Of a stretch of DNA of 64,000 nt, positions 1-64,000 are shown one piece after another. Every line of letters begins with the position of its first letter. The stretch's first letter is position 1. The position numbers were made by a program, and so were the translations under genes. Under the pieces are notes generated by a model. It saw only the letters and a program-made list of their open reading frames with translations, did not search any database and had not been told where the DNA came from. This DNA comes from Octopus vulgaris. Lineage: Eukaryota. The DNA lies in the NCBI GenBank assembly GCA_951406725.2, contig OX597830.1, positions 41,416,001 through 41,480,000 of the forward strand, written 5' to 3'.

Positions 1-39
1 GAAGTTTTAAAACCATTTCAGGTGAAATTAATTAATTTC

Positions 40-190
40 AAAGAAATACAAAACTCTAATTTTCTTTGATGTAGGATCTTCTGACTTGAACGCACTTATT
101 GTAGCACTCTAGCCACTTCATGAAGGCCCATTGAAGTTTTTCAAACTGAAGCTATCCAGGACCCTTGTCGCAGCCTCCTGTGTCTTCAAA
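40..190 (-). mobile_element. 3' fragment of a mariner-type transposase (decayed)
   Basis: Minus strand reads, with a frameshift, ...ATRVLDSFSLKNF..FMKWLECYNKCVQVRRSYIKEN*, resembling the mariner C-terminal 'F.KW.ER..KC....G.Y.E' segment. Confidence 0.55.
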
Positions 191-194
191 AAGT

Positions 195-1339
195 ATTTGA
201 GGAATACCTTTTTTGGGTCATTGCTGCATTTTTGCTAACTCTGTATAATCTTTGTTTCAGAAAATAATATTGGCAGACCCTCAGCTTATTCAAGAAATGA
301 TGAGGCATGCTGTTATTGTGGTTATAAAGGCTGAGCATAGCAATTTAGAAATATCTCAATTATTAAAAGTTGCCATATCTTTTGTCTACAAAGTTTGTAA
401 GGAGCTAGATACTGAAGATGGAAACGTATCACCAGTATCAAAGCATGAAAAGCATTCTAAATGCTCTGAAATCATCAGAACACCTGAATTCATCCAGCAA
501 GTTCAACAGACCACTGATGACAATCCCAAAAAGTCCATGAGGCCAATTGCAAAAGATATCCATGTATCGGGAGGAAGTCAGAAATGTTGTCCATGAAGAC
601 ATCAGATATAAGTCTTATATGATGAGAAAAGGTCAATTTGTCAGAAAAAGTGAAAGAAAATCACTACATCAGATCTAAAAGGCTCTTAAACAAACTTGAA
701 AATCCAGCAGAAGATTTGATTTGGTTTTTCTCAAACAAGTAAAACTTTGACCAAGATCAAAAAGTTAACTGAAGAAATGACAGACGGTTATGTGCAGACC
801 CTTCTGAAGTTCCAAGTGTTATGCATACAAAATTTCCTGTAACTGTCATGGTTTTAGGGGTTGTCAGCAATGAAGAACATGTGATGCCTCCTTACTTCTT
901 TCCATAAGGCCTTAGAGTTAACTCTGCCACCTACATTGAGATCCTGGAAATAATTAAGCCCTGGATAGACAGTGTATGCAATGGAAGGCCATATGTGTTT
1001 CAGTAAGACTCTGCACTATCACACATGACTCTAATAATGCAGAAATGAATGGCTGAAAATTTTCATGACCACATAACCTCTAACATTTGGCCTCCTCAAT
1101 CCATAGTCGGAGTAACATCCAAAATGAACCAGGATCACTTGATTCGAGCATGTAGGTGATTTAGACCTCAAATAGAAGCAGTTGTTGAAGCTGAAGGTGG
1201 CTTTATTGAGTAACATTATAGAAAAGAAGGTTTATTTTATCCTCATAGAATTTTTTGATAAATAAAATTATTACCTTTAATTATATATCTGTTTTTTTAT
1301 AAGCATAAATCTGTCCTCAAATATCTTACACACCCTATA
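195..1339 (+). mobile_element. Tc1/mariner-superfamily transposon (DD37D/maT-like), pseudogenised
   Basis: ORF 252-596 is an HTH region (IRTPEFIQQVQQ..DNPKKSMRPIAKDIHVS). It continues across stops/frameshifts as VHEDIRYKSY, KFPVTVMVLGVVS, FQ*DSALSH and ENFHDHITSNIWPP. It ends in a TIR-like ...CACACCCTATA near 1339. Confidence 0.8.
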
Positions 1340-1382
1340 TAAATAACATAACAATGTGTGTGTACTGTAAATGTTGTTATAT

Positions 1383-1420
<38 letters not shown>

Positions 1421-2589
1421 TGTATGTGTATGTTATGTGTAAAATATCAAAGTGCATACTTACAGAGAGTCTCTGAGAGTGTAGCACGTGTGGATGCCAG
1501 GGATGGTCATTTCCCTGGTGACATCAGAATCCTGTATTCTTTTCTATGGTTGCAGAATAATAATCTTTTATATTGTTTCTATTGAATAATTTAGGAATAT
1601 TGTAATCTTTGTGGAATTGTTTTTTGATTAAGGAGAGTAATTTTTTTGTCTCATACATTTTTGCTAAATGGTGAATTAAACCAAATCATATATCTCCCCT
1701 GAGTAGAGATTTTGTTGTTGTCCATAGTACATAAGTTGCATGGTTTTGTGTTTTGAAATGGTTATGTGCAAATGTCTGGTTTACTGGTTCTCAACCCTAT
1801 TAGGTGTCACACCATCAGAAAAGAGACTGTTTATACAGTTATTCATTGCTACTGGTACTTGCTTAATTACATTTGACAGGTAGTTGAACTCCAAATGTAT
1901 AAAGTTGGTTGTTAGTTTTATTTATTGTTGTTCAACAAACATAGAAAATATATTTTCAAGTAACTCCACTAAATCAGCAAATGTAAATTGCTCATGGAGA
2001 ACTAAAACTTCATGCCCTCTAAATCAGTGATATAATACCAAAGGACTTATTTATGAACCAGAGGTCATGTCTACAAAACAAAATTGAGATGCCAAGACCA
2101 GGTGTTATGTTGGAATGATGGAGAGTGGTTTTTAGTATTGCTTTTAAACCATATTTGCTCCCAGAAAAGAAGAATGTCACCAAATTAATCAACTATACTT
2201 AGATATTTAAAGAATGCAGGATTGTAGTCAATATTCAATGCAAATTTCTTGAAAGATGCAAGCTACATATTAATATAACAAAAGTCTGAGAAATATGTTA
2301 ACGTAAAAAAAAAAATTATACTTGATTATAACTTAAATGTCAGATCTGAGATTTCTAATAAATGCAAACACTTCAAAAAGTTTCTTTTGACAAATTAGAA
2401 TAATACATAACTAGGAATGTGTCTAAAGGATTATAATTTGAAATTTCTTGTATGGAACTCAAACCTTAATTCACAAGTAGAATACTTAACCTACAGCCAA
2501 GTTAACTTAATATCCAATCACTCTTATACTCTTATATCCAAATATGTATGCACTTAATATTTGCAGAATCTAATTAAGGTATCGTGCGT

Positions 2590-2626
<37 letters not shown>

Positions 2627-3793
2627 GATAATATGTCTCTATAACTCTACTTAAGTAACGCAATTAAGTTCAATATATTCATCTTTGGTGTTTGCACTTA
2701 CAATTATATCGTGAATATCTAGAACTACAAGACTGAAAATCTGACATTTAATTCCAAATATTTAAAAGTAAGTCTCTATCATAAATTTAACCTCCTCTCC
2801 TCCAAATTTACACTATTCTGATAATGTCTAATATGTATTGCCCTGATTAAATATTCTGCTTTATCCCATAGCATTAATTAATTATTTAATTATCCATTTT
2901 AATAACCTTCATGATTTTAAGCTTTCCCATCATAATTATCTCACTCTAAGATATCTCTCATTCATTTACATTTACCTTTCACTATTAATTTGTCTTTGCG
3001 TAAACTTATACTGACTTATCTCCCTTATCCACGATTTTATCTGAAATAATATCTTGCAAACAACTTGCACATGCAAGTGCTACCAGTTAAAAGCTCCGTA
3101 TATACGGAAGCTAGCAAGTGTATGGGGTCATCAGGAGAGAATGCGCGCCGTTTCGGGGCCTACCTCTCGACGGCATCAATGCGCACCGGTCCCCCTCACT
3201 GATATGAGGCCCCGCTTGCTAGATCAGCTGGTTATGAAGAACTCAATATACTTCTAGCCATCGCTCATCGTCTCTTTTTAACCAAATCCAGTGGCTAGCC
3301 TTCTCCACTGATTGGATATCAGTCATGGTGGTATTGACTTTACGATGAGTTAGGCCTAACGATAACAACAGTCGTCTCACTTAACTCCAACTTTATTTCA
3401 TTTTTCAATGTTTTTGTTTCATTTTCCAATTTTTTCTTTTAATTATATCCAAGAATAATTCCTCCCTATTTATTGCTAAATCACGTGCAACTCATGTTGT
3501 ATTTATACATTCATTTGTTTATGGGGCCACTTTAAACTTGTTGTCTTTCCATCATATATTGAATTTTCGTTCTCTAATGAAGATCTGCAAAGAAACTTAC
3601 GTCATCAGAATTAATTCATTATACTCTACAAAATATATTCAGTATTTCTCCTATCCACTTTAATCAATGAGTATATCTATATCTATCTATATGTCTATGC
3701 ATATATACATTCATATACATAGTATTAGCAATAATAATCTTTGGATGGAATTCATAAATATTTTAAATATTTTAATGCATTGCTATCCAAGTA

Positions 3794-3963
3794 AAAAGCA
3801 CCCACTACACTCTCAGAGTGGTTGGTGTTAGGAAGGGCATCCAGTTGTAGAAACCTTGCCAGATCAGATTGGAGCCTGGTGCAGCCTCCTGCCTTCCTAG
3901 TCCTCAGTCAAACCGTCCAACACATACCAGCATAAAAAGTGGACATTAGACGATGATGATGAT
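3794..3963 (+). mobile_element. Short retroposon family 'C' (GGAAGGGCATCCAG core, (GAT)n tail)
   Basis: Closely similar copies at 43036-43205 and 63280-63445; degenerate copies at 50840-51015, 59015-59170, 62740-62850 and others. All end in ATG/GAT repeats. Confidence 0.8.
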
Positions 3964-4157
3964 ATATATATATATATAAACACAGACATACTTATTATAT
4001 ACACATACATATATATGTATAGTTTAATACCTATATATATGAATGCAGATATATATAATGTATACATGTATATATTATCTGAAATATATAGTATTATATA
4101 TTCATCAGGGCTGATCTTACCAATCAGTTTCATGCATATGTATATATATATATATAC

Positions 4158-4212
<55 letters not shown>

Positions 4213-4451
4213 CATATGTATATGTATACATATATATATGTATACATATGTATATGTATATGTATATATATATATATGGGGGGGTATATGTGTGTATGGG
4301 GTGTTTATGTGTGTGTGTGTGTGTATGCATGTGTGTGTGTGTATAAACACACACACATACACATAGGCAGATGCAGTGGAGTTGATAAAGAGAGAGTGGA
4401 AGAGAGTGGAAGAGAGAGAGAGAATGAGAAATGAAGGAAGGAAGGAAGGAA

Positions 4452-4520
<69 letters not shown>
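3960..4520. repeat. Compound microsatellite (TA)n/(TG)n/(GGAA)n/(AAAG)n
   Basis: Directly visible; explains the spurious ORFs at 3897-4644. Confidence 0.95.
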
Positions 4521-4521
<1 letters not shown>

Positions 4522-5239
4522 GCGAGTGAGGGAGAATTCTGCAAATGCTGCAGTTTGAACATGCGTCATGGTGAACATGTCTATACTCAAAAAAATTACC
4601 TCCAAAGGAATAAAAACAAAGTTATACATCAACATAAACATCATTAATTTTATGTAAACAAAGAAACTGTATCATATTGTTTTGTCAATGTGTGCTTATA
4701 AACATACACAGAATATTTTGTAAAATTATATAACTTCTTTCTCAATCTCTGTGCTTATTTGGTAATCTTAGACATTTTCTTTTTTTTTTTTTCTTTATGC
4801 TGTATCTTACAGCACCTCAGGTAATGGATATTGTCATACACATATATATGTGTATAGATACACACGGACACACTGACACACAGACACGTATACAAATGCA
4901 CCCATCCACACACACACACACACACCTACTTATCTATGTACATACAGACACACACATATTTGTATACATATAAACACATGCCTATATATACCTGTATATT
5001 ACAGTCTTATATATACATGCATACATATATATATGATTCATATATTTAAACTATATACAGACACACGTCTAAGATGATGTAATCAAATAATTTCAGAACC
5101 AACTTTCCAGTTTTGTTTTTTCTCTGTGTACTCTGTAATCTTTGTAACTATGGAGACCAGTGGAAGAAAACTTTGATTATAATATTCAAGTTCTCTTCAC
5201 AACTTTCTCTTTCAATATATAAGGATGGACACTGAGTTC

Positions 5240-5480
5240 TAAACACGGGTTATGCATAAAGTTTGCACTAACAATAACAACGATAGCAATAGAGAGACAC
5301 ATTTATATGGAAATATATTGGATAAATGAGCAATGGAGAGCCCATTTAAAGCCAGGTTTAATGACCACATGTCCTCTTTTAAAATCCAAGAGAGGCACAA
5401 CATTACAACATTAGCCAATCATATGTGGTGGTTAAAAGGAAGGGACACCATGCAAAATCAATTGAAAGTTGCTGGAACAA
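5240..5480 (+). mobile_element. Penelope-like element GIY-YIG endonuclease remnant
   Basis: 5337 onward reads ESPFKARFNDHMSSFKIQERHNITTLANHMWWLK, matching the PLE GIY-YIG 'FK.R...H..SF.......T.L..H.W.LK' pattern. Confidence 0.7.
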
Positions 5481-5992
5481 TCTAGACTAGAAGTTCTCAA
5501 TGTGAGCAGTACCACCTCCAAGGTGGTACTGGGCATGTCAAAGGGTTTGTTAAGCTTTAGGGAGTGATGAGGGGAGCACAGACATAACATAATTAACATG
5601 CTAAATTTTACCTATCGTAGTAATTATATTATACATAATTAAACTAGTAATGGTTATTAAAATAAAATGGGATTTCATCAGACACAGAAAAGTCATTAAC
5701 TTACAGTGTAGAAAGAAATTGACATTTGTCTTTATTAATTTTTTATCATTTCATTGTTGAAAGCTTATACAATCCATTTTTAGAGTAATATATATATATA
5801 TCAAGTGATAAGTGTTAATGCACGAAACTCTCAGCTCCTTAGTCACTCTGTTGCTTCTACTAAAATTTAATAAAAATATGTATATATAGATATACACTCA
5901 TATTTTGAGTTCTATTTTGCCTATCTGCATCATGATAACTATATATATATATATATCATAATCATCATAATCATAATCATCATCATCATCTT

Positions 5993-6045
<53 letters not shown>

Positions 6046-6844
6046 ACATCATCATCATTTTTGTTTAAAATCCACTTTCCATGCTGGCATGGGTTAGACC
6101 AGTGTTTCCCAGTGTGGGGTGGAAAAAAACTGGTGTGGGGTGTGCGTTAATGTGGGTTGTGAACATTTTTTTTCAAGTGACTTGAACGCACACTTGTTGA
6201 CCCTGAGCCTATCTTTGGACGTTGAAATGAAAAAAAAAAAAACATCGCCATGCAATATTTTTACTTAAACCATGGGAATCTATGTAGCTATGACCAATCA
6301 GCGTACCGAGTGAAGTATCTGCATTTGTTAGGCATTTGTTTCTGTTTCAGTATCTATTGTCCAGTGTGAAGTGTTTAAAAAAGCAGCAGGTCACCTCTGC
6401 TCACCATTGCTGATTGTTGCTTTGAATCCCTTTCTTTCTTCACTGTGCAAAAATCGTCATCTCCATCACTTCATCACTTTCTTGGATTTGTGTCAGCCCT
6501 TTTTAAGATGAGTAAACAAAGCAAGAAGAAGACTCGTCAATATTCGTTGGGGTTTTTGAAGTTTGGGTTTATTCCCAATGAGCATGATGAATGTAAACCG
6601 TTCTGCTTATTGTGTCATCAGAAAATGAGCAATGCATCAATGAAGGCAGGCAGGCTAAAAACGCTCTTGAGGACAAGACATCTCAACAATTCTAATTCAG
6701 ATTTGGAGTACTTCAAATCACTGAAAGAAAATTTTGAAAACCGAACAAAACTCAATTCACTATTTGCTGCACAACAGGCATCCAACATTTGTGCCCTTGA
6801 AGTGAGCTACAAAATCTCCCTGCTTATAGCAAGTGGAAATAGCT

Positions 6845-7200
6845 TTAACCCTTTCATTACTGTATTTATTTTGAGATGCTCCATGTTTCTTTCAATTACT
6901 TTAAATATTACAAAGAATTTAGTAAAATAACTTAGTTATCATTAAGCTAGTGTTAGGAACATAAATTGTGACTAAGGTTTGTTGGAAGATTTTAATACAA
7001 AACTTATGAAAACAAGACATTCGTACTACAGGGCCAGAGCCGGTTTCAGCCGGGTTGGTAACAAAAGGGTTAAGCTAGTGTTAGGAACATAAATTGTGAC
7101 TAAGGTTTGGTGGAAGATTTTAATTCAAAACTTTTGAAAACAAGACATTTGTACTCAGGGCCAGAGCCGGTTTCAGCCAGGTTGGTAACGAAAGGGTTAA
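6845..7200. mobile_element. TTAA-flanked MITE family A (piggyBac-like, CCCTTT...AAAGGG ends) with duplicated 3' half
   Basis: TTAA|CCCTTTCATTAC...GTAACAAAAGGG|TTAA (6845-7073). Segment 6946-7073 is repeated as 7074-7200. Confidence 0.85.
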
Positions 7201-7321
7201 ATGGCTCATGCAAGTATTTGATCATCTTAATGACTTTCTCTGTGATAAATGTGAAATGAAAATTCTGTCAACAATGGATGGAAAAGCGTTTGTCAGTTAT
7301 TTGACAGACATATTTGAGAAA

Positions 7322-7539
7322 TAAGTTGGCAAGCTAGCAAAAACTTTAGCACGCCAGGTGAAATGCTTAGCGGTATTTCGTCTGTCTTTATATTCTGAGT
7401 TCAAATTCTGCTAAGGTCAATTTTGCCTTTTATCCTTTCGGGGTCGATAAATTAAGTACCAGTTGCGTACTGGGGTCGATCTAATTGACTGCCCCCCACT
7501 CATCTCCCAAAATTGTGGACCTTGTGCCTAGAGTAGAAA
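7322..7539 (+). mobile_element. tRNA-headed SINE family 'B' (Deu/Nin-domain-like) with target-site duplication
   Basis: B-box GAGTTCAAATTC and core GCCTTTTATCCTTTCGGGGTCGATAAATTAAGTACC. Flanked by AGACATATTTGAGAAA / AGACATCTTTGAGAAA inside the hAT transposase. Confidence 0.85.
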
Positions 7540-7909
7540 AGACATCTTTGAGAAACTTGGAAACTTGAATAAACAACATCAAGGTGCAAACATGATGCTT
7601 GTTGATGCGAAAGCAAAGATTTTTGGATTCATTACAGCCCTCAAAATATTCCAAAAAAATGTTTCCAAAAGAAATTTCAATCAGTTATACTGGTTGAGTA
7701 AATGTGAGATAATGAATGATGCTGCCACCATAACTATTGACCATTTGGATATCTTAATAAAGGACTTCAACGACAGATTTTGTGATTTGAAGGCAATGAA
7801 TTTTCTGTCTTGGTTAACTCAACCACTGCTGATTGACGTTTCAATACCAAGAAGAGTTATCAGAATTGCAACATGATGAATCAGTAAAGACTTTTTTTTA
7901 AATTGAAGG

Positions 7910-8228
7910 TGTCCTCATCCATATGCATCACATGACAATACCAGTACAGTCTTCTCTCTAACACACAACATCTGGTGCCTCTTATACCCAGTTTTTCTCT
8001 TAAAACCATTTACACTCTGTTGTACATGAACACCGAGAGCATGCTGGCTTCATTTCTTTCAAGCCTTTGCAAGTCCTCTGTAGTCAAAGCCCATGTCTCA
8101 ATGCCATGTAGCATAGCTGTATGTACACAGGCATCATACACTCTGCCGTTCACTCTGAGGGAGAGCCCCTAGGTTACCAACAAAGGTAGAAGCTCTCTGA
8201 ACTCTGCTCAGCCCGTTCTTATCCTAGA
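7910..8228 (-). mobile_element. RTE-clade LINE ORF fragment (post-RT region)
   Basis: Minus strand reads RIRTG*AEFRELLPLLVT*GLSLRVNGRVYDACVHTAMLHGIETWALTTEDLQRLERNEASML..LREKLGIRG..ERRLYWYCHVMHMDED. Confidence 0.85.
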
Positions 8229-8589
8229 TATGTAAGAAAAATGAGTAATGGAGTAATAAATAAATAAACACAATACAAAAGCGACTCTTTTGTCATTTTG
8301 TCATTCTCATTATATTCTTGTTAGAACAAGTTTTATTTTTCCCTCAGCTTTTAACAATGTTTTCTTAAAAACAGTGAAACCTTGATTTTCCCATACATAA
8401 ATTAGATTAATTCTTCTTTCAACATAATTATTATTAATGTACCTATCCTTGACATCATATTTGTTATCAGTTTAATGTTTTATTGTTATTGTTAATACTA
8501 TTGTTATTTTTGTTGTTATAAATGTCTTTTTTTTTTAACATCTCTCTCTTTCATTCTCTTTTCCTCTCTCTCTCTCTCTCTCTCTTCAG

Positions 8590-9326
8590 ACACAGGAAAT
8601 GTGAAATCTTTTGCCAGACTTTGTGATAACATCAATAGGGGCAACAAATGTTTCCGTGACTCTAAACTTTTGACCTGTTATCAATCTTGTTCCACTGATT
8701 TTTGCAATAATGGTAACCCTGACCCCAGTTCTTTGATCATAATAGATTATTCTTCAGCTGCACGCACTGAAAATAGTTCCAGCCAAAGAAATTCTTCTGG
8801 AAACTTTGATCCAAACCGTAAAAGATTTCTTATGAGAAATAACACTTTTCTTCAATCAAGCAGGCAATTGAAAAAGAAGCATAATTCTATCAAGTTAATA
8901 GATTTTCACTTTGAAGAAGAAACTGATGATGTTAACCCAAAGAGAAATCTATCAATCAGTGCAATGCCAATGAAGAATACAAGTGTAAATATAATAGACA
9001 AATTTAGAAAGAAGCTGTTTGAAAACAATTCTTTATCTAGCTTTGTAAATGTCTTTATGAAACCACAGCCCTATTTAAAAGATGTTGAGCTTTACATGGC
9101 AAATAATTCTACAAAATATCCTCAGACAGCATTTGAACAAATTGCACAAAATCAGTCTCTTAGTAATAAGTCAAGTATTACAGAAGATATTACACAGAAA
9201 AAACAGTCAACATTTGCAAATCTGGCCAACAATTTCAATGATAATATTTCTAAAGAAGCAAATGAAGCTTTTCATGAAACTTCAACTGATACCGTTTCCT
9301 TAGATTCGAAATTCAATGATGATGAC

Positions 9327-9368
<42 letters not shown>

Positions 9369-9998
9369 AAAACAGCTGTGCAGAATGAAATTCTGGCAGA
9401 AAGCAATTTTTCTGATATGAATTTGGTAACAAAAAGTGACGGTTCACAACTAAACAATTCACAGGACAACTTGGCTCTTCAAAGATGGATAGAATTTGAG
9501 ATTTCTCAAAGGAGCCAACAAAATGATACAGTTGTATTGGAAGAAATTGCCTTAAACAATACTTCATCACTAGCAGAAGTGTTGAAATCATTGTTGTCAC
9601 ATAATCAAACCTTGCAGAACAACTTCATCACAGATATTTTGAACAACAGTTCCGCAGTGAATACATTAACTCTTGCTTCTACAGTAGCAACCAAACAGCA
9701 GGAACTGCCCTTGGCTGATGCTGTCTTCTTATCTTCTGATTCAAATGACATCATAAATGGCAAGAAAAAATCAAAGAACAATGAGAAAAAAATGGCTTTT
9801 GAACATAAAACAGATAATGACAAAAAGGAAACATATAAAGAAAATGAATGGAAAAGAAGAAAAAATGTCACAGTAAAACACAAAACTAATGTTACCGCAA
9901 ATAAATCTACCATGAATAATGGGATGGAAATATTAACAAGCAAACCAGGACTTCTCTTTGTCTGCTTGCTAAAGTTATCAGCTTTAATATTGTTCTAG
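8590..9998 (+). CDS. Terminal coding exon of a Ly6/uPAR (three-finger, quiver/sleepless-like) cell-surface protein with long stalk and GPI signal
   Basis: A (CT)n polypyrimidine tract precedes the acceptor AG at 8588-8589 (phase 1), followed by an open frame of ~469 codons. It encodes the LU-domain end (ARLC..NKC..TCYQSCSTDFCN), a Ser/Thr/Asn-rich stalk with many N-x-S/T sequons, an Asp17 run, and NNG + spacer + hydrophobic tail LLFVCLLKLSALILF*. Upstream exons were not identified with confidence. Confidence 0.8.
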
Positions 9999-10411
9999 AA
10001 GATGCCTTAAGAAATCCATTTCTGTGTTACAATAATATTTGCAGAAAATGTTTTTTAAACACAAAATAACCAAATTTATTGATCATATTTCATATTTCAA
10101 TTGCAATTTCATTTTTTTTTAAATGTTTTTCTTCATTATTTTTTCTTTCTTCCTACAAGAGTAATATTTATGACATAACAAGCTATTTGTTGTTACTGAA
10201 TTCTTTATATTATGTAACTTCACACTGAAGACTATCAGTTTTCTCAGATACATGGAAATAATGATTTTTTTTTTTTTGATATTTCATAAATTAAATAAAT
10301 GTATCAATCATTTAATTTAGCAAATAAAGATATTTTTCATTTGCTTTATGTTTTATTTTGCAAAATATTAAAAAAAATCTGAAATATGTAAAAAAATAAA
10401 ATTCATTAATG

Positions 10412-10835
10412 GTGTGGCTGTGTGATAAGAAGCTTGCTTCCCAACCACATGGCTCTGGGTTCAGTCCTACTGCATGGCACCTTGGGCAAGTGCCTTCTAC
10501 TATAGCCTCAGGATGATCAAAGCCTTGTGAGTGGATTTGGTTGACAGAAACTGAAAGAAGCCCATCGTGTGTGTGTGTGTGTGTATGAGTGTGTATGTGT
10601 GTGTGTGTGCATGTGTATATTTTTGTGCGTGTGCCTGTTTGTCCCCCCACCATTGTTTGACAAGCAATGTTGGTGTGTTTGCATTCCTGTAACTTAGTGC
10701 GTCAGCAAAAGAGACCAATAGAGTAAGTACTAGGCTTACAAAAAATAAGTCTTGAAGTCAATTTGTTCAACTAAGGGTGGTGCTCCAGCATGACCCAAGT
10801 CAAATGACTGAAACAGGTTAAACAATTAAAAAAAG
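10412..10835 (+). mobile_element. tRNA-headed SINE family 'A' with internal microsatellite
   Basis: A-box (GGCTGTGTGRTAAG), B-box (GGTTCAGTCC), CACCTTGGGCAAGTG core, internal (TG)n and 3' GCTCCAGCATG..GACTGAAACA. Other copies lie at about 26105-26480(-), 44075-44480(-), 45400-45775(-), 47505-47940(+), 48071-48498(-) and 53490-53840(+), plus many fragments. Confidence 0.9.
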
Positions 10836-11797
10836 AATACTTTTTCACCAAACTAGGCCCATACTTTGGCTGTGTGGTTAAGAAGCTTGTTTTGCAAAGA
10901 ATTGGTTTTGAGTTCAGTCCCACCACATGACACCTTGAACAAGTGTCTTTTACTATAACCCCAGGTCAACCACTGCCTTGTGACTGAATTTGATTGATGG
11001 AAAAGTAATAACTCTGTGGAAGCCCATTATATGTATTTATATGATGTTGGCTTCGCTGGCTGAAACTTCGAAGTCTCTGTCAACAACATTCTTATTTAAG
11101 AATAATAAATTTGTATTCTACAAAAATCTAGAATTGCCCATCAGATTAGCATAAAAATTCTTTTTATTATAACTGAACATAAAAACAAACTTTATTGCGT
11201 GTGTATGTGTGTGTCTGTGTGTGACATTGTGTCTGTGTTTGTATGTATATATGTTTATATGTATGTGTGAATGTCCGTGTTTAGAATGTATTTGTTCCCC
11301 CACCCCCACCCCGACTCCCTACTGTTTGACAATCAGCATTAGCTTGTTTACATCCCTGTAACTTAGCAGTTCAGCAAAAGAGATCAACAGAATAAGTGCC
11401 TGACTAAAAAAAAAAATGAATGCTGTAGTTGATTTGTTTGACTAACACCTTTCAAGGCAGTGCCCCAGCATGGCCACAGTCCAATGATTGAAACAAGTAA
11501 TAGATCAAAGATATGTAGACACTATTACATAATGGTAAAAGTAAAAGAGCTCTGGGTTTCACTATAAGAGAGTTACAAAAAGATGACCTTGTGTCATAAT
11601 AGGGAAAAATTAATTTCTCACAAAAATCACATTATATAACACTTTCTTTCAATTTTAGATTATAAAATGTGAATTTCCATAGTCATGAAAAAATTTTTAG
11701 AAAAATCAATTCTTAGTAAGCAGAATTTTCTGTTATTTTCTTAAAATTAAGAACATTTATTCAACCATAACAAATCTATAATGGCAATTATCCAAAC

Positions 11798-11860
<63 letters not shown>

Positions 11861-11869
11861 CATTATTAT

Positions 11870-12372
11870 TGAGTGAGAGAGAGCAGTGCATGCCATCAAA
11901 GTAACACTGGGGTACGAAGCCCAATATACCCATCATGACTATCCATCTAAGGGTATACTAGGTACATGCATCAAAGCCATATGTGCACGACATGGTGGTC
12001 TCATATCAAGATAAACAGTACATGACTTTGCAGGTGGAGCCCAGTTAGAATTTTCTTTAGGTTGAGTAGCTCATCCTGCTCAAAAGGTTCCTGAGGTAAA
12101 TTATTCAAACCCCAAAGAATTCCTCTCAACACATGGCTGTGATACTCCCCCACTATTCCTGCTCATGATCAGAGATCCACATATTATCAGCCACCAAGGG
12201 ACATGCTCAATTGGTTAAGGTCAAGCAACTGACAAGCAAATCTAAGGTATTGAGCAGAATATTTGCTGTAGCCCATCTTTTATACCAAGACAAAACAATG
12301 TACATGATAACACTTCCAATCATTTAAAACCAAAACCCATGAGAGCCACTGCCTGGTACTGCATCAGGGTAT
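11870..12372. mobile_element. ~500-bp non-coding interspersed repeat always embedded in (ATT)n
   Basis: Near-identical copy at 60408-60945 and a 5' half at 33612-33850. Each is bounded by ATT repeats on both sides. Confidence 0.8.
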
Positions 12373-12374
12373 TA

Positions 12375-12424
<50 letters not shown>

Positions 12425-12463
12425 CATCATCATCATCCTCATCATCCTCATCATCATTATTAA

Positions 12464-12496
<33 letters not shown>

Positions 12497-12505
12497 TATT
12501 AACAA

Positions 12506-12588
<83 letters not shown>

Positions 12589-12618
12589 ACATCATCATCA
12601 TCATCATCATCATCATCG

Positions 12619-12710
<92 letters not shown>
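12372..12710. repeat. (ATT)n/(ATC)n/(ACC)n compound microsatellite
   Basis: Directly visible. Confidence 0.95.
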
Positions 12711-12711
<1 letters not shown>

Positions 12712-13017
12712 TTTACTTCTCAGAGCTTTTGGTCTTACTTGTTCTGGTTGATTGTATGAAAGTGGACAGCAATCTGTTGTCAGAGGTCTCACTGGGACTC
12801 TTTCCGCAAATTATAAGACTTGGTACTTGGATGTTAACTATCATGGAAGACACTCAAAATCCTATCTGCCATTTATAGAGCAGTTTTTGGGCATGCTCTG
12901 CCCTCATGTCAATTCTAGTTTCTTCAGCATATTTCTCAAACTTGGTTATCAGTAGTCCGAGTGTCCTGACAATTACTGGGATAACAGTTACTCTTCTCAT
13001 TGTCCACATTCTTGCAA
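12711..13017 (-). mobile_element. 3' end of an R4/Dong-like non-LTR retrotransposon inserted in (TAA)n
   Basis: Minus strand reads ARMWTMRRVTVIPVIVRTLGLLITKFEKYAEETRIDMR...QKT.L...RIL, matching the C-terminus after the restriction-like endonuclease ('RLW....V.VIPVVIGALG...QK..L..A.IL'). TAA repeats on both sides. Confidence 0.7.
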
Positions 13018-13057
<40 letters not shown>

Positions 13058-13058
<1 letters not shown>

Positions 13059-13740
13059 GGGTGTCGACAAAGATCAACTAACTGGTCTGTTTTGGAGAAC
13101 TTTTGGGCAGGGGGCGAATGGATAACTTCTAGAAATCCCTTGCCTGGCAGTGCTACTGAAGGGTGCTGCCTGTTCGGGATAAACTTTACAGGCACGGAAG
13201 TGCCGTCAGCTGGGCCTGCCCAAGGTGTGTGCAGAGTGATGAAACTGTTCTGCATGCCCTCATCCAGTGCCCGAGTACTTTTGACCTGTGGGATTATGTT
13301 TGAACACCTTCTGTCATGCGTAGGATGGATCTGACTATCAGCTGAATCCATAGTGAAGGTTGCCATGCTGCCCTCCTTTGGGTGGGAGGGATAGGCAGTT
13401 TTTATTTGTTTGGTGGCCGTAGCAAAAGAGGTAGCATGGTGGACTCGTCTGAAAGGGCTAAAGTCAGACACTTTCCTCTTTGGCCAAGTCTTCATCAACT
13501 TCTTCAAGTTTCACTTGTAAAGGAAAGAGAGAGTGGAGAGGGAAGTGTTGTCTTCTAGCAAGTTTGTTGAAAGATGGGTGAATGTTGGAAGAATGGCCAG
13601 TGTGAAAGGACCAATTCTTAGTAATGTACACCTGTGAAGAAATAAAAGGAGAAGGGCTCTAGCCCTGTTGATCAGGCACCCGTGGCTTTTGTGGATTTTT
13701 CCACGAGAAACCTTAAAGTGCCTTCCCCTATTGGGAGATT
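13058..13740 (+). mobile_element. L1/Tx1-clade LINE ORF2 3' fragment (zf-RVT CCHC knuckle)
   Basis: SLAWQCY*RVLPVRDKLYRHGSAVSWACPRCVQSDETVLHALIQC...AKEVAWWTR...KFVERW, with stops and frameshifts. Confidence 0.8.
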
Positions 13741-14157
13741 GTTTAAATATTGACTTTGTCTTTCATCCTTTCAGGGTTGATAAAGTAAGTACCTGTTGAC
13801 GTCATCAACTTACCCCTCCCTGCAAAAATTTGGTCCTTGCGCTGATAATAGACGATAATTAATTCTGAGTTCAAACTTCACTGATGTTGACTTTGCCTCC
13901 CATCCTTTCAGGGTCAATAAAATAAGTACCAGTTACATACTGGGGTCAATGTAATGGACTAGCTGCCACCCCAAAAAATTTCAGGCTTTGTGCATCATTC
14001 TGTCCACAGCACAATGAAAATGCATGTATAGAAAGCATTACAATTACACAGAGCACAACAGGAAAAGTAGCAAAGTGATGTTTGTAAGGGATTAAGCCGG
14101 ATTAAGAGATTATATCTTTTATTATTTACTTGTTTTAGTCATTGGACTGCAGCCATG

Positions 14158-14480
14158 CTGTATGGATGGATGGATGGTTGTATGTATGGATATATGTTTG
14201 TATGTATATATGGATGTATGTGTGAATGCATGCATGTATGTATGCATGTATGTATGGATGTATGTATGTTTGTATGTATGCATGTATGTATATATGTATG
14301 TATGCATGCATGTATGTATGGATGTATGTATGTTTGTATGCATGTATGTATGCATGTATGCATGTATGTATGGATGTATGTATGCTTGTATGTATATATG
14401 TATGTATGCATACATGTTTGTATGTATGTATATATGTATGTTTGTATGTATGCATGCATCCACATGTGCACACATGTACA
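14158..14480. repeat. (TATG/CATG)n tetranucleotide microsatellite
   Basis: Directly visible; source of the ORFs at 14122-14582. Confidence 0.95.
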
Positions 14481-15117
14481 AATGTGTGTGTTTGTGTCTC
14501 CTTGTTTTCAAATTACATGACAGTTGTAAGTAAGCATCTCCGTCACGTAAGCAGTCTTGTTCATTTCCAGCCTGTCATGTAAACATGTCCAGCTAAAGGG
14601 AAATATTACCTTGTTTTGAAACAAGAGATAGTTGGCAACAGGGAAGGCATCCGACCATAGAAAATCTGCCTCAAGCCAGATAATCTGACCCAAGCAAGAA
14701 AAAATGGACATTGAAACAGAAAGCAGCAACAAAAACAAACAATATGGTTAATTTATGCAGTAGGCCTAATTTAAATGGTAGGCTTAACATGTCTGATTTG
14801 ATATAATTACCTGGTCCTGAAGTCTCTTTGGTAAAGTCTACTCTATTTCTGTTGTAAAATATTCAGAGCTCACTACAGTGATAATTGCTCATTGTCTTTT
14901 TCCAGTAGAACATCTTTTCTCAAACTGAGTAACAACCACATCAATCTCACCAGTCTTGGAGAGTTTGTAAAGGTCACTGGCACAGACCTTCATCCTTTGA
15001 TGCATGAACCAATGAGAGAGCCTCTATGTGGTCCTCTAATGTGACCTTATCATCTTTATAAAGAAAAGAGACATTGGACAATGTACCCAGGTTCCAACTC
15101 CCTAAAAAGACGGAATA

Positions 15118-15677
15118 CATGAGTCAAAAAGTAATGCCATTTTGTTTAGGATAGGTATAATTACCAATGCAGGAACATGTATCATACATCAAAATGAAGC
15201 TGGTCTTCTGTGGATCACATCCCTACTTCTCAACATAGTCACTGTTTCTTTGAATAGCAATGTTCCACCTTTGAATGAGAGCATGTATCTCTGCCCTGTA
15301 AAATTCTGTTGACTGTTCTTTGAGCCACTTCTTCACTACAGTTTTCATTTCTTCGTCACTAGAATAATGTTTGCCTCTCAAACCCTCTTTCATGGGGCCA
15401 AAGAGATAGTCTGAAGGCGCTAAATTATTCCAGTGACGAGAAAGTGAAAACTGTATTGAAGTGGCTCGAAGAACAGTCAACAGAATTTTATGGGGCAGGG
15501 ATATATGCTCTCATTCGAAGGTGGAACATTGCAATTGAGAGAAACGGTAACTATGTTGAGAAATAAGAATGTGATCCACAGAGGACCAGCTTCATTTTGA
15601 TGTATGATACATGTTCCTGCGTTGGTAATTATACCTGTCCTAAACAAAATGGCATTACTTTTTGACTCACTCTCGTA
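15118..15677. mobile_element. Fold-back mariner derivative (two inverted copies of the transposon 3' end)
   Basis: Arms of about 15121-15368 and 15424-15669 are reverse complements. The minus strand encodes LAPSDYLFGPMKEGLRGKHYSSDEEMKTVVKKWLKEQSTEFYRAEIHALIQRWNIAI, a mariner C-terminus. Confidence 0.9.
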
Positions 15678-16107
15678 CCTTTGATTACAGTTGGGCACAC
15701 ATTCTTATGCAGGAATGCAGAGGCATTGGCAAAAAAATGGTAAGTTGACTTTGGGGAACTAAAGATTTCCTGTGATTTGCTTCAGGGTTTGGAAAGACAG
15801 ATATGGTTGAATGTCTATTCTACATGTTTACATAATATGGAAAATATGGTAGATATTGACAAGAACATGTACACACATATACGTACATGAGTATGCAGAC
15901 ATCTACATACGCATGTTCAAGGCAGTGCTCCAGCATGGCCGCAGTCAGATGACTGAAACAAGTAAAAGAATAAAAGAATAGAAGAATGTGAATATGTGTA
16001 CACAGATATAAACACATACACACTTATACTACGTAAGGAGTAAACATGAGTTCAAACGCTAAAACAATCAGAAAGTACAATAACAATCATTATAAATGGC
16101 GTTACAT

Positions 16108-16186
16108 GGGTGGTGGTGGTAGTGTTGGTAGTGGTGGCGGTGGCGGCGGCGGTGGCGGTGGTGGTGGTGGTGGTGGTGGTGCCTGT

Positions 16187-16230
<44 letters not shown>

Positions 16231-16262
16231 CAGAAGTGGTGATGGCGGTGGTGGTGGTAGTA
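16108..16262. repeat. (GGT/GGC/GAT)n microsatellite
   Basis: Directly visible. Confidence 0.9.
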
Positions 16263-16689
16263 GGAAATGAATTATAAATAACAATGTATTTCATGTGAAT
16301 CTCTTATTTACTTATTTATTTATTTATTTATTTTGTCAATTTTCTCCTATAATTAAGATTTTATTGTGTTGCTCTCACGCATGAGATATTACACAATCAT
16401 GCGTGTGAGATCTCACATAATATCACCATATATTTCTAGAAACATTTACATAAGTTCCCTTCCATCTGTCCACTAAGCAAACAAACCAAAAAGCCTTACA
16501 TTTTATGTTAGTTGTCATCAGTTAGTACATAAAGGAAACTGTTGGACAAGCTGATAAAGGGGCCTTCTAAATCTTCCATTGAGCTGCTAGATATAGCAGC
16601 CAAATCTTCTCTTGAAGTCCTATCCTGACATCTTAAAAAAAAAAACGAAATTAAAACATAATTTTATTTATGTAGTCTTAGATATCACT

Positions 16690-17789
16690 ATAGGCACAAT
16701 GCCTGACATTTGTGTGTGGTGGGGAGTAGTCAGCTACATTGACCCCAGTACTCAACTGGTATTATTTATTTTATCGACCCCCACCCCCAAAGGATGAAAG
16801 GCAAAGTTGACCTTGGTGGAATTTGAACTCAGAATGTAGACTCAGACAAAATGCCACTAAGCATTTTTCCTGGTATGCTAATGATTCTGACACCTCACCA
16901 CCTTATAATGATAATGATTTCAAATTCTCTATGTTTAGCCCCTTGTGGGCAATTAAGAAATAAGAATTTTTGAACTCAGAACGTAGCGTTGGCAAATTAC
17001 TGCTCAGCATTTCATCTTGCATGCTAACAATTCTGCCAGATTGCCACCTTCAGCCTTAACAATAATAATCCTTTCTACTATAGACACAAGGTCTGAAATT
17101 GTTGAAAAGGGGACTAGTTGTTTACATCGATCCCCAGTGTTTCACTGGTACTTAATTTATCAACTCCAAAACGATAAAAAAGCAAAGTCGACCTCAACGG
17201 AATTTGAACTCAGAATGAAGAGATGGGCAAAATACTGCTCAGCATTTCATCCACCACTCTAACGATTCTGCCAGCTCCCCACTTTCAGCTTTAACATTAA
17301 TAATAAGAAGAAGAATGGTTTCAAATTTTAGCACAAGGCCAGCAATTTCAAGGAAGGAAGGAAGGAAGGAAGTAAATTACATCAACCCCAGTGCCCAGCT
17401 CTTACTTATTTTATCAACCCCAAAAGGATGAAAAGCAAAGTTGACCTCAGGCTGTATTTGAACTCAGAACATAAAGGCAGATGAAATGCCATAAAGCATT
17501 TTGTCCAACATGCTAACAATGCTGCCAAGCTGGCTGCTTGAACAGTAATAATAAGAATGGCTTCTAATTTTGGCACAAGGCCTGCAATTTCATGGAGAGG
17601 GTGGTTAGCCAATTACATTGATTCCAGAGTTGTGCTGGTACTTATTTCATTGATCCCACTCCTCTCCAAAAAGAAGGACGAAAAGTGAAGTTGACCTCAG
17701 CAGAATTTGAACTCAGAATTTGAACAGACAAAAATGCCTCTAAGAATTTTGCCTGGAATGCTAACAATTCTACCAGCTCACCACCTTAA

Positions 17790-17790
<1 letters not shown>
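16690..17790 (-). mobile_element. Head-to-tail array of ~5 SINE family B copies
   Basis: Repeated AAAGTTGACCT..GAATTTGAACTCAGAA..GCTAAC.ATTCTGCCAG units separated by short AAT-rich linkers. Confidence 0.85.
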
Positions 17791-18000
<210 letters not shown>

Positions 18001-18479
18001 CCATGTGCCTTCACTTGATGGATTGTACTTGTAATTTAAAGGTCCAAACTTGTCACACGCTACGTCATGCGGAATCTACCTGAGAATTACATTAAGAACA
18101 TGGGAGATGTGTCTTTGGAATATCCAACCATTTTGTTTGCTAATTCAATGAACAAAAAAGTTCAGTTGATCAAACAACTGAATATTCTTCATTGAAACCA
18201 ACAGAGATCTTTTATTACTTACTTACGCCCTTCAGGGAAACACACAGAAAGAAAAGGAAAAAAAAATGTGCTAGAAGGTCATGCAATTTCATTTACCCAG
18301 CGTAATAATCTGAAACCTCATCTCATGTAATATATATATATATGTATTATGTATATGTGTGTATAGGAAGGAAATCAATGTGACATTGTAAGCTAACTGC
18401 CAAATACAGAATAGGTTGTTATTATAAAACTTAATAGGGAGGAAAGATTTTAAAATCAACATCGCTTCCTTTGCAGGAT

Positions 18480-19030
<551 letters not shown>

Positions 19031-19659
19031 AGAGCAGTGTTAGTTTTATTGTTTTATTCTAAATCAAAAAATTATCACATCTAATTGTTTCCACATGACA
19101 CTTTTCCTATCATTTAAGGTTAAAATTTCTTCGGCTCTTGTTTTATTTATTTATATTTTTTGAGCTGGATGAAGTTAGTTTCATTAATGTACTTTTTCTT
19201 TTCTTTTTTTTTTTTTGTATTTTCAATTCATTGTAAATTCAAATTAATACTAATTTATTTAAATTAAATTTACTCCCTCCCACCACCACCACTCTTTTTA
19301 GGTTGTTTTTTTTTTTTTTTTCAGTTAAGCTCTGAATCTAAAATTATACAGATTCTAAAATGTATTTATTTTCTTTAGAATCTTGGACTAATTCCGTATA
19401 AAAGATTTCTGTTGAACAGAAAACTAGTCAAAATTATGGTAGCAAAGACAATAGCAGTAAAGTGTTATTTTCTAAAATATTAGATTGTATTGTCTTTAAA
19501 TATGGTGTTTATTGATTGAAATTATAGATTTTAATTACTTGATATATTTGTTTCTTCTGGATTATGCACGAAGACCCTATATTTTAGAGAAAAGGAAAAT
19601 AGTGCTGTCCATATTTTAACAACATAAATTCAGAGTTTAACTAAATTAAAATGTGTACA

Positions 19660-19860
<201 letters not shown>

Positions 19861-20635
19861 CAGCTCCACCACCACTATCCATACACACAAGCCATCCTTC
19901 TGGTCAATCTCGATCTGGCAGATTTATGATCAAAGGCTTACCATTTATGACCTTCACCTCTTATTTTCAGTCATCCTTTCTTTTTTCAAGGCACCTACAT
20001 CTATCCATTCATCATACTTCCATATTCCTCAATACTATACCCCACTCCATGCCAGTATGGAAAAAGGGACATTAAATGATGATGATGATGACTGTCTAAT
20101 GAAATAGGAGGGATATTCAACTGCAATTTCTAGCAGGTCAAGCAACCATGTAGAGGCTTTTGCTTGGTTGAGACTGTTGAGGTTTTAGTGGAAGCTAATC
20201 TCTTCTACTCAGCTCCTTGATATTTAAAAAACAGGTGTTAACAGGAAGTACAGTTTGGCTGAATGGTTAAGATATTTGCTTATCGATCACATGGTCCTAT
20301 GTTCAATCTCACTATGTGGCATCTAAAGCAATTTTTTTTTTCTATTAGGGTGGTAAACTGCCAAATTTGATAACATGCCAGACAAAATGCTTAGCAGCGG
20401 TCATCTTTGCCTTTCTTCCTTTTGGGCTCAATAAAATAAGTACCAGTTGAGCACCGAGGTCAATATAAGCAACTGATATCTTCACCCAGAAATTTCAGGT
20501 CTTGTACCTAGAGCAGAAAGAATTATTATTTTCTTCTTTTTCAAGGTGGTGCCCCAGCATTGTCACAGTCCAGTGATTGAAAGAAGTAAAGGATAAAGGT
20601 GAAATAAATCCTTATTTTGACTTCTAAACAATCCT

Positions 20636-20864
20636 TTAACCCTTTAGTGTTCGCATTATTCGACCAAAACTAATTCTTTTTCATCCTCATTGCTTTGAAT
20701 TAATCATGCATTATCTTGTAGCTTTGAGATTTTGATGAGGTAGCTGTTAATTTTTAAAACGACATTGTAGGGTTGGTGTGAGAGACCAGATCTGGCCAGT
20801 TTGAACATAAAACAGGCAGAATACTTTTGGCCGGATATGGCCGGTTTAAATGCTAAAAGGTTAA
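20636..20864. mobile_element. TTAA-flanked MITE family B (~225 bp)
   Basis: TTAA|CCCTTTAG...TGCTAAAAGG|TTAA. Further copies at about 21370-21580, 23945-24165, 28886-29081, 41477-41704 and 63131-63275 (truncated). Confidence 0.85.
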
Positions 20865-20977
20865 GGGGGAAGGCTCTATTTGATTCATTTGACCCCCATG
20901 AATGTTAGTCTAGTATTTTTAAAGTTACTTCATCCCAGAGTAGTGGAAGACAAAGCCAGCATTGGTGCCACCGAAAT

Positions 20978-21174
20978 TACCATATTTACTTGTGTATAAG
21001 TCACATGTGTATGCAAGTCCCCCTTCCTGTCCCTGTAATTTTATGTTAAATCTTGGTACAAATTTTTTTTCCCTTAATAGTTTTAGTTCTACTCCATGTA
21101 TAAGTCAAACACCGATTTATTCCAGTTACAACCAAGTATAAAATTGTGCAACTTATAAACAGGTAAACATGGTA
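20978..21174. mobile_element. TA-flanked MITE with CCATATTTAC...GTAAACATGG TIRs (pogo/Tc2-like)
   Basis: TACCATATTTACTTGTGTATAAGT ... ACTTATAAACAGGTAAACATGGTA, with repeated TGTATAAGTC motifs. Confidence 0.65.
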
Positions 21175-21259
21175 AGAATGGAAAAGATTAAAATTAACAA
21201 CTGCAAAGTGTTTTGTTGAATTTGTGTTCCATTCTTTTGACCCACAGTTTCTTTAAATA

Positions 21260-22027
21260 TTGGGTTGTCTGGAAAGTTTGTGCCGATTTATAGTAGCTTA
21301 CATTTTGACTTATTTTAGAACATGGTTGAGTCCATAAAATAGGATTTGACTACACCTCCATTTAGAGCAAACCGGCCATATCAGGCCAAAATTTTCTTCC
21401 TGTTTTTAAGCTCAAACCAGCCAGCTCTGACCTCTCACACCTACCCTACAAAGTCATTCTAATAATAAACAGGGACATCATCAAAATCTCACAGTTACAA
21501 GATGCTGTACAATTAATTTAAAACAATGTGATTAAACAGGCTTTACATTTGACAGAGTAATCTGAATGCTAAAGGGTTAAGCTATCTTTTCGTGGAAGAA
21601 GGTTTATGTTCCTATAACCTGTGTTAATTCTGTAACCGTTTAAAATGGAAGATAAGAATGTTCATTTTCGGCACTTGATGCTTTGGGAACCAGACAAAAA
21701 TTGCTGCAGCTTGGCTGGGATGTGTTACCTCACCCCCTATATTCACCAGATATTGCTCCTTCAGATTTCCACTTATTCAGGTCTCTGCAGAATAGTCTTA
21801 ATGGTAAAAATTTTAATTCCTTGGATGATGTAAAAAGATACCTTGATGAATTCTTTGCCATGAAACCACCTCAAATCTGGGAAGAGGGTATTTTCAAGTT
21901 AAAGAAAAGATGGAGACACATTGTGCAACAAAATGGTTCAAATTTGGTTGATTAAAAATGTAATGGCAAGTATTTATTATCTTATTCTTTCCTTTAAAAG
22001 TCGGCACAAACTTTCTGGACAACCCAA
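21260..22027 (+). mobile_element. Internally deleted DD34D mariner with intact TIRs, carrying a nested MITE-B
   Basis: TA|TTGGGTTGTCTGGAAAGTTTGTGCCGA ... TCGGCACAAACTTTCTGGACAACCCAA|TA. The N-terminus MEDKNVHFRHLML abuts TRQKLLQLGWDVLPHPLYSPDIAPSDFHLFRSLQN. Confidence 0.92.
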
Positions 22028-23202
22028 TACATGTAGTCTTTTATTGGTTTCAGTCATTAGATTCCAGCCATACTTGGACACTGCCATCAAAGAGTCAATA
22101 CTTACCCAAAATTATTGTGCATCAAAGCCAGAAAAACATGATTGCAAAGCAAACATATTAACCACTTAATTATTACAGTGCTTGTATCAAAAAGAATAAT
22201 TAATTACATAACCACAAGGTTTTATATTTGTTGTGTAGGTGAAATGAATGTATATGATGTTCAGAATTTTGTACAGTATTCATCATAGTTGAAGTGAACT
22301 GGCTACAAACAGGGTGTGAGACATTTTGGCATGGCCATTTTGGCGCCATTTATTTGGTGTTACTGGTTTGATGATGACTTACTTGACAGCAGACGTTTTT
22401 AATGTTTTTCTCTCTTTCACTTAGCAGTTCATCAAAAAAGACTAATAGAATAAGAGTAAGACTTGAAAAATAAGAACTAGGATCTATTTGTTTGTCTATA
22501 TCTTTCAAGGCAGTGCCCCAGCATGGCCACAGTCCAGTGACTGAAACAAGTCACAAAGATAAAGGCTACATGATGGACAGTAATAGAACTGGCAGTATAA
22601 AGTATATCAGAAGAGTCCAGCATGTATCTACTTCTTGCATTGGCTTTCCAGAGGTTTCTATTTTTCATACATTCAACATCCACTAATGGAGTTATTTATT
22701 ATTAGCTATCCTTTGTCAAATTTATTTTTAGCTATCTTTTGTTGAGTTTCTATCAATAAAAAAAATTACTTTTTTTAATTATAATTATGCCTATCTATTT
22801 TATTCTGTTCTCATAATAGCTAATATAGATTAATTTGTAACAATAATATGCTGTGCAATAGGAGTGGCTCAATATTCTAGTAAGACTGTTGGGAATTATG
22901 GGATAGGCATGATCGCTGGCTTTGTGATGAATAGTTTGAAAGCAGGTTAAGTGTGCTTATGTCCATGGGTCCAAACCCTTGCATTCTCAAGCATTAAGGG
23001 GAGAGAGGAGTGAAGATGCCATTTGTATTTTACTATTTGATGTTATAGATAGTGGCTGTATGGTAAGAAATTTGCTTCTCAACCACATGGTTTCAAGTTC
23101 CATCCTACTGTGTAGCACTTTGAGCAAGTGTCTTTTACTATAGCCCTAGACTGAACAAAGCCTTGTGAAGGAATTTGGTTGATGGAAACTGAAAGAAACC
23201 CA

Positions 23203-23238
<36 letters not shown>

Positions 23239-23252
23239 TGGTTACTGTCTCC

Positions 23253-23575
23253 TTTCCTTGCTGTCACCATGTGGTGACTTGCGTGTCTCAGTGACCCTGA
23301 GCTATGTGAGCAGACCCCAACTCCTGGTAGGGCCTTCCATGCTGGACAGATCAAAGGATAGGGGCCAGACTAATACAGAACACTTCTTCCCAAAGATAAA
23401 AAGGAGCTTGCTTAAGGCCAACACCTCTACCTAGAAAATGGCAAAGTAACAGAAGCATCAATGATAGTGAAAAACCAAAGAAGACCAGGGAGAGAGAAAG
23501 ACAGCCCAGAGTCAAGAAGATTGGAGAAATGTCATTGATGGCCTTTGCTCCATAAGGTATCGAAGGATTTAAGCT
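23253..23575 (+). mobile_element. RTE-derived short non-autonomous retroelement
   Basis: Similar copy at about 45860-46140. The 3' end reads like the RTE C-terminus AQSQEDWRNVIDGLCS. Confidence 0.55.
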
Positions 23576-23813
23576 AACAAAGTACAATGTGCACAGCTTC
23601 AAACTGATCATCTCTTCTGATCATCATTCATCTCATTGGTGGTAGTGGTGGTGGGGACATCTATTTGAAGGATATGTGATGATGCAGCTTCTTTGTCACA
23701 GAAAAGATGCAGTATGCAGAAAGAAAAAGAAAGTGACAGAAAAAGAAACAAAAATTATTTAGAGTTATGGAAGATTCTGGAATGTAAAAATAATTTGATA
23801 TTGCAAGCGTTCT

Positions 23814-24243
23814 TTAACCCTTTCATTACCATATTTCTTCTGAAAAAACACTTCCATCGTTCCAATTAATTTTGAAAATAATGAAGCTGATTATTAGACT
23901 GGTGGTTTGGAATATGGATTTTCATGAAATTTTGACAGAAGTTTTTAACCTTTTAGCATTCAGATTATTCTGTCAGATGTAATGCTTATTTATTCATATT
24001 GTTTTGAATTAACCATGCCTTATCTCATAGCTTTAAGATTTCGATGATGTGATTGCTTATTTTGAGAATTATATTGTCTGGTAGGTGTGAGAGGTAGGAT
24101 ATGGCAGGTTTGAAAATAAAACAGGGAGAATATTTGGGCCAGATATGGTCAGTTTAAAGGGTTAATTTAGATAATTTTCAAACAGAAAGTTTGCAACATA
24201 AAATCAGAGGTGGTCTTAGATGGATTGGTATCAAAAGGATTAT
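23814..24243. mobile_element. MITE A with MITE B nested at an internal TTAA (23945-24165)
   Basis: Both pairs of CCCTTT/AAAGG ends and the TTAA duplications are visible. Confidence 0.75.
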
Positions 24244-24964
24244 TGAGTAAGTAGAAATTTTAGGAAATTCGGAATGTACTTCTTATATTCATAGACTGAC
24301 TGATCAAACATATAGCTAGATATGTAAAGTTGGAAGCTATTTACCATCATCTCTCTCCTAGTCTTGTATATAAATATATATATAATCTACATTTGTATGT
24401 ATGAGGGTGTGTATGTTTGTGTCTCCTAGTCTTGACATTGTGTGATACTTGTAAATGATGGTCGCTATCATATAAACAGTGTCATTCACTTCCAATATTC
24501 TGTGAGAACATATCTGGCCATGGGGAAATATTAACTTACTTGGAAACAGTTCAGGGTTGATGACAGAAAGGATATTTCCAGAATTTTCAGCTCTAATGTG
24601 TACCTCAAGTATAACAACTATATTCTGGACTGGAATAAGCAGATGTGCTTCAAGAGGACACAGCTTGTATTTTATTCCAACTTACATGATACACACACAC
24701 AATCATCATCATCATTTTAACATCCACTTTTTCATGCTGCATGGGCCAGACAGACTTTATTGAGGCTGGATGTCCTTGCTGTCATCAACCCTGACCCGTT
24801 TCCAAGCAAGTTAATAGTTCCCCCTGGCCAGATATGTTCTCTCAGAATAGGTGAATGACACTGTATGACAGTGACAATCATTTAGAAGTCGAGACTAGGA
24901 GACACAAATATACACACACTCATACAAACATACAAATGTAGATTATATATATATATATATATAT

Positions 24965-25520
24965 TATGGCTGACCCCTTGTTATCAAGTATGGCCATTGC
25001 ACGAAGCTTAACTGTTACTGGTGCTGTGATTGAATGTGACTTTTTAGCCCAGCTAAAGATCTACATTGTCTTGTATAGAATTGGCAACTAAAACCTTTAC
25101 CGGTAATAGCCAGCTGTAGTTGTAACTGGGCTTCATGTACCTTTGCATGTCGTTTAAGTCCTCCTGCCGAATTACACTCTCTTCCACATGCCCGACAGAT
25201 ATGATTAGTATGGTGTGTTACACCACCACCAGTGGCCAGGTTGTCACTCATCTGTCTTGCTTTATGACTACAAAGATGGCTCTTGAGTCCAGCTTTACTG
25301 AGGCAGGGTCTTGCACAGACACTGCATGTCAGCATCATAGGAAGACCCTTCCCATCTGGAAGTGTAACAGCAATGCCCTTCCTGACATCCCTCCTTACTT
25401 TCTCATGTGCAACTCGAGATTTCTCAAAAGTGGCTGTCCCCTCGTGCACAATCCTTCTCCACCTGCTACGATCAATAGCTATGCCTTCCCATGTGTCAGG
25501 AGAGATGCAAGCATCTCTTA
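24965..25520 (-). mobile_element. RTE-clade LINE 3' end with three C2H2 zinc fingers
   Basis: ISPDTWEGIAIDRSRWRRIVHEG..FEKSR, then CSVCARPCLSKAGLKSHLCSH, CRACGRECNSAGGLKRHAKVH and CQFYTRQCRSLAGLKSHIQSQH. Short 3' UTR and (AT)n tail. Confidence 0.85.
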
Positions 25521-26951
25521 TATATATATACACACACACACACAACAGTCTTCTTTCAGTTTCTCTCTACCAAGTCCATTCACAAGGCTTTGGTCAGCTT
25601 ATGACTAGAGTAGAAGACGTTTATCCAAGGTGTCACATATTGATATTAAACCTGGAAAGCAGACTTCTTATCAGAAAGTTGCTGCTGTTATTTAAACAAA
25701 TTTACCCACAGCAGAACAGATTGCCCTGGAGCCCCCAACTGCATGTGTTAACTTCCTGTGATCTCCAAGCATAAATCCTGGATAAATCTTTATCCTTTAC
25801 TGGAAGTAAAATCTCATTTCTGTTGATATCCTCTAATTAATAGAAATGTCAAAAATGATTAAGAATTAAAAGCCAGAAACAGTAAATCCATTTATTATAA
25901 CCAGTAACAGAACTTAAATTTAATCAACACTTAATGGATTTTAATTGAAATGATCTAACCAACTACAATCTCATCATCATCATTGCATCATTGATGATGA
26001 TGATATATATATATATATATATATATAGTTCAAATTTACAGAAAACAAAAGACAAAGACAGGTGTGGGGACAACAAGCAGGTGTATTAATATATATATAT
26101 ATATTTTATCTTCTACTTGTTTCAGTCATTAGGCTGTGGTCATGCTGGAGCACCACCTGGAAGAATGAATCAACTCCAATACCTATTATTTTTAAGGCTG
26201 GTACTCATTCTATTGATGTCTTTTGCTGAACTGCTAAGTTAAGGGAATGTAAACACACCAACACAGGTTAGTCAAGCAGTAGTGGCGGACACAGACACAG
26301 ATACACACATATGTATATATACACACACAATAGGCTTCTTTCAGTTTCTGTCTTCCAAATCCACCAACAAAGTTTTGGTCAGCCTGAGGTTATAGTAGAA
26401 GACACTTGCCCAAGGTGCCATGCAGTGGGACTGAACCTGGAACCATGTGGTTGGGAAGCAAACATCTTACAACGCCAGCACACAACAGATATATAGATCC
26501 AATACCAGCAATCACACACTGAAACTAATGAATAATCAATTATTTAGAGAGGGGTGGAGTGAGAGTGTAGGTTAAGGCGAATGAATGAAGGGCAGAAGAT
26601 TAAAGGAGAAAGGATGTGAAGCAGTGGTTAGACAAAAGGCCTCTGTGGAAGGTATTAAGATTGACAAAGAGCCCAGTGAGCATCAAAGTTAACATGGCAG
26701 CATTAACAAGTCAATAGTATGAACAATGGCTGTCAGACATGAAGAGGATACATTCAGCAGTGGTCTTCCTTCCTGTTTTTTGTTTTTAATCTTCAATCAG
26801 TTGAAGGAGTTGAAAAGCATATGGCCTAGGAGTAAGGATGTTGCACTCACGATTGCCAGATCATGGGTTCAGTTCTCAAGTTGAGCAGCATGTTGTGCTC
26901 TTGAGCAAAACACTTCATTTCGCATTGCTCTAGAGCTGTGTGGGGATTGGT

Positions 26952-27175
26952 GGCGGTGAGCTAGCAGAATCGTTAGCACGCTGGGCGAAATGCGTAGCCG
27001 TATTTCGCCTGCCGTTATGTTCTGAGTTCAAATTCCGCCGAGGTCGACTTTGCCTTTCATCCTTTTGGGGTCGATAAATTAAGTACCAGTTACGCACTGG
27101 GGTCGATGTAATCAACTTAATCCGTTTGTCTGTCCCCTCTGTGTTTAGCCCCTTGTGGGTAGTAAAGAAATAGGT
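26952..27175 (+). mobile_element. Full-length, CpG-retaining (young) SINE family B copy
   Basis: GGCGGTGAGCTAGCAGAATCGTTAGCACG...GAGTTCAAATTCCGCCGAGGTCGACTTTGCCTTTCATCCTTTTGGGGTCGATAAATTAAGTACC. Confidence 0.9.
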
Positions 27176-28742
27176 ATGTCAAAGAATAGACCCAATATTT
27201 CCTCTGCCTGTCGTAAAAGGTGACTAAATGAGGTCGAGGTAGGATTTGCACTCTGACCTTAAAAAAAATCCTCATTAGCAACAACAAATCCAAACAGACC
27301 CATGGTTTGGAGGGTTCTTGCCTGAGTGGTACAAAGGTGTCATCCACCAGGGGTTGTAGGGAACTACCAACAAATGGTGGATGCAGTGATGTGCTGTTAC
27401 GGAACATTTCTCCCATACTACTACCATAACCACTGCAACTACTAATCCATTGCTATTGATGACCAATGATCAATAACAAAATGACTGTCCTGAAAAAAAG
27501 AAAAGAAAAAACAACACAAACTACAGAATAACTGAAATAAAATTGATTTTTATTTTTATAAATTTAATAAAAATTCTCAGAATAGTTTACAATTGATAAA
27601 TTCAATAAGATAGTTTTGTTTATTTATATATTTGTTAATATATAAAAGAATAAACTCAAGCTAGATATACACTTACACATACATACATACGTTCATGATG
27701 AAGACGGTGATAATTGGATCCTTAGTAAGGTACAAAAACCAATTAACAAGAATAATTTGGTCTAACTGACCCCCAGCATGTGTGTTACTAATACTTATTC
27801 TATTGATTCCGGAGAAGGAATGGGAGAAGGATGGCTGAGAGACAAATTCAACTTCAATGCAATTTGAACATGGAACATAAACATATGGAAACAAAATTCT
27901 ATAAAGGAACTAAAACTTCTATCCTGCTGTTTCCCACCCTTGGAAAATATCAAAATTGGCAACAAATGATAAACAAGACACATAAATTTTTTTACAAAAT
28001 GGCAACTTTAAAGAGGAAATGGTTACAGTATTGGAGTACATGATGGGGAGTAGAAATCTAATATGATAAGACTCAGCCATCACTTGTAATCAAAGGCAAG
28101 ATGCATCGCAGGATCTATTCTACCTCCTTGCATTTGGATAGCAATGCCTGCAATGACCCTGGTGCTAAGCTGTTGAGGCACCAAGTCAGTGGTCTTTCTC
28201 ATGGATAAATATTTGTTTTGTGGAAATAAGAGACTTGCATACTAGGGCAACGGCCAGTCTTCCTCAAAAGAATTTCACCTTGGCCTGTACCTACATGGAC
28301 AGGTGTATGATCAGCCTTGGTTGATGGTGGCCCTATTCACAATCAAATAGGACTTTGTGGTAGCATGTTATACCTTTACCTCTCTTTTAGGTGCTCATGC
28401 CTATGTAGTTGTGAGCAGAGAGTCATTTTCTTGACCTGGAATTAATCTTGACCCAGCATAAACTCTAAATTAGAACGGCTGGAGAAAGAGAGAGAGAGAG
28501 CTGCACCCCCAGTACTTTCATTGGGATATTTTAATAACCTCAGAATGATGAAAGACAAAGTCACATTCTATACTTAGAACGTGAAAAACTGACACAAATA
28601 CCACACAGAATTTTAAATAATGTTCTAACAACTGTGCCACTCCATTGCTCTAGATTGGTACCAAGTTTTATTGACCCAGGAAGCAGAAACAGTAAAGTTG
28701 ATGTTAGCAGGTTTTAAATTATTTAACGTAACCTCTATTACA

Positions 28743-29153
28743 TTAACCCTTTCATTGTCATATTTCTGTTGAAACACATTGCTTTTGTTTAAACAATGAA
28801 GAATTTAGTAAAATAACATCATCAGTATTAAGTTGGTGTCTGAAACATAAACATTAAATTTTGATAGGTTTTGAATTGGTTTACTTTAACCCTCTGGCAT
28901 TCAGATGATGCTGTCAAATGTAATGCTTATTTATTCATAATTGTTTTGAATTTGTCATGTATTATCTTGTAGCTGTGAGACTTTACTAATGCGACTGTTT
29001 ATTATTAGAATGACATTATAGGATCGGTGTGAGGGACAGGTCTGTCTGGCTTGAACACTGGTTTAAATGCTAAGAGATTAAAACAGGAAGTTTTTTTTTT
29101 ATCAGAGGAGCAGGGTTTGTATCTAAGGCAGGTTGTAGTATCAAACAAGTTAA
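28743..29153. mobile_element. MITE A with MITE B nested at an internal TTAA (28886-29081)
   Basis: Same architecture as 23814-24243 but a different TTAA site. Confidence 0.7.
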
Positions 29154-30881
29154 AAAGATATACAACAGTTACTTTCACTCAGTCACATTCTCAATTCAAA
29201 TACCACTAAGAGCAACTTTGTCTTTCCTCACTCTGGGTTTTATAAAATAGATGCCATCTATTTACTGCAGCTCACTCAATTAATGTTACCACTTCTCTGA
29301 AAACAATGAATTTGTACTAAATGTGAGAAATATTTACAACCCAAGATAACAAGATACACAGCAGCTCACTGGGTGGATGGTCAATACTTTATATCCAGAA
29401 ACATTAAGTTTCATGAAACTGTGTACCTCATCGTAAATAGATATTATGGGGAGGCACAGCTCAGAGTTGGTAGCAGTACAAGTCACTGTATACTCGATTT
29501 CTTTTGAACAGATTTATAAAGTGAGAGATGTTTTATGTTTATATCTCTCTAAACCATGAACTTCACAACAGCCCACATCTCTCAATTTATGGACAGCATG
29601 CAGTGCTGTATTGTGTTTTGATCCTTGAAAGAATTTAGCTATCAGGAGGGTACATTCTGCAAGTTCGACTTTCAAGAGGTAACTCTTTTTGAAAGCAAAA
29701 ATGTCTGTAGGGTTTCAATTACAAAGAGGGTTGCATCATATGCAAGACAATCAATTCTTCTAACAATAAATACAAAACAATGAAATTGGTCAACTACAAA
29801 TCACAACTTTGTGGTTGAGTGAGAGAGTGATTGAAAAACTAAATAAATTTTTAAAGATACCCAGTTGGGAAAAAATTTTAAGTAACTCTGAAACAATTTA
29901 AGTATATAACTAAATCTATAAAGGAATCAAAATACAAAATCTTACAAATGTAAAGTAATTTTCAAAATGATCAGAGTAATGGTGAAATATTCCAGAAATA
30001 GAAAAATTAATAAAAACATAAATGATGGAATGTATTGAAGTCTGGATTAGGATAATTATTGTTGTTCTTTTGGATTTTGTCCTTGAATATTCTTTTGTTA
30101 GAGAGACAGAAGGCCAAGGCAATAAAACAGAAAAAAAAACCCCTGAAAGTATGACAGTATCTTATCCTAATATTATATCATCTACAGCAAAGCACTTAAC
30201 ATTTCAATAACTCAGTCAACTTTGCTGTTAATAGATACAATGATGAGGTACATTTCACCAGTAGGAGAAACAAGGATACTGTAAAACTGATTAGTTTCAT
30301 TATTTAAAAAAAATAAATTGTTTAGATTAATTATTTAATTATCCAGAAATGCAGTAAAAACAGTAATTAAGTTAGTGTTAATATATTTATGTAATTAGCA
30401 TTAAAAATCTACTTAAACATACTTCAACAGTGAGGAAAAGACAACATTAGCATAACTAATATTATTTCAGTATTTAGTAAATCTCCCATCACTATTTCAG
30501 TAAAATAGGGTCAAGTCTATGGGTCACTGATGAAATTATTAAAATAATGCAGTCTTTTCATCACCACATAAATATTTCCAATTAGAACTTTTGGTGCTCA
30601 TTATAGGAGAGTGCATGGCCCATTAGTGTCAAGTTCATGAACTGTAATGGTCATGAGCTCATTTCCCAGACATTGTGTCCTTCAGCAAGGCATTTCATTT
30701 CACACTGCTCCAGTGAGTACCAGCAGTAGCTGGGAGTTAACCTTGTAATGGACCAGCACCCTGTTTGAGGAGAGTTTTGTGCTGTCACTTATATGCCGCT
30801 AAGTGACAAGATAGCTCTATATTTAAGAGATGAGAAATTATGTACATTTGACAGATATTTGTCCTCATCTTGTTTGTTGCT

Positions 30882-30924
30882 AACACGTTTCGGCTGACAT
30901 AACCTCCAACCTTCATCAGGTGTC
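30882..30924 (-). ncRNA. Minimal hammerhead ribozyme motif (inverted arm copy)
   Basis: Reverse complement reads GACAC CTGATGA A GGTTG gaggttatgt CAGCC GAAAC GTGTT. Confidence 0.7.
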
Positions 30925-30971
30925 TTGGGGAAATTTCGAACCTGGGTTCTCATTCCTAAGGTATTTTTCGA

Positions 30972-31008
<37 letters not shown>

Positions 31009-31109
31009 ATCCAGGTTCGATTCCAGGTAGTGACATGAATAATGATAATAATAATAATAATATAGAAAAATACCTTAGGAATGAGAGCCCAGGTTCAAAA
31101 TTTCACCAA

Positions 31110-31155
31110 GACACCTGATGAAGGCTGGAGGGTATATCAGCCGAAATGCTGTGTT
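31110..31155 (+). ncRNA. Minimal type I hammerhead ribozyme motif (Penelope-type), mutated stem III
   Basis: GACAC CTGATGA A GGCTG gagggtatat CAGCC GAAA tgct GTGTT: core boxes, perfect 5-bp stem II and stem I GACAC/GTGTT. Confidence 0.75.
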
Positions 31156-34100
31156 AACAACAAACAAGATGAGGACAAGTATCTGTCAAATGTAAATAAT
31201 GTAAAGTAAGAAGAGTTCTGCCATAATGAGCCTGTAGGCTGGAGACAGACATATGTTAAATATAGAATGAAACACTAACAATTGCTTTTCAAGTGGATGG
31301 CATCTCTGGGTTATCAACCCATGACATATATGTATTTAAATAGGGTATTTTTCTTTGTAATATTATTAATCTGCTTAGTAATTTTCTGACCAATATTTCA
31401 ACAAATAAAGTAAAGCCTATTGAGATCTCATAATATTGAAACATACCTAGAGTTGTCTCCCATCTTTCCTACAAGAACTGATTAAGTTGTTGAACTAGTG
31501 TTATCTTTTCCTCACAGTATAAGTATTTCTAATTAAATAGATTAACTAATCAAACTAGCTACAAAGACAGCTACTGTTTCCATTTTCTGATCGAGTCATT
31601 AGCATTACAAAAATCTGCACAAGAACATTCCAACAACTCATCTGAAGAATCCAAATTTGCAAAAATAGCTAACCTCATTAAACGTAAGGAAAACTTATAA
31701 AAGAATTGGTCTCTTATTTAAACATGAAATGAATATTGTCTTTTAAGAATCAAACTCTGCAACAAATTACATATTTATTTTTTAAAGTAGAAAAAGTGAA
31801 CCACAACCACCACCATCATCATTTGTTTCTTAACAGATGGCATTGCATTGTAGGCTTTCTTTACAAGTCTTACCAGTTTGTCTTAAAGTTGTACAAGGGC
31901 AATCATTAATTATCTGCACTGCATACCCGCTAGTCACTATAGTACAGCTTTGAATTTGAAATATCAAGTTGTTATTGCTTTAATAATAACAAAGTCTGTT
32001 GATGTTTTCAAAAGGAGAACCATGATTAATTTACATGTTTACAATAATATTGCATTATTCACATCAATAAAGTTGTTAACAGATAGACACTGCCCTGGTT
32101 TCTGTTTGCCCTATAGAAGGGCAGTGATCTGTGTTTCTGTGTATTAGAGATTGAAATCCATCAAAAGGTTTGAGCACAGCTTGAAAATTGTATTTTGCTG
32201 CTATGGACTGTCTACAAATAAATAGAAAAATTCAAAACTGATCATACAAGCATCACACATCAAAGAATTGGACACCACTAATGACAATACTGAATGAGTC
32301 TGTGTTATAGTTCTATTGAACAGACAGATGACTGATGGATGACATAGCAAAGTAGTTGTGATTTTGTCCATGAAATCATCCACAATAGACTTGGCCATGT
32401 TTAACAATAAAAGATCTCAAAGCACAGAGCTAGAACAAACAAAGGATTTTATCTAATGCTTTAATAATTCTGACATTTCACTGTCCCAAGGTGACACTTT
32501 ATTTTTGTGACCCTGAAACTATGAATGGTAAAATAAACTTTGGCAAGGTTCGAACTTAGAATGCAGTGAACAAAAAACAGCATGACATTTTGTTCAATAC
32601 TTTAACAACTCTGCCAATGCAAGTAAGTCAGGTTGTATACACTAACTCAACACATCTCAGCATTAGGTTTAACATATTTAACATAATTGGAGATCTGGTC
32701 CAATCGACATTTCAAGTCCAAAGCTGTACTACTGTGACTGGTGATGCATGTAATGATTAATTTTACCACAAATAGGGAAAAAAAAGTTACAAGTGCTTTG
32801 CTTGAAAATTAATGACATTAATGATATGCCTTCTAAAAATTATCCAGTCCAAGAATTTTCTGCTTGGTTGTTTTCTCAACTCATTTACACTCACGTTAAG
32901 TCAGCAGACCATACTCAATTCATATGCATTCTTATCCTCTACATCCACTGAGTATAACTCATTACCATACATCATCATATTTACTACACTGGGTGAAAAA
33001 AAAAAAAACCAAAGAAAAATCTTCCTTGAAAAAGAGAGAGAGACCATTGGTAGTATTTCCCAAGATAGATTCCATCACCTTCAGACTTCAACCAACACAA
33101 ACTACTGTTAGTCTCATCTCGAGTACTAATTATACTACACAGCTACTAATTCCAGTGAGCATACAATCAGTTCACAGACAAAGCTGCTCGCCAAAACAGC
33201 TATGCTAATACATTTGTCCCACCATCAACTCTAGCTTGTTATCAATGTCACAGATCTCACTGGATCTATTGAACATTATCTGTTTGTAATGACTACACAA
33301 TAATGATTTACATGTCTTACAGCTATCTTACCCTCCATTTGGTTTTTGCAATACATTTCTCTTCCATGTCAAATTGTTGTACCTTTTGACAGGGTATTAA
33401 TATTACGGTGGTGCATTGCCAGAATTGTTACAGTACAAAGACAAAAATGCTCAGTGGTATTTCTGGCTCTTTATATTCTGGGTGCCTTTAGCTTTTATTC
33501 TTCTGAAGTCAATAAATAAAATACCAGTTGAACACTAAGGTTGACGTAGGCAACTTTCTGCTCTTCAGAAAATTACTGGCTTTGAGCCAAAATCAGAAAA
33601 AATTATTATTATTGAGTGTGAGAGCAATGCATGCCATCAAAGTGACACTGGGGTACAAATATACGAAGCCCAGTATGCCCATCATGCGTACCCATCTGAT
33701 AAGAGTACACCATGCACATGCATCACAACCATATGTGCATGACATGGTGATTTCATATCAAGATAAACAGTGTATGACCTTAAAAATGGAGCCCTGTTAG
33801 AATTTCCTTCAGGTTGAGCAGCCCATCCTGCTCAAAAGGTCCCTGAATATTATTATTATTATTTCTTTCTGCTGCATTATTATTTCCTTGCTGATCAATG
33901 AACCTGGGTCTATGCGAGTCCTTGATGGGAGATACTAGTCGGAAGACCTCCAGGTACAGGAGAGCCATCATTGTCATCACTCATTATTACAGACTACATG
34001 TGCTCACTTTTTTCTTCTACACACAGTTAAGACCCTGTTGTTAATGAAGTTTTTAGAACATCAAACTACAAACTAATACCCTAATCTATGCCTATGTCCA

Positions 34101-34606
34101 CCTTTAAAACTGTAGACCCCAGCCAACCTTTCCCAGAGGCAAACTTAAATTTTTCTTGTATTTCAACAAGGCATTGAACAGTCTATTTGTGTGCAACGTT
34201 TTTATATGCAAGCATCAATTCCTGTAAACACTTATCAACATGCATACATACAAACACACATACACACAAAGAAAATAATACCAAAGAAAACCTGACAACA
34301 AAGTCTAGCCCTTGGTAATTCCTTATGCTCTGATACATCAAATTCCTTACTGGCATCACTGCCAACACTAACACTACTTTTAGCTTCTTTATCTCAGTCA
34401 CTTCCACAAGTCAGTCATTCGGATCTAGCATGCAAAAATTATACATATGCATGGTAATAAGATTCTACTTGAAAAATAAAATTTACAGCAGAATTACAAA
34501 ATCACAGTTTCTACAAAACTTCATTCTTCAAACTAATGAAATGTAGCAGAATGTTGAAGAACAGATTGCAGACGAACCAATCCCGCTCCCTCATCCCTAT
34601 AAAGGA

Positions 34607-34780
34607 TTATTTTTGGTTTAACATGTGGTTATGTATGGTTATCAACTCTTTGATAATGAGCTCTTCTATTTCAACTCCTTGTGAAAGACATTCGGCAGAC
34701 AGCAAGATTGGTTTTGAGGAGTCTTTGGTAACCAGAATTACCTCTTCTTTCCTTGTCTCAAGAAGGTTGGCAATGACTAA
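34607..34780 (-). CDS. PPCS: Phosphopantothenate-cysteine ligase, exon 7 (last coding exon)
   Basis: ttttccag|LVIANLLETRKEEVILVTKDSSKPILLSAECLSQGVEIEELIIKELITIHNHMLNQK*; phase 0. Confidence 0.93.
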   Translation of the reverse strand, partial: LVIANLLETRKEEVILVTKDSSKPILLSAECLSQGVEIEELIIKELITIHNHMLNQK

Positions 34781-35725
34781 CTGGAAAATTATAGAAAATG
34801 AAAATGATATTTATTGAAAGAATAAAGAGAGGAAAAAAGATTAGAGAAAAAGAAACATGGAATAAGATAGAGAGGAACAGAGTAGAAAGATACAATGGAA
34901 AAGGAACAGATTGAAAAAAGAATACAGTGAAAGGAAAGAATGAAGGGAAAGTAAACATTACCAAATGAAGAGGTTTCAGCTATTAACCAAATTTTCTCAT
35001 GTAGAAGTTGCTCTCCTAATTTAGTGTTAAATTTTGGTACAAAATTCTTTTCCTTTCTGTTTTAGGTTTGCAATGTGTATAAATTGCATCCCAGCTTTTT
35101 TCAGTTAAAATCAAAATGAAAACAGTGCAACTTACACATGAGCAAATATGGTATGTTTTTCATATACATGATATATATATACAACATATTAGAGTACAGA
35201 AGAAGTTAAAAGATGTCAGGGAATCCACTAATTCTAAGTCATAACTCATGCCACAATCATTTTCGTTTTTGGTTCTTTAAGATATTTCACTTTCTTCTGT
35301 AGCCAGAAAAGAGACACACAGACAATTGGCCTAGGCTTACTCAGTAGCACCACCTGGTAAATATTCACGCAGTACTGATACTTGCATGTATTGCTTCAAG
35401 TTTTGGCACAATGCCAGCAACTAGTTTAAGGGATTAGTTGATTACGTCAGCTCCAGCACTAGACTGGTATTTTATTTTGTCAAACATGAAAGGGTGAGAG
35501 TTGACCAGAATAATATAATATGAATTCGGAACAAAAAGAGCCAAAAGAAATGTTGCTAAGCAGTTTGTCTGACATGGTACCAACACATTGTAAATATTAA
35601 CCAGGTAGTGCTATTGAGTTGAACCATGTCTTAAGTCTGAGATCAGCAACTCCTTTTTGAAATAGCCAGCTTTTGATTTATTCTTAAATTTGCCCATACC
35701 CCTACTCTCTATATATTATCTTATA

Positions 35726-36211
35726 TTAGGTTGAGGAAAAAGTTTGTGTGCTGAACTTATGCCAAATGGTCGCACCATCAACGCTGAAGTTTACTGCAAG
35801 TAAGTTGATTGAGTTTATGATGCGCTGGTTGAAAAGTGCCCCAAGACTTGTTCATCGAAAATGCGCTTTGTTTCAACAAGACAATGCAAAGCCACATACC
35901 ACCAGAAAGACCAGCAGCAAGATTAAAGAACTGAACAGTGTGGAAGTTCTGCAGCATCCAGGCTATAGTCCAGATGTTGCTCCATCTGACTACGGTCTCT
36001 TCTGATCAATGCAGCACTTTATGAAAGTCATTCAATGAAGTTAAAGAAGCCTGCCAAGAACTTTTCGATTCAAATCTGAAAGCTTGCAGATCATTGGCAG
36101 AAGGTCATGGAAAAGGATGATCTTTATTTTGAAGAATAGTTGTTGTTTTTGAATAAATTCTTGCATAAAAAATTATTTTAACATAGTGCATGAACTTTGT
36201 CCTCAACCTAG
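35726..36211 (+). mobile_element. Internally deleted DD34D mariner with TIRs
   Basis: TA|TTAGGTTGAGGAAAAAGTT ... AACTTTGTCCTCAACCTAG|TA; encodes LFQQDNAKPHT..VEVLQHPGYSPDVAPSDYGLF. Confidence 0.9.
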
Positions 36212-36534
36212 TATTTAAAATATCACCATATAGTCCTCCATTTCTATTTTTGGCAATGTTTATGAAAGCAAAAATTATTACAAATTGTGGCTCAAAAGAA
36301 TCCACCGACTGCTCAATGGCCCACAAATACATTTAACTTTAAAATTTCTTAGAAAAAGGCAGATCCACAGACAACACCTCAATAACCCATTTGTTCACAG
36401 CATCCTGCTGTCAACCCTGCTTAAAGTAGTTACAGCTGAAATCTATCCAAAATTATATATAAAACTTACATTGTACATATGATGAATTATACATATCATC
36501 TTCATTTTCTCTAAGTCTCTAATTTCTATTTATA

Positions 36535-36750
36535 CAGAGTTGGCCAAAAGTCACCTGACCGTAAATCAAAACTCCATAAATAATATTTGTAATTCTGTAT
36601 TGACTTGAATGGAAAAATGTGTCGCTCAAGAAGGACTTCCGTTTGAACATATTTAGGTGCTTTTATTAAATTTATTCACTTGTTAAACATGAATAAATCT
36701 TGGAACTAAATGGTTGTGATTTACTGTCAGGTAACTTTTGGCCAACCCTG
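36535..36750. mobile_element. Tc1/mariner-type MITE
   Basis: TA|CAGAGTTGGCCAAAAGTCACCTGACCGTAAATCA ... TGATTTACTGTCAGGTAACTTTTGGCCAACCCTG|TA. Confidence 0.85.
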
Positions 36751-37162
36751 TATAGTGTATATATGAAGAGCTTGTAATTTTTAGAGGTACTTTACCACAC
36801 TTGCCTTGACATTGAGAGTTAGCGGTCTCACTTTTCAGGTAACAGTCTTTTAAACTTGAGCTATCGCTACCATATTTTCTCACATACAAGTCAAATTTTA
36901 TGGGCCAACATTTACAGTCTAAAATGTAGTTAAACTTACATACTCAAGATGATTTTGGAAGACCAAAAATTCCAAGTGGAATACAGCAGAGTTTGGAAAG
37001 ATAGTGATGATACTTGAGTGTTTATGCTACATATTTGCATTATGTACTACATTGAATTGTATTCTAGAAAATATGGTGAATAGTTTAAGGTAACAAATTT
37101 TGAAAAAAAGGTATCACCTGAAAATTTCCCTAACAATATAGGAAAATATTTTGTTTCCTTAC

Positions 37163-37228
37163 CTGGTGTTGATATTTTTCTAGAGCTGCTTTTGATTTCG
37201 ATATCAGCAAACTTCTGTTAGTTTCTAA
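37163..37228 (-). CDS. PPCS: PPCS exon 6
   Basis: cttttag|LETNRSLLISKSKAALEKYQHQ|gtaagg; completes the conserved SFK-LET motif. Confidence 0.95.
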
Positions 37229-38110
37229 CTAAAAGTAACAAAAAGTCATTTTTGTTATGAATTTGCTTTAAATTAAAATCCATAACATGGAAAGACAAAA
37301 AAAAAAGGGAAAAAAAAGAACGTTTCATTTAAGACGGAAGATGCATTGTGGTTAAGAAGTTTACTTTGAATTGTTAACCACACAGTCTCAAGTTCAATCC
37401 CATCCTTCAATTTAGAATCGCAGACAGATAGAGCTTGTGTGCATGTGCAACACTGGGATTATGAGATCATCTAAGGGAAGGAAACTCTGAGAGAAAATCA
37501 CCCCACCCTCACCCCACTTCAAGTGCTGAAGTTTGGCCATTGGGCTAATCCACCTTTTGATTACAGAAACTTTAAACACTCCGAAGAATCTACAATAACT
37601 TGGAGAGGTTGCTAAACTAGAAATAGAAGGAAGCAGTTGTGAATCACAGCCACTGAAGGACAGCATGAAGAGAAAGAGAGAGAGAGTGGAAGCCTTATGT
37701 GTCACTTGGTATGAAGTGGAAAGAAGAAAAGAAAGGTGAAAAGGTAAAGGTGACTTTTTCAGGATTTGAACTCAGAATTCAGTGAACTCAAACAAATACC
37801 ACATGATATTTTGTTCTACACTTTAACAACTCTGCCAGTTTGCCACCTGTATAAGTCAGGTTGTATATCTTAATTCAACATATCTCACTTGCCTGACTCT
37901 GCATGCATACAGATTATCATCTTATTCAAAGGGAAATTTATTTCACATTAGCTTTGCACTGGACACAGTAATAGTTGAATAGCTAAGAAGGTTCCCAAGG
38001 TTCCAGGTTCATGCCAGAATGGAACATGGACATTAGATGATGACGATGACGCACTAGTCAAGTATATGTATTTTGATTGAGAATGTGCAATATAATGAAA
38101 TGTTACTGAC

Positions 38111-38230
38111 CTTAAAAGAAATTATAAAAGCATCTGGTGCCCAGTCTTTGACAAGTGGTTCCAATAATTTAGGAACCAATTGAAGAGATAATTGTAGAGA
38201 GCCATTTGAGGACTGGATTTTGTGTTCTGG
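38111..38230 (-). CDS. PPCS: PPCS exon 5
   Basis: ttttgtag|PEHKIQSSNGSLQLSLQLVPKLLEPLVKDWAPDAFIISFK|gtcagt. Confidence 0.96.
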
Positions 38231-38682
38231 CTACAAAAGGAGACAGTAAATATCAGTTAACATGGCAGCAATATAGAAACTATTTCAAGGGAGGGAGGGG
38301 TTCTAAATGGTCAATCAACATCCTAGAAATAGCAAGATAATTTCTCTCAAATCATAGCCAAATAACTTAAAAGCAAAAGAACACGTTGGATAATGTAGTT
38401 CTAAATAGACAATGCCTGAAAAAATAAAGAAAAAAAATGATATGGTTATGGTTGGATTTTTTTTTATCATAGATCTTCTCTATCAACCAAGACTGACCAG
38501 GGTTAAACAACATCAATTTAGATAATGTATGGGCAACCTTTCTCGAAAAGTGGGCCATGTGAGACATGGCTCATTATCAGGTGAGCCATACTACTAAAAA
38601 AAAATTCAAGGTAATTTACTGTTAGGAATGTCATTCACAAAGTCCCACAGGCTGCACTTTGATTGCCCCTGATTGATCTAAA

Positions 38683-38922
38683 TCAGTGGTTCTTAACCAT
38701 TTTTCACCTGTGGACCCCTTTGGTTCCTATTTTACTCAGATGAACTCCCAGAGTCAGTCAATGTTTAAAAAATCCTATTATATTTTTTATAATTAAACAT
38801 TATTAGAAATTGTATTTTTTAAAAATTGATAAAATATTTTGTGTATAGCTGGAGTATAAGCAATTTATTGCAAATAAATTTTAACAACAAAATCTTATGT
38901 GGGCCCTGGTCAAGAACCCCTG
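38683..38922. mobile_element. hAT-type MITE (CAGTGGTTCTTAACC...GGTCAAGAACCCCTG)
   Basis: Charlie-like TIRs; related reverse-oriented copy at about 50130-50360. Confidence 0.7.
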
Positions 38923-39175
38923 ACGTAGATAATAAAAGATGCTATAAGTGTTATTGAGCGTTGTTGTTGATTAGTCCCTGATCAGCCCTGACTGACCAGA
39001 GCTGTGATCAAACATGTTCCAGTCACAAGAACCTAATTCTTTTTTCTCACAGACAAAATACGTAGAGCAACATGCAAGGTGATTGTCATAGACAGGTTAG
39101 TGTCAAAAGAGTTAAACAAAGAAGATTATCAGATTTGAAGAGAAGATAAAAGATAAGATAAAACAGCATCCATAC

Positions 39176-39390
39176 CATTTGATCTTTGGGAATATAGAAG
39201 TCAGACACGGCTGCTGCAAGATAGAGCATGGCATCGAGCTGGAGAGTTTTTAATGCCAGAGCTGCTATGCGGAGTAAATACAAATACTCACTCAATGTTG
39301 TAAAATCTACTGATAGTAACATTTCAGAATGTGTTACCTTTTGATAGATGTGTAAAATCTTGCTAATTTTCTCCTCATACTTGCCTTGCA
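39176..39390 (-). CDS. PPCS: PPCS exon 4
   Basis: tacatag|(V)QGKYEEKISKILHIYQKVTHSEMLLSVDFTTLSEYLYLLRIAALALKTLQLDAMLYLAAAVSDFYIPKDQM|gtatgg; contains the YLAAAVSDFY signature. Confidence 0.97.
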
Positions 39391-39475
39391 CTATGTACCG
39401 GAAAGAAGAAAAGTAAACGCATAAATAAACACAATAACCATAAGAGAATTAAAACAGATAAACAAAAACGAACCA

Positions 39476-39994
39476 CCGTAAATCCTCGAGTATAGTCTGC
39501 CCTTGAGTATAATATGCAGGGGATTTTTAGGGGACTGTACCTTTGAAAAACCTAAACCTTGTGTATAATACGCACCCCTTCTCTAACTTGAGTCAAGGTC
39601 TATATAATGTCCTTGGTTTGTAAAAATGTATACAGTAACGTCCTTTATTATTATTGTATATATAACATAATGCAAACGTATAACTTTTTTGTGCATTTTG
39701 TTTGCAGAAAATAAAGAAGTAACAGTAGAAACAGTAATAACGTTTAATAAATGTTGCTTACTGCAAGTTATGGATGATTCTTTTATAACTTCATTACTTT
39801 CAGGCTTAGCTTAAGGTATTTTCGCGCCCGACATCACAAAATGCGTCTGAATAAACATTGCCAGACAGCAAATAGAGACTCGGACATTGCTTAGAAAATA
39901 ATTTTCATTTTTAACCTCGTATATAGTACGCACTAGGGATTTTGACCATTAAATTTTGGGGAAAAAATGCGGATTATACTCAAGGATTTACAGC
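39476..39994. mobile_element. pogo/Tc2-like non-autonomous DNA element
   Basis: CCGTAAATCCTCGAGTATAGTCTGC ... GCGGATTATACTCAAGGATTTACAG TIRs, with repeated GAGTATAA subterminal motifs. Confidence 0.7.
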
Positions 39995-40854
39995 AGTTGA
40001 CAGTTCTTGCAAAAAAAAGAAAACCAAGTTCATAATTTGGCTAAGATATAAAACATGTTTAGCCTAAGGTCAGTCTTTACTGAGTAAACCTATGATCAAG
40101 AAGCATTCCTCCTCAGAATATCCCACATAATATAACTGGGATGGCATTCCAAATAGAGATTTGGCTGCTGTTTCTAATTGGTTATGAGATTACACAGAGG
40201 AGGGGTTCTGTTAGTTTGTTGTTTAAACCCAGGTCAGTCCTGATTAAGCAGACATATGATAAAAGATCACCTCCGTTTTTTGTTGTATTTGCTTTTCTCT
40301 GAATACAGTATAAAGCATCTAGAATGATATAAATGTAGGCATTTTCATTTTTTCTTTAAATGTTAATTTCAAGGAACAGTTGGGTGTTATTTTTAGCAGG
40401 CCAAGAGTTCTGGTTCCATATTGACCTTGTAGGATTGATAAAATGCCAGTCAAGTACAGCAAGTCGACATTATTGATTATACTCTGCTTTCAAAATTAAC
40501 TTTACATAAGAAATCATTTTAATAAAAGAAAGAATTACCATAGCATTGTTAGAGCAATGGAAAAGAATTCTTTGCAGTATTTCTTCCAGCTCTTTACATT
40601 TCGGGGTTCAAATCTTACCAAGGTCAACTTTACCTTTCACCCCTCTGGAGTCAATAAAATAATGTAGCTACACTTACTGGTCCTGTGCATAATTCAGAGA
40701 CAAATAACTATTCTTATTATGAAAAATTTGCATTGTAACTTAGCATTATGTAGTATACATGCTAATTCCTTTGGTTTTTCTTTCTTAGTTTTTAAGGTCC
40801 TTACCTTAGTTAATCTTATTACTGCCTTAATCCTAATACTGATTCTTCTTTATT

Positions 40855-41215
40855 TTAGAGATGAGGAATTATGTACATTATTTACATTGGACAGATAGTT
40901 GTCCTCACCTTGTTTGTTACCACAATGTTTCGGCTGATGTACTCTCCATCAGGTGTCCTGGTGGATTTTCAAACCCAACCCTTTATTTGACTAATAGAGT
41001 ACTTTCATTTCATTCCTAAAGTATTTTTTGCTGATGTTATTATTATCATTTATTCAAGTCACTGACTGGGATTGATCCAAGAATCTTGAGGTTAGTAGCT
41101 CATGCTCTTAACCACTACGCTATATGCCCGTGGGCTTGAATAAATAATAGTAATAGCATCAGCAAAAAGTACCTTAGAAATGAGAACAGAGTACCCCATT
41201 AGTCAATGTATAATA
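40855..41215 (-). mobile_element. Second copy of the tRNA-head + hammerhead retroelement (complete tRNA-like head 41058-41129, short inverted tail)
   Basis: Reverse complement reads GGGCATATAGCGTAGTGGTTAAGAGCATGAGCTACTAACCTCAAGATTCTTGGATCAATCCCAG, then (AAT)n, then ...GACACCTGATGGAGAGTACATCAGCCGAAACATTGTGG. 41136-41207 is an inverted copy of the post-head segment. Confidence 0.8.
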
Positions 41216-41768
41216 CACATTCTAAAATTTTTTCAACCATCAGAATAACTTGGGACTTATGAAAGGAAAGCTTTATATTACTCAGGCGTATGGAACAAGG
41301 GACTAACTAAAAGTCTGAAGACAACGATCAACATTTAGGAGAAACTTATGGAAATGTTTCAGACAGACAAAGGGTTAAAAAGAACTGGGCTGTCCACTTG
41401 GGAAGCCTTCACCTTAGACCATGAGAAAAATCAATGTAACTTTTAAAATTTAGAGAAAGGTTTTTCAACATTTCTTTAAGCCTTTAGCATTCGAGCCAGC
41501 CATGTCTGGTCCAAATATTCTACCTGTTTTATGTTAAAACTAGCCAGATTCAGCATCTTAAACCTACCTTGCAATGCCATTCTAAAAATAAACAATCACA
41601 TTATCAAAATCCCTCAAACCTACAGGATAACGCATGATTAATTCAAAACAATGTGAACGAAAAGGCATTACATCTGACAGAATAATATGAATGCTAAAGG
41701 GTGAAAAGACAAACAAGAGTAACAGAAAATTATTACTGTGATAACGAAGTATTTTTAATTAAACTTAC

Positions 41769-41908
41769 CTGCAAGTGACTGTGCCTGGCCATCTTCACGG
41801 AATTCAAGAAAATCAAGTAGATTTTTCCGTGAAAAATTGCGAGAATATGGCTCAAGAGAACCGTTTCGGTGTAAGAATATCACTGCATAACCACTATTGA
41901 GAAAATAT
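41769..41908 (-). CDS. PPCS: PPCS exon 3
   Basis: ataaatag|(E)YFLNSGYAVIFLHRNGSLEPYSRNFSRKNLLDFLEFREDGQAQSLA|gtaagt. Confidence 0.95.
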
Positions 41909-43337
41909 CTATTTATAAATTAATTGAAAATAACATTTGCCTTCTATAAAATCATTGAGCTTGCTTTTTTTAAATATATAAATGCAAAATGGTAAATTTT
42001 CAAGATGAGATCAGATGTGGGAAAGTTTCCTTGAAACTTCAATTTAAGCTGATATTGGAAAGAATGTTAAATGGTTAGTGAATTAATTAATTTCCTTAGC
42101 ATTTGTTTTTTTCCTATGCTAACAAGAATTTGGTGAGAATTTGAGGCAGGATTCTATGGCCAGATGCTAGTATAAAAAAAATATGTAAAAACAAATATAA
42201 ATGAACAAATGCTCTTCCTTTCACCAAACCTTAGCCATTTTTAAGCAAGAAATTTTTTTCTAGAAACCTTTGAAAGTGCAGAGAGACAAATTATAATGTC
42301 AACAAGGAATGTCATCTTCATTATAATTTTGCTTAAGCAGTGGGTGATGTGTGGAACATAAATATTCACACACATCCATATGACAGGCTTCCTGCAGTTT
42401 CCGCTTACCAGATTCACTCACAAAGTATTGGTCAGCCTGGGGATATCAATGCCTTTTGTAGAAGACATTTACCTGAAGTGCCATGCAGTGGGATCAAATC
42501 TGAAACCATGTGGTAGCAAAGCGAGCAAACTAAAGTAAATAGATTTGACCCTCCATTGATGGACACCTCCGACCAATAAAGTATTTTTTAATCTTTCTTG
42601 CTATTCTGTGGGTGAAGCATGAAAATTACAATTTTTTTTTGTCTTTTCAATAGTAGATACATCAATCAAAGTTCTGTTTTTAATGTATAGTAAGTCTCCC
42701 TTTTCTCACACCCTTTCCTCCAAATCCTTTAAGTATGGAAATTTAAATCAGATTCCAAATTCCTTTCAATATTTTCCATCAGCATCTTTTCACTGATAAA
42801 TGGTAGAATTACATTATTTACATTTGATGGATATTTGTCCTCATCGTGTTTGTTTTTAACACGTTTCGGCTGATATACCCTCCAGCCTTCATCAGGTGTC
42901 TTTGGGAAATTCCAAACCTGGACTCTCATTCCTAAGGTATTTTTGATGTTATTATTATATGGTAGAATTAGTCAGTCCATTGATTTCATTAAGTATTGGT
43001 GCTTGAGACCAGTTAGTCTACTTTCCCTTTTGCTAACACACTACACTCACGGAGTGGTTGGTGTTAGGAAGGGCATCCAGCTGTAGAAACACTACCCGAT
43101 CAGACTGGAGCCTGGTGCAGCCTCCTGGCTTCCCAGACCGCAGTCGAACCGTCCAACCCATGCTAGCATGTAAAACGGATGTTAAACGATGATGATGATG
43201 ATGATTCTTTTTCCCCTTTTTCTGTCTTAAAGATTTTATCAAAGTTACTAAACAAGACATCATTTTGAAAATAGTAAAAGCAAATATAAATTCGTATAAT
43301 ATAAAGTTTTAAAAAAAACCCCACAGAATAAGGATAC
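41909..43337 (-). other. PPCS: PPCS intron 2, probable U12-type (minor spliceosome) GT-AG intron
   Basis: Donor GTATCCTTATT. No polypyrimidine tract; TTTTCAATTAAT branch-like motif 11-12 nt before the exon. Confidence 0.8.
42812..42958 (-). mobile_element. 5'-truncated copy of the hammerhead retroelement with 12-bp TSD
   Basis: Flanked by ATGGTAGAATTA at 42800-42811 and 42959-42970. Hammerhead motif at 42858-42900 (reverse complement GACACCTGATGAAGGCTGGAGGGTATATCAGCCGAAACGTGTT). Confidence 0.85.
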
Positions 43338-43426
43338 TCAGCTGATGCTGATCCACGGGTCCCCTGGCTGAAGTTGTCAATAAAACGTACAGTTCGGCTT
43401 TCTAATGGAACAATGGTACCTCCAGA
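43338..43426 (-). CDS. PPCS: PPCS exon 2
   Basis: ttttttag|[30 protein letters not shown]|gtatcc; CoaB signature TSGGT..P...[11 protein letters not shown]. Confidence 0.97.
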
Positions 43427-46400
43427 CTAAAAAAAATAAAAAGGTAAACACAACAATGAGGTACTTAGAAAATGCAATTTATATAACACAAATCTGTAAA
43501 TAAATGATTATGATAAATATATAAAGCAGAGATTTCTAAAACCCTTTGTGTCTTGAGAGGGAAACCCTTTAAACTCCAATTGTATCATCTACAGAAAGTT
43601 AGTTTGAATGGCTAAACCACATTCCTCACCCCAAACTAATTTAAGAGAATTAAAATCAGATCTACTAGTTAAATACATGCTAGTTATATGATATATCATA
43701 TTTTCCACCATACAAATCATTTTTCAGACAAAAATTTTTTAGACAAAAATTGAAAGTAAAAATACATAGGCTGACTTACACACTAAGACAATTTTGGTGG
43801 ACCAATAATTCCATGTGAAATGCAGCAAGATTTGGAAAGATAGGGATGGTGCTGTTTGAATATTTACACTATATACTATGTTGACTTGTATACCAAAAAA
43901 ATACAGTATCTGCTCAGTCAATGACAAAATGCAGTGCCTACCAGGAACCAGGAACCATCAATTTTTCAGCTCTTAGTTAACACCTCCTCTACTCAGCCAA
44001 CCACACTTCCCAATAAATATTGAACAAATATCAAATACATTCATCATCATCATAATCAAATTTTATAATCTAGATTCTTTTACTTGTTTCAGTCATTTGA
44101 CTGCAGCCATGCTGGAGCACCGCCTTTAGTCGAACAAATTGACCCCAGGACTTATTCTTTGTAAGCCTGGTACTTATTCTATTGGTCTCTTTTGCCGAAC
44201 TGCTAACTTACAGGGATGCAAACACGCCAACAGTTGTCAAATGATGGAGGGGGAACAAACACAGACATAAAAACATATACTTACATACATACATATATAT
44301 ACACACACACACACACATTTAGACGATGGGCCTCTTTCAGTTTCTGTCAACCTAATCCACACACAAGGCTTTGGTCAGCCTGAGACTATAGTAGAAGACA
44401 CATGCCCAAGGTGCCACACAGTGGGACTGAACCCAGAAACATGTCATTGGTAAGCAAGCTACTTGCCACACAGCCACTCCATGTGATTATAATAATGTTC
44501 TCAAACAACAATAACTCCTGGCCTTCATAATTCGAAACACTGCCTCACAACCACTGGTCTTTGGCATTCATTGATAAGAAAACCAAGGAGTCAAGTTCTA
44601 ACTTTTTCTACATAAAAAGGGTTATTATACTTTGGCACCATTTCTAATAAAATAGGTCTATCCAAAACGAAACCAAACTCTTAAAACAGCCTCTCAACTA
44701 ACCTGAGCAATCTAATCATGATTGTAGTACTGAGTATGGATAGCTCTGACCTTTAACTTATTTTACCCAAATCATGCCACACAAGTCATCAATCTACATG
44801 TGAATGTAAACGAGGAACAGAAAAAGAAAAATTAAGTTGAACCCTGCAAGTTATTTCCCTTGATAGGCCGTAAAAAATTGATTGTATTTTTACCATTATA
44901 GACTGTGGATCAAGGCTAGTCTACACCAGAACTCTCATCCAAAAAGCTATGATTACAGGCGTTCTAACCGTGACAACCTCGTCTCTTCTTTTCAGCCAGT
45001 GTATCAAGGACAACATTATTCAATATGTCCTTTTTTTTTTTGACAATAGGGTTAGATTTAGCTAGATTTGAAGGACTCGTTAGTAAGTTGAACAAGTATG
45101 TAGAACAGTTCTTAATCACATTTCCTAGGACTTCATGTGGGGTTCATGCATAAATAAATAAATTTTTCTTTGACTGATTTGCGTTTTACTTTTTATGGTG
45201 TGGCCCAGGTTCTGAATTTGGCCTGGATTTAGAAAAGGTTGAAAACCACTGACATAGAGGTTCTCACATTGGATTGATATTACTAGTGTAAATAATCCAG
45301 ACTGATATAATCAGTGGGGATAAGTGGTTGTTTATAATAGTAAAGAGGATAAATATCTCACATCATCTAACTTCATCTCACATTAGGAATAATATTTTTT
45401 TTTTACTTGTTTCAACCATTAGACTGTGGTCATGCTGGGGCACCGTCCTGAAGAATTTTTAGTTGAATGAATCTACTCTAGTTATTTAAAAAAAAAAGTT
45501 TGGTAGTTATTACATAGGTCTCTTTTGCCAAACTGCTAAGTTATGTGGACATAAACACACCAACACCGGTTGTCAAGCAGTGATGGGGGACAGGCAGATA
45601 CACACATGCACATGACAGATTTTCTTCAGTTTCCTTCTACCAAATCCACTCACAAGTATTTGGTCAGTCAGAGGATATAATAGAAGACACTTGCCTAAGG
45701 TGCCATGTGGTGGGACTGAACTCAGAACCATGTGGGTGGGAAGCAAGCTTCTTCACACCCACCCACGCCTGTGCCTCAGATACCCGTCTTCATCTAATAA
45801 CGACCAATCTAAGGAGTGTCCCAACAATTGATTACCTCAAAGTTCAGTCCTTGTTGCAGTGTGGTATGACTTTGGTAGCTATGGCAGCAGAGTGCAAGCT
45901 CCTGATGGAGCCTCCCTTATTGGATACATCAAAGGATGGAGACCAGACTAATAGGGACCACCTCTGCCCAGAGGTAAAAATGGGTTTAGTTAGAGTCAAC
46001 ACACCTATCCTACCATGTAGAAGAAAGTAAAGTTAGAGAAACGTCAATTCAAAAACCAACAAGACCAGGGAGAAGAAAAGACAGCCCAAAATCAAGAGAT
46101 TGGAGAAAAAGTCATTGATAGCTCCATTAAGAGTGAAGGGTTCAACCCAGTACTTCCATTACGTATGAAGTCCTGCTTCTTAATCAGTATGCCGGGAACA
46201 TCCACTGTACATTTTTTTTCTATAACCATCATTTGCATTGAGTCCACAGTATTGATTTGTTCCTACCTATTCTCTTCTATATATTGAACAAAACCACTCT
46301 CCAGATGGCATATTCTGATTTTAATTAGTAGGTAATTATCAAGAGACTCTGGCCCACATACTTATGTTATAAAGACTTTATCTTTCGTTTTCAATTTCAG

Positions 46401-46739
46401 AAGTAATAGTGACCAAGTAAAAACCTTAAGGTTTGACCAAAGAACTACTTGCTGGCTAAACAAGGGCGACAACTCCGAAAGTTTCCAAATTCTGAGCTAT
46501 TATTAGCATATATTTATAAAGTCATTGTTTGCCATTCACTTTTCCATGCTTGCATAGAATTCATTTGAGGCGGATTTGTTATAGCCTGATACCCTTCCTG
46601 TCGCCAACTCGTTTCCAAGTAAGGTAATATTCCCCATGAGCAGATATTGTTTTCACAGAGGATTGGAAAGAAAGGACATCACTTGATTGTTAGCAACATT
46701 TACAACCATCACCTGAAGTCATGGCAAGGAGACAATAAC

Positions 46740-47130
46740 ACTCACACACACACACATATATATACACGCACACACACATATACATATATATATAGATATA
46801 CACACACATACATATATATATACACACACATATACATATATATACACACACACATATACATATATATACACACACACATATATATACACACACACATATA
46901 CATATATATACACACACATATACATATATACACACACACACATACATATATACACACACACATACATACATACACACACACATACATACATACACACACA
47001 TATACATACATACACACATATATATACATATATACACACACACACATATATACATATACACACACACACATATATACATATACACACACACATATGTATA
47101 TACACACATTCATACATACCTACATACATC
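46740..47130. repeat. (CA/TA)n degenerate microsatellite inside a SINE remnant
   Basis: Directly visible. Confidence 0.95.
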
Positions 47131-47504
47131 AGACCTCTTCCAGTTTCCTTTAATCAAATTCACTCACAAAGCTTTGGGTGACCTGAGGCCAAGGTACCAT
47201 GTGGTGTGACTGAACACAAGACCATGTGACTGGGAAGCAAACTTCTTACCACACAGCTAAACACATATGTACTTGATATATTTCCCACCTAATGTCCCAA
47301 TGCTTTTCCGTGTTACAGACTTTCTTCTATTCCTCCTTTTAAGACAACCATTTGGCACCATTAATCCTAACAGTCCTTTTTAACAACAGAAACAGAAGAA
47401 ATTAAATTTAACAACATACATAATTCTCCAAAGTATATCAAACATTGCAAAATGTGATATAATCCACATACATAAATTTAGTTTGAATTTTATTTTATCC
47501 ATAA

Positions 47505-47675
47505 GGAGTGGCTGTGTGGTAAGTAGCTTGCTTACCAACCACATGGTTCCGGGTTCAGTCCCACTGCATGGCACCTTGGCCAAGTGTCTTCTGCTATGGC
47601 CCCGGGCCGACCAATGCCTTGTGAGTGGATTTGGTAGATGGAAACTGAAAGAAGCCTGTCGTATATATGTGTATA

Positions 47676-47724
<49 letters not shown>

Positions 47725-48293
47725 GTGTGTGTATATGTTTGTGTGTCTGTGTTTGTCTCCCTAGCATTGCTTGACAACCGATGTGGTGTGTTTACATCCC
47801 AGTCACTTAGCGGTTCGGCAAAAGAGACCAATAGAATAAGTACTGGGGTTACAAAGAATAAGCCCCAGGGTCAATTTGCTCGACTAAAGGCGGTGCTCCA
47901 GTATGGCCGCAGTTAAATGACTGAAACAAGTAAAAAAAAGTATATTTTCATTTAACCAGAGCCAGCTCATGATTATTGTGGGATAAGCTCTCATTAAATA
48001 TAGGATTTGTGTGGATCAGCAAAATACTTTATATTTCATGCTGATAACTTTTAAACAACTTCAACTATGCTTTACTCTTTTACTTGTTTCAGTCATTTGA
48101 CTGTGGCCATGCTGGAGTACCGCCTTTAGTCGAGCAAATAGACCCCAGGCCATATTCTTTGTAAGCCTAGTACTTATTCTATTGGTCTCTTTTGCCGGAC
48201 CGCTAAGTTACAGGGACGTAAATACACCAGCATCAGTTGTCAAGCGATGTTGGGAGGACAAACACAAACACACAAACATATACACACACATAC

Positions 48294-48339
<46 letters not shown>

Positions 48340-48498
48340 GATTTCTTTCAGTTTCTGTGTACCGAATCCACTCACAAGGCTTTGGTCAGCCCAAGGCTAT
48401 AGTAGAAGACACTTGCCCAAGGTGCCACACACTGGGACTGAACACGGAACCATGTGGTTTGTAAGCAAGCTACTTACCACACAGCCACTCCTATGCCT
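47505..48498. mobile_element. Inverted (tail-to-tail) pair of SINE family A copies in PPCS intron 1
   Basis: 47505-47940 (+) and 48071-48498 (-), with a spacer of ~130 bp. Confidence 0.9.
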
Positions 48499-48579
48499 GA
48501 AGTTTTTCTTTCGCTCTTCTTTCAGACATTTTTGCCCAAAATTTCAACACATGATTATCCCTAATTTCTTTTCATTATT

Positions 48580-49248
48580 ATGGCAGCATCGTTAGTATGC
48601 CGGAGAAAGGGAGAAAGTGCTTAGTGGTATTCCATCTGTCTTTGCATTCTGATTTCAAATTCCACCAAAGCCAACTTTGCCTTTCATCCTTTCAGGAGTG
48701 ATAAAATGGATAACTGTTGAACACTGGGATTGATGTAATCGACTTTGGCCTTCTCCTGAAATTGCTGATCTTGTACCAAAGTCTGAGACCATTATTATTA
48801 TGGCAGCAAGCTGGCTAAACTATCAGAACACATGACAAAATGCTTAGCAACATTTCTTCTAGCTCTTTACGTTCTGAGCTCAAATAATGCTGAAGTCGAT
48901 CTTGCTTTACGTCCCTTCAAGATCAATAAAATAAGAGTCAGTTGAGCGCTAGGATCGATGCAATTGACTAACCCTCTCCCACCAAAATTTCTGGTCTTGT
49001 GCCTATGTTACAAACGATGAGAATCGTTATTATTATTTGCGAACTGGCAGACTCGTTAGCATGCTGAACAAAATGCTTAGCGGCATTTCGTCAGCCCTTA
49101 TGTTCTGAGTTCAAATTCTGCCGAGGTCAACTTTGCCTCTCATCATTTCAGGGTTGATAAAATAAGAATCAGTTGAGCACTGGGGTCGATGTAGTCGACT
49201 TACTCCTCCCCGCAAATTTCAGGCCTTGTACCTATAGCAGAAAGGATT
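48580..49248 (+). mobile_element. Head-to-tail array of three SINE family B copies
   Basis: Units start near 48580, 48801 and 49035, separated by ATTATTATT. Confidence 0.85.
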
Positions 49249-49630
49249 ATTACCTTCACCTTAGCGAAGGTGGATGTATTCTTTTCAGCCGTGTTTGTTT
49301 GTTTGTCATTGGACAAGATATCTCAAGAATCGCTGAATGCATTTGGATGAAGCTTTCAGGGATGTTTGGCCTCATGATTGGCACGAATTGATTACATTTT
49401 GGGATCGATCCGATACCGGACAAGGATTCTGGATTGCTTTTCCAGGTTTTTTTTTATATATATATACTTAATTATTGAGAGCGGCCCGAGTATATTTTTA
49501 GTATTCTCGTTCGTGAGAGCAGTCGAGTTTATTTCAGATATTCTCATTTTAAAAATCATCTCCCGCTAATCGTTGAGAAGGTGCTAGAGTTGCCTTGGCG
49601 GAGGTTTGCGCTCTCTTGAGTGCTCGTTAT
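49249..49630 (+). mobile_element. Helentron-associated non-autonomous element (HINE/DINE-1-like)
   Basis: 5' TTACCTTCACCTT..AAGGTGG hairpin/subTIR, (GTTT)n, 3' CCTTGGCGGAGG subTIR and terminal hairpin GCGCTC-tctt-GAGTGC, in a T-rich flank. Confidence 0.65.
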
Positions 49631-52600
49631 TTTTTATTTAGCAAATGGCCGTGGATTGAAAGAAACGTTAGAGCATGCGACAAAATATTTGTGTTACTTA
49701 GTTACGGCCCTTCATATTTCCGAGTAAAAATCTCACCCAGGACAACTTCCGTCCTTTCAAGAGTCAATAAAATAGAGAACCAGTGAAGTATTCGAGCCAA
49801 TATACTCGATTGTACTTCCTACCACAAATTGTAGAAAATTTTCTGTTTTTTTTTTTAACTATTATGATCCAATTATTATGCACGACAATATTCTTGTGGT
49901 TAATCTAGAAACTGTACCGACTAAAAAATTCAGAGAACTCTCGAGTTATTTCCCCTTAAATTTAAACGTTGAACGTGGTCAATTGTCCGGTTTTATGACG
50001 TAACGTATTAGATGGCATAAAAGACGCACTCCAATTTGTGCAACGCATTGTACATTACTGCATATGCTTTATACGCACTTTTGCACCTGAGCACTGTATA
50101 CAATAATTTCATTATTATTTATTAATTATTTCAACCAGGATCCACATAAGATTTTATTGTCAACATTTATGTGCAATAAACTGGTTATACTTCTACAGCA
50201 CACAAAATATTTTAACAATTTTTCTTATACAATTCCTGATAATATCTAATTATAAAAGTATAATGGGATTTTTTTAACATCTGATAGCTATGGGATTCAT
50301 CCAAGTAAAATAGGAATCAAGAGGGGTCTATAGATAAAAAGAAATGGTTGAGAACCACTAATGAAGAGGCTCTCTCTTCAAATATTTATTTTAAAGAATA
50401 CCTGTTTAGCACCTTTAGCACTGCGTGTAAGCCTCTTTAACACAAATCACACCTCTAGGAGTCTGACTAAGCAAATTGAACAAAAATAAGATTCTTCTGA
50501 ACACTCATACTCTAAAAGTTCACATTCCTTGTCAGTTTGTGCCTCCACATTCAAACATTCAAAAAGAAACAAAGCTAGTTTTACCAAATGTCAGTAGTGA
50601 AGGTGTTGCCCAAAACTTGGGGATTATCTGCATAAATAGATAAGCTGTTTGGTGTTTATTAACCCTGGAATAACTGTGAAAGAGCAGATGTACAATCAAA
50701 GATATTCCAGCCATGACTCTGTGCCTCACACAAAAGGTATCTGTGCTGGTGCCACACAAAAAGCACCTGTGCAGGTACCACATAAAAGGCACCTATGTTG
50801 GCGCTATGTAGAAAGCACTTGTACTGATGCCACCTAAAAAAAAACACCCAGTACATTCTGAAAGTGGTTTGTGTTAAGAAGGGCATTCAGCCAAAGAATT
50901 AATGTCAAAACAAACAACTGGAGCATGGTGCAGCTCTTTTGGTTTGCTACCTCTTGCTAGACTGTCCAACCCATGCCAGCATTGAAAAGAGATGTTAAAT
51001 GATGATGATGATGATGCTTAACAAAACTTCTGTAGAGAACAGAATATCATCATCATCATTTGTGTTGGGTGGTTTGACAGGAACTGGCAAGTCAGAAGAC
51101 TGCACCAGGCTCTGCTGTCTGTTTTGGTATGGCTTTTATGACTTGATGCCCTCTTACTGCCAACCACTTTACAGAGTGTACTGGGTCCTGTTTTACATGA
51201 CACTAGCACCAGCAAGAGCACTAAGTAACTTGCAAGACAAAAACCTCTCAACTAAGCAGGGAGCAGTGCTGAGGGAGGTGGCTTTGTACCAAATGAGGAG
51301 AGGTTAAAGTATGATAGAAGGACAGAAACAAGTGTTTTGCAGTAGAGGAGATACAAGGCTACTCAAGCTGGAAAAAGAAAGAGACTGTTGAAGGTGTTGG
51401 GGCATACCTTCAAGTTACATGAAGATGTACATAAGTGGGTAAGTTTGCAAGAATGTGAAAGGAGTAGAAGATAGAGGGGAAGGGAAATTTGGTGTGTGGT
51501 GATCACAGATAGGAGGAGGGTGTGTTAGGAAGATGAATTGTAATGGAAAGATATATATACTTATATGGTGAGTAAAATTTATAAGACAGATGTTACCCAT
51601 CTATGTTTATTTTAACTGGAGTGTTAAAACATCTTGTTTTATAAATAATACAGAAAACAAGGAAAAGAGATAGGGAATTTAATTAGAAGCAAACTTCTAA
51701 TATAGCCAACAAATTTGGCTGTATACAAGCATGGATGCATTTGGGTTATATATAAGAGCACTGCAATATATAGGAGCAATGAAACTTTAAAATTCTGATT
51801 AAACAAAACAGTTACATCAAAACTTTAGAGAAAGGTCAGTGAGCTAGATGATATATAATAAAGCTAGAACAGAAATTAGGTCTCAGAAAGCTAGGCTATA
51901 TATAATAAAGCTAAAACAGTGAGAGGTAGTGAAACACTCCTGTTCCCAGTTTGTGCCACAGTTGACGAACAAATATTATAAGTAGCAATGACAGTTTTGA
52001 CAACAGAAGATTTGTTTAAGTCATAGAATAATCTGATCTATATTAAAATAACTAAAATAAACAAATAACTGTAAGTAAGGGCTGTATAGTTAATGTCTAA
52101 GATAAGGTTCTTAATTCCCCTATTATAGCCACTTCGTTTCATTTGTGTAAACTCCCCTACAGAAATTTTGTAGTCCATCATTGATTGAAACTTTCCGTGT
52201 ACCTGAATAAATTCTCACATTCAGTCAATAAGTTTTAAATATATGTAGTATGTGTATGTCATCATCATCACCACTTAACATCCATGTTCTATACTAGCAT
52301 GGGTTGGACAGTTCAACAGGATCAAATGGGTCCAATGTCTACTTTGGTATGGTTTCTATGGCTGGATGCCCTTTCTAATGCCAACCACATTACAGTGTTT
52401 TGGGCGCTTTTTTTCATGACACTAGTGTTATTGAGGTCACCATATCTCTGTCTTAGAAGTGTTGTTGATCAGTATATCCATACTCTTCAAGCCTCTTTCC
52501 AGCTCTCAGTGATTCAGAATTTGTAGACATAAATGGGTTTGATATGGTGCTTAACGAAGAACTGAATGTAAACCTATATCTCAGAATGTCCAGTGAATAG

Positions 52601-54929
52601 AAAGATATTTGTTTGAGCAATAATAAAGATCAAGGTTATTACTGATCCACAGAATAAAAGAAGCCCATGGATTAACAGTTTGACATTGGCTTTTGATATA
52701 AATTAACATATTAGTTTGCAAGCAGTTAGTCTAAGAAATGGAGAAGTACCCATAACCTCTTTAGATACTCAGTGCTAGAGATGGTGATAACTGAATAAGT
52801 TTAGCATGGCTTTTGAAAGACAGAGGTTCAGTGATGAAAGGATGAGAGAAAATGCTTAGTATATGTCTCAAAGGTAGTATATCAGTAACTGTTTAGCTCA
52901 ACAGACACTTGACAAAAATGTTCCAGTTATATTCATGTTATCATGATCATTTAACGTCTGTTTTTCATGCTGGCATGGGTTGTCATTTTATGCAACATTA
53001 TCAAACGTGTACTTCCTTTTTTAAGATGACAAAGCGTGGGAGCGATTTTAAGAGGACTTGGTATATCTTGCAGGTCAAATAGAGGTCTTTTCATTGTCTC
53101 GGCAGTAACAATAGTCATAGTGGAGGGGAGACAGAGTAAATAGAGTAGCCTTAAGTAGAGAGAGATAGCTCTGTATTAACAACTTCAAGATTAGAAAAGA
53201 AACCATTGTAGTTTCGTGATTAATATGACAATGAATAAATAAACTATAGAAAAATACGAGAAAGGTGGCCCACGGACCATAAAATTTCTTTCTAAATATT
53301 TACCAGTACTATCAACAGTTTTCAAGCTTAAGAATATTCAACTAGACATGGAAATCAGAAAATGCCCTCTAAGAAGCATTTAATTCAGGTAAACAATAAA
53401 GGATTGGATAAAATAATAAAACCTGAGTAGCCATTCACTTTTCTGTGGTTTATTCGGATGTTTATTTACGATCTGGATGTACTTATAGGTGCAGATGTGG
53501 TAGAGTGGTTAAGAAACTTGCTTCCCAACAATGCGATCTTAGGTTCAATCCCACAGGGCAACACCTTGGGCAAGTGTCTTCTACTATAGCAATGGGCTGA
53601 TCAAAGCCTTGTGGGTGGGTTTGGGAGACGGAAACTGAAAGAAGCCTGTCGTATGTGTGTGTCAGTCCTACTACCACCGACGGACAACTGATGATGATTT
53701 GTGTACGTTCTCATAACCCAGCAGTTCGGCAAAAGAGATTGATAGAATAATTACCAGACTTGAAAATGAGTACGGTGGTCGATATGTTCGAAGCAGTGCT
53801 CCAGCATAGCCGCAGTCAAAAGACTGCAACAAATAAGAGACAAAAAGATACCACCTAAAAGTATATATCACCATGACAGTGACGTGCGCAATTCATGTTA
53901 ATATCTTAGAAGCATGACGTGTGGAAATGAACGCAGGGAACCAACTATCCAATCCGAATGTTCCAAAGATTCCTTTCCAACCAGAGACAAGAATTCTATC
54001 AACCTGTTTGAAGGACTTCTTTAAGTTTCCGTCCACCAAATCCACTCACAAGGCTTTGGTCGGCCAGAGTAGAAGACACTTGCCCCAAAACTACATGATT
54101 GAGAAGCAAGCTTATTGAACACAGCCGCCTATACGTGTGTCTACATATTAAATAAACATCTGAGTAAACAAAACAAGGGGCCGCTACGGTTGCTCGATAT
54201 GCAGCAACAAATAACCGCCAAATCTCACTCAAGTCACTCCTTACTGCTCAAAAAAATGTGGGGGCAGCGTATTTCCGAAAACGATGTGACCGTCAAGACT
54301 GGAATGCCAGGGCTATCCAGCCAGTATTGACCTTACGCACCTGAATCAATGAGCAAGCTGTTTGAAATAGTAGTCGAATTTCCCTCAAACCGTAAACCCT
54401 ACAATCTAAAAAGTAAAAAGATACATTAGATGATGTAGTTTTAGCCAGGCCCGGGCTGGGGGGAAAAAGCCGGTTACTGCTGAAATGCCTTTCATAAATC
54501 TCAGTCGGAGCTAATCTGGGACAAAACAACAAATCACAACATAAACTTCAAATAACAACCTGACGGCGTCTATTGATCGGCGATGGCTTTCTTTAAATGT
54601 ATATGTTGAAAGTGAAAAATATTACGAAATGATGAAAAATAGCTTCATTAAGAATGTCTGCTCAGCTATAGACAACTGCATTATTTCCACTAAGTAACAT
54701 AGTTGAGCTTAGTTGACGAAGAGTAGTAATAGCAAAGCTGGAATCTCTCCCCTCCCACTTCAAGCCCATGGAATATTCTTAGAGCAGCATACTCGTAAAT
54801 TTTATGATGACTCCATTCATAACTGCGTGTCACCTTCAAACATGGACACTAAAATCAAACGCTTGAAAAACTGGTTTCAACCATACGCTAACTAAAATGG
54901 AGCGGTTGAAATATGTTGCTTAAATGATG

Positions 54930-54968
<39 letters not shown>

Positions 54969-55765
54969 TGTTCCGTTGTTTGTGGGATCAACACAAAAAG
55001 TATTCCATCCAGCGATAGAACAAATGCCGTTTAATGAACACCAGTGGCGTAAGGTGGTTGTCATAGGGGAGGTAGTTAAGTACAAGGTACCGCACTGAAC
55101 CAACTGCTCTGGCGTAACCATTACTTAAAAATAAATATACAAACTTTCAACACAATTCTTCAACTAGACTTACTATTTGTTTATGAGTGTATATTATTAG
55201 ATTTCAAAACAAATTACGATCAGATCAAATCAAATCGTGATACATGAGTTATAAGGATGCCGGGAATATTTAACATCATCATTTAGCACAATCAGAATAT
55301 GTGTCCAGTGTGTGTGTGTGTGTAAATTATATATAATCTTGGTGGAGGCTGACTTGAGTATAATTACATATATTATTAATCTCTGCTATGGATTGGAATA
55401 CTTCCTTTTCCGACAGTTAAGACGAAACATATGTAAACTAGTTTGATAAATGCCAACGTACGAAACTCTCAGACCTTGAGTCACTGTGTTGCTTCTGCTA
55501 AATATTAATTTAAAATATATACATATACTCATATTTTGAGTCCTATTTTTCCTCTTTGCACCAACATTTATTTATATATATATATATATATATAGATATA
55601 GATATAGATACGCACCATACATGCATGTAAATTAAGAACAGGCGCGGGATAGATATAAATGCAAATCAACATAAAATTCAGTGATAATTTAAATACTATT
55701 ATCCTTTATGGAAAAGATGAATGAATGAAAGAATTGATTGAATACTGGGAATTAATGCAACCTAC

Positions 55766-55894
55766 CGTAACAAGTACGACTTTGTTTCTTAACGAGTGTT
55801 GTCGTTCAACGAAGTTCTGTATTCGTATCTGTTTCTCTTCGAATCTCTCTGGCACCGGCAATTCCTTCAAGAACTTGCTCGAGTCACTCTCCAT
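55766..55894 (-). CDS. PPCS: PPCS exon 1 (start codon at 55894)
   Basis: MESDSSKFLKELPVPERFEEKQIRIQNFVERQHSLRNKVVLVT|gtaggt; joins in phase 0 to SGGT of exon 2. The spliced product totals 310 aa. Confidence 0.93.
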
Positions 55895-56400
55895 GCTTTA
55901 TCACAACATCACTACCTTTCCTACCTTATTTTACAAAAGACTTCCAAAACAAAGTGCTTCCGTTCGCACCTCCCAGGTATGTCGCCGTCGTCCTTCTTTT
56001 TTTCTCTTTCTCTCTTCACTCGACTGCAAAAATATTACCTTATATTTTGTTCCTATCCACAAGACAGACACACTTGACCAATTTTTTAAAAATTAACTAG
56101 TAATGCAGTTAGTTGAAACCACCCGAGATGCTGTCGTTACCACTTATATTAATAGATCATAAAGGTCTACGAGATATCGACCTTGGTTGGATTACGCTGC
56201 TTTTCGGCTCAATTACTCGCGATAGTTTATTCTGGACGACTTAACAAATATTAGTTTGTTTGTTTACTAGGCGAAGAGCTCTGTTTTATCGGAAATCGAA
56301 TAAGAAATTGTGCTATTCATTCATTTTCAGTGTTAAGTGAAGTCGAATGGCTTCGGTTAGGAATTGAAACTCGAACGTGGACCCAACTTACTGTGAGTTC
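55895..56400. promoter_or_regulatory. Probable bidirectional promoter / 5' UTR region shared by PPCS (-) and HIBCH (+)
   Basis: Repeat-free, locally CpG-rich segment immediately upstream of the PPCS ATG. A + strand donor GTGAGT at 56393 could end a non-coding first HIBCH exon. Confidence 0.55.
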
Positions 56401-58365
56401 ACCTCTTACATAGCTTGTTTCAGTAATCCTTAGTTTTGGAAGGTTTTTCTCCCGTTTAAATACGAATTCTAAAATAGTTTTTCTCTATTTTTGTAAGCTG
56501 GATGTTACGTAAGCTCTTGAAAAAGATGTTTTTCGTTATTCAAACTTTTTTCCTCTGAATTATTCACGAAAGTAATTCTTGACCAATATCAAAATGTTCC
56601 ATCTTATAAGCTGTGGTTTATTATATACGACCTGTGTCGTATATTATAAACAGTGTGTTAAAAGTAGTGTCTTGTTTTGGCACGAGGTCACACATTTGCT
56701 AAGCAACATAAGACAGTCAGCTATTTCTACGCTTCTGAAGGACATTAGCAGCATACTATAACATATTAAACCTTAGGAATAAAGAAATAAACTATTTTTT
56801 ACTAACACTTAAATAGTATACTTTATAACTATTATGTGCTTCGAATAAAATCAGTAAGCCTATACTGTACCGCATGTTACATTACACCCATCACCTAATG
56901 GGATGTTTTATTTTTTCTTAACCCTATATAGCTACGTTTTTTTTTGTTTTGTTTTTTATTTGCGTTATCAACATCGTTTTATTTATATTATCCTGTCTTA
57001 TTTTGTAAAATTCATTTGTGTACATTAAGTGTTTGGAATTGTAAGATACACGAAATATGCCTCAATGCTTCACCATCGTGTATACATGAAACCCCTAGCG
57101 GTTTTCAACTACGGTTTTTAGGGTGCATGCGTCTTAGGGTTCTTGGGCCGTCAAACATCCTTCTGGTAACCCCTGACAATCTTCCCCTAATAAACATGAT
57201 ACATTTTCCTTTAAGCTATGTTTTGCGCTTTTTGATGCGGCACCCTAAAAAAATCCGTAAATCTACATTTTGGATCTGGTCCAGATAATAAGAACGTTGA
57301 GAAGCACTATTCTACCCGGTTCCTCGACCGACAATGTTTAGCAGCCACTTTTACCCAATCAAATAACATCCGCAATGTCTTTAAAAAAATGAGAAAAAAA
57401 AGCTTTATTGATTAGTGTTGTCATAGGCATTATAATAAAATACGATATAATTTTGGTCCTTTGATTTTAGACATGTTCAATTTGGATTCACCTGCGACTA
57501 AACATTATAAGAAACAATATAAACTAGGTCCTACTGTTGCTTCATTCATACAAAATTTATGAATTCCTACCAACAAATACCATTTGTTGATACATGTAAG
57601 CTCGAATTCACATATAGGAACAAATTTGGAGTTTATTTGGGAGTAAAAGTAAAAATGTGTCACCTTTTACACTTTCCTCAATGACTTTGGCGACGTAAAT
57701 GGGGCATTTATTATTAATTCATAACATGTTTACAAGGCCTCAGATTTATAAACTAGAAGAAAATAAGGTGAGGTCATTGCTGCCCATGCTTTTCTTAAAA
57801 ATAATAGTTAAAACCAAGCGAAGGAAATTGGCTAGAAACCATTAGTTGTAAATAATTATTGGAAAAAGTTCATTTATTAAAAATATCGAAATAGTGCATT
57901 TAATAATGCATTTCATATACTCAGGGGATCACTTTTAAGCTTGTTTGTTTTTTCATAAGCAAGCTTTATTGCATAAGGCCATAAATTTGTGAAAGCGAGG
58001 AATAAGATAGCAAAATGCTGTTAGATACGAGGTGAACTCTCAATTAACCGGCTCTAGGGTTGAGTTGTGATCCTGAATGAAGCTATTCGACTTCACAAGG
58101 ACTGTAGAGAAATGAACATTATAACTTCAAATACTTTTCTTCTATAAAACAAGTCCTTGTGCCTAGCTTTCAGAAACCAGTAGTAAAGTAATTCCAATTA
58201 CTGACTCTCTTGGGATTTCTCGTAAGCCCAGATAAATCGATGGCTTGCATTTCTGTCATAGACGATTCACTGTAACCTTTGACTTCAACAAAGCCTTCAG
58301 TCTCTGACGCGAGAACTTTTTTGCCAAGTTACTTACATACGGCTTATATGGTCTCCCTTTTATAT

Positions 58366-58590
58366 AATATAATAATGAAATTATTGTATACAGTGCTCAG
58401 GTGCACCACAACTTGTCAGAAAGTGCGTATAGAGTATATGCAGTAATGTACAAATGTCTGGAAAGCGAACAATGTATGAGTCAGATACATGCTTGCGTGT
58501 GTATGGAGGGGAGAAAATCAGGTGCAGTGTTGGCGAATCTCAGAAAGCATGGAAGTTTTGAAGGATGCAGTGCTCCGACAACTAACAACT
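58366..58590 (-). mobile_element. LINE (CR1/L2-like) 3' end with (ATT) tail
   Basis: The same 3' terminus occurs on + at 50045-50120 (GCACCTGAGCACTGTATACAATAATTTCATTATT). Confidence 0.5.
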
Positions 58591-60310
58591 AATTAGATTT
58601 CGCTATTGCTGTGAGTGTTGACAGGGTTCTCTCAGAACTTGAGTACATCAACAATGGTGTTCCCCAAGATTTGGTTATAGTTTCCAGAATCCTCTTTCTG
58701 TGCAGTGATGGCCTGTCACTTTCTAATGAAAGACACGTATGCAGATTAAGTCACTTTTTAAGCACATATGTTGTAATTTAATGTGACAAATGTTTCCAAG
58801 CAGGTAAACCTCACCGTATATTTCCCCCATCAGCAGACATGCTCATGCTGAATATTGGAAATCAATGACTCTGCTTGTATGACAGTGACACTCCTTTACA
58901 ACTATCACTTGACGTCGAAGACACACACACATAAAGCTCTGGTGATGGTGCCATGCAAAAAAGAACTGGTACTGATGCAATGTATATAAAGCACTGATGC
59001 TAGTGTTACATAAAAAGCACCCAGTACACTCTGTAAAGTGGTTGGCATTAGGAAGGAGGAGAAGGGCATCCAACTGTAGAAGCTATGCTAAAACAGTCTA
59101 TGGAACATGGTGTGGCTCCTGGCCTTGCCAGCATGGGAGAGAGATGTTAAATGATGAGGATGATGATGATATATTCTTTTACTTGTTTCAGCTTGTTGGT
59201 TCAGGGCTTTAGGAGAAGAAACTTGCCCAAGGTGTCATGCAGTGCAACCGAACCTTGAACCATGTGGTTGGGAAGCAAACCTCCTACCACATAGCTGTGC
59301 CTGCATCTGGTGATTTTTGTTACATAAAAATGAAATCTATCTTATGTCGATCTTCTATAATGATATTCTTGTGTTTTTCTTTGTCACAACATATGAATGA
59401 GAAAGGAAGGAGTGATGGCAAACTGGTAGTGGGAGCGTTTCAACTCTGTGTGTAAAAGTGATGTATGTGAATGTTTGTGTGTGCAATGGAAGTGGGATGG
59501 TGAACGTTCAATGCTGAAAAGAAAAATCAAACAGCGTTTCAACCCTGTGCGTATACAAGGGAAGTATGTGAATGTTCGTGTGAACCAGCATTCTTTCAGT
59601 AACAAATGATGATCGATGTCACATCTCAAAAGACAGTGACTAAATAACATTGACAACATTTATATATAAAATATTGCATCGTTTTTGACGGCACGGGGCC
59701 AGCTAGCTTATTATATTTTGCCAAACCACTAAGTTACAGGGACATAAATACACTGGCATTGGTTATCAAGCGATGATGGGGGTACAAACACACACATATA
59801 TGATGGGCTTCTTTCAGTTTTCATCTACCAAATCCACTCCCGAGGCTCTAGCAGTGAGATTGAACCCAGAACCATGTGGTTGGTAAGCAAGCTACTTACC
59901 ACACAGCCACTCTTGCTCCTAACGGGCATGTTTTTGACATGCTATACCATCCTTGTTGAACCATTGATTTCTAACTTGGGGTGGGGATATTACATTGCAT
60001 AGAAACAGGTGAGGGTGGGTGACAGGAATGGCATCCAGCTTTAGAAAATCTGCCTCAGATAAATTCCATCTAACCCATGCAAGCATGGAAAAGTGGACAG
60101 TAAAGGATGATGACTTCAATATAGGTACAAGGCCAGATGTTTTTCCTGCAGGCTTATAGTTGACTATATCAGTCTCTGGAAGGATAAAAAGGAAAATAAA
60201 TACTGGAAAGATTTTATAGCATTCATTCATTTATTTTTGTTTAGGAATTCCTATTTTTGTGTAATTCCTAACAATTTTTATGGTTTTCTTTTTCAGCCAG
60301 AATATTCATC

Positions 60311-60321
60311 ATGTTGTTAAG
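60311..60321 (+). CDS. HIBCH: HIBCH first coding micro-exon (exon 60297-60321; ATG TTG TTA AG)
   Basis: ttttctttttcag acceptor at 60295-60296 and AG|gtaaaa donor. Phase 2 fits the next micro-exon. Confidence 0.65.
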
Positions 60322-60407
60322 GTAAAAAAATTTTTATTATTATTATTAACCCATGCCAGCATGGAAAGCAGACATTAAACAACGACGATGATGATGATGA
60401 TTATTAT

Positions 60408-60945
60408 TGAGTGAGAGAGTAGTGCATGCCATCAAAGTGACACTAGGGTAAAATATATCCATCATGACTACCCGTTTGATAAGGGTACACCAGGTATATG
60501 CATCACAACCATATGTGCACAATATGGTGATCTCCTATCAAGATAAACAGCACATGACCTTGCAGGTGGGGCCCAGTTACAATTTTCTTCAGGTTGAGTA
60601 GTTCATCCCACTCAAAAGGTCCCTGAATAAGGATTCTTTAAGGATGTAGAATGAAACACCCATATTTCCAAAGGTGAATTATCAAAACCCCAAAGAATTC
60701 CTCTCAACACATGGCTATGATGCTCCACCACTACTGCTCATGATCAGAGATGCACATATCATCAGCTGCCAAGGGACATTCTCAAGTGGTTATGGTCAAA
60801 CAACTGACAAGCAAATCTGTGGTACTGAGCAGAATATTTGCTGTAGCCCATCTTTTATACCAAGACAAAACAATGTACATGGTAAAACTTCCAATCAGTT
60901 AAGGTCAGAAACCATGAGAGCCACTGCCTGGTACTGCAACAGGAT
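60408..60945. mobile_element. Copy of the ATT-embedded ~500-bp repeat
   Basis: Colinear with 11870-12372. Confidence 0.8.
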
Positions 60946-62206
60946 ATTTATTATTATTATGTATGTATGTATGTAAGGTGGCAAGCTGGCAGAATCGTTA
61001 GCGCGCTGGGTGAAATGCTTGGCAGTATTTCGTCTGTCTTCACACTCTGAATTCAAATTCCACCAAGGTCGACTTTGCTTTTCATTCTTCTGGAGTTGAT
61101 AAATTAAGTCCCAGTGAAACACCCATCCCCTGCCCTATAATGGCTGACCTTGTGGCAAAATTTGAAACCATTATTATTATTATTATGCTTATATATTTTT
61201 TATTCCTGTTACTGATTTTATGGGTGGAAGTGAGGTCCTTCCGTCTCAAATTTGAGGCTTTGTTCCAGCGTCTGAAATCAGTTCTAATGTAATGCAAATG
61301 CAATATAAGTGGATGACATCTCTACTTAAAAGAAGGAAATCAATATCAGTTAATACATTTAATAACCAATTATTAAGCGATAAATAAACTAGTTAGATTT
61401 CCTTATTGTAATGGCATGTGTAAAAGTATACCTCCATCATCATCATCATCATTTAATGTTTGCTTATCCATGCTTGCAGGGGTCAGCTGGATTTGTTGAG
61501 GCAGTTTTTCTATGGCTGGATGCCCTTCCTATTACCAACCTTCACCTGTTTCTAAGCAAGGTTATATTTCCCATAACATGGTTTTCACAGAAGACTAAAA
61601 ACCTTGCTTGTATCATGATGATGCTCATTTACAACCATTAGGTGATGTCTAAAGAAAGCTACATATAATTACACACCTGTGCAAACACACACATACGCAT
61701 GCACACATACACGATGTGGTCAGTGGGGCATCCATCTACCAAATCCACTCACAAGACAACTTTCAGGCAGATTTCTACTGCACTACCTGCTGCACCTCCA
61801 TGATAATGATCATGATGTTGCTGCTGCTGCAGCAGCATGCAACAAGGTGGCAGATTCACTAGCCTGTCAGACAAAGTGCTTAGCTGCATTTCTTTTGGCT
61901 CTTTACATCCTGAGTTCAAATTCTACTGAGGTCACTTTTGCCTTTCATCCTTTTTGGCCCATAAAACCAACTTAGCCCTCCTTCTAAAATTGTGTCAAAA
62001 TTTGCAACCATTATTAATGTTATTGTTATTCTTGTTGAGGATAGTGAGTAGCACAAATGGTAGAGCAAGTACCAATCTGATGAAGTATTGCTTTGATACA
62101 ATCCAGTATGCCCTCCCACCAAAGCTTGTATCCTTGTATGAATATTAGAAATCTTAATTGTTTTATTTCACTATTTTCTGACCATTTCCGTTCTGTTTTG
62201 TTGCAG

Positions 62207-62231
62207 GTCAGCATTTACATTTGGATGTCTG
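62207..62231 (+). CDS. HIBCH: HIBCH second coding micro-exon (25 nt)
   Basis: ctgac branch + pyrimidine tract + tgcag|G TCA GCA TTT ACA TTT GGA TGT CTG|gtaaga = (R)SAFTFGCL; phase 2 to phase 0. Confidence 0.7.
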
Positions 62232-62929
62232 GTAAGATATCATCATCTTTGTTTTATTTATTTATTTGTTTGTTGTTTTGTTTTGTTTTTATTTGTGGCG
62301 GTGTCCCAGTATGGCCACAGCTCATGTACTGAAACTAGATAAAAATAAAAATAAAATAAAATATATTTGTAGGTAACAGGCATGGCTGTGTGGTTAAGAA
62401 GATTGCTTCCTAAATGTGTGCTCTCAGGCTCAGTCCTAATGCACAGCACCTTTGGCAACCTCTGTCTTGACATAATGCCAGGGTTGCAAATAAGCATCAC
62501 CATCATATATGCAATGTTATGTTGTTCCTTTCCAGTCTTTCTTGGAAAAAATGAATAACAACATTGTGGTTTACATGTTTAAAAAGCACCCGTGTCGGTA
62601 CCACATTGAAAGCACCATGGCAGCACCATGTTGAAAACACTGATGCCATTGCCATGTATAAAGCACCAATGCTGGTGCCACATATAAAGCGCTGGCACCA
62701 GATCCACATACATAACACTCATGCTGGGGTAACATAAAAAGCATCCAGTACATTCTGTGAAGTGGTTGGCGTTAGGAAGGGCATCCAGCCATAGATGCTG
62801 GCCAGTTCCTGTCAAACCACCCAACCCATGCCAGGATGGAAGATGGATATTAAAGGATTTAGTCAAGAATCATGGTTGCACTCATTGTATATTGTTAACA
62901 TTTCCATATTTTATTTATTTTTTTTTTAG

Positions 62930-63109
62930 AAGCAAGTTTGGCTACAAGCTCCTAAACTTTCTTTCCTTCGCCATATGTCAAAGAATTCTTCAGAAATGGA
63001 TGTTTTGCTCGAAAGAGTGGCTGGCAAAGGTGTTGTCACTTTGAACCGACCTAAAGCTTTGAATGCCCTTTCATTACCAATGGCTAGAAAAATCTACCAA
63101 CAAATGCTG
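62930..63109 (+). CDS. HIBCH: 3-hydroxyisobutyryl-CoA hydrolase (mitochondrial), exon with start of crotonase domain; gene continues beyond the window
   Basis: ttttttag|KQVWLQAPKLSFLRHMSKNSSEMDVLLERVAGKGVVTLNRPKALNALSLPMARKIYQQML|gtgagt; matches HIBCH 'EVLLEK.G..GVITLNRPK.LNALTLNMIRQIYPQL'. Confidence 0.92.
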
Positions 63110-64000
63110 GTGAGTTTTTCTTTTTACATATTAACCCTTTAGCATTCAGATTATTCTGTTAAATGTAAAGCTTATTTATTCCACATTATTTTGAATTACT
63201 CACACATTATCTCGTAGCTTCAAGATTTCAGTGGTGTGTTTTGAATGTTTTAGAATGACATTGTAGGGTAGGTGCCAGCACTACTCCACTCTCAGAGTGG
63301 TTGGTGTTAGGAAGGGCATCCAGCTGTAGAAAACTTGCCAGATCAGATTGGAGCCTGGCACAGCCTACTGGGTTTCCAGACCTCAGTCAAACTGTCCAAC
63401 CCATGCCAGCATGGAAAGCAGACGTTAAATGATGAGGATGATGATCTGTAAGGTTTTTACATATATAATAAAATTTGTCGTGTATGTGTACATGTTTATG
63501 TCTGCATAGGAAAGAAAGGTGAAAAGTATGAGACAGAGAAAAGGAGAAAGAAGGTGAAGAAGGAAAGAAAGAAAACAAAGGATAAAAATTACTATTGAAA
63601 GGGAAGCAGTGTTGACCTGCTTTCTCATTGTTTTATGCTGAATGATATTACAGATAAACAATAGAAAAAAGGAGTCATATGTTGATGAGTTGTAAGCAAA
63701 GGAGGGTGTGAAGCTACAAACATGGCAAACAAAGACTGAAAAAATCAAAAAAGCTTATATTAAATGGGTGTTGGGTGGGCATGATGAATTACAGGACTTT
63801 ATGTGACCATTCATACTTTAAATGCTGACATAGTCAAGAAAATATGTGTCTGAGGTTTCTTTTGAAATGAACAGAAGCTAAAACATTATTTATTTAGTTA
63901 TAAAAAGATAAATAGGTTAGGGTTTGGCTGTGTAGTTATGAAGCTTGTTTTGCAACTATTTGCAGCACCTTGGGTGTGTGCCTTCTACTATAACCCCAAG

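What the first reader, a model, noticed from the sequence alone, without database searches (positions are those of the whole stretch)
30826..42970. Repeat family joining a tRNA-like Pol III head to a Penelope-type hammerhead ribozyme, with inverted tails
Seen: three copies (30826-31205, 40855-41215, 42812-42958) rebuild one unit: tRNA-like head (A-box TAGCGTAGTGGTT in the 41 kb copy; B-box GGTTCGATTCC in the 31 kb copy), (AAT)n, ~55-75 nt, then GACAC-CUGAUGA-A-GGCUG[loop]CAGCC-GAA-ACGU-U-GUGUU (my consensus from four arms), then a ~50-nt tail. The ribozyme is in sense orientation downstream of the head. Two copies carry an inverted duplicate of the post-head segment upstream of the head, and one truncated copy has a perfect 12-bp TSD. 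Established: minimal type I hammerheads with a palindromic stem III that act as dimers, and inverted pseudo-LTRs, are hallmarks of Penelope-like elements; Schistosoma Sm-alpha is a precedent for a SINE-like repeat with a hammerhead. Inference: this is a non-autonomous, Pol III-driven, self-cleaving SINE/retrozyme hybrid mobilised by a Penelope RT/GIY-YIG. It may be undescribed in this lineage.
Basis: partly seen in the sequence, partly recalled or inferred. Interest (0 to 1): 0.8.

Follow-up and report, generated by a model that had tools for sequence, protein, structure and literature searches.

The report
Penelope retrotransposon with a tRNA promoter
The repeat is the terminal segment of a protein-coding Penelope-type retrotransposon that carries a tRNA-derived sequence just upstream of its start codon, and the element is likely transcribed by RNA polymerase III, which would be highly unusual for a gene encoding a reverse transcriptase.

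Summary
The head-(AAT)n-hammerhead-tail unit is real, with roughly 28,000 tail ends genome-wide. It is not a separate SINE. It is the pseudo-LTR of an autonomous Penelope/Poseidon-type element (about 830 aa, RT plus GIY-YIG). The tRNA(Arg)-like head sits about 30 nt after the ORF stop in 28 of 30 endonuclease-bearing copies. The post-head 'body' is the ORF's first ~50 codons, with a minimal hammerhead inside. Inverted arms with one long and one short tail (48 of 52 pairs) and 12-bp TSDs fit Penelope biology. The new part: 63 of 79 arms stop at the head's 5' edge, about 20 times the background rate; the A and B boxes are perfect while the cloverleaf has decayed; and the 2.6-kb sense strand has no TTTT run (P 0.02 to 0.0007; 1 of 44 other Penelope ORFs). 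Best reading: Pol III starts at the head and reads through the ORF, and the short copies are cDNAs primed in the 5' pseudo-LTR that run off the RNA 5' end. Pol III use and self-cleavage are untested, and RNA-seq was uninformative. The family has decayed (5-6% divergence), and none of the four window ribozymes is intact.

The parts
30813..30973 (-). Left arm of inverted pair: pLTR body = ORF 5' codons, minimal hammerhead (about 30882-30924; 3-nt deletion at the cleavage site, stem II change), long tail end
   Evidence: 89% to family majority, body positions 1-173
30974..31005 (-). (AAT)n tract of the left arm
   Evidence: TRF period 3, 10.7 copies
31014..31037 (+). 3' part of the tRNA(Arg)-like head with B box GGTTCGATTCC
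   Evidence: 91% to head majority; sequence
31038..31203 (+). (AAT)n plus right-arm body: ORF ATG at 31081-31083, hammerhead 31110-31155 (stem III altered), short tail end
   Evidence: 94% to majority, body positions 2-143; stems I and II in the MFE fold
40846..41040 (-). Primary arm of the 41-kb copy: body with a 7-nt hammerhead core deletion, long tail, and a foreign segment near 40976-41009
   Evidence: 82% to majority, body positions 32-171
41055..41135 (-). Complete tRNA-derived head: A box (41112-41122), B box, and the 5' GCCC-AC-GGGC palindrome at the proposed transcript start
   Evidence: 84% to head majority; closest to tRNA-Arg among 30 genomic tRNA hits
41136..41187 (+). Short inverted second arm ((AAT)n plus the first 28 nt of body; no ribozyme)
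42810..42958 (-). 5'-truncated single arm ending in (AAT)n; hammerhead lacks 3 nt at the scissile bond; short tail end
   Evidence: 92% to majority, body positions 1-143
42800..42811 (+). Target-site duplication, left copy (ATGGTAGAATTA)
   Evidence: sequence
42959..42970 (+). Target-site duplication, right copy
   Evidence: sequence; 12 bp is the modal TSD length (10 of 21)

Best explanation
[quoted passage not shown] Shown: the order ORF stop, ~30-nt spacer, head, (AAT)n, ATG, hammerhead, two tail ends, rest of ORF; a sharp cluster of copy 5' ends at the head's 5' edge; no TTTT on the sense strand. Inferred: Pol III starts at about G(-6) before the tRNA +1. The dimeric protein binds the ORF 5' region, cuts both target strands about 12 bp apart and primes reverse transcription at two internal sites about 26-32 nt apart, as shown in vitro for Anolis PAc. 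Priming in the 5' pseudo-LTR gives a ~270-nt cDNA that runs off the RNA 5' end, which yields the SINE-like short copies. Priming in the 3' pseudo-LTR gives the rarer copies that run into the ORF. Two cDNAs joined at their 3' ends by microhomology (often the GCCC-AC-GGGC palindrome) give the tail-out inverted pairs. The hammerhead would cut about 70 nt downstream of the ATG, probably only as a dimer or with protein help, and is probably not needed for insertion.
For: Architecture: head after the EN stop in 28 of 30 EN-seeded loci, with remnants in the other 2. Near-full copies read body-tail-ORF-EN-head-body (L103, L239/L274). The ORF majority aligns with P0009 (45% and 61%) and with Anolis P0087 (34% and 40%). 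P0009 begins with the same hammerhead-encoded peptide (TPDDG..PKRCVNN vs TPDEG..PKRCVNN). Pfam RVT_1 at E 1.4e-10; C-terminal GIY-YIG by alignment. Two RT start sites: 48 of 52 inverted pairs have one long and one short end; TSD >=7 bp in 21 of 89 loci vs 1.6 in controls. RNA 5' end at the head: 63 of 79 arms end at -16..+20, a rate of 0.02-0.05 per nt vs about 0.002 in the ORF and 0.001-0.004 inside the tRNA 3' half, so the drop is at the 5' edge, not where RT first meets the structure. It persists in copies joined directly to flank (12 of 18). Calibrated genome-wide counts fall about 7-fold across about 75 nt (head ~15,000, just upstream ~2,000). Promoter: perfect A and B boxes in a head that no longer folds as tRNA. 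Terminators: 0 T>=4 on the sense strand vs 29 on the antisense strand over 2.63 kb; P=0.022 (own codon usage), 0.0007 and 0.006 under three nulls; natural copies 0.33 per kb vs a median of 3.7 per kb in 62 other PLE loci; 1 of 44 control ORFs has none, and a Neptune-type family in the same genome has 14.
Against: No direct transcription data. In three RNA-seq runs reads came equally from both strands, 74-76% ran on into unlike sequence, no start or end pile-ups were seen, and depth just upstream of the head was 0.4-0.75 of head depth, a weaker step than in the genome. The T-run result is modest under the strictest null (P=0.022). T3 and A4 runs were also slightly low (P about 0.05-0.06), so majority-building may shorten runs. 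Two of 62 other PLE spans (L167, L186) lack T4 with no visible tRNA head. Three copies (L348, L397, L412) have ORF-3' sequence upstream of head-body-ORF-5', so some templates began upstream of a head. The edge cluster is stronger at inverted junctions (51 of 61) than at direct ones (12 of 18), so the palindrome contributes. How an uncapped Pol III RNA with a 2-codon upstream ORF would be translated is not explained. D. virilis Penelope uses a LINE-like, TATA-less internal promoter.
Confidence: 0.5

Rival explanations
1. Split system, closest to the first reader: the head is a Pol III promoter that makes only short RNAs from solo or 3' pseudo-LTRs, which act as a SINE mobilised in trans, while the protein-coding mRNA comes from Pol II or host read-through.
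For: Short copies outnumber ORF-end copies about 7:1 and ORF-5' copies about 70:1. Every solo copy with a full head carries both boxes. Schistosoma Sm-alpha is a Pol III plus hammerhead precedent. Some templates ran through a pLTR from upstream (L348, L397, L412).
Against: No SINE-specific subfamily mutations. Pol III starting at an upstream pLTR meets no T4 until past the ORF. Solo copies end at +128 or +154 from the ATG, whereas PAc needs the first 172 nt of its ORF as template, so by analogy solo copies may be poor substrates. This reading does not predict the T4-free ORF.
Confidence: 0.3
2. Passive passenger: a tRNA pseudogene or SINE head was captured in the PLE 3' UTR and has no promoter role; the 5'-end cluster comes from fold-back or annealing at the palindrome, from RNase P-like cutting, or from a Pol II start that happens to lie there.
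For: Many junctions are centred on the palindrome or other head microhomologies. RNA-seq shows no discrete start. T4-free PLE ORFs occur without a head in 2 of 62 controls.
Against: The cluster persists at direct junctions (12 of 18). Many copies keep the native bases upstream of +1, which a cut at +1 would remove. The boxes are perfect while the cloverleaf has decayed. Head sequences without the body were rare (2 of 29).
Confidence: 0.2

Closest known systems
Penelope/Poseidon-clade PLEs, especially Anolis PAc (PMC11167929; parts 1-2 of 4 of the text read)
   Same: Single ORF with RT and C-terminal GIY-YIG; partial-tandem pLTRs; hammerhead overlapping the ORF start; two internal RT start sites giving an optional ~30-nt tail; both target strands primed; frequent inverted 5' copies.
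   Different: The pLTR here holds a tRNA-derived A/B-box segment and an (AAT)n tract upstream of the ATG; copy 5' ends pile up at that segment; the sense strand has no T4. The passages read report no such segment, and my A/B-box pattern matched none of 62 other PLE loci.
D. virilis Penelope (PMC2377424; passages read)
   Same: Promoter and transcript start lie inside the upstream pLTR.
   Different: It has a TATA-less LINE-like promoter with a downstream promoter element and an intron; 'tRNA' does not occur in the paper's main text.
Schistosoma Sm-alpha / Sj-alpha (seen only through passages in PMC6765202 and PMC8490949)
   Same: Pol III promoter followed by a type I hammerhead in a short repeat.
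   Different: Non-coding, often tandem, with no demonstrated place inside an autonomous element; here the same layout is the promoter end of a coding retrotransposon.
Non-LTR retrozymes (bioRxiv 10.64898/2026.07.22.740005; part 1 of 5 read)
   Same: Hammerhead-bearing short units derived from PLE pLTRs; one head-less tandem array of 9 units exists in this genome (L031).
   Different: Most copies here are single or inverted, not tandem, and carry a tRNA head.
tRNA-derived SINEs, including octopus OK/OR1/OR2 (Ohshima and Okada 1994; not held, seen only as citations)
   Same: tRNA-derived head with A and B boxes, short length, very high copy number.
   Different: The 3' part is the 5' coding start of a PLE, not a LINE 3' tail; no poly(A); the head is also part of the autonomous partner. 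OR1 or OR2 is cited as a CORE-SINE; no CORE profile was run here. Identity with OK or the other family could not be checked.
Cassandra, Helenus, Ajax (PMC10886601; search listing and term passages only)
   Same: Small-RNA-gene-derived sequence inside the terminal repeat of a retroelement.
   Different: Those are non-autonomous LTR elements; this is an autonomous, protein-coding PLE.

Membership tests
Penelope-like elements (Penelope/Poseidon clade) | Single ORF with PLE-type RT | tested here: met
   Pfam RVT_1 E 1.4e-10; 365 homologues at E<=1e-20; majority aligns over about 830 aa with P0009 and P0087 in two frames. No intact natural copy was seen.
Penelope-like elements (Penelope/Poseidon clade) | C-terminal GIY-YIG endonuclease with CCHH-type motif | tested here: met
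   L045 fragment aligns with the EN of P0087 (E 9e-41) and of P0025, whose residues 405-484 hit PF01541. Pfam itself did not hit the decayed fragment.
Penelope-like elements (Penelope/Poseidon clade) | No Cys-rich zinc-finger linker between RT and EN (present in Neptune/Nematis) | tested here: met
   Absent in the alignment; present in the second family L264. No tree was built.
Penelope-like elements (Penelope/Poseidon clade) | pLTRs, inverted 5' copies, optional 30-40-nt tail at one end | tested here: met
   52 of 89 loci inverted; 48 of 52 long plus short; pLTR-ORF-pLTR in L103.
Minimal type I hammerhead (PLE type) | CUGANGA and GAAA core, stems I and II, palindromic ACGU stem III, NUH triplet | tested here: met
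   The majority has all elements; stems I and II are in the MFE fold. Eight hand-picked PLE loci from other organisms keep the core with different, mostly paired stems. Rfam gave no hit; fold z-scores are weak (-1.0 to -1.4).
Minimal type I hammerhead (PLE type) | Self-cleavage as monomer or dimer | not testable with these tools
   No read pile-up at the site in RNA-seq, which is uninformative for fragmented libraries.
tRNA-derived SINE | tRNA-derived head with A and B boxes | tested here: met
   Best matches are tRNA-Arg(TCG) and tRNA-Arg(TCT), 49 identical positions of 73, among 30 genomic tRNA hits covering only a few isotypes.
tRNA-derived SINE | Non-autonomous family separate from its partner, with its own lineage | tested here: not met
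   The head is part of the autonomous element; no diagnostic differences between short and long copies.
tRNA-derived SINE | Transcription by Pol III | tested here: inconclusive
   Indirect support; RNA-seq uninformative.
Non-LTR retrozyme | Tandem units each with a hammerhead | tested here: not met
   One array (L031) among 40 body-seeded loci; the window copies are single or inverted.

The most novel reading that the evidence does not exclude
An autonomous, protein-coding retrotransposon that replaced its Pol II promoter with a captured tRNA(Arg) Pol III promoter, purged Pol III terminators from a 2.5-kb ORF, and throws off tens of thousands of SINE-like copies from its own 5' end: a SINE and its partner in one element, and a route by which Sm-alpha-like Pol III/hammerhead repeats could arise.
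Probability: 0.5. Interest if true: 0.87.

Novelty: new variant of a known kind. Interest (0 to 1): 0.7.

Why it matters
Pol III is generally held to make short non-coding RNAs, and the autonomous retrotransposons studied so far use Pol II or, for R2, Pol I co-transcription (own knowledge; PMC2377424 passage for R2). A natural Pol III-transcribed RT-endonuclease mRNA would raise a testable question about cap-independent translation. It also links three things described separately: PLE pLTR promoters, hammerhead-bearing SINE-like repeats and retrozymes. Whatever the polymerase, the family gives genome-scale support (48 of 52 pairs) for the two-start-site, both-strand priming model so far shown in vitro for one PLE, and shows how a PLE end can be mis-annotated as a SINE. 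My nine literature searches found no report of a tRNA-derived segment in a PLE pLTR. Repbase, Dfam, SINEBase and the 1994 octopus SINE paper could not be checked, so the short unit or the element may already be in a library under another name.

Tried and rejected
Rfam scans of the window and of five loci gave only microsatellite-driven miRNA/snoRNA hits, no hammerhead or tRNA. ARAGORN was negative on the window and the head; at relaxed threshold on 90 loci it gave only noise. The repeat finder was swamped by microsatellites. Run search: no RNA holder on record was listed. Laying three raw RNA runs and one contig set showed expression dominated by read-through copies and no defined ends. A Pfam family search for PF26215 failed because the family is not in the library. 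A search for a tRNA head in 62 other PLE loci (regex and BLAST) found none, but these are distant (35-50% identity) and many lack a pLTR; DNA for the closer relatives P0001-P0016 could not be fetched. Idea considered: the 3-nt deletion at the scissile bond is a scar of RT jumping across cleaved RNA. It is the commonest body deletion (12 vs at most 3 elsewhere) but lies in a slippage-prone GTTGTGTT and affects about a tenth of arms, so it is kept only as a hint. ViennaRNA cofolding of two monomers did not give the dimeric hammerhead as the MFE; not informative. RT stalling on tRNA structure was rejected as the main cause of the 5' cluster because the loss is at the 5' edge. Four look-ups in earlier scan findings gave nothing on this family. 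Lunse 2017 and Ohshima and Okada 1994 are not held. The supplement of PMC13282606 holds only methods and summary tables; its repeat library was not seen.
Full report
Observation. None of the four window arms keeps an intact hammerhead. Rfam and ARAGORN do not detect the motifs. The window lies in G000 (2.8 Gb, 227 contigs). I take the host to be an octopus from genome size and repeat content; this is inference and no tool named it.

The unit is a large family. Exact 22-mers give 11,131 matches in the body, 2,931 in the head, 991 just upstream of the head and 56 in the ORF 5' region, with reversed controls at 0. Dividing by the share of covering copies that match exactly (43 of 108, 27 of 135, 19 of 43, 3 of 12, leaving out sets seeded on or next to each pattern) gives about 28,000, 15,000, 2,000 and 200. 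These are rough. Copies differ from the majority by 5-6%. The longest open frames seen were under 620 aa and I saw no intact ORF, so the family looks inactive.

What it is. Upstream of the head in L029 and L027 the sequence reads as a GIY-YIG C-terminus. Seeding on that region, 28 of 30 loci have the head right after the ORF end and the other two have a remnant. Walking upstream gave near-complete elements such as L103: body-tail-ORF-EN-stop-spacer-head-(AAT)n-body-short tail. The majority of 57 fragments encodes about 830 aa in two frames, 45% and 61% identical to P0009 and 34% and 40% to an 836-aa Anolis protein, P0087 (that this is PAc is my inference). RT is confirmed by Pfam and the endonuclease by alignment. 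The reading frame opens at an ATG in the 'body', so the post-head segment is the first ~50 codons and the hammerhead lies inside the ORF, as in PAc. P0009 starts with the same ribozyme-encoded peptide. The repeat is therefore the pseudo-LTR of an autonomous Penelope/Poseidon-type element. I put this at about 0.97.

Insertion anatomy. I took the position-ordered matches to a tail pattern on contig C1: 30 loci plus 60 fetched regions. I left out one listed match already held (L012), the last three listed, and L299, which overlaps L298, leaving 89 loci. The sample favours less diverged copies. Of these, 52 are tail-out inverted pairs, and 48 of 52 have one long (about 175) and one short (about 142-149) end. 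TSDs of 7 bp or more occur in 21 of 89 (mode 12 bp; control 1.6). This matches the two adjacent internal RT start sites and both-strand extension reported for PAc (PMC11167929) and the optional tail described for PLEs (PMC8557442, passages). Different ends on the two arms argue for two priming events, not simple fold-back copying of one cDNA.

The hammerhead. The majority has the CUGAUGA and GAAA core, an extra A before stem II, a 5-bp stem I, a 5-6-bp stem II and the ACGU palindrome, as described for PLE minimal hammerheads (PMC4209133, part 1 of 4 read). Eight hand-picked PLE loci from metagenomes show the same core with different stems that mostly still pair. Activity is untested. In PAc, cleavage needs protein and is dispensable in vitro.

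The head. Its majority (165 copies) has a perfect A box and B box. It is closest to tRNA-Arg among 30 genomic tRNA hits (49 of 73; limited isotype set) and does not fold as a tRNA. Of 87 head-bearing arms, 79 reach +20; 63 of these end between -16 and +20 and 16 run on upstream of -16, 14 of them more than 100 nt. The per-base loss is 0.02-0.05 at the edge against about 0.002 in the ORF and 0.001-0.004 in the tRNA 3' half. Over all 149 arms, 41 end in the body, 25 in (AAT)n, 9 in the head 3' part, 58 at the edge and 16 beyond. The cluster is stronger at inverted junctions (51 of 61) than at direct ones (12 of 18). Many copies keep the native bases between -6 and -1, which fits a start at G(-6) better than a cut at +1.

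Terminator test. If Pol III reads the ORF, the sense strand should lack T4; I predicted this before counting. It has 0, against 29 on the antisense strand. Expected counts were 3.1 (P=0.022, own codon usage), 5.8 (P=0.0007) and 5.0 (P=0.006). Natural fragments have 22 in 67,430 nt. Controls: of 79 metagenome PLE loci, 62 had a usable span, with a median of 3.7 per kb and 2 with none; of 44 ORFs of 400 aa or more, 1 had none and observed/expected was 1.11; among the 12 with similarly low T content the median was 1.7 per kb and 1 had none; a Neptune-type family in the same genome has 14. Against: T3 and A4 are also slightly low, and L167 and L186 are T4-free without a visible head.

RNA. Three raw runs laid on L348 gave 6,824, 5,235 and 4,782 reads from about 12 million each, equal on both strands, mostly running into unlike sequence, with no start or end pile-ups. 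Depth on the ORF 5' part was about 1% or less of body depth, and the step at the head was weaker than in the genome. This neither supports nor refutes a Pol III start.

Model and rivals. Best (0.5): Pol III starts at the head of the upstream pLTR and reads through the ORF; 5'-pLTR priming with run-off gives the short copies, and 3'-pLTR priming gives the long ones. Rival 1 (0.3): Pol III makes only short SINE-like RNAs while Pol II supplies the protein. Rival 2 (0.2): the head is a passenger and the cluster is a palindrome or processing effect. Three copies with ORF-3' sequence upstream of head-body-ORF-5' (L348, L397, L412) show that some templates began further upstream, which fits tandem read-through but does not separate the models. 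Translation of an uncapped RNA is the main unexplained step.

Novelty. PLE hammerheads, tails, inversions, retrozymes and Sm-alpha are known. Nine searches found no tRNA-derived segment in a PLE pLTR. Two cephalopod repeat papers mention Penelope only as a class in the passages seen. Repeat libraries and the 1994 octopus SINE paper were not available. Verdict: new variant of a known kind; interest 0.7, and 0.87 if Pol III read-through is confirmed.

Noticed in passing
L031 (G000:C2, about 2,734,200-2,736,030, minus strand): Head-less tandem array of 9 near-identical ~215-nt units ((AAT)n-body-hammerhead-long tail), with the tail fused to (AAT)n; a retrozyme-like derivative of the same pLTR.
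   Followed up: partly
L264-L269 (e.g. G000:C4:91,752,000-91,760,500): A second, young PLE family with a Cys-rich linker (Neptune-type by recalled motif), intact 1008-aa ORF, 493-bp direct repeats and 98-99% identity among copies; probably still active. Used only as a control.
   Followed up: partly
L002, L010, L012, L025, L033, L044, L065, L123: Another repeat of up to about 600-850 nt recurs inside or next to the unit's (AAT)n tract; it may be the 3' end of a microsatellite-targeting element (Dong/R4-like by recall).
   Followed up: no
family body positions 87-90: The commonest deletion in the body removes 3 nt at the hammerhead scissile bond (12 cases vs at most 3 elsewhere), often in only one arm of a pair; possibly a scar of RT crossing cleaved RNA, or slippage.
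   Followed up: partly
L407, L408 (also L413, L414): The ORF 5' part is joined directly to the head's 5' edge; L407 and L408 share the same junction (ORF position 233 to head -7/-6), suggesting a deleted derivative or template jumps at the RNA 5' end.
   Followed up: no
L167 3263-5288; L186 107-2446: Two unrelated PLEs whose RT-EN span has no T4 run but no visible tRNA head; L167 has the highest best-segment identity (50%) among the metagenome loci.
   Followed up: partly
window 39086-39448 (-): Exon-like ORF with an LYLAAAVSDFY motif, resembling phosphopantothenate-cysteine ligase by recall (no Pfam hit); the nearby copies may be intronic.
   Followed up: partly
window 8496-9998 (+): 500-aa ORF with a Cys-rich start (CYQSCSTDFCN) and a long low-complexity acidic region; no Pfam hit.
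   Followed up: partly
window 15120-15331 / 15458-15669: 212-nt inverted repeat, 92% complementary, with a 126-nt spacer; MITE-like.
   Followed up: no
window 26263-26484, 44259-44480, 45548-45769, 48270-48491 and others: A different, abundant SINE-like family (D17/D19), probably the known octopus CORE-SINE by recall; it shows no BLAST match to the head studied here.
   Followed up: no
window 6379-7876 (+) and 25015-25566 (-): Decayed transposase-like ORFs (hAT-like by recall; no Pfam hit for the 6379 ORF) and a C2H2 zinc-finger ORF end typical of a LINE C-terminus (weak Pfam hits).
   Followed up: partly
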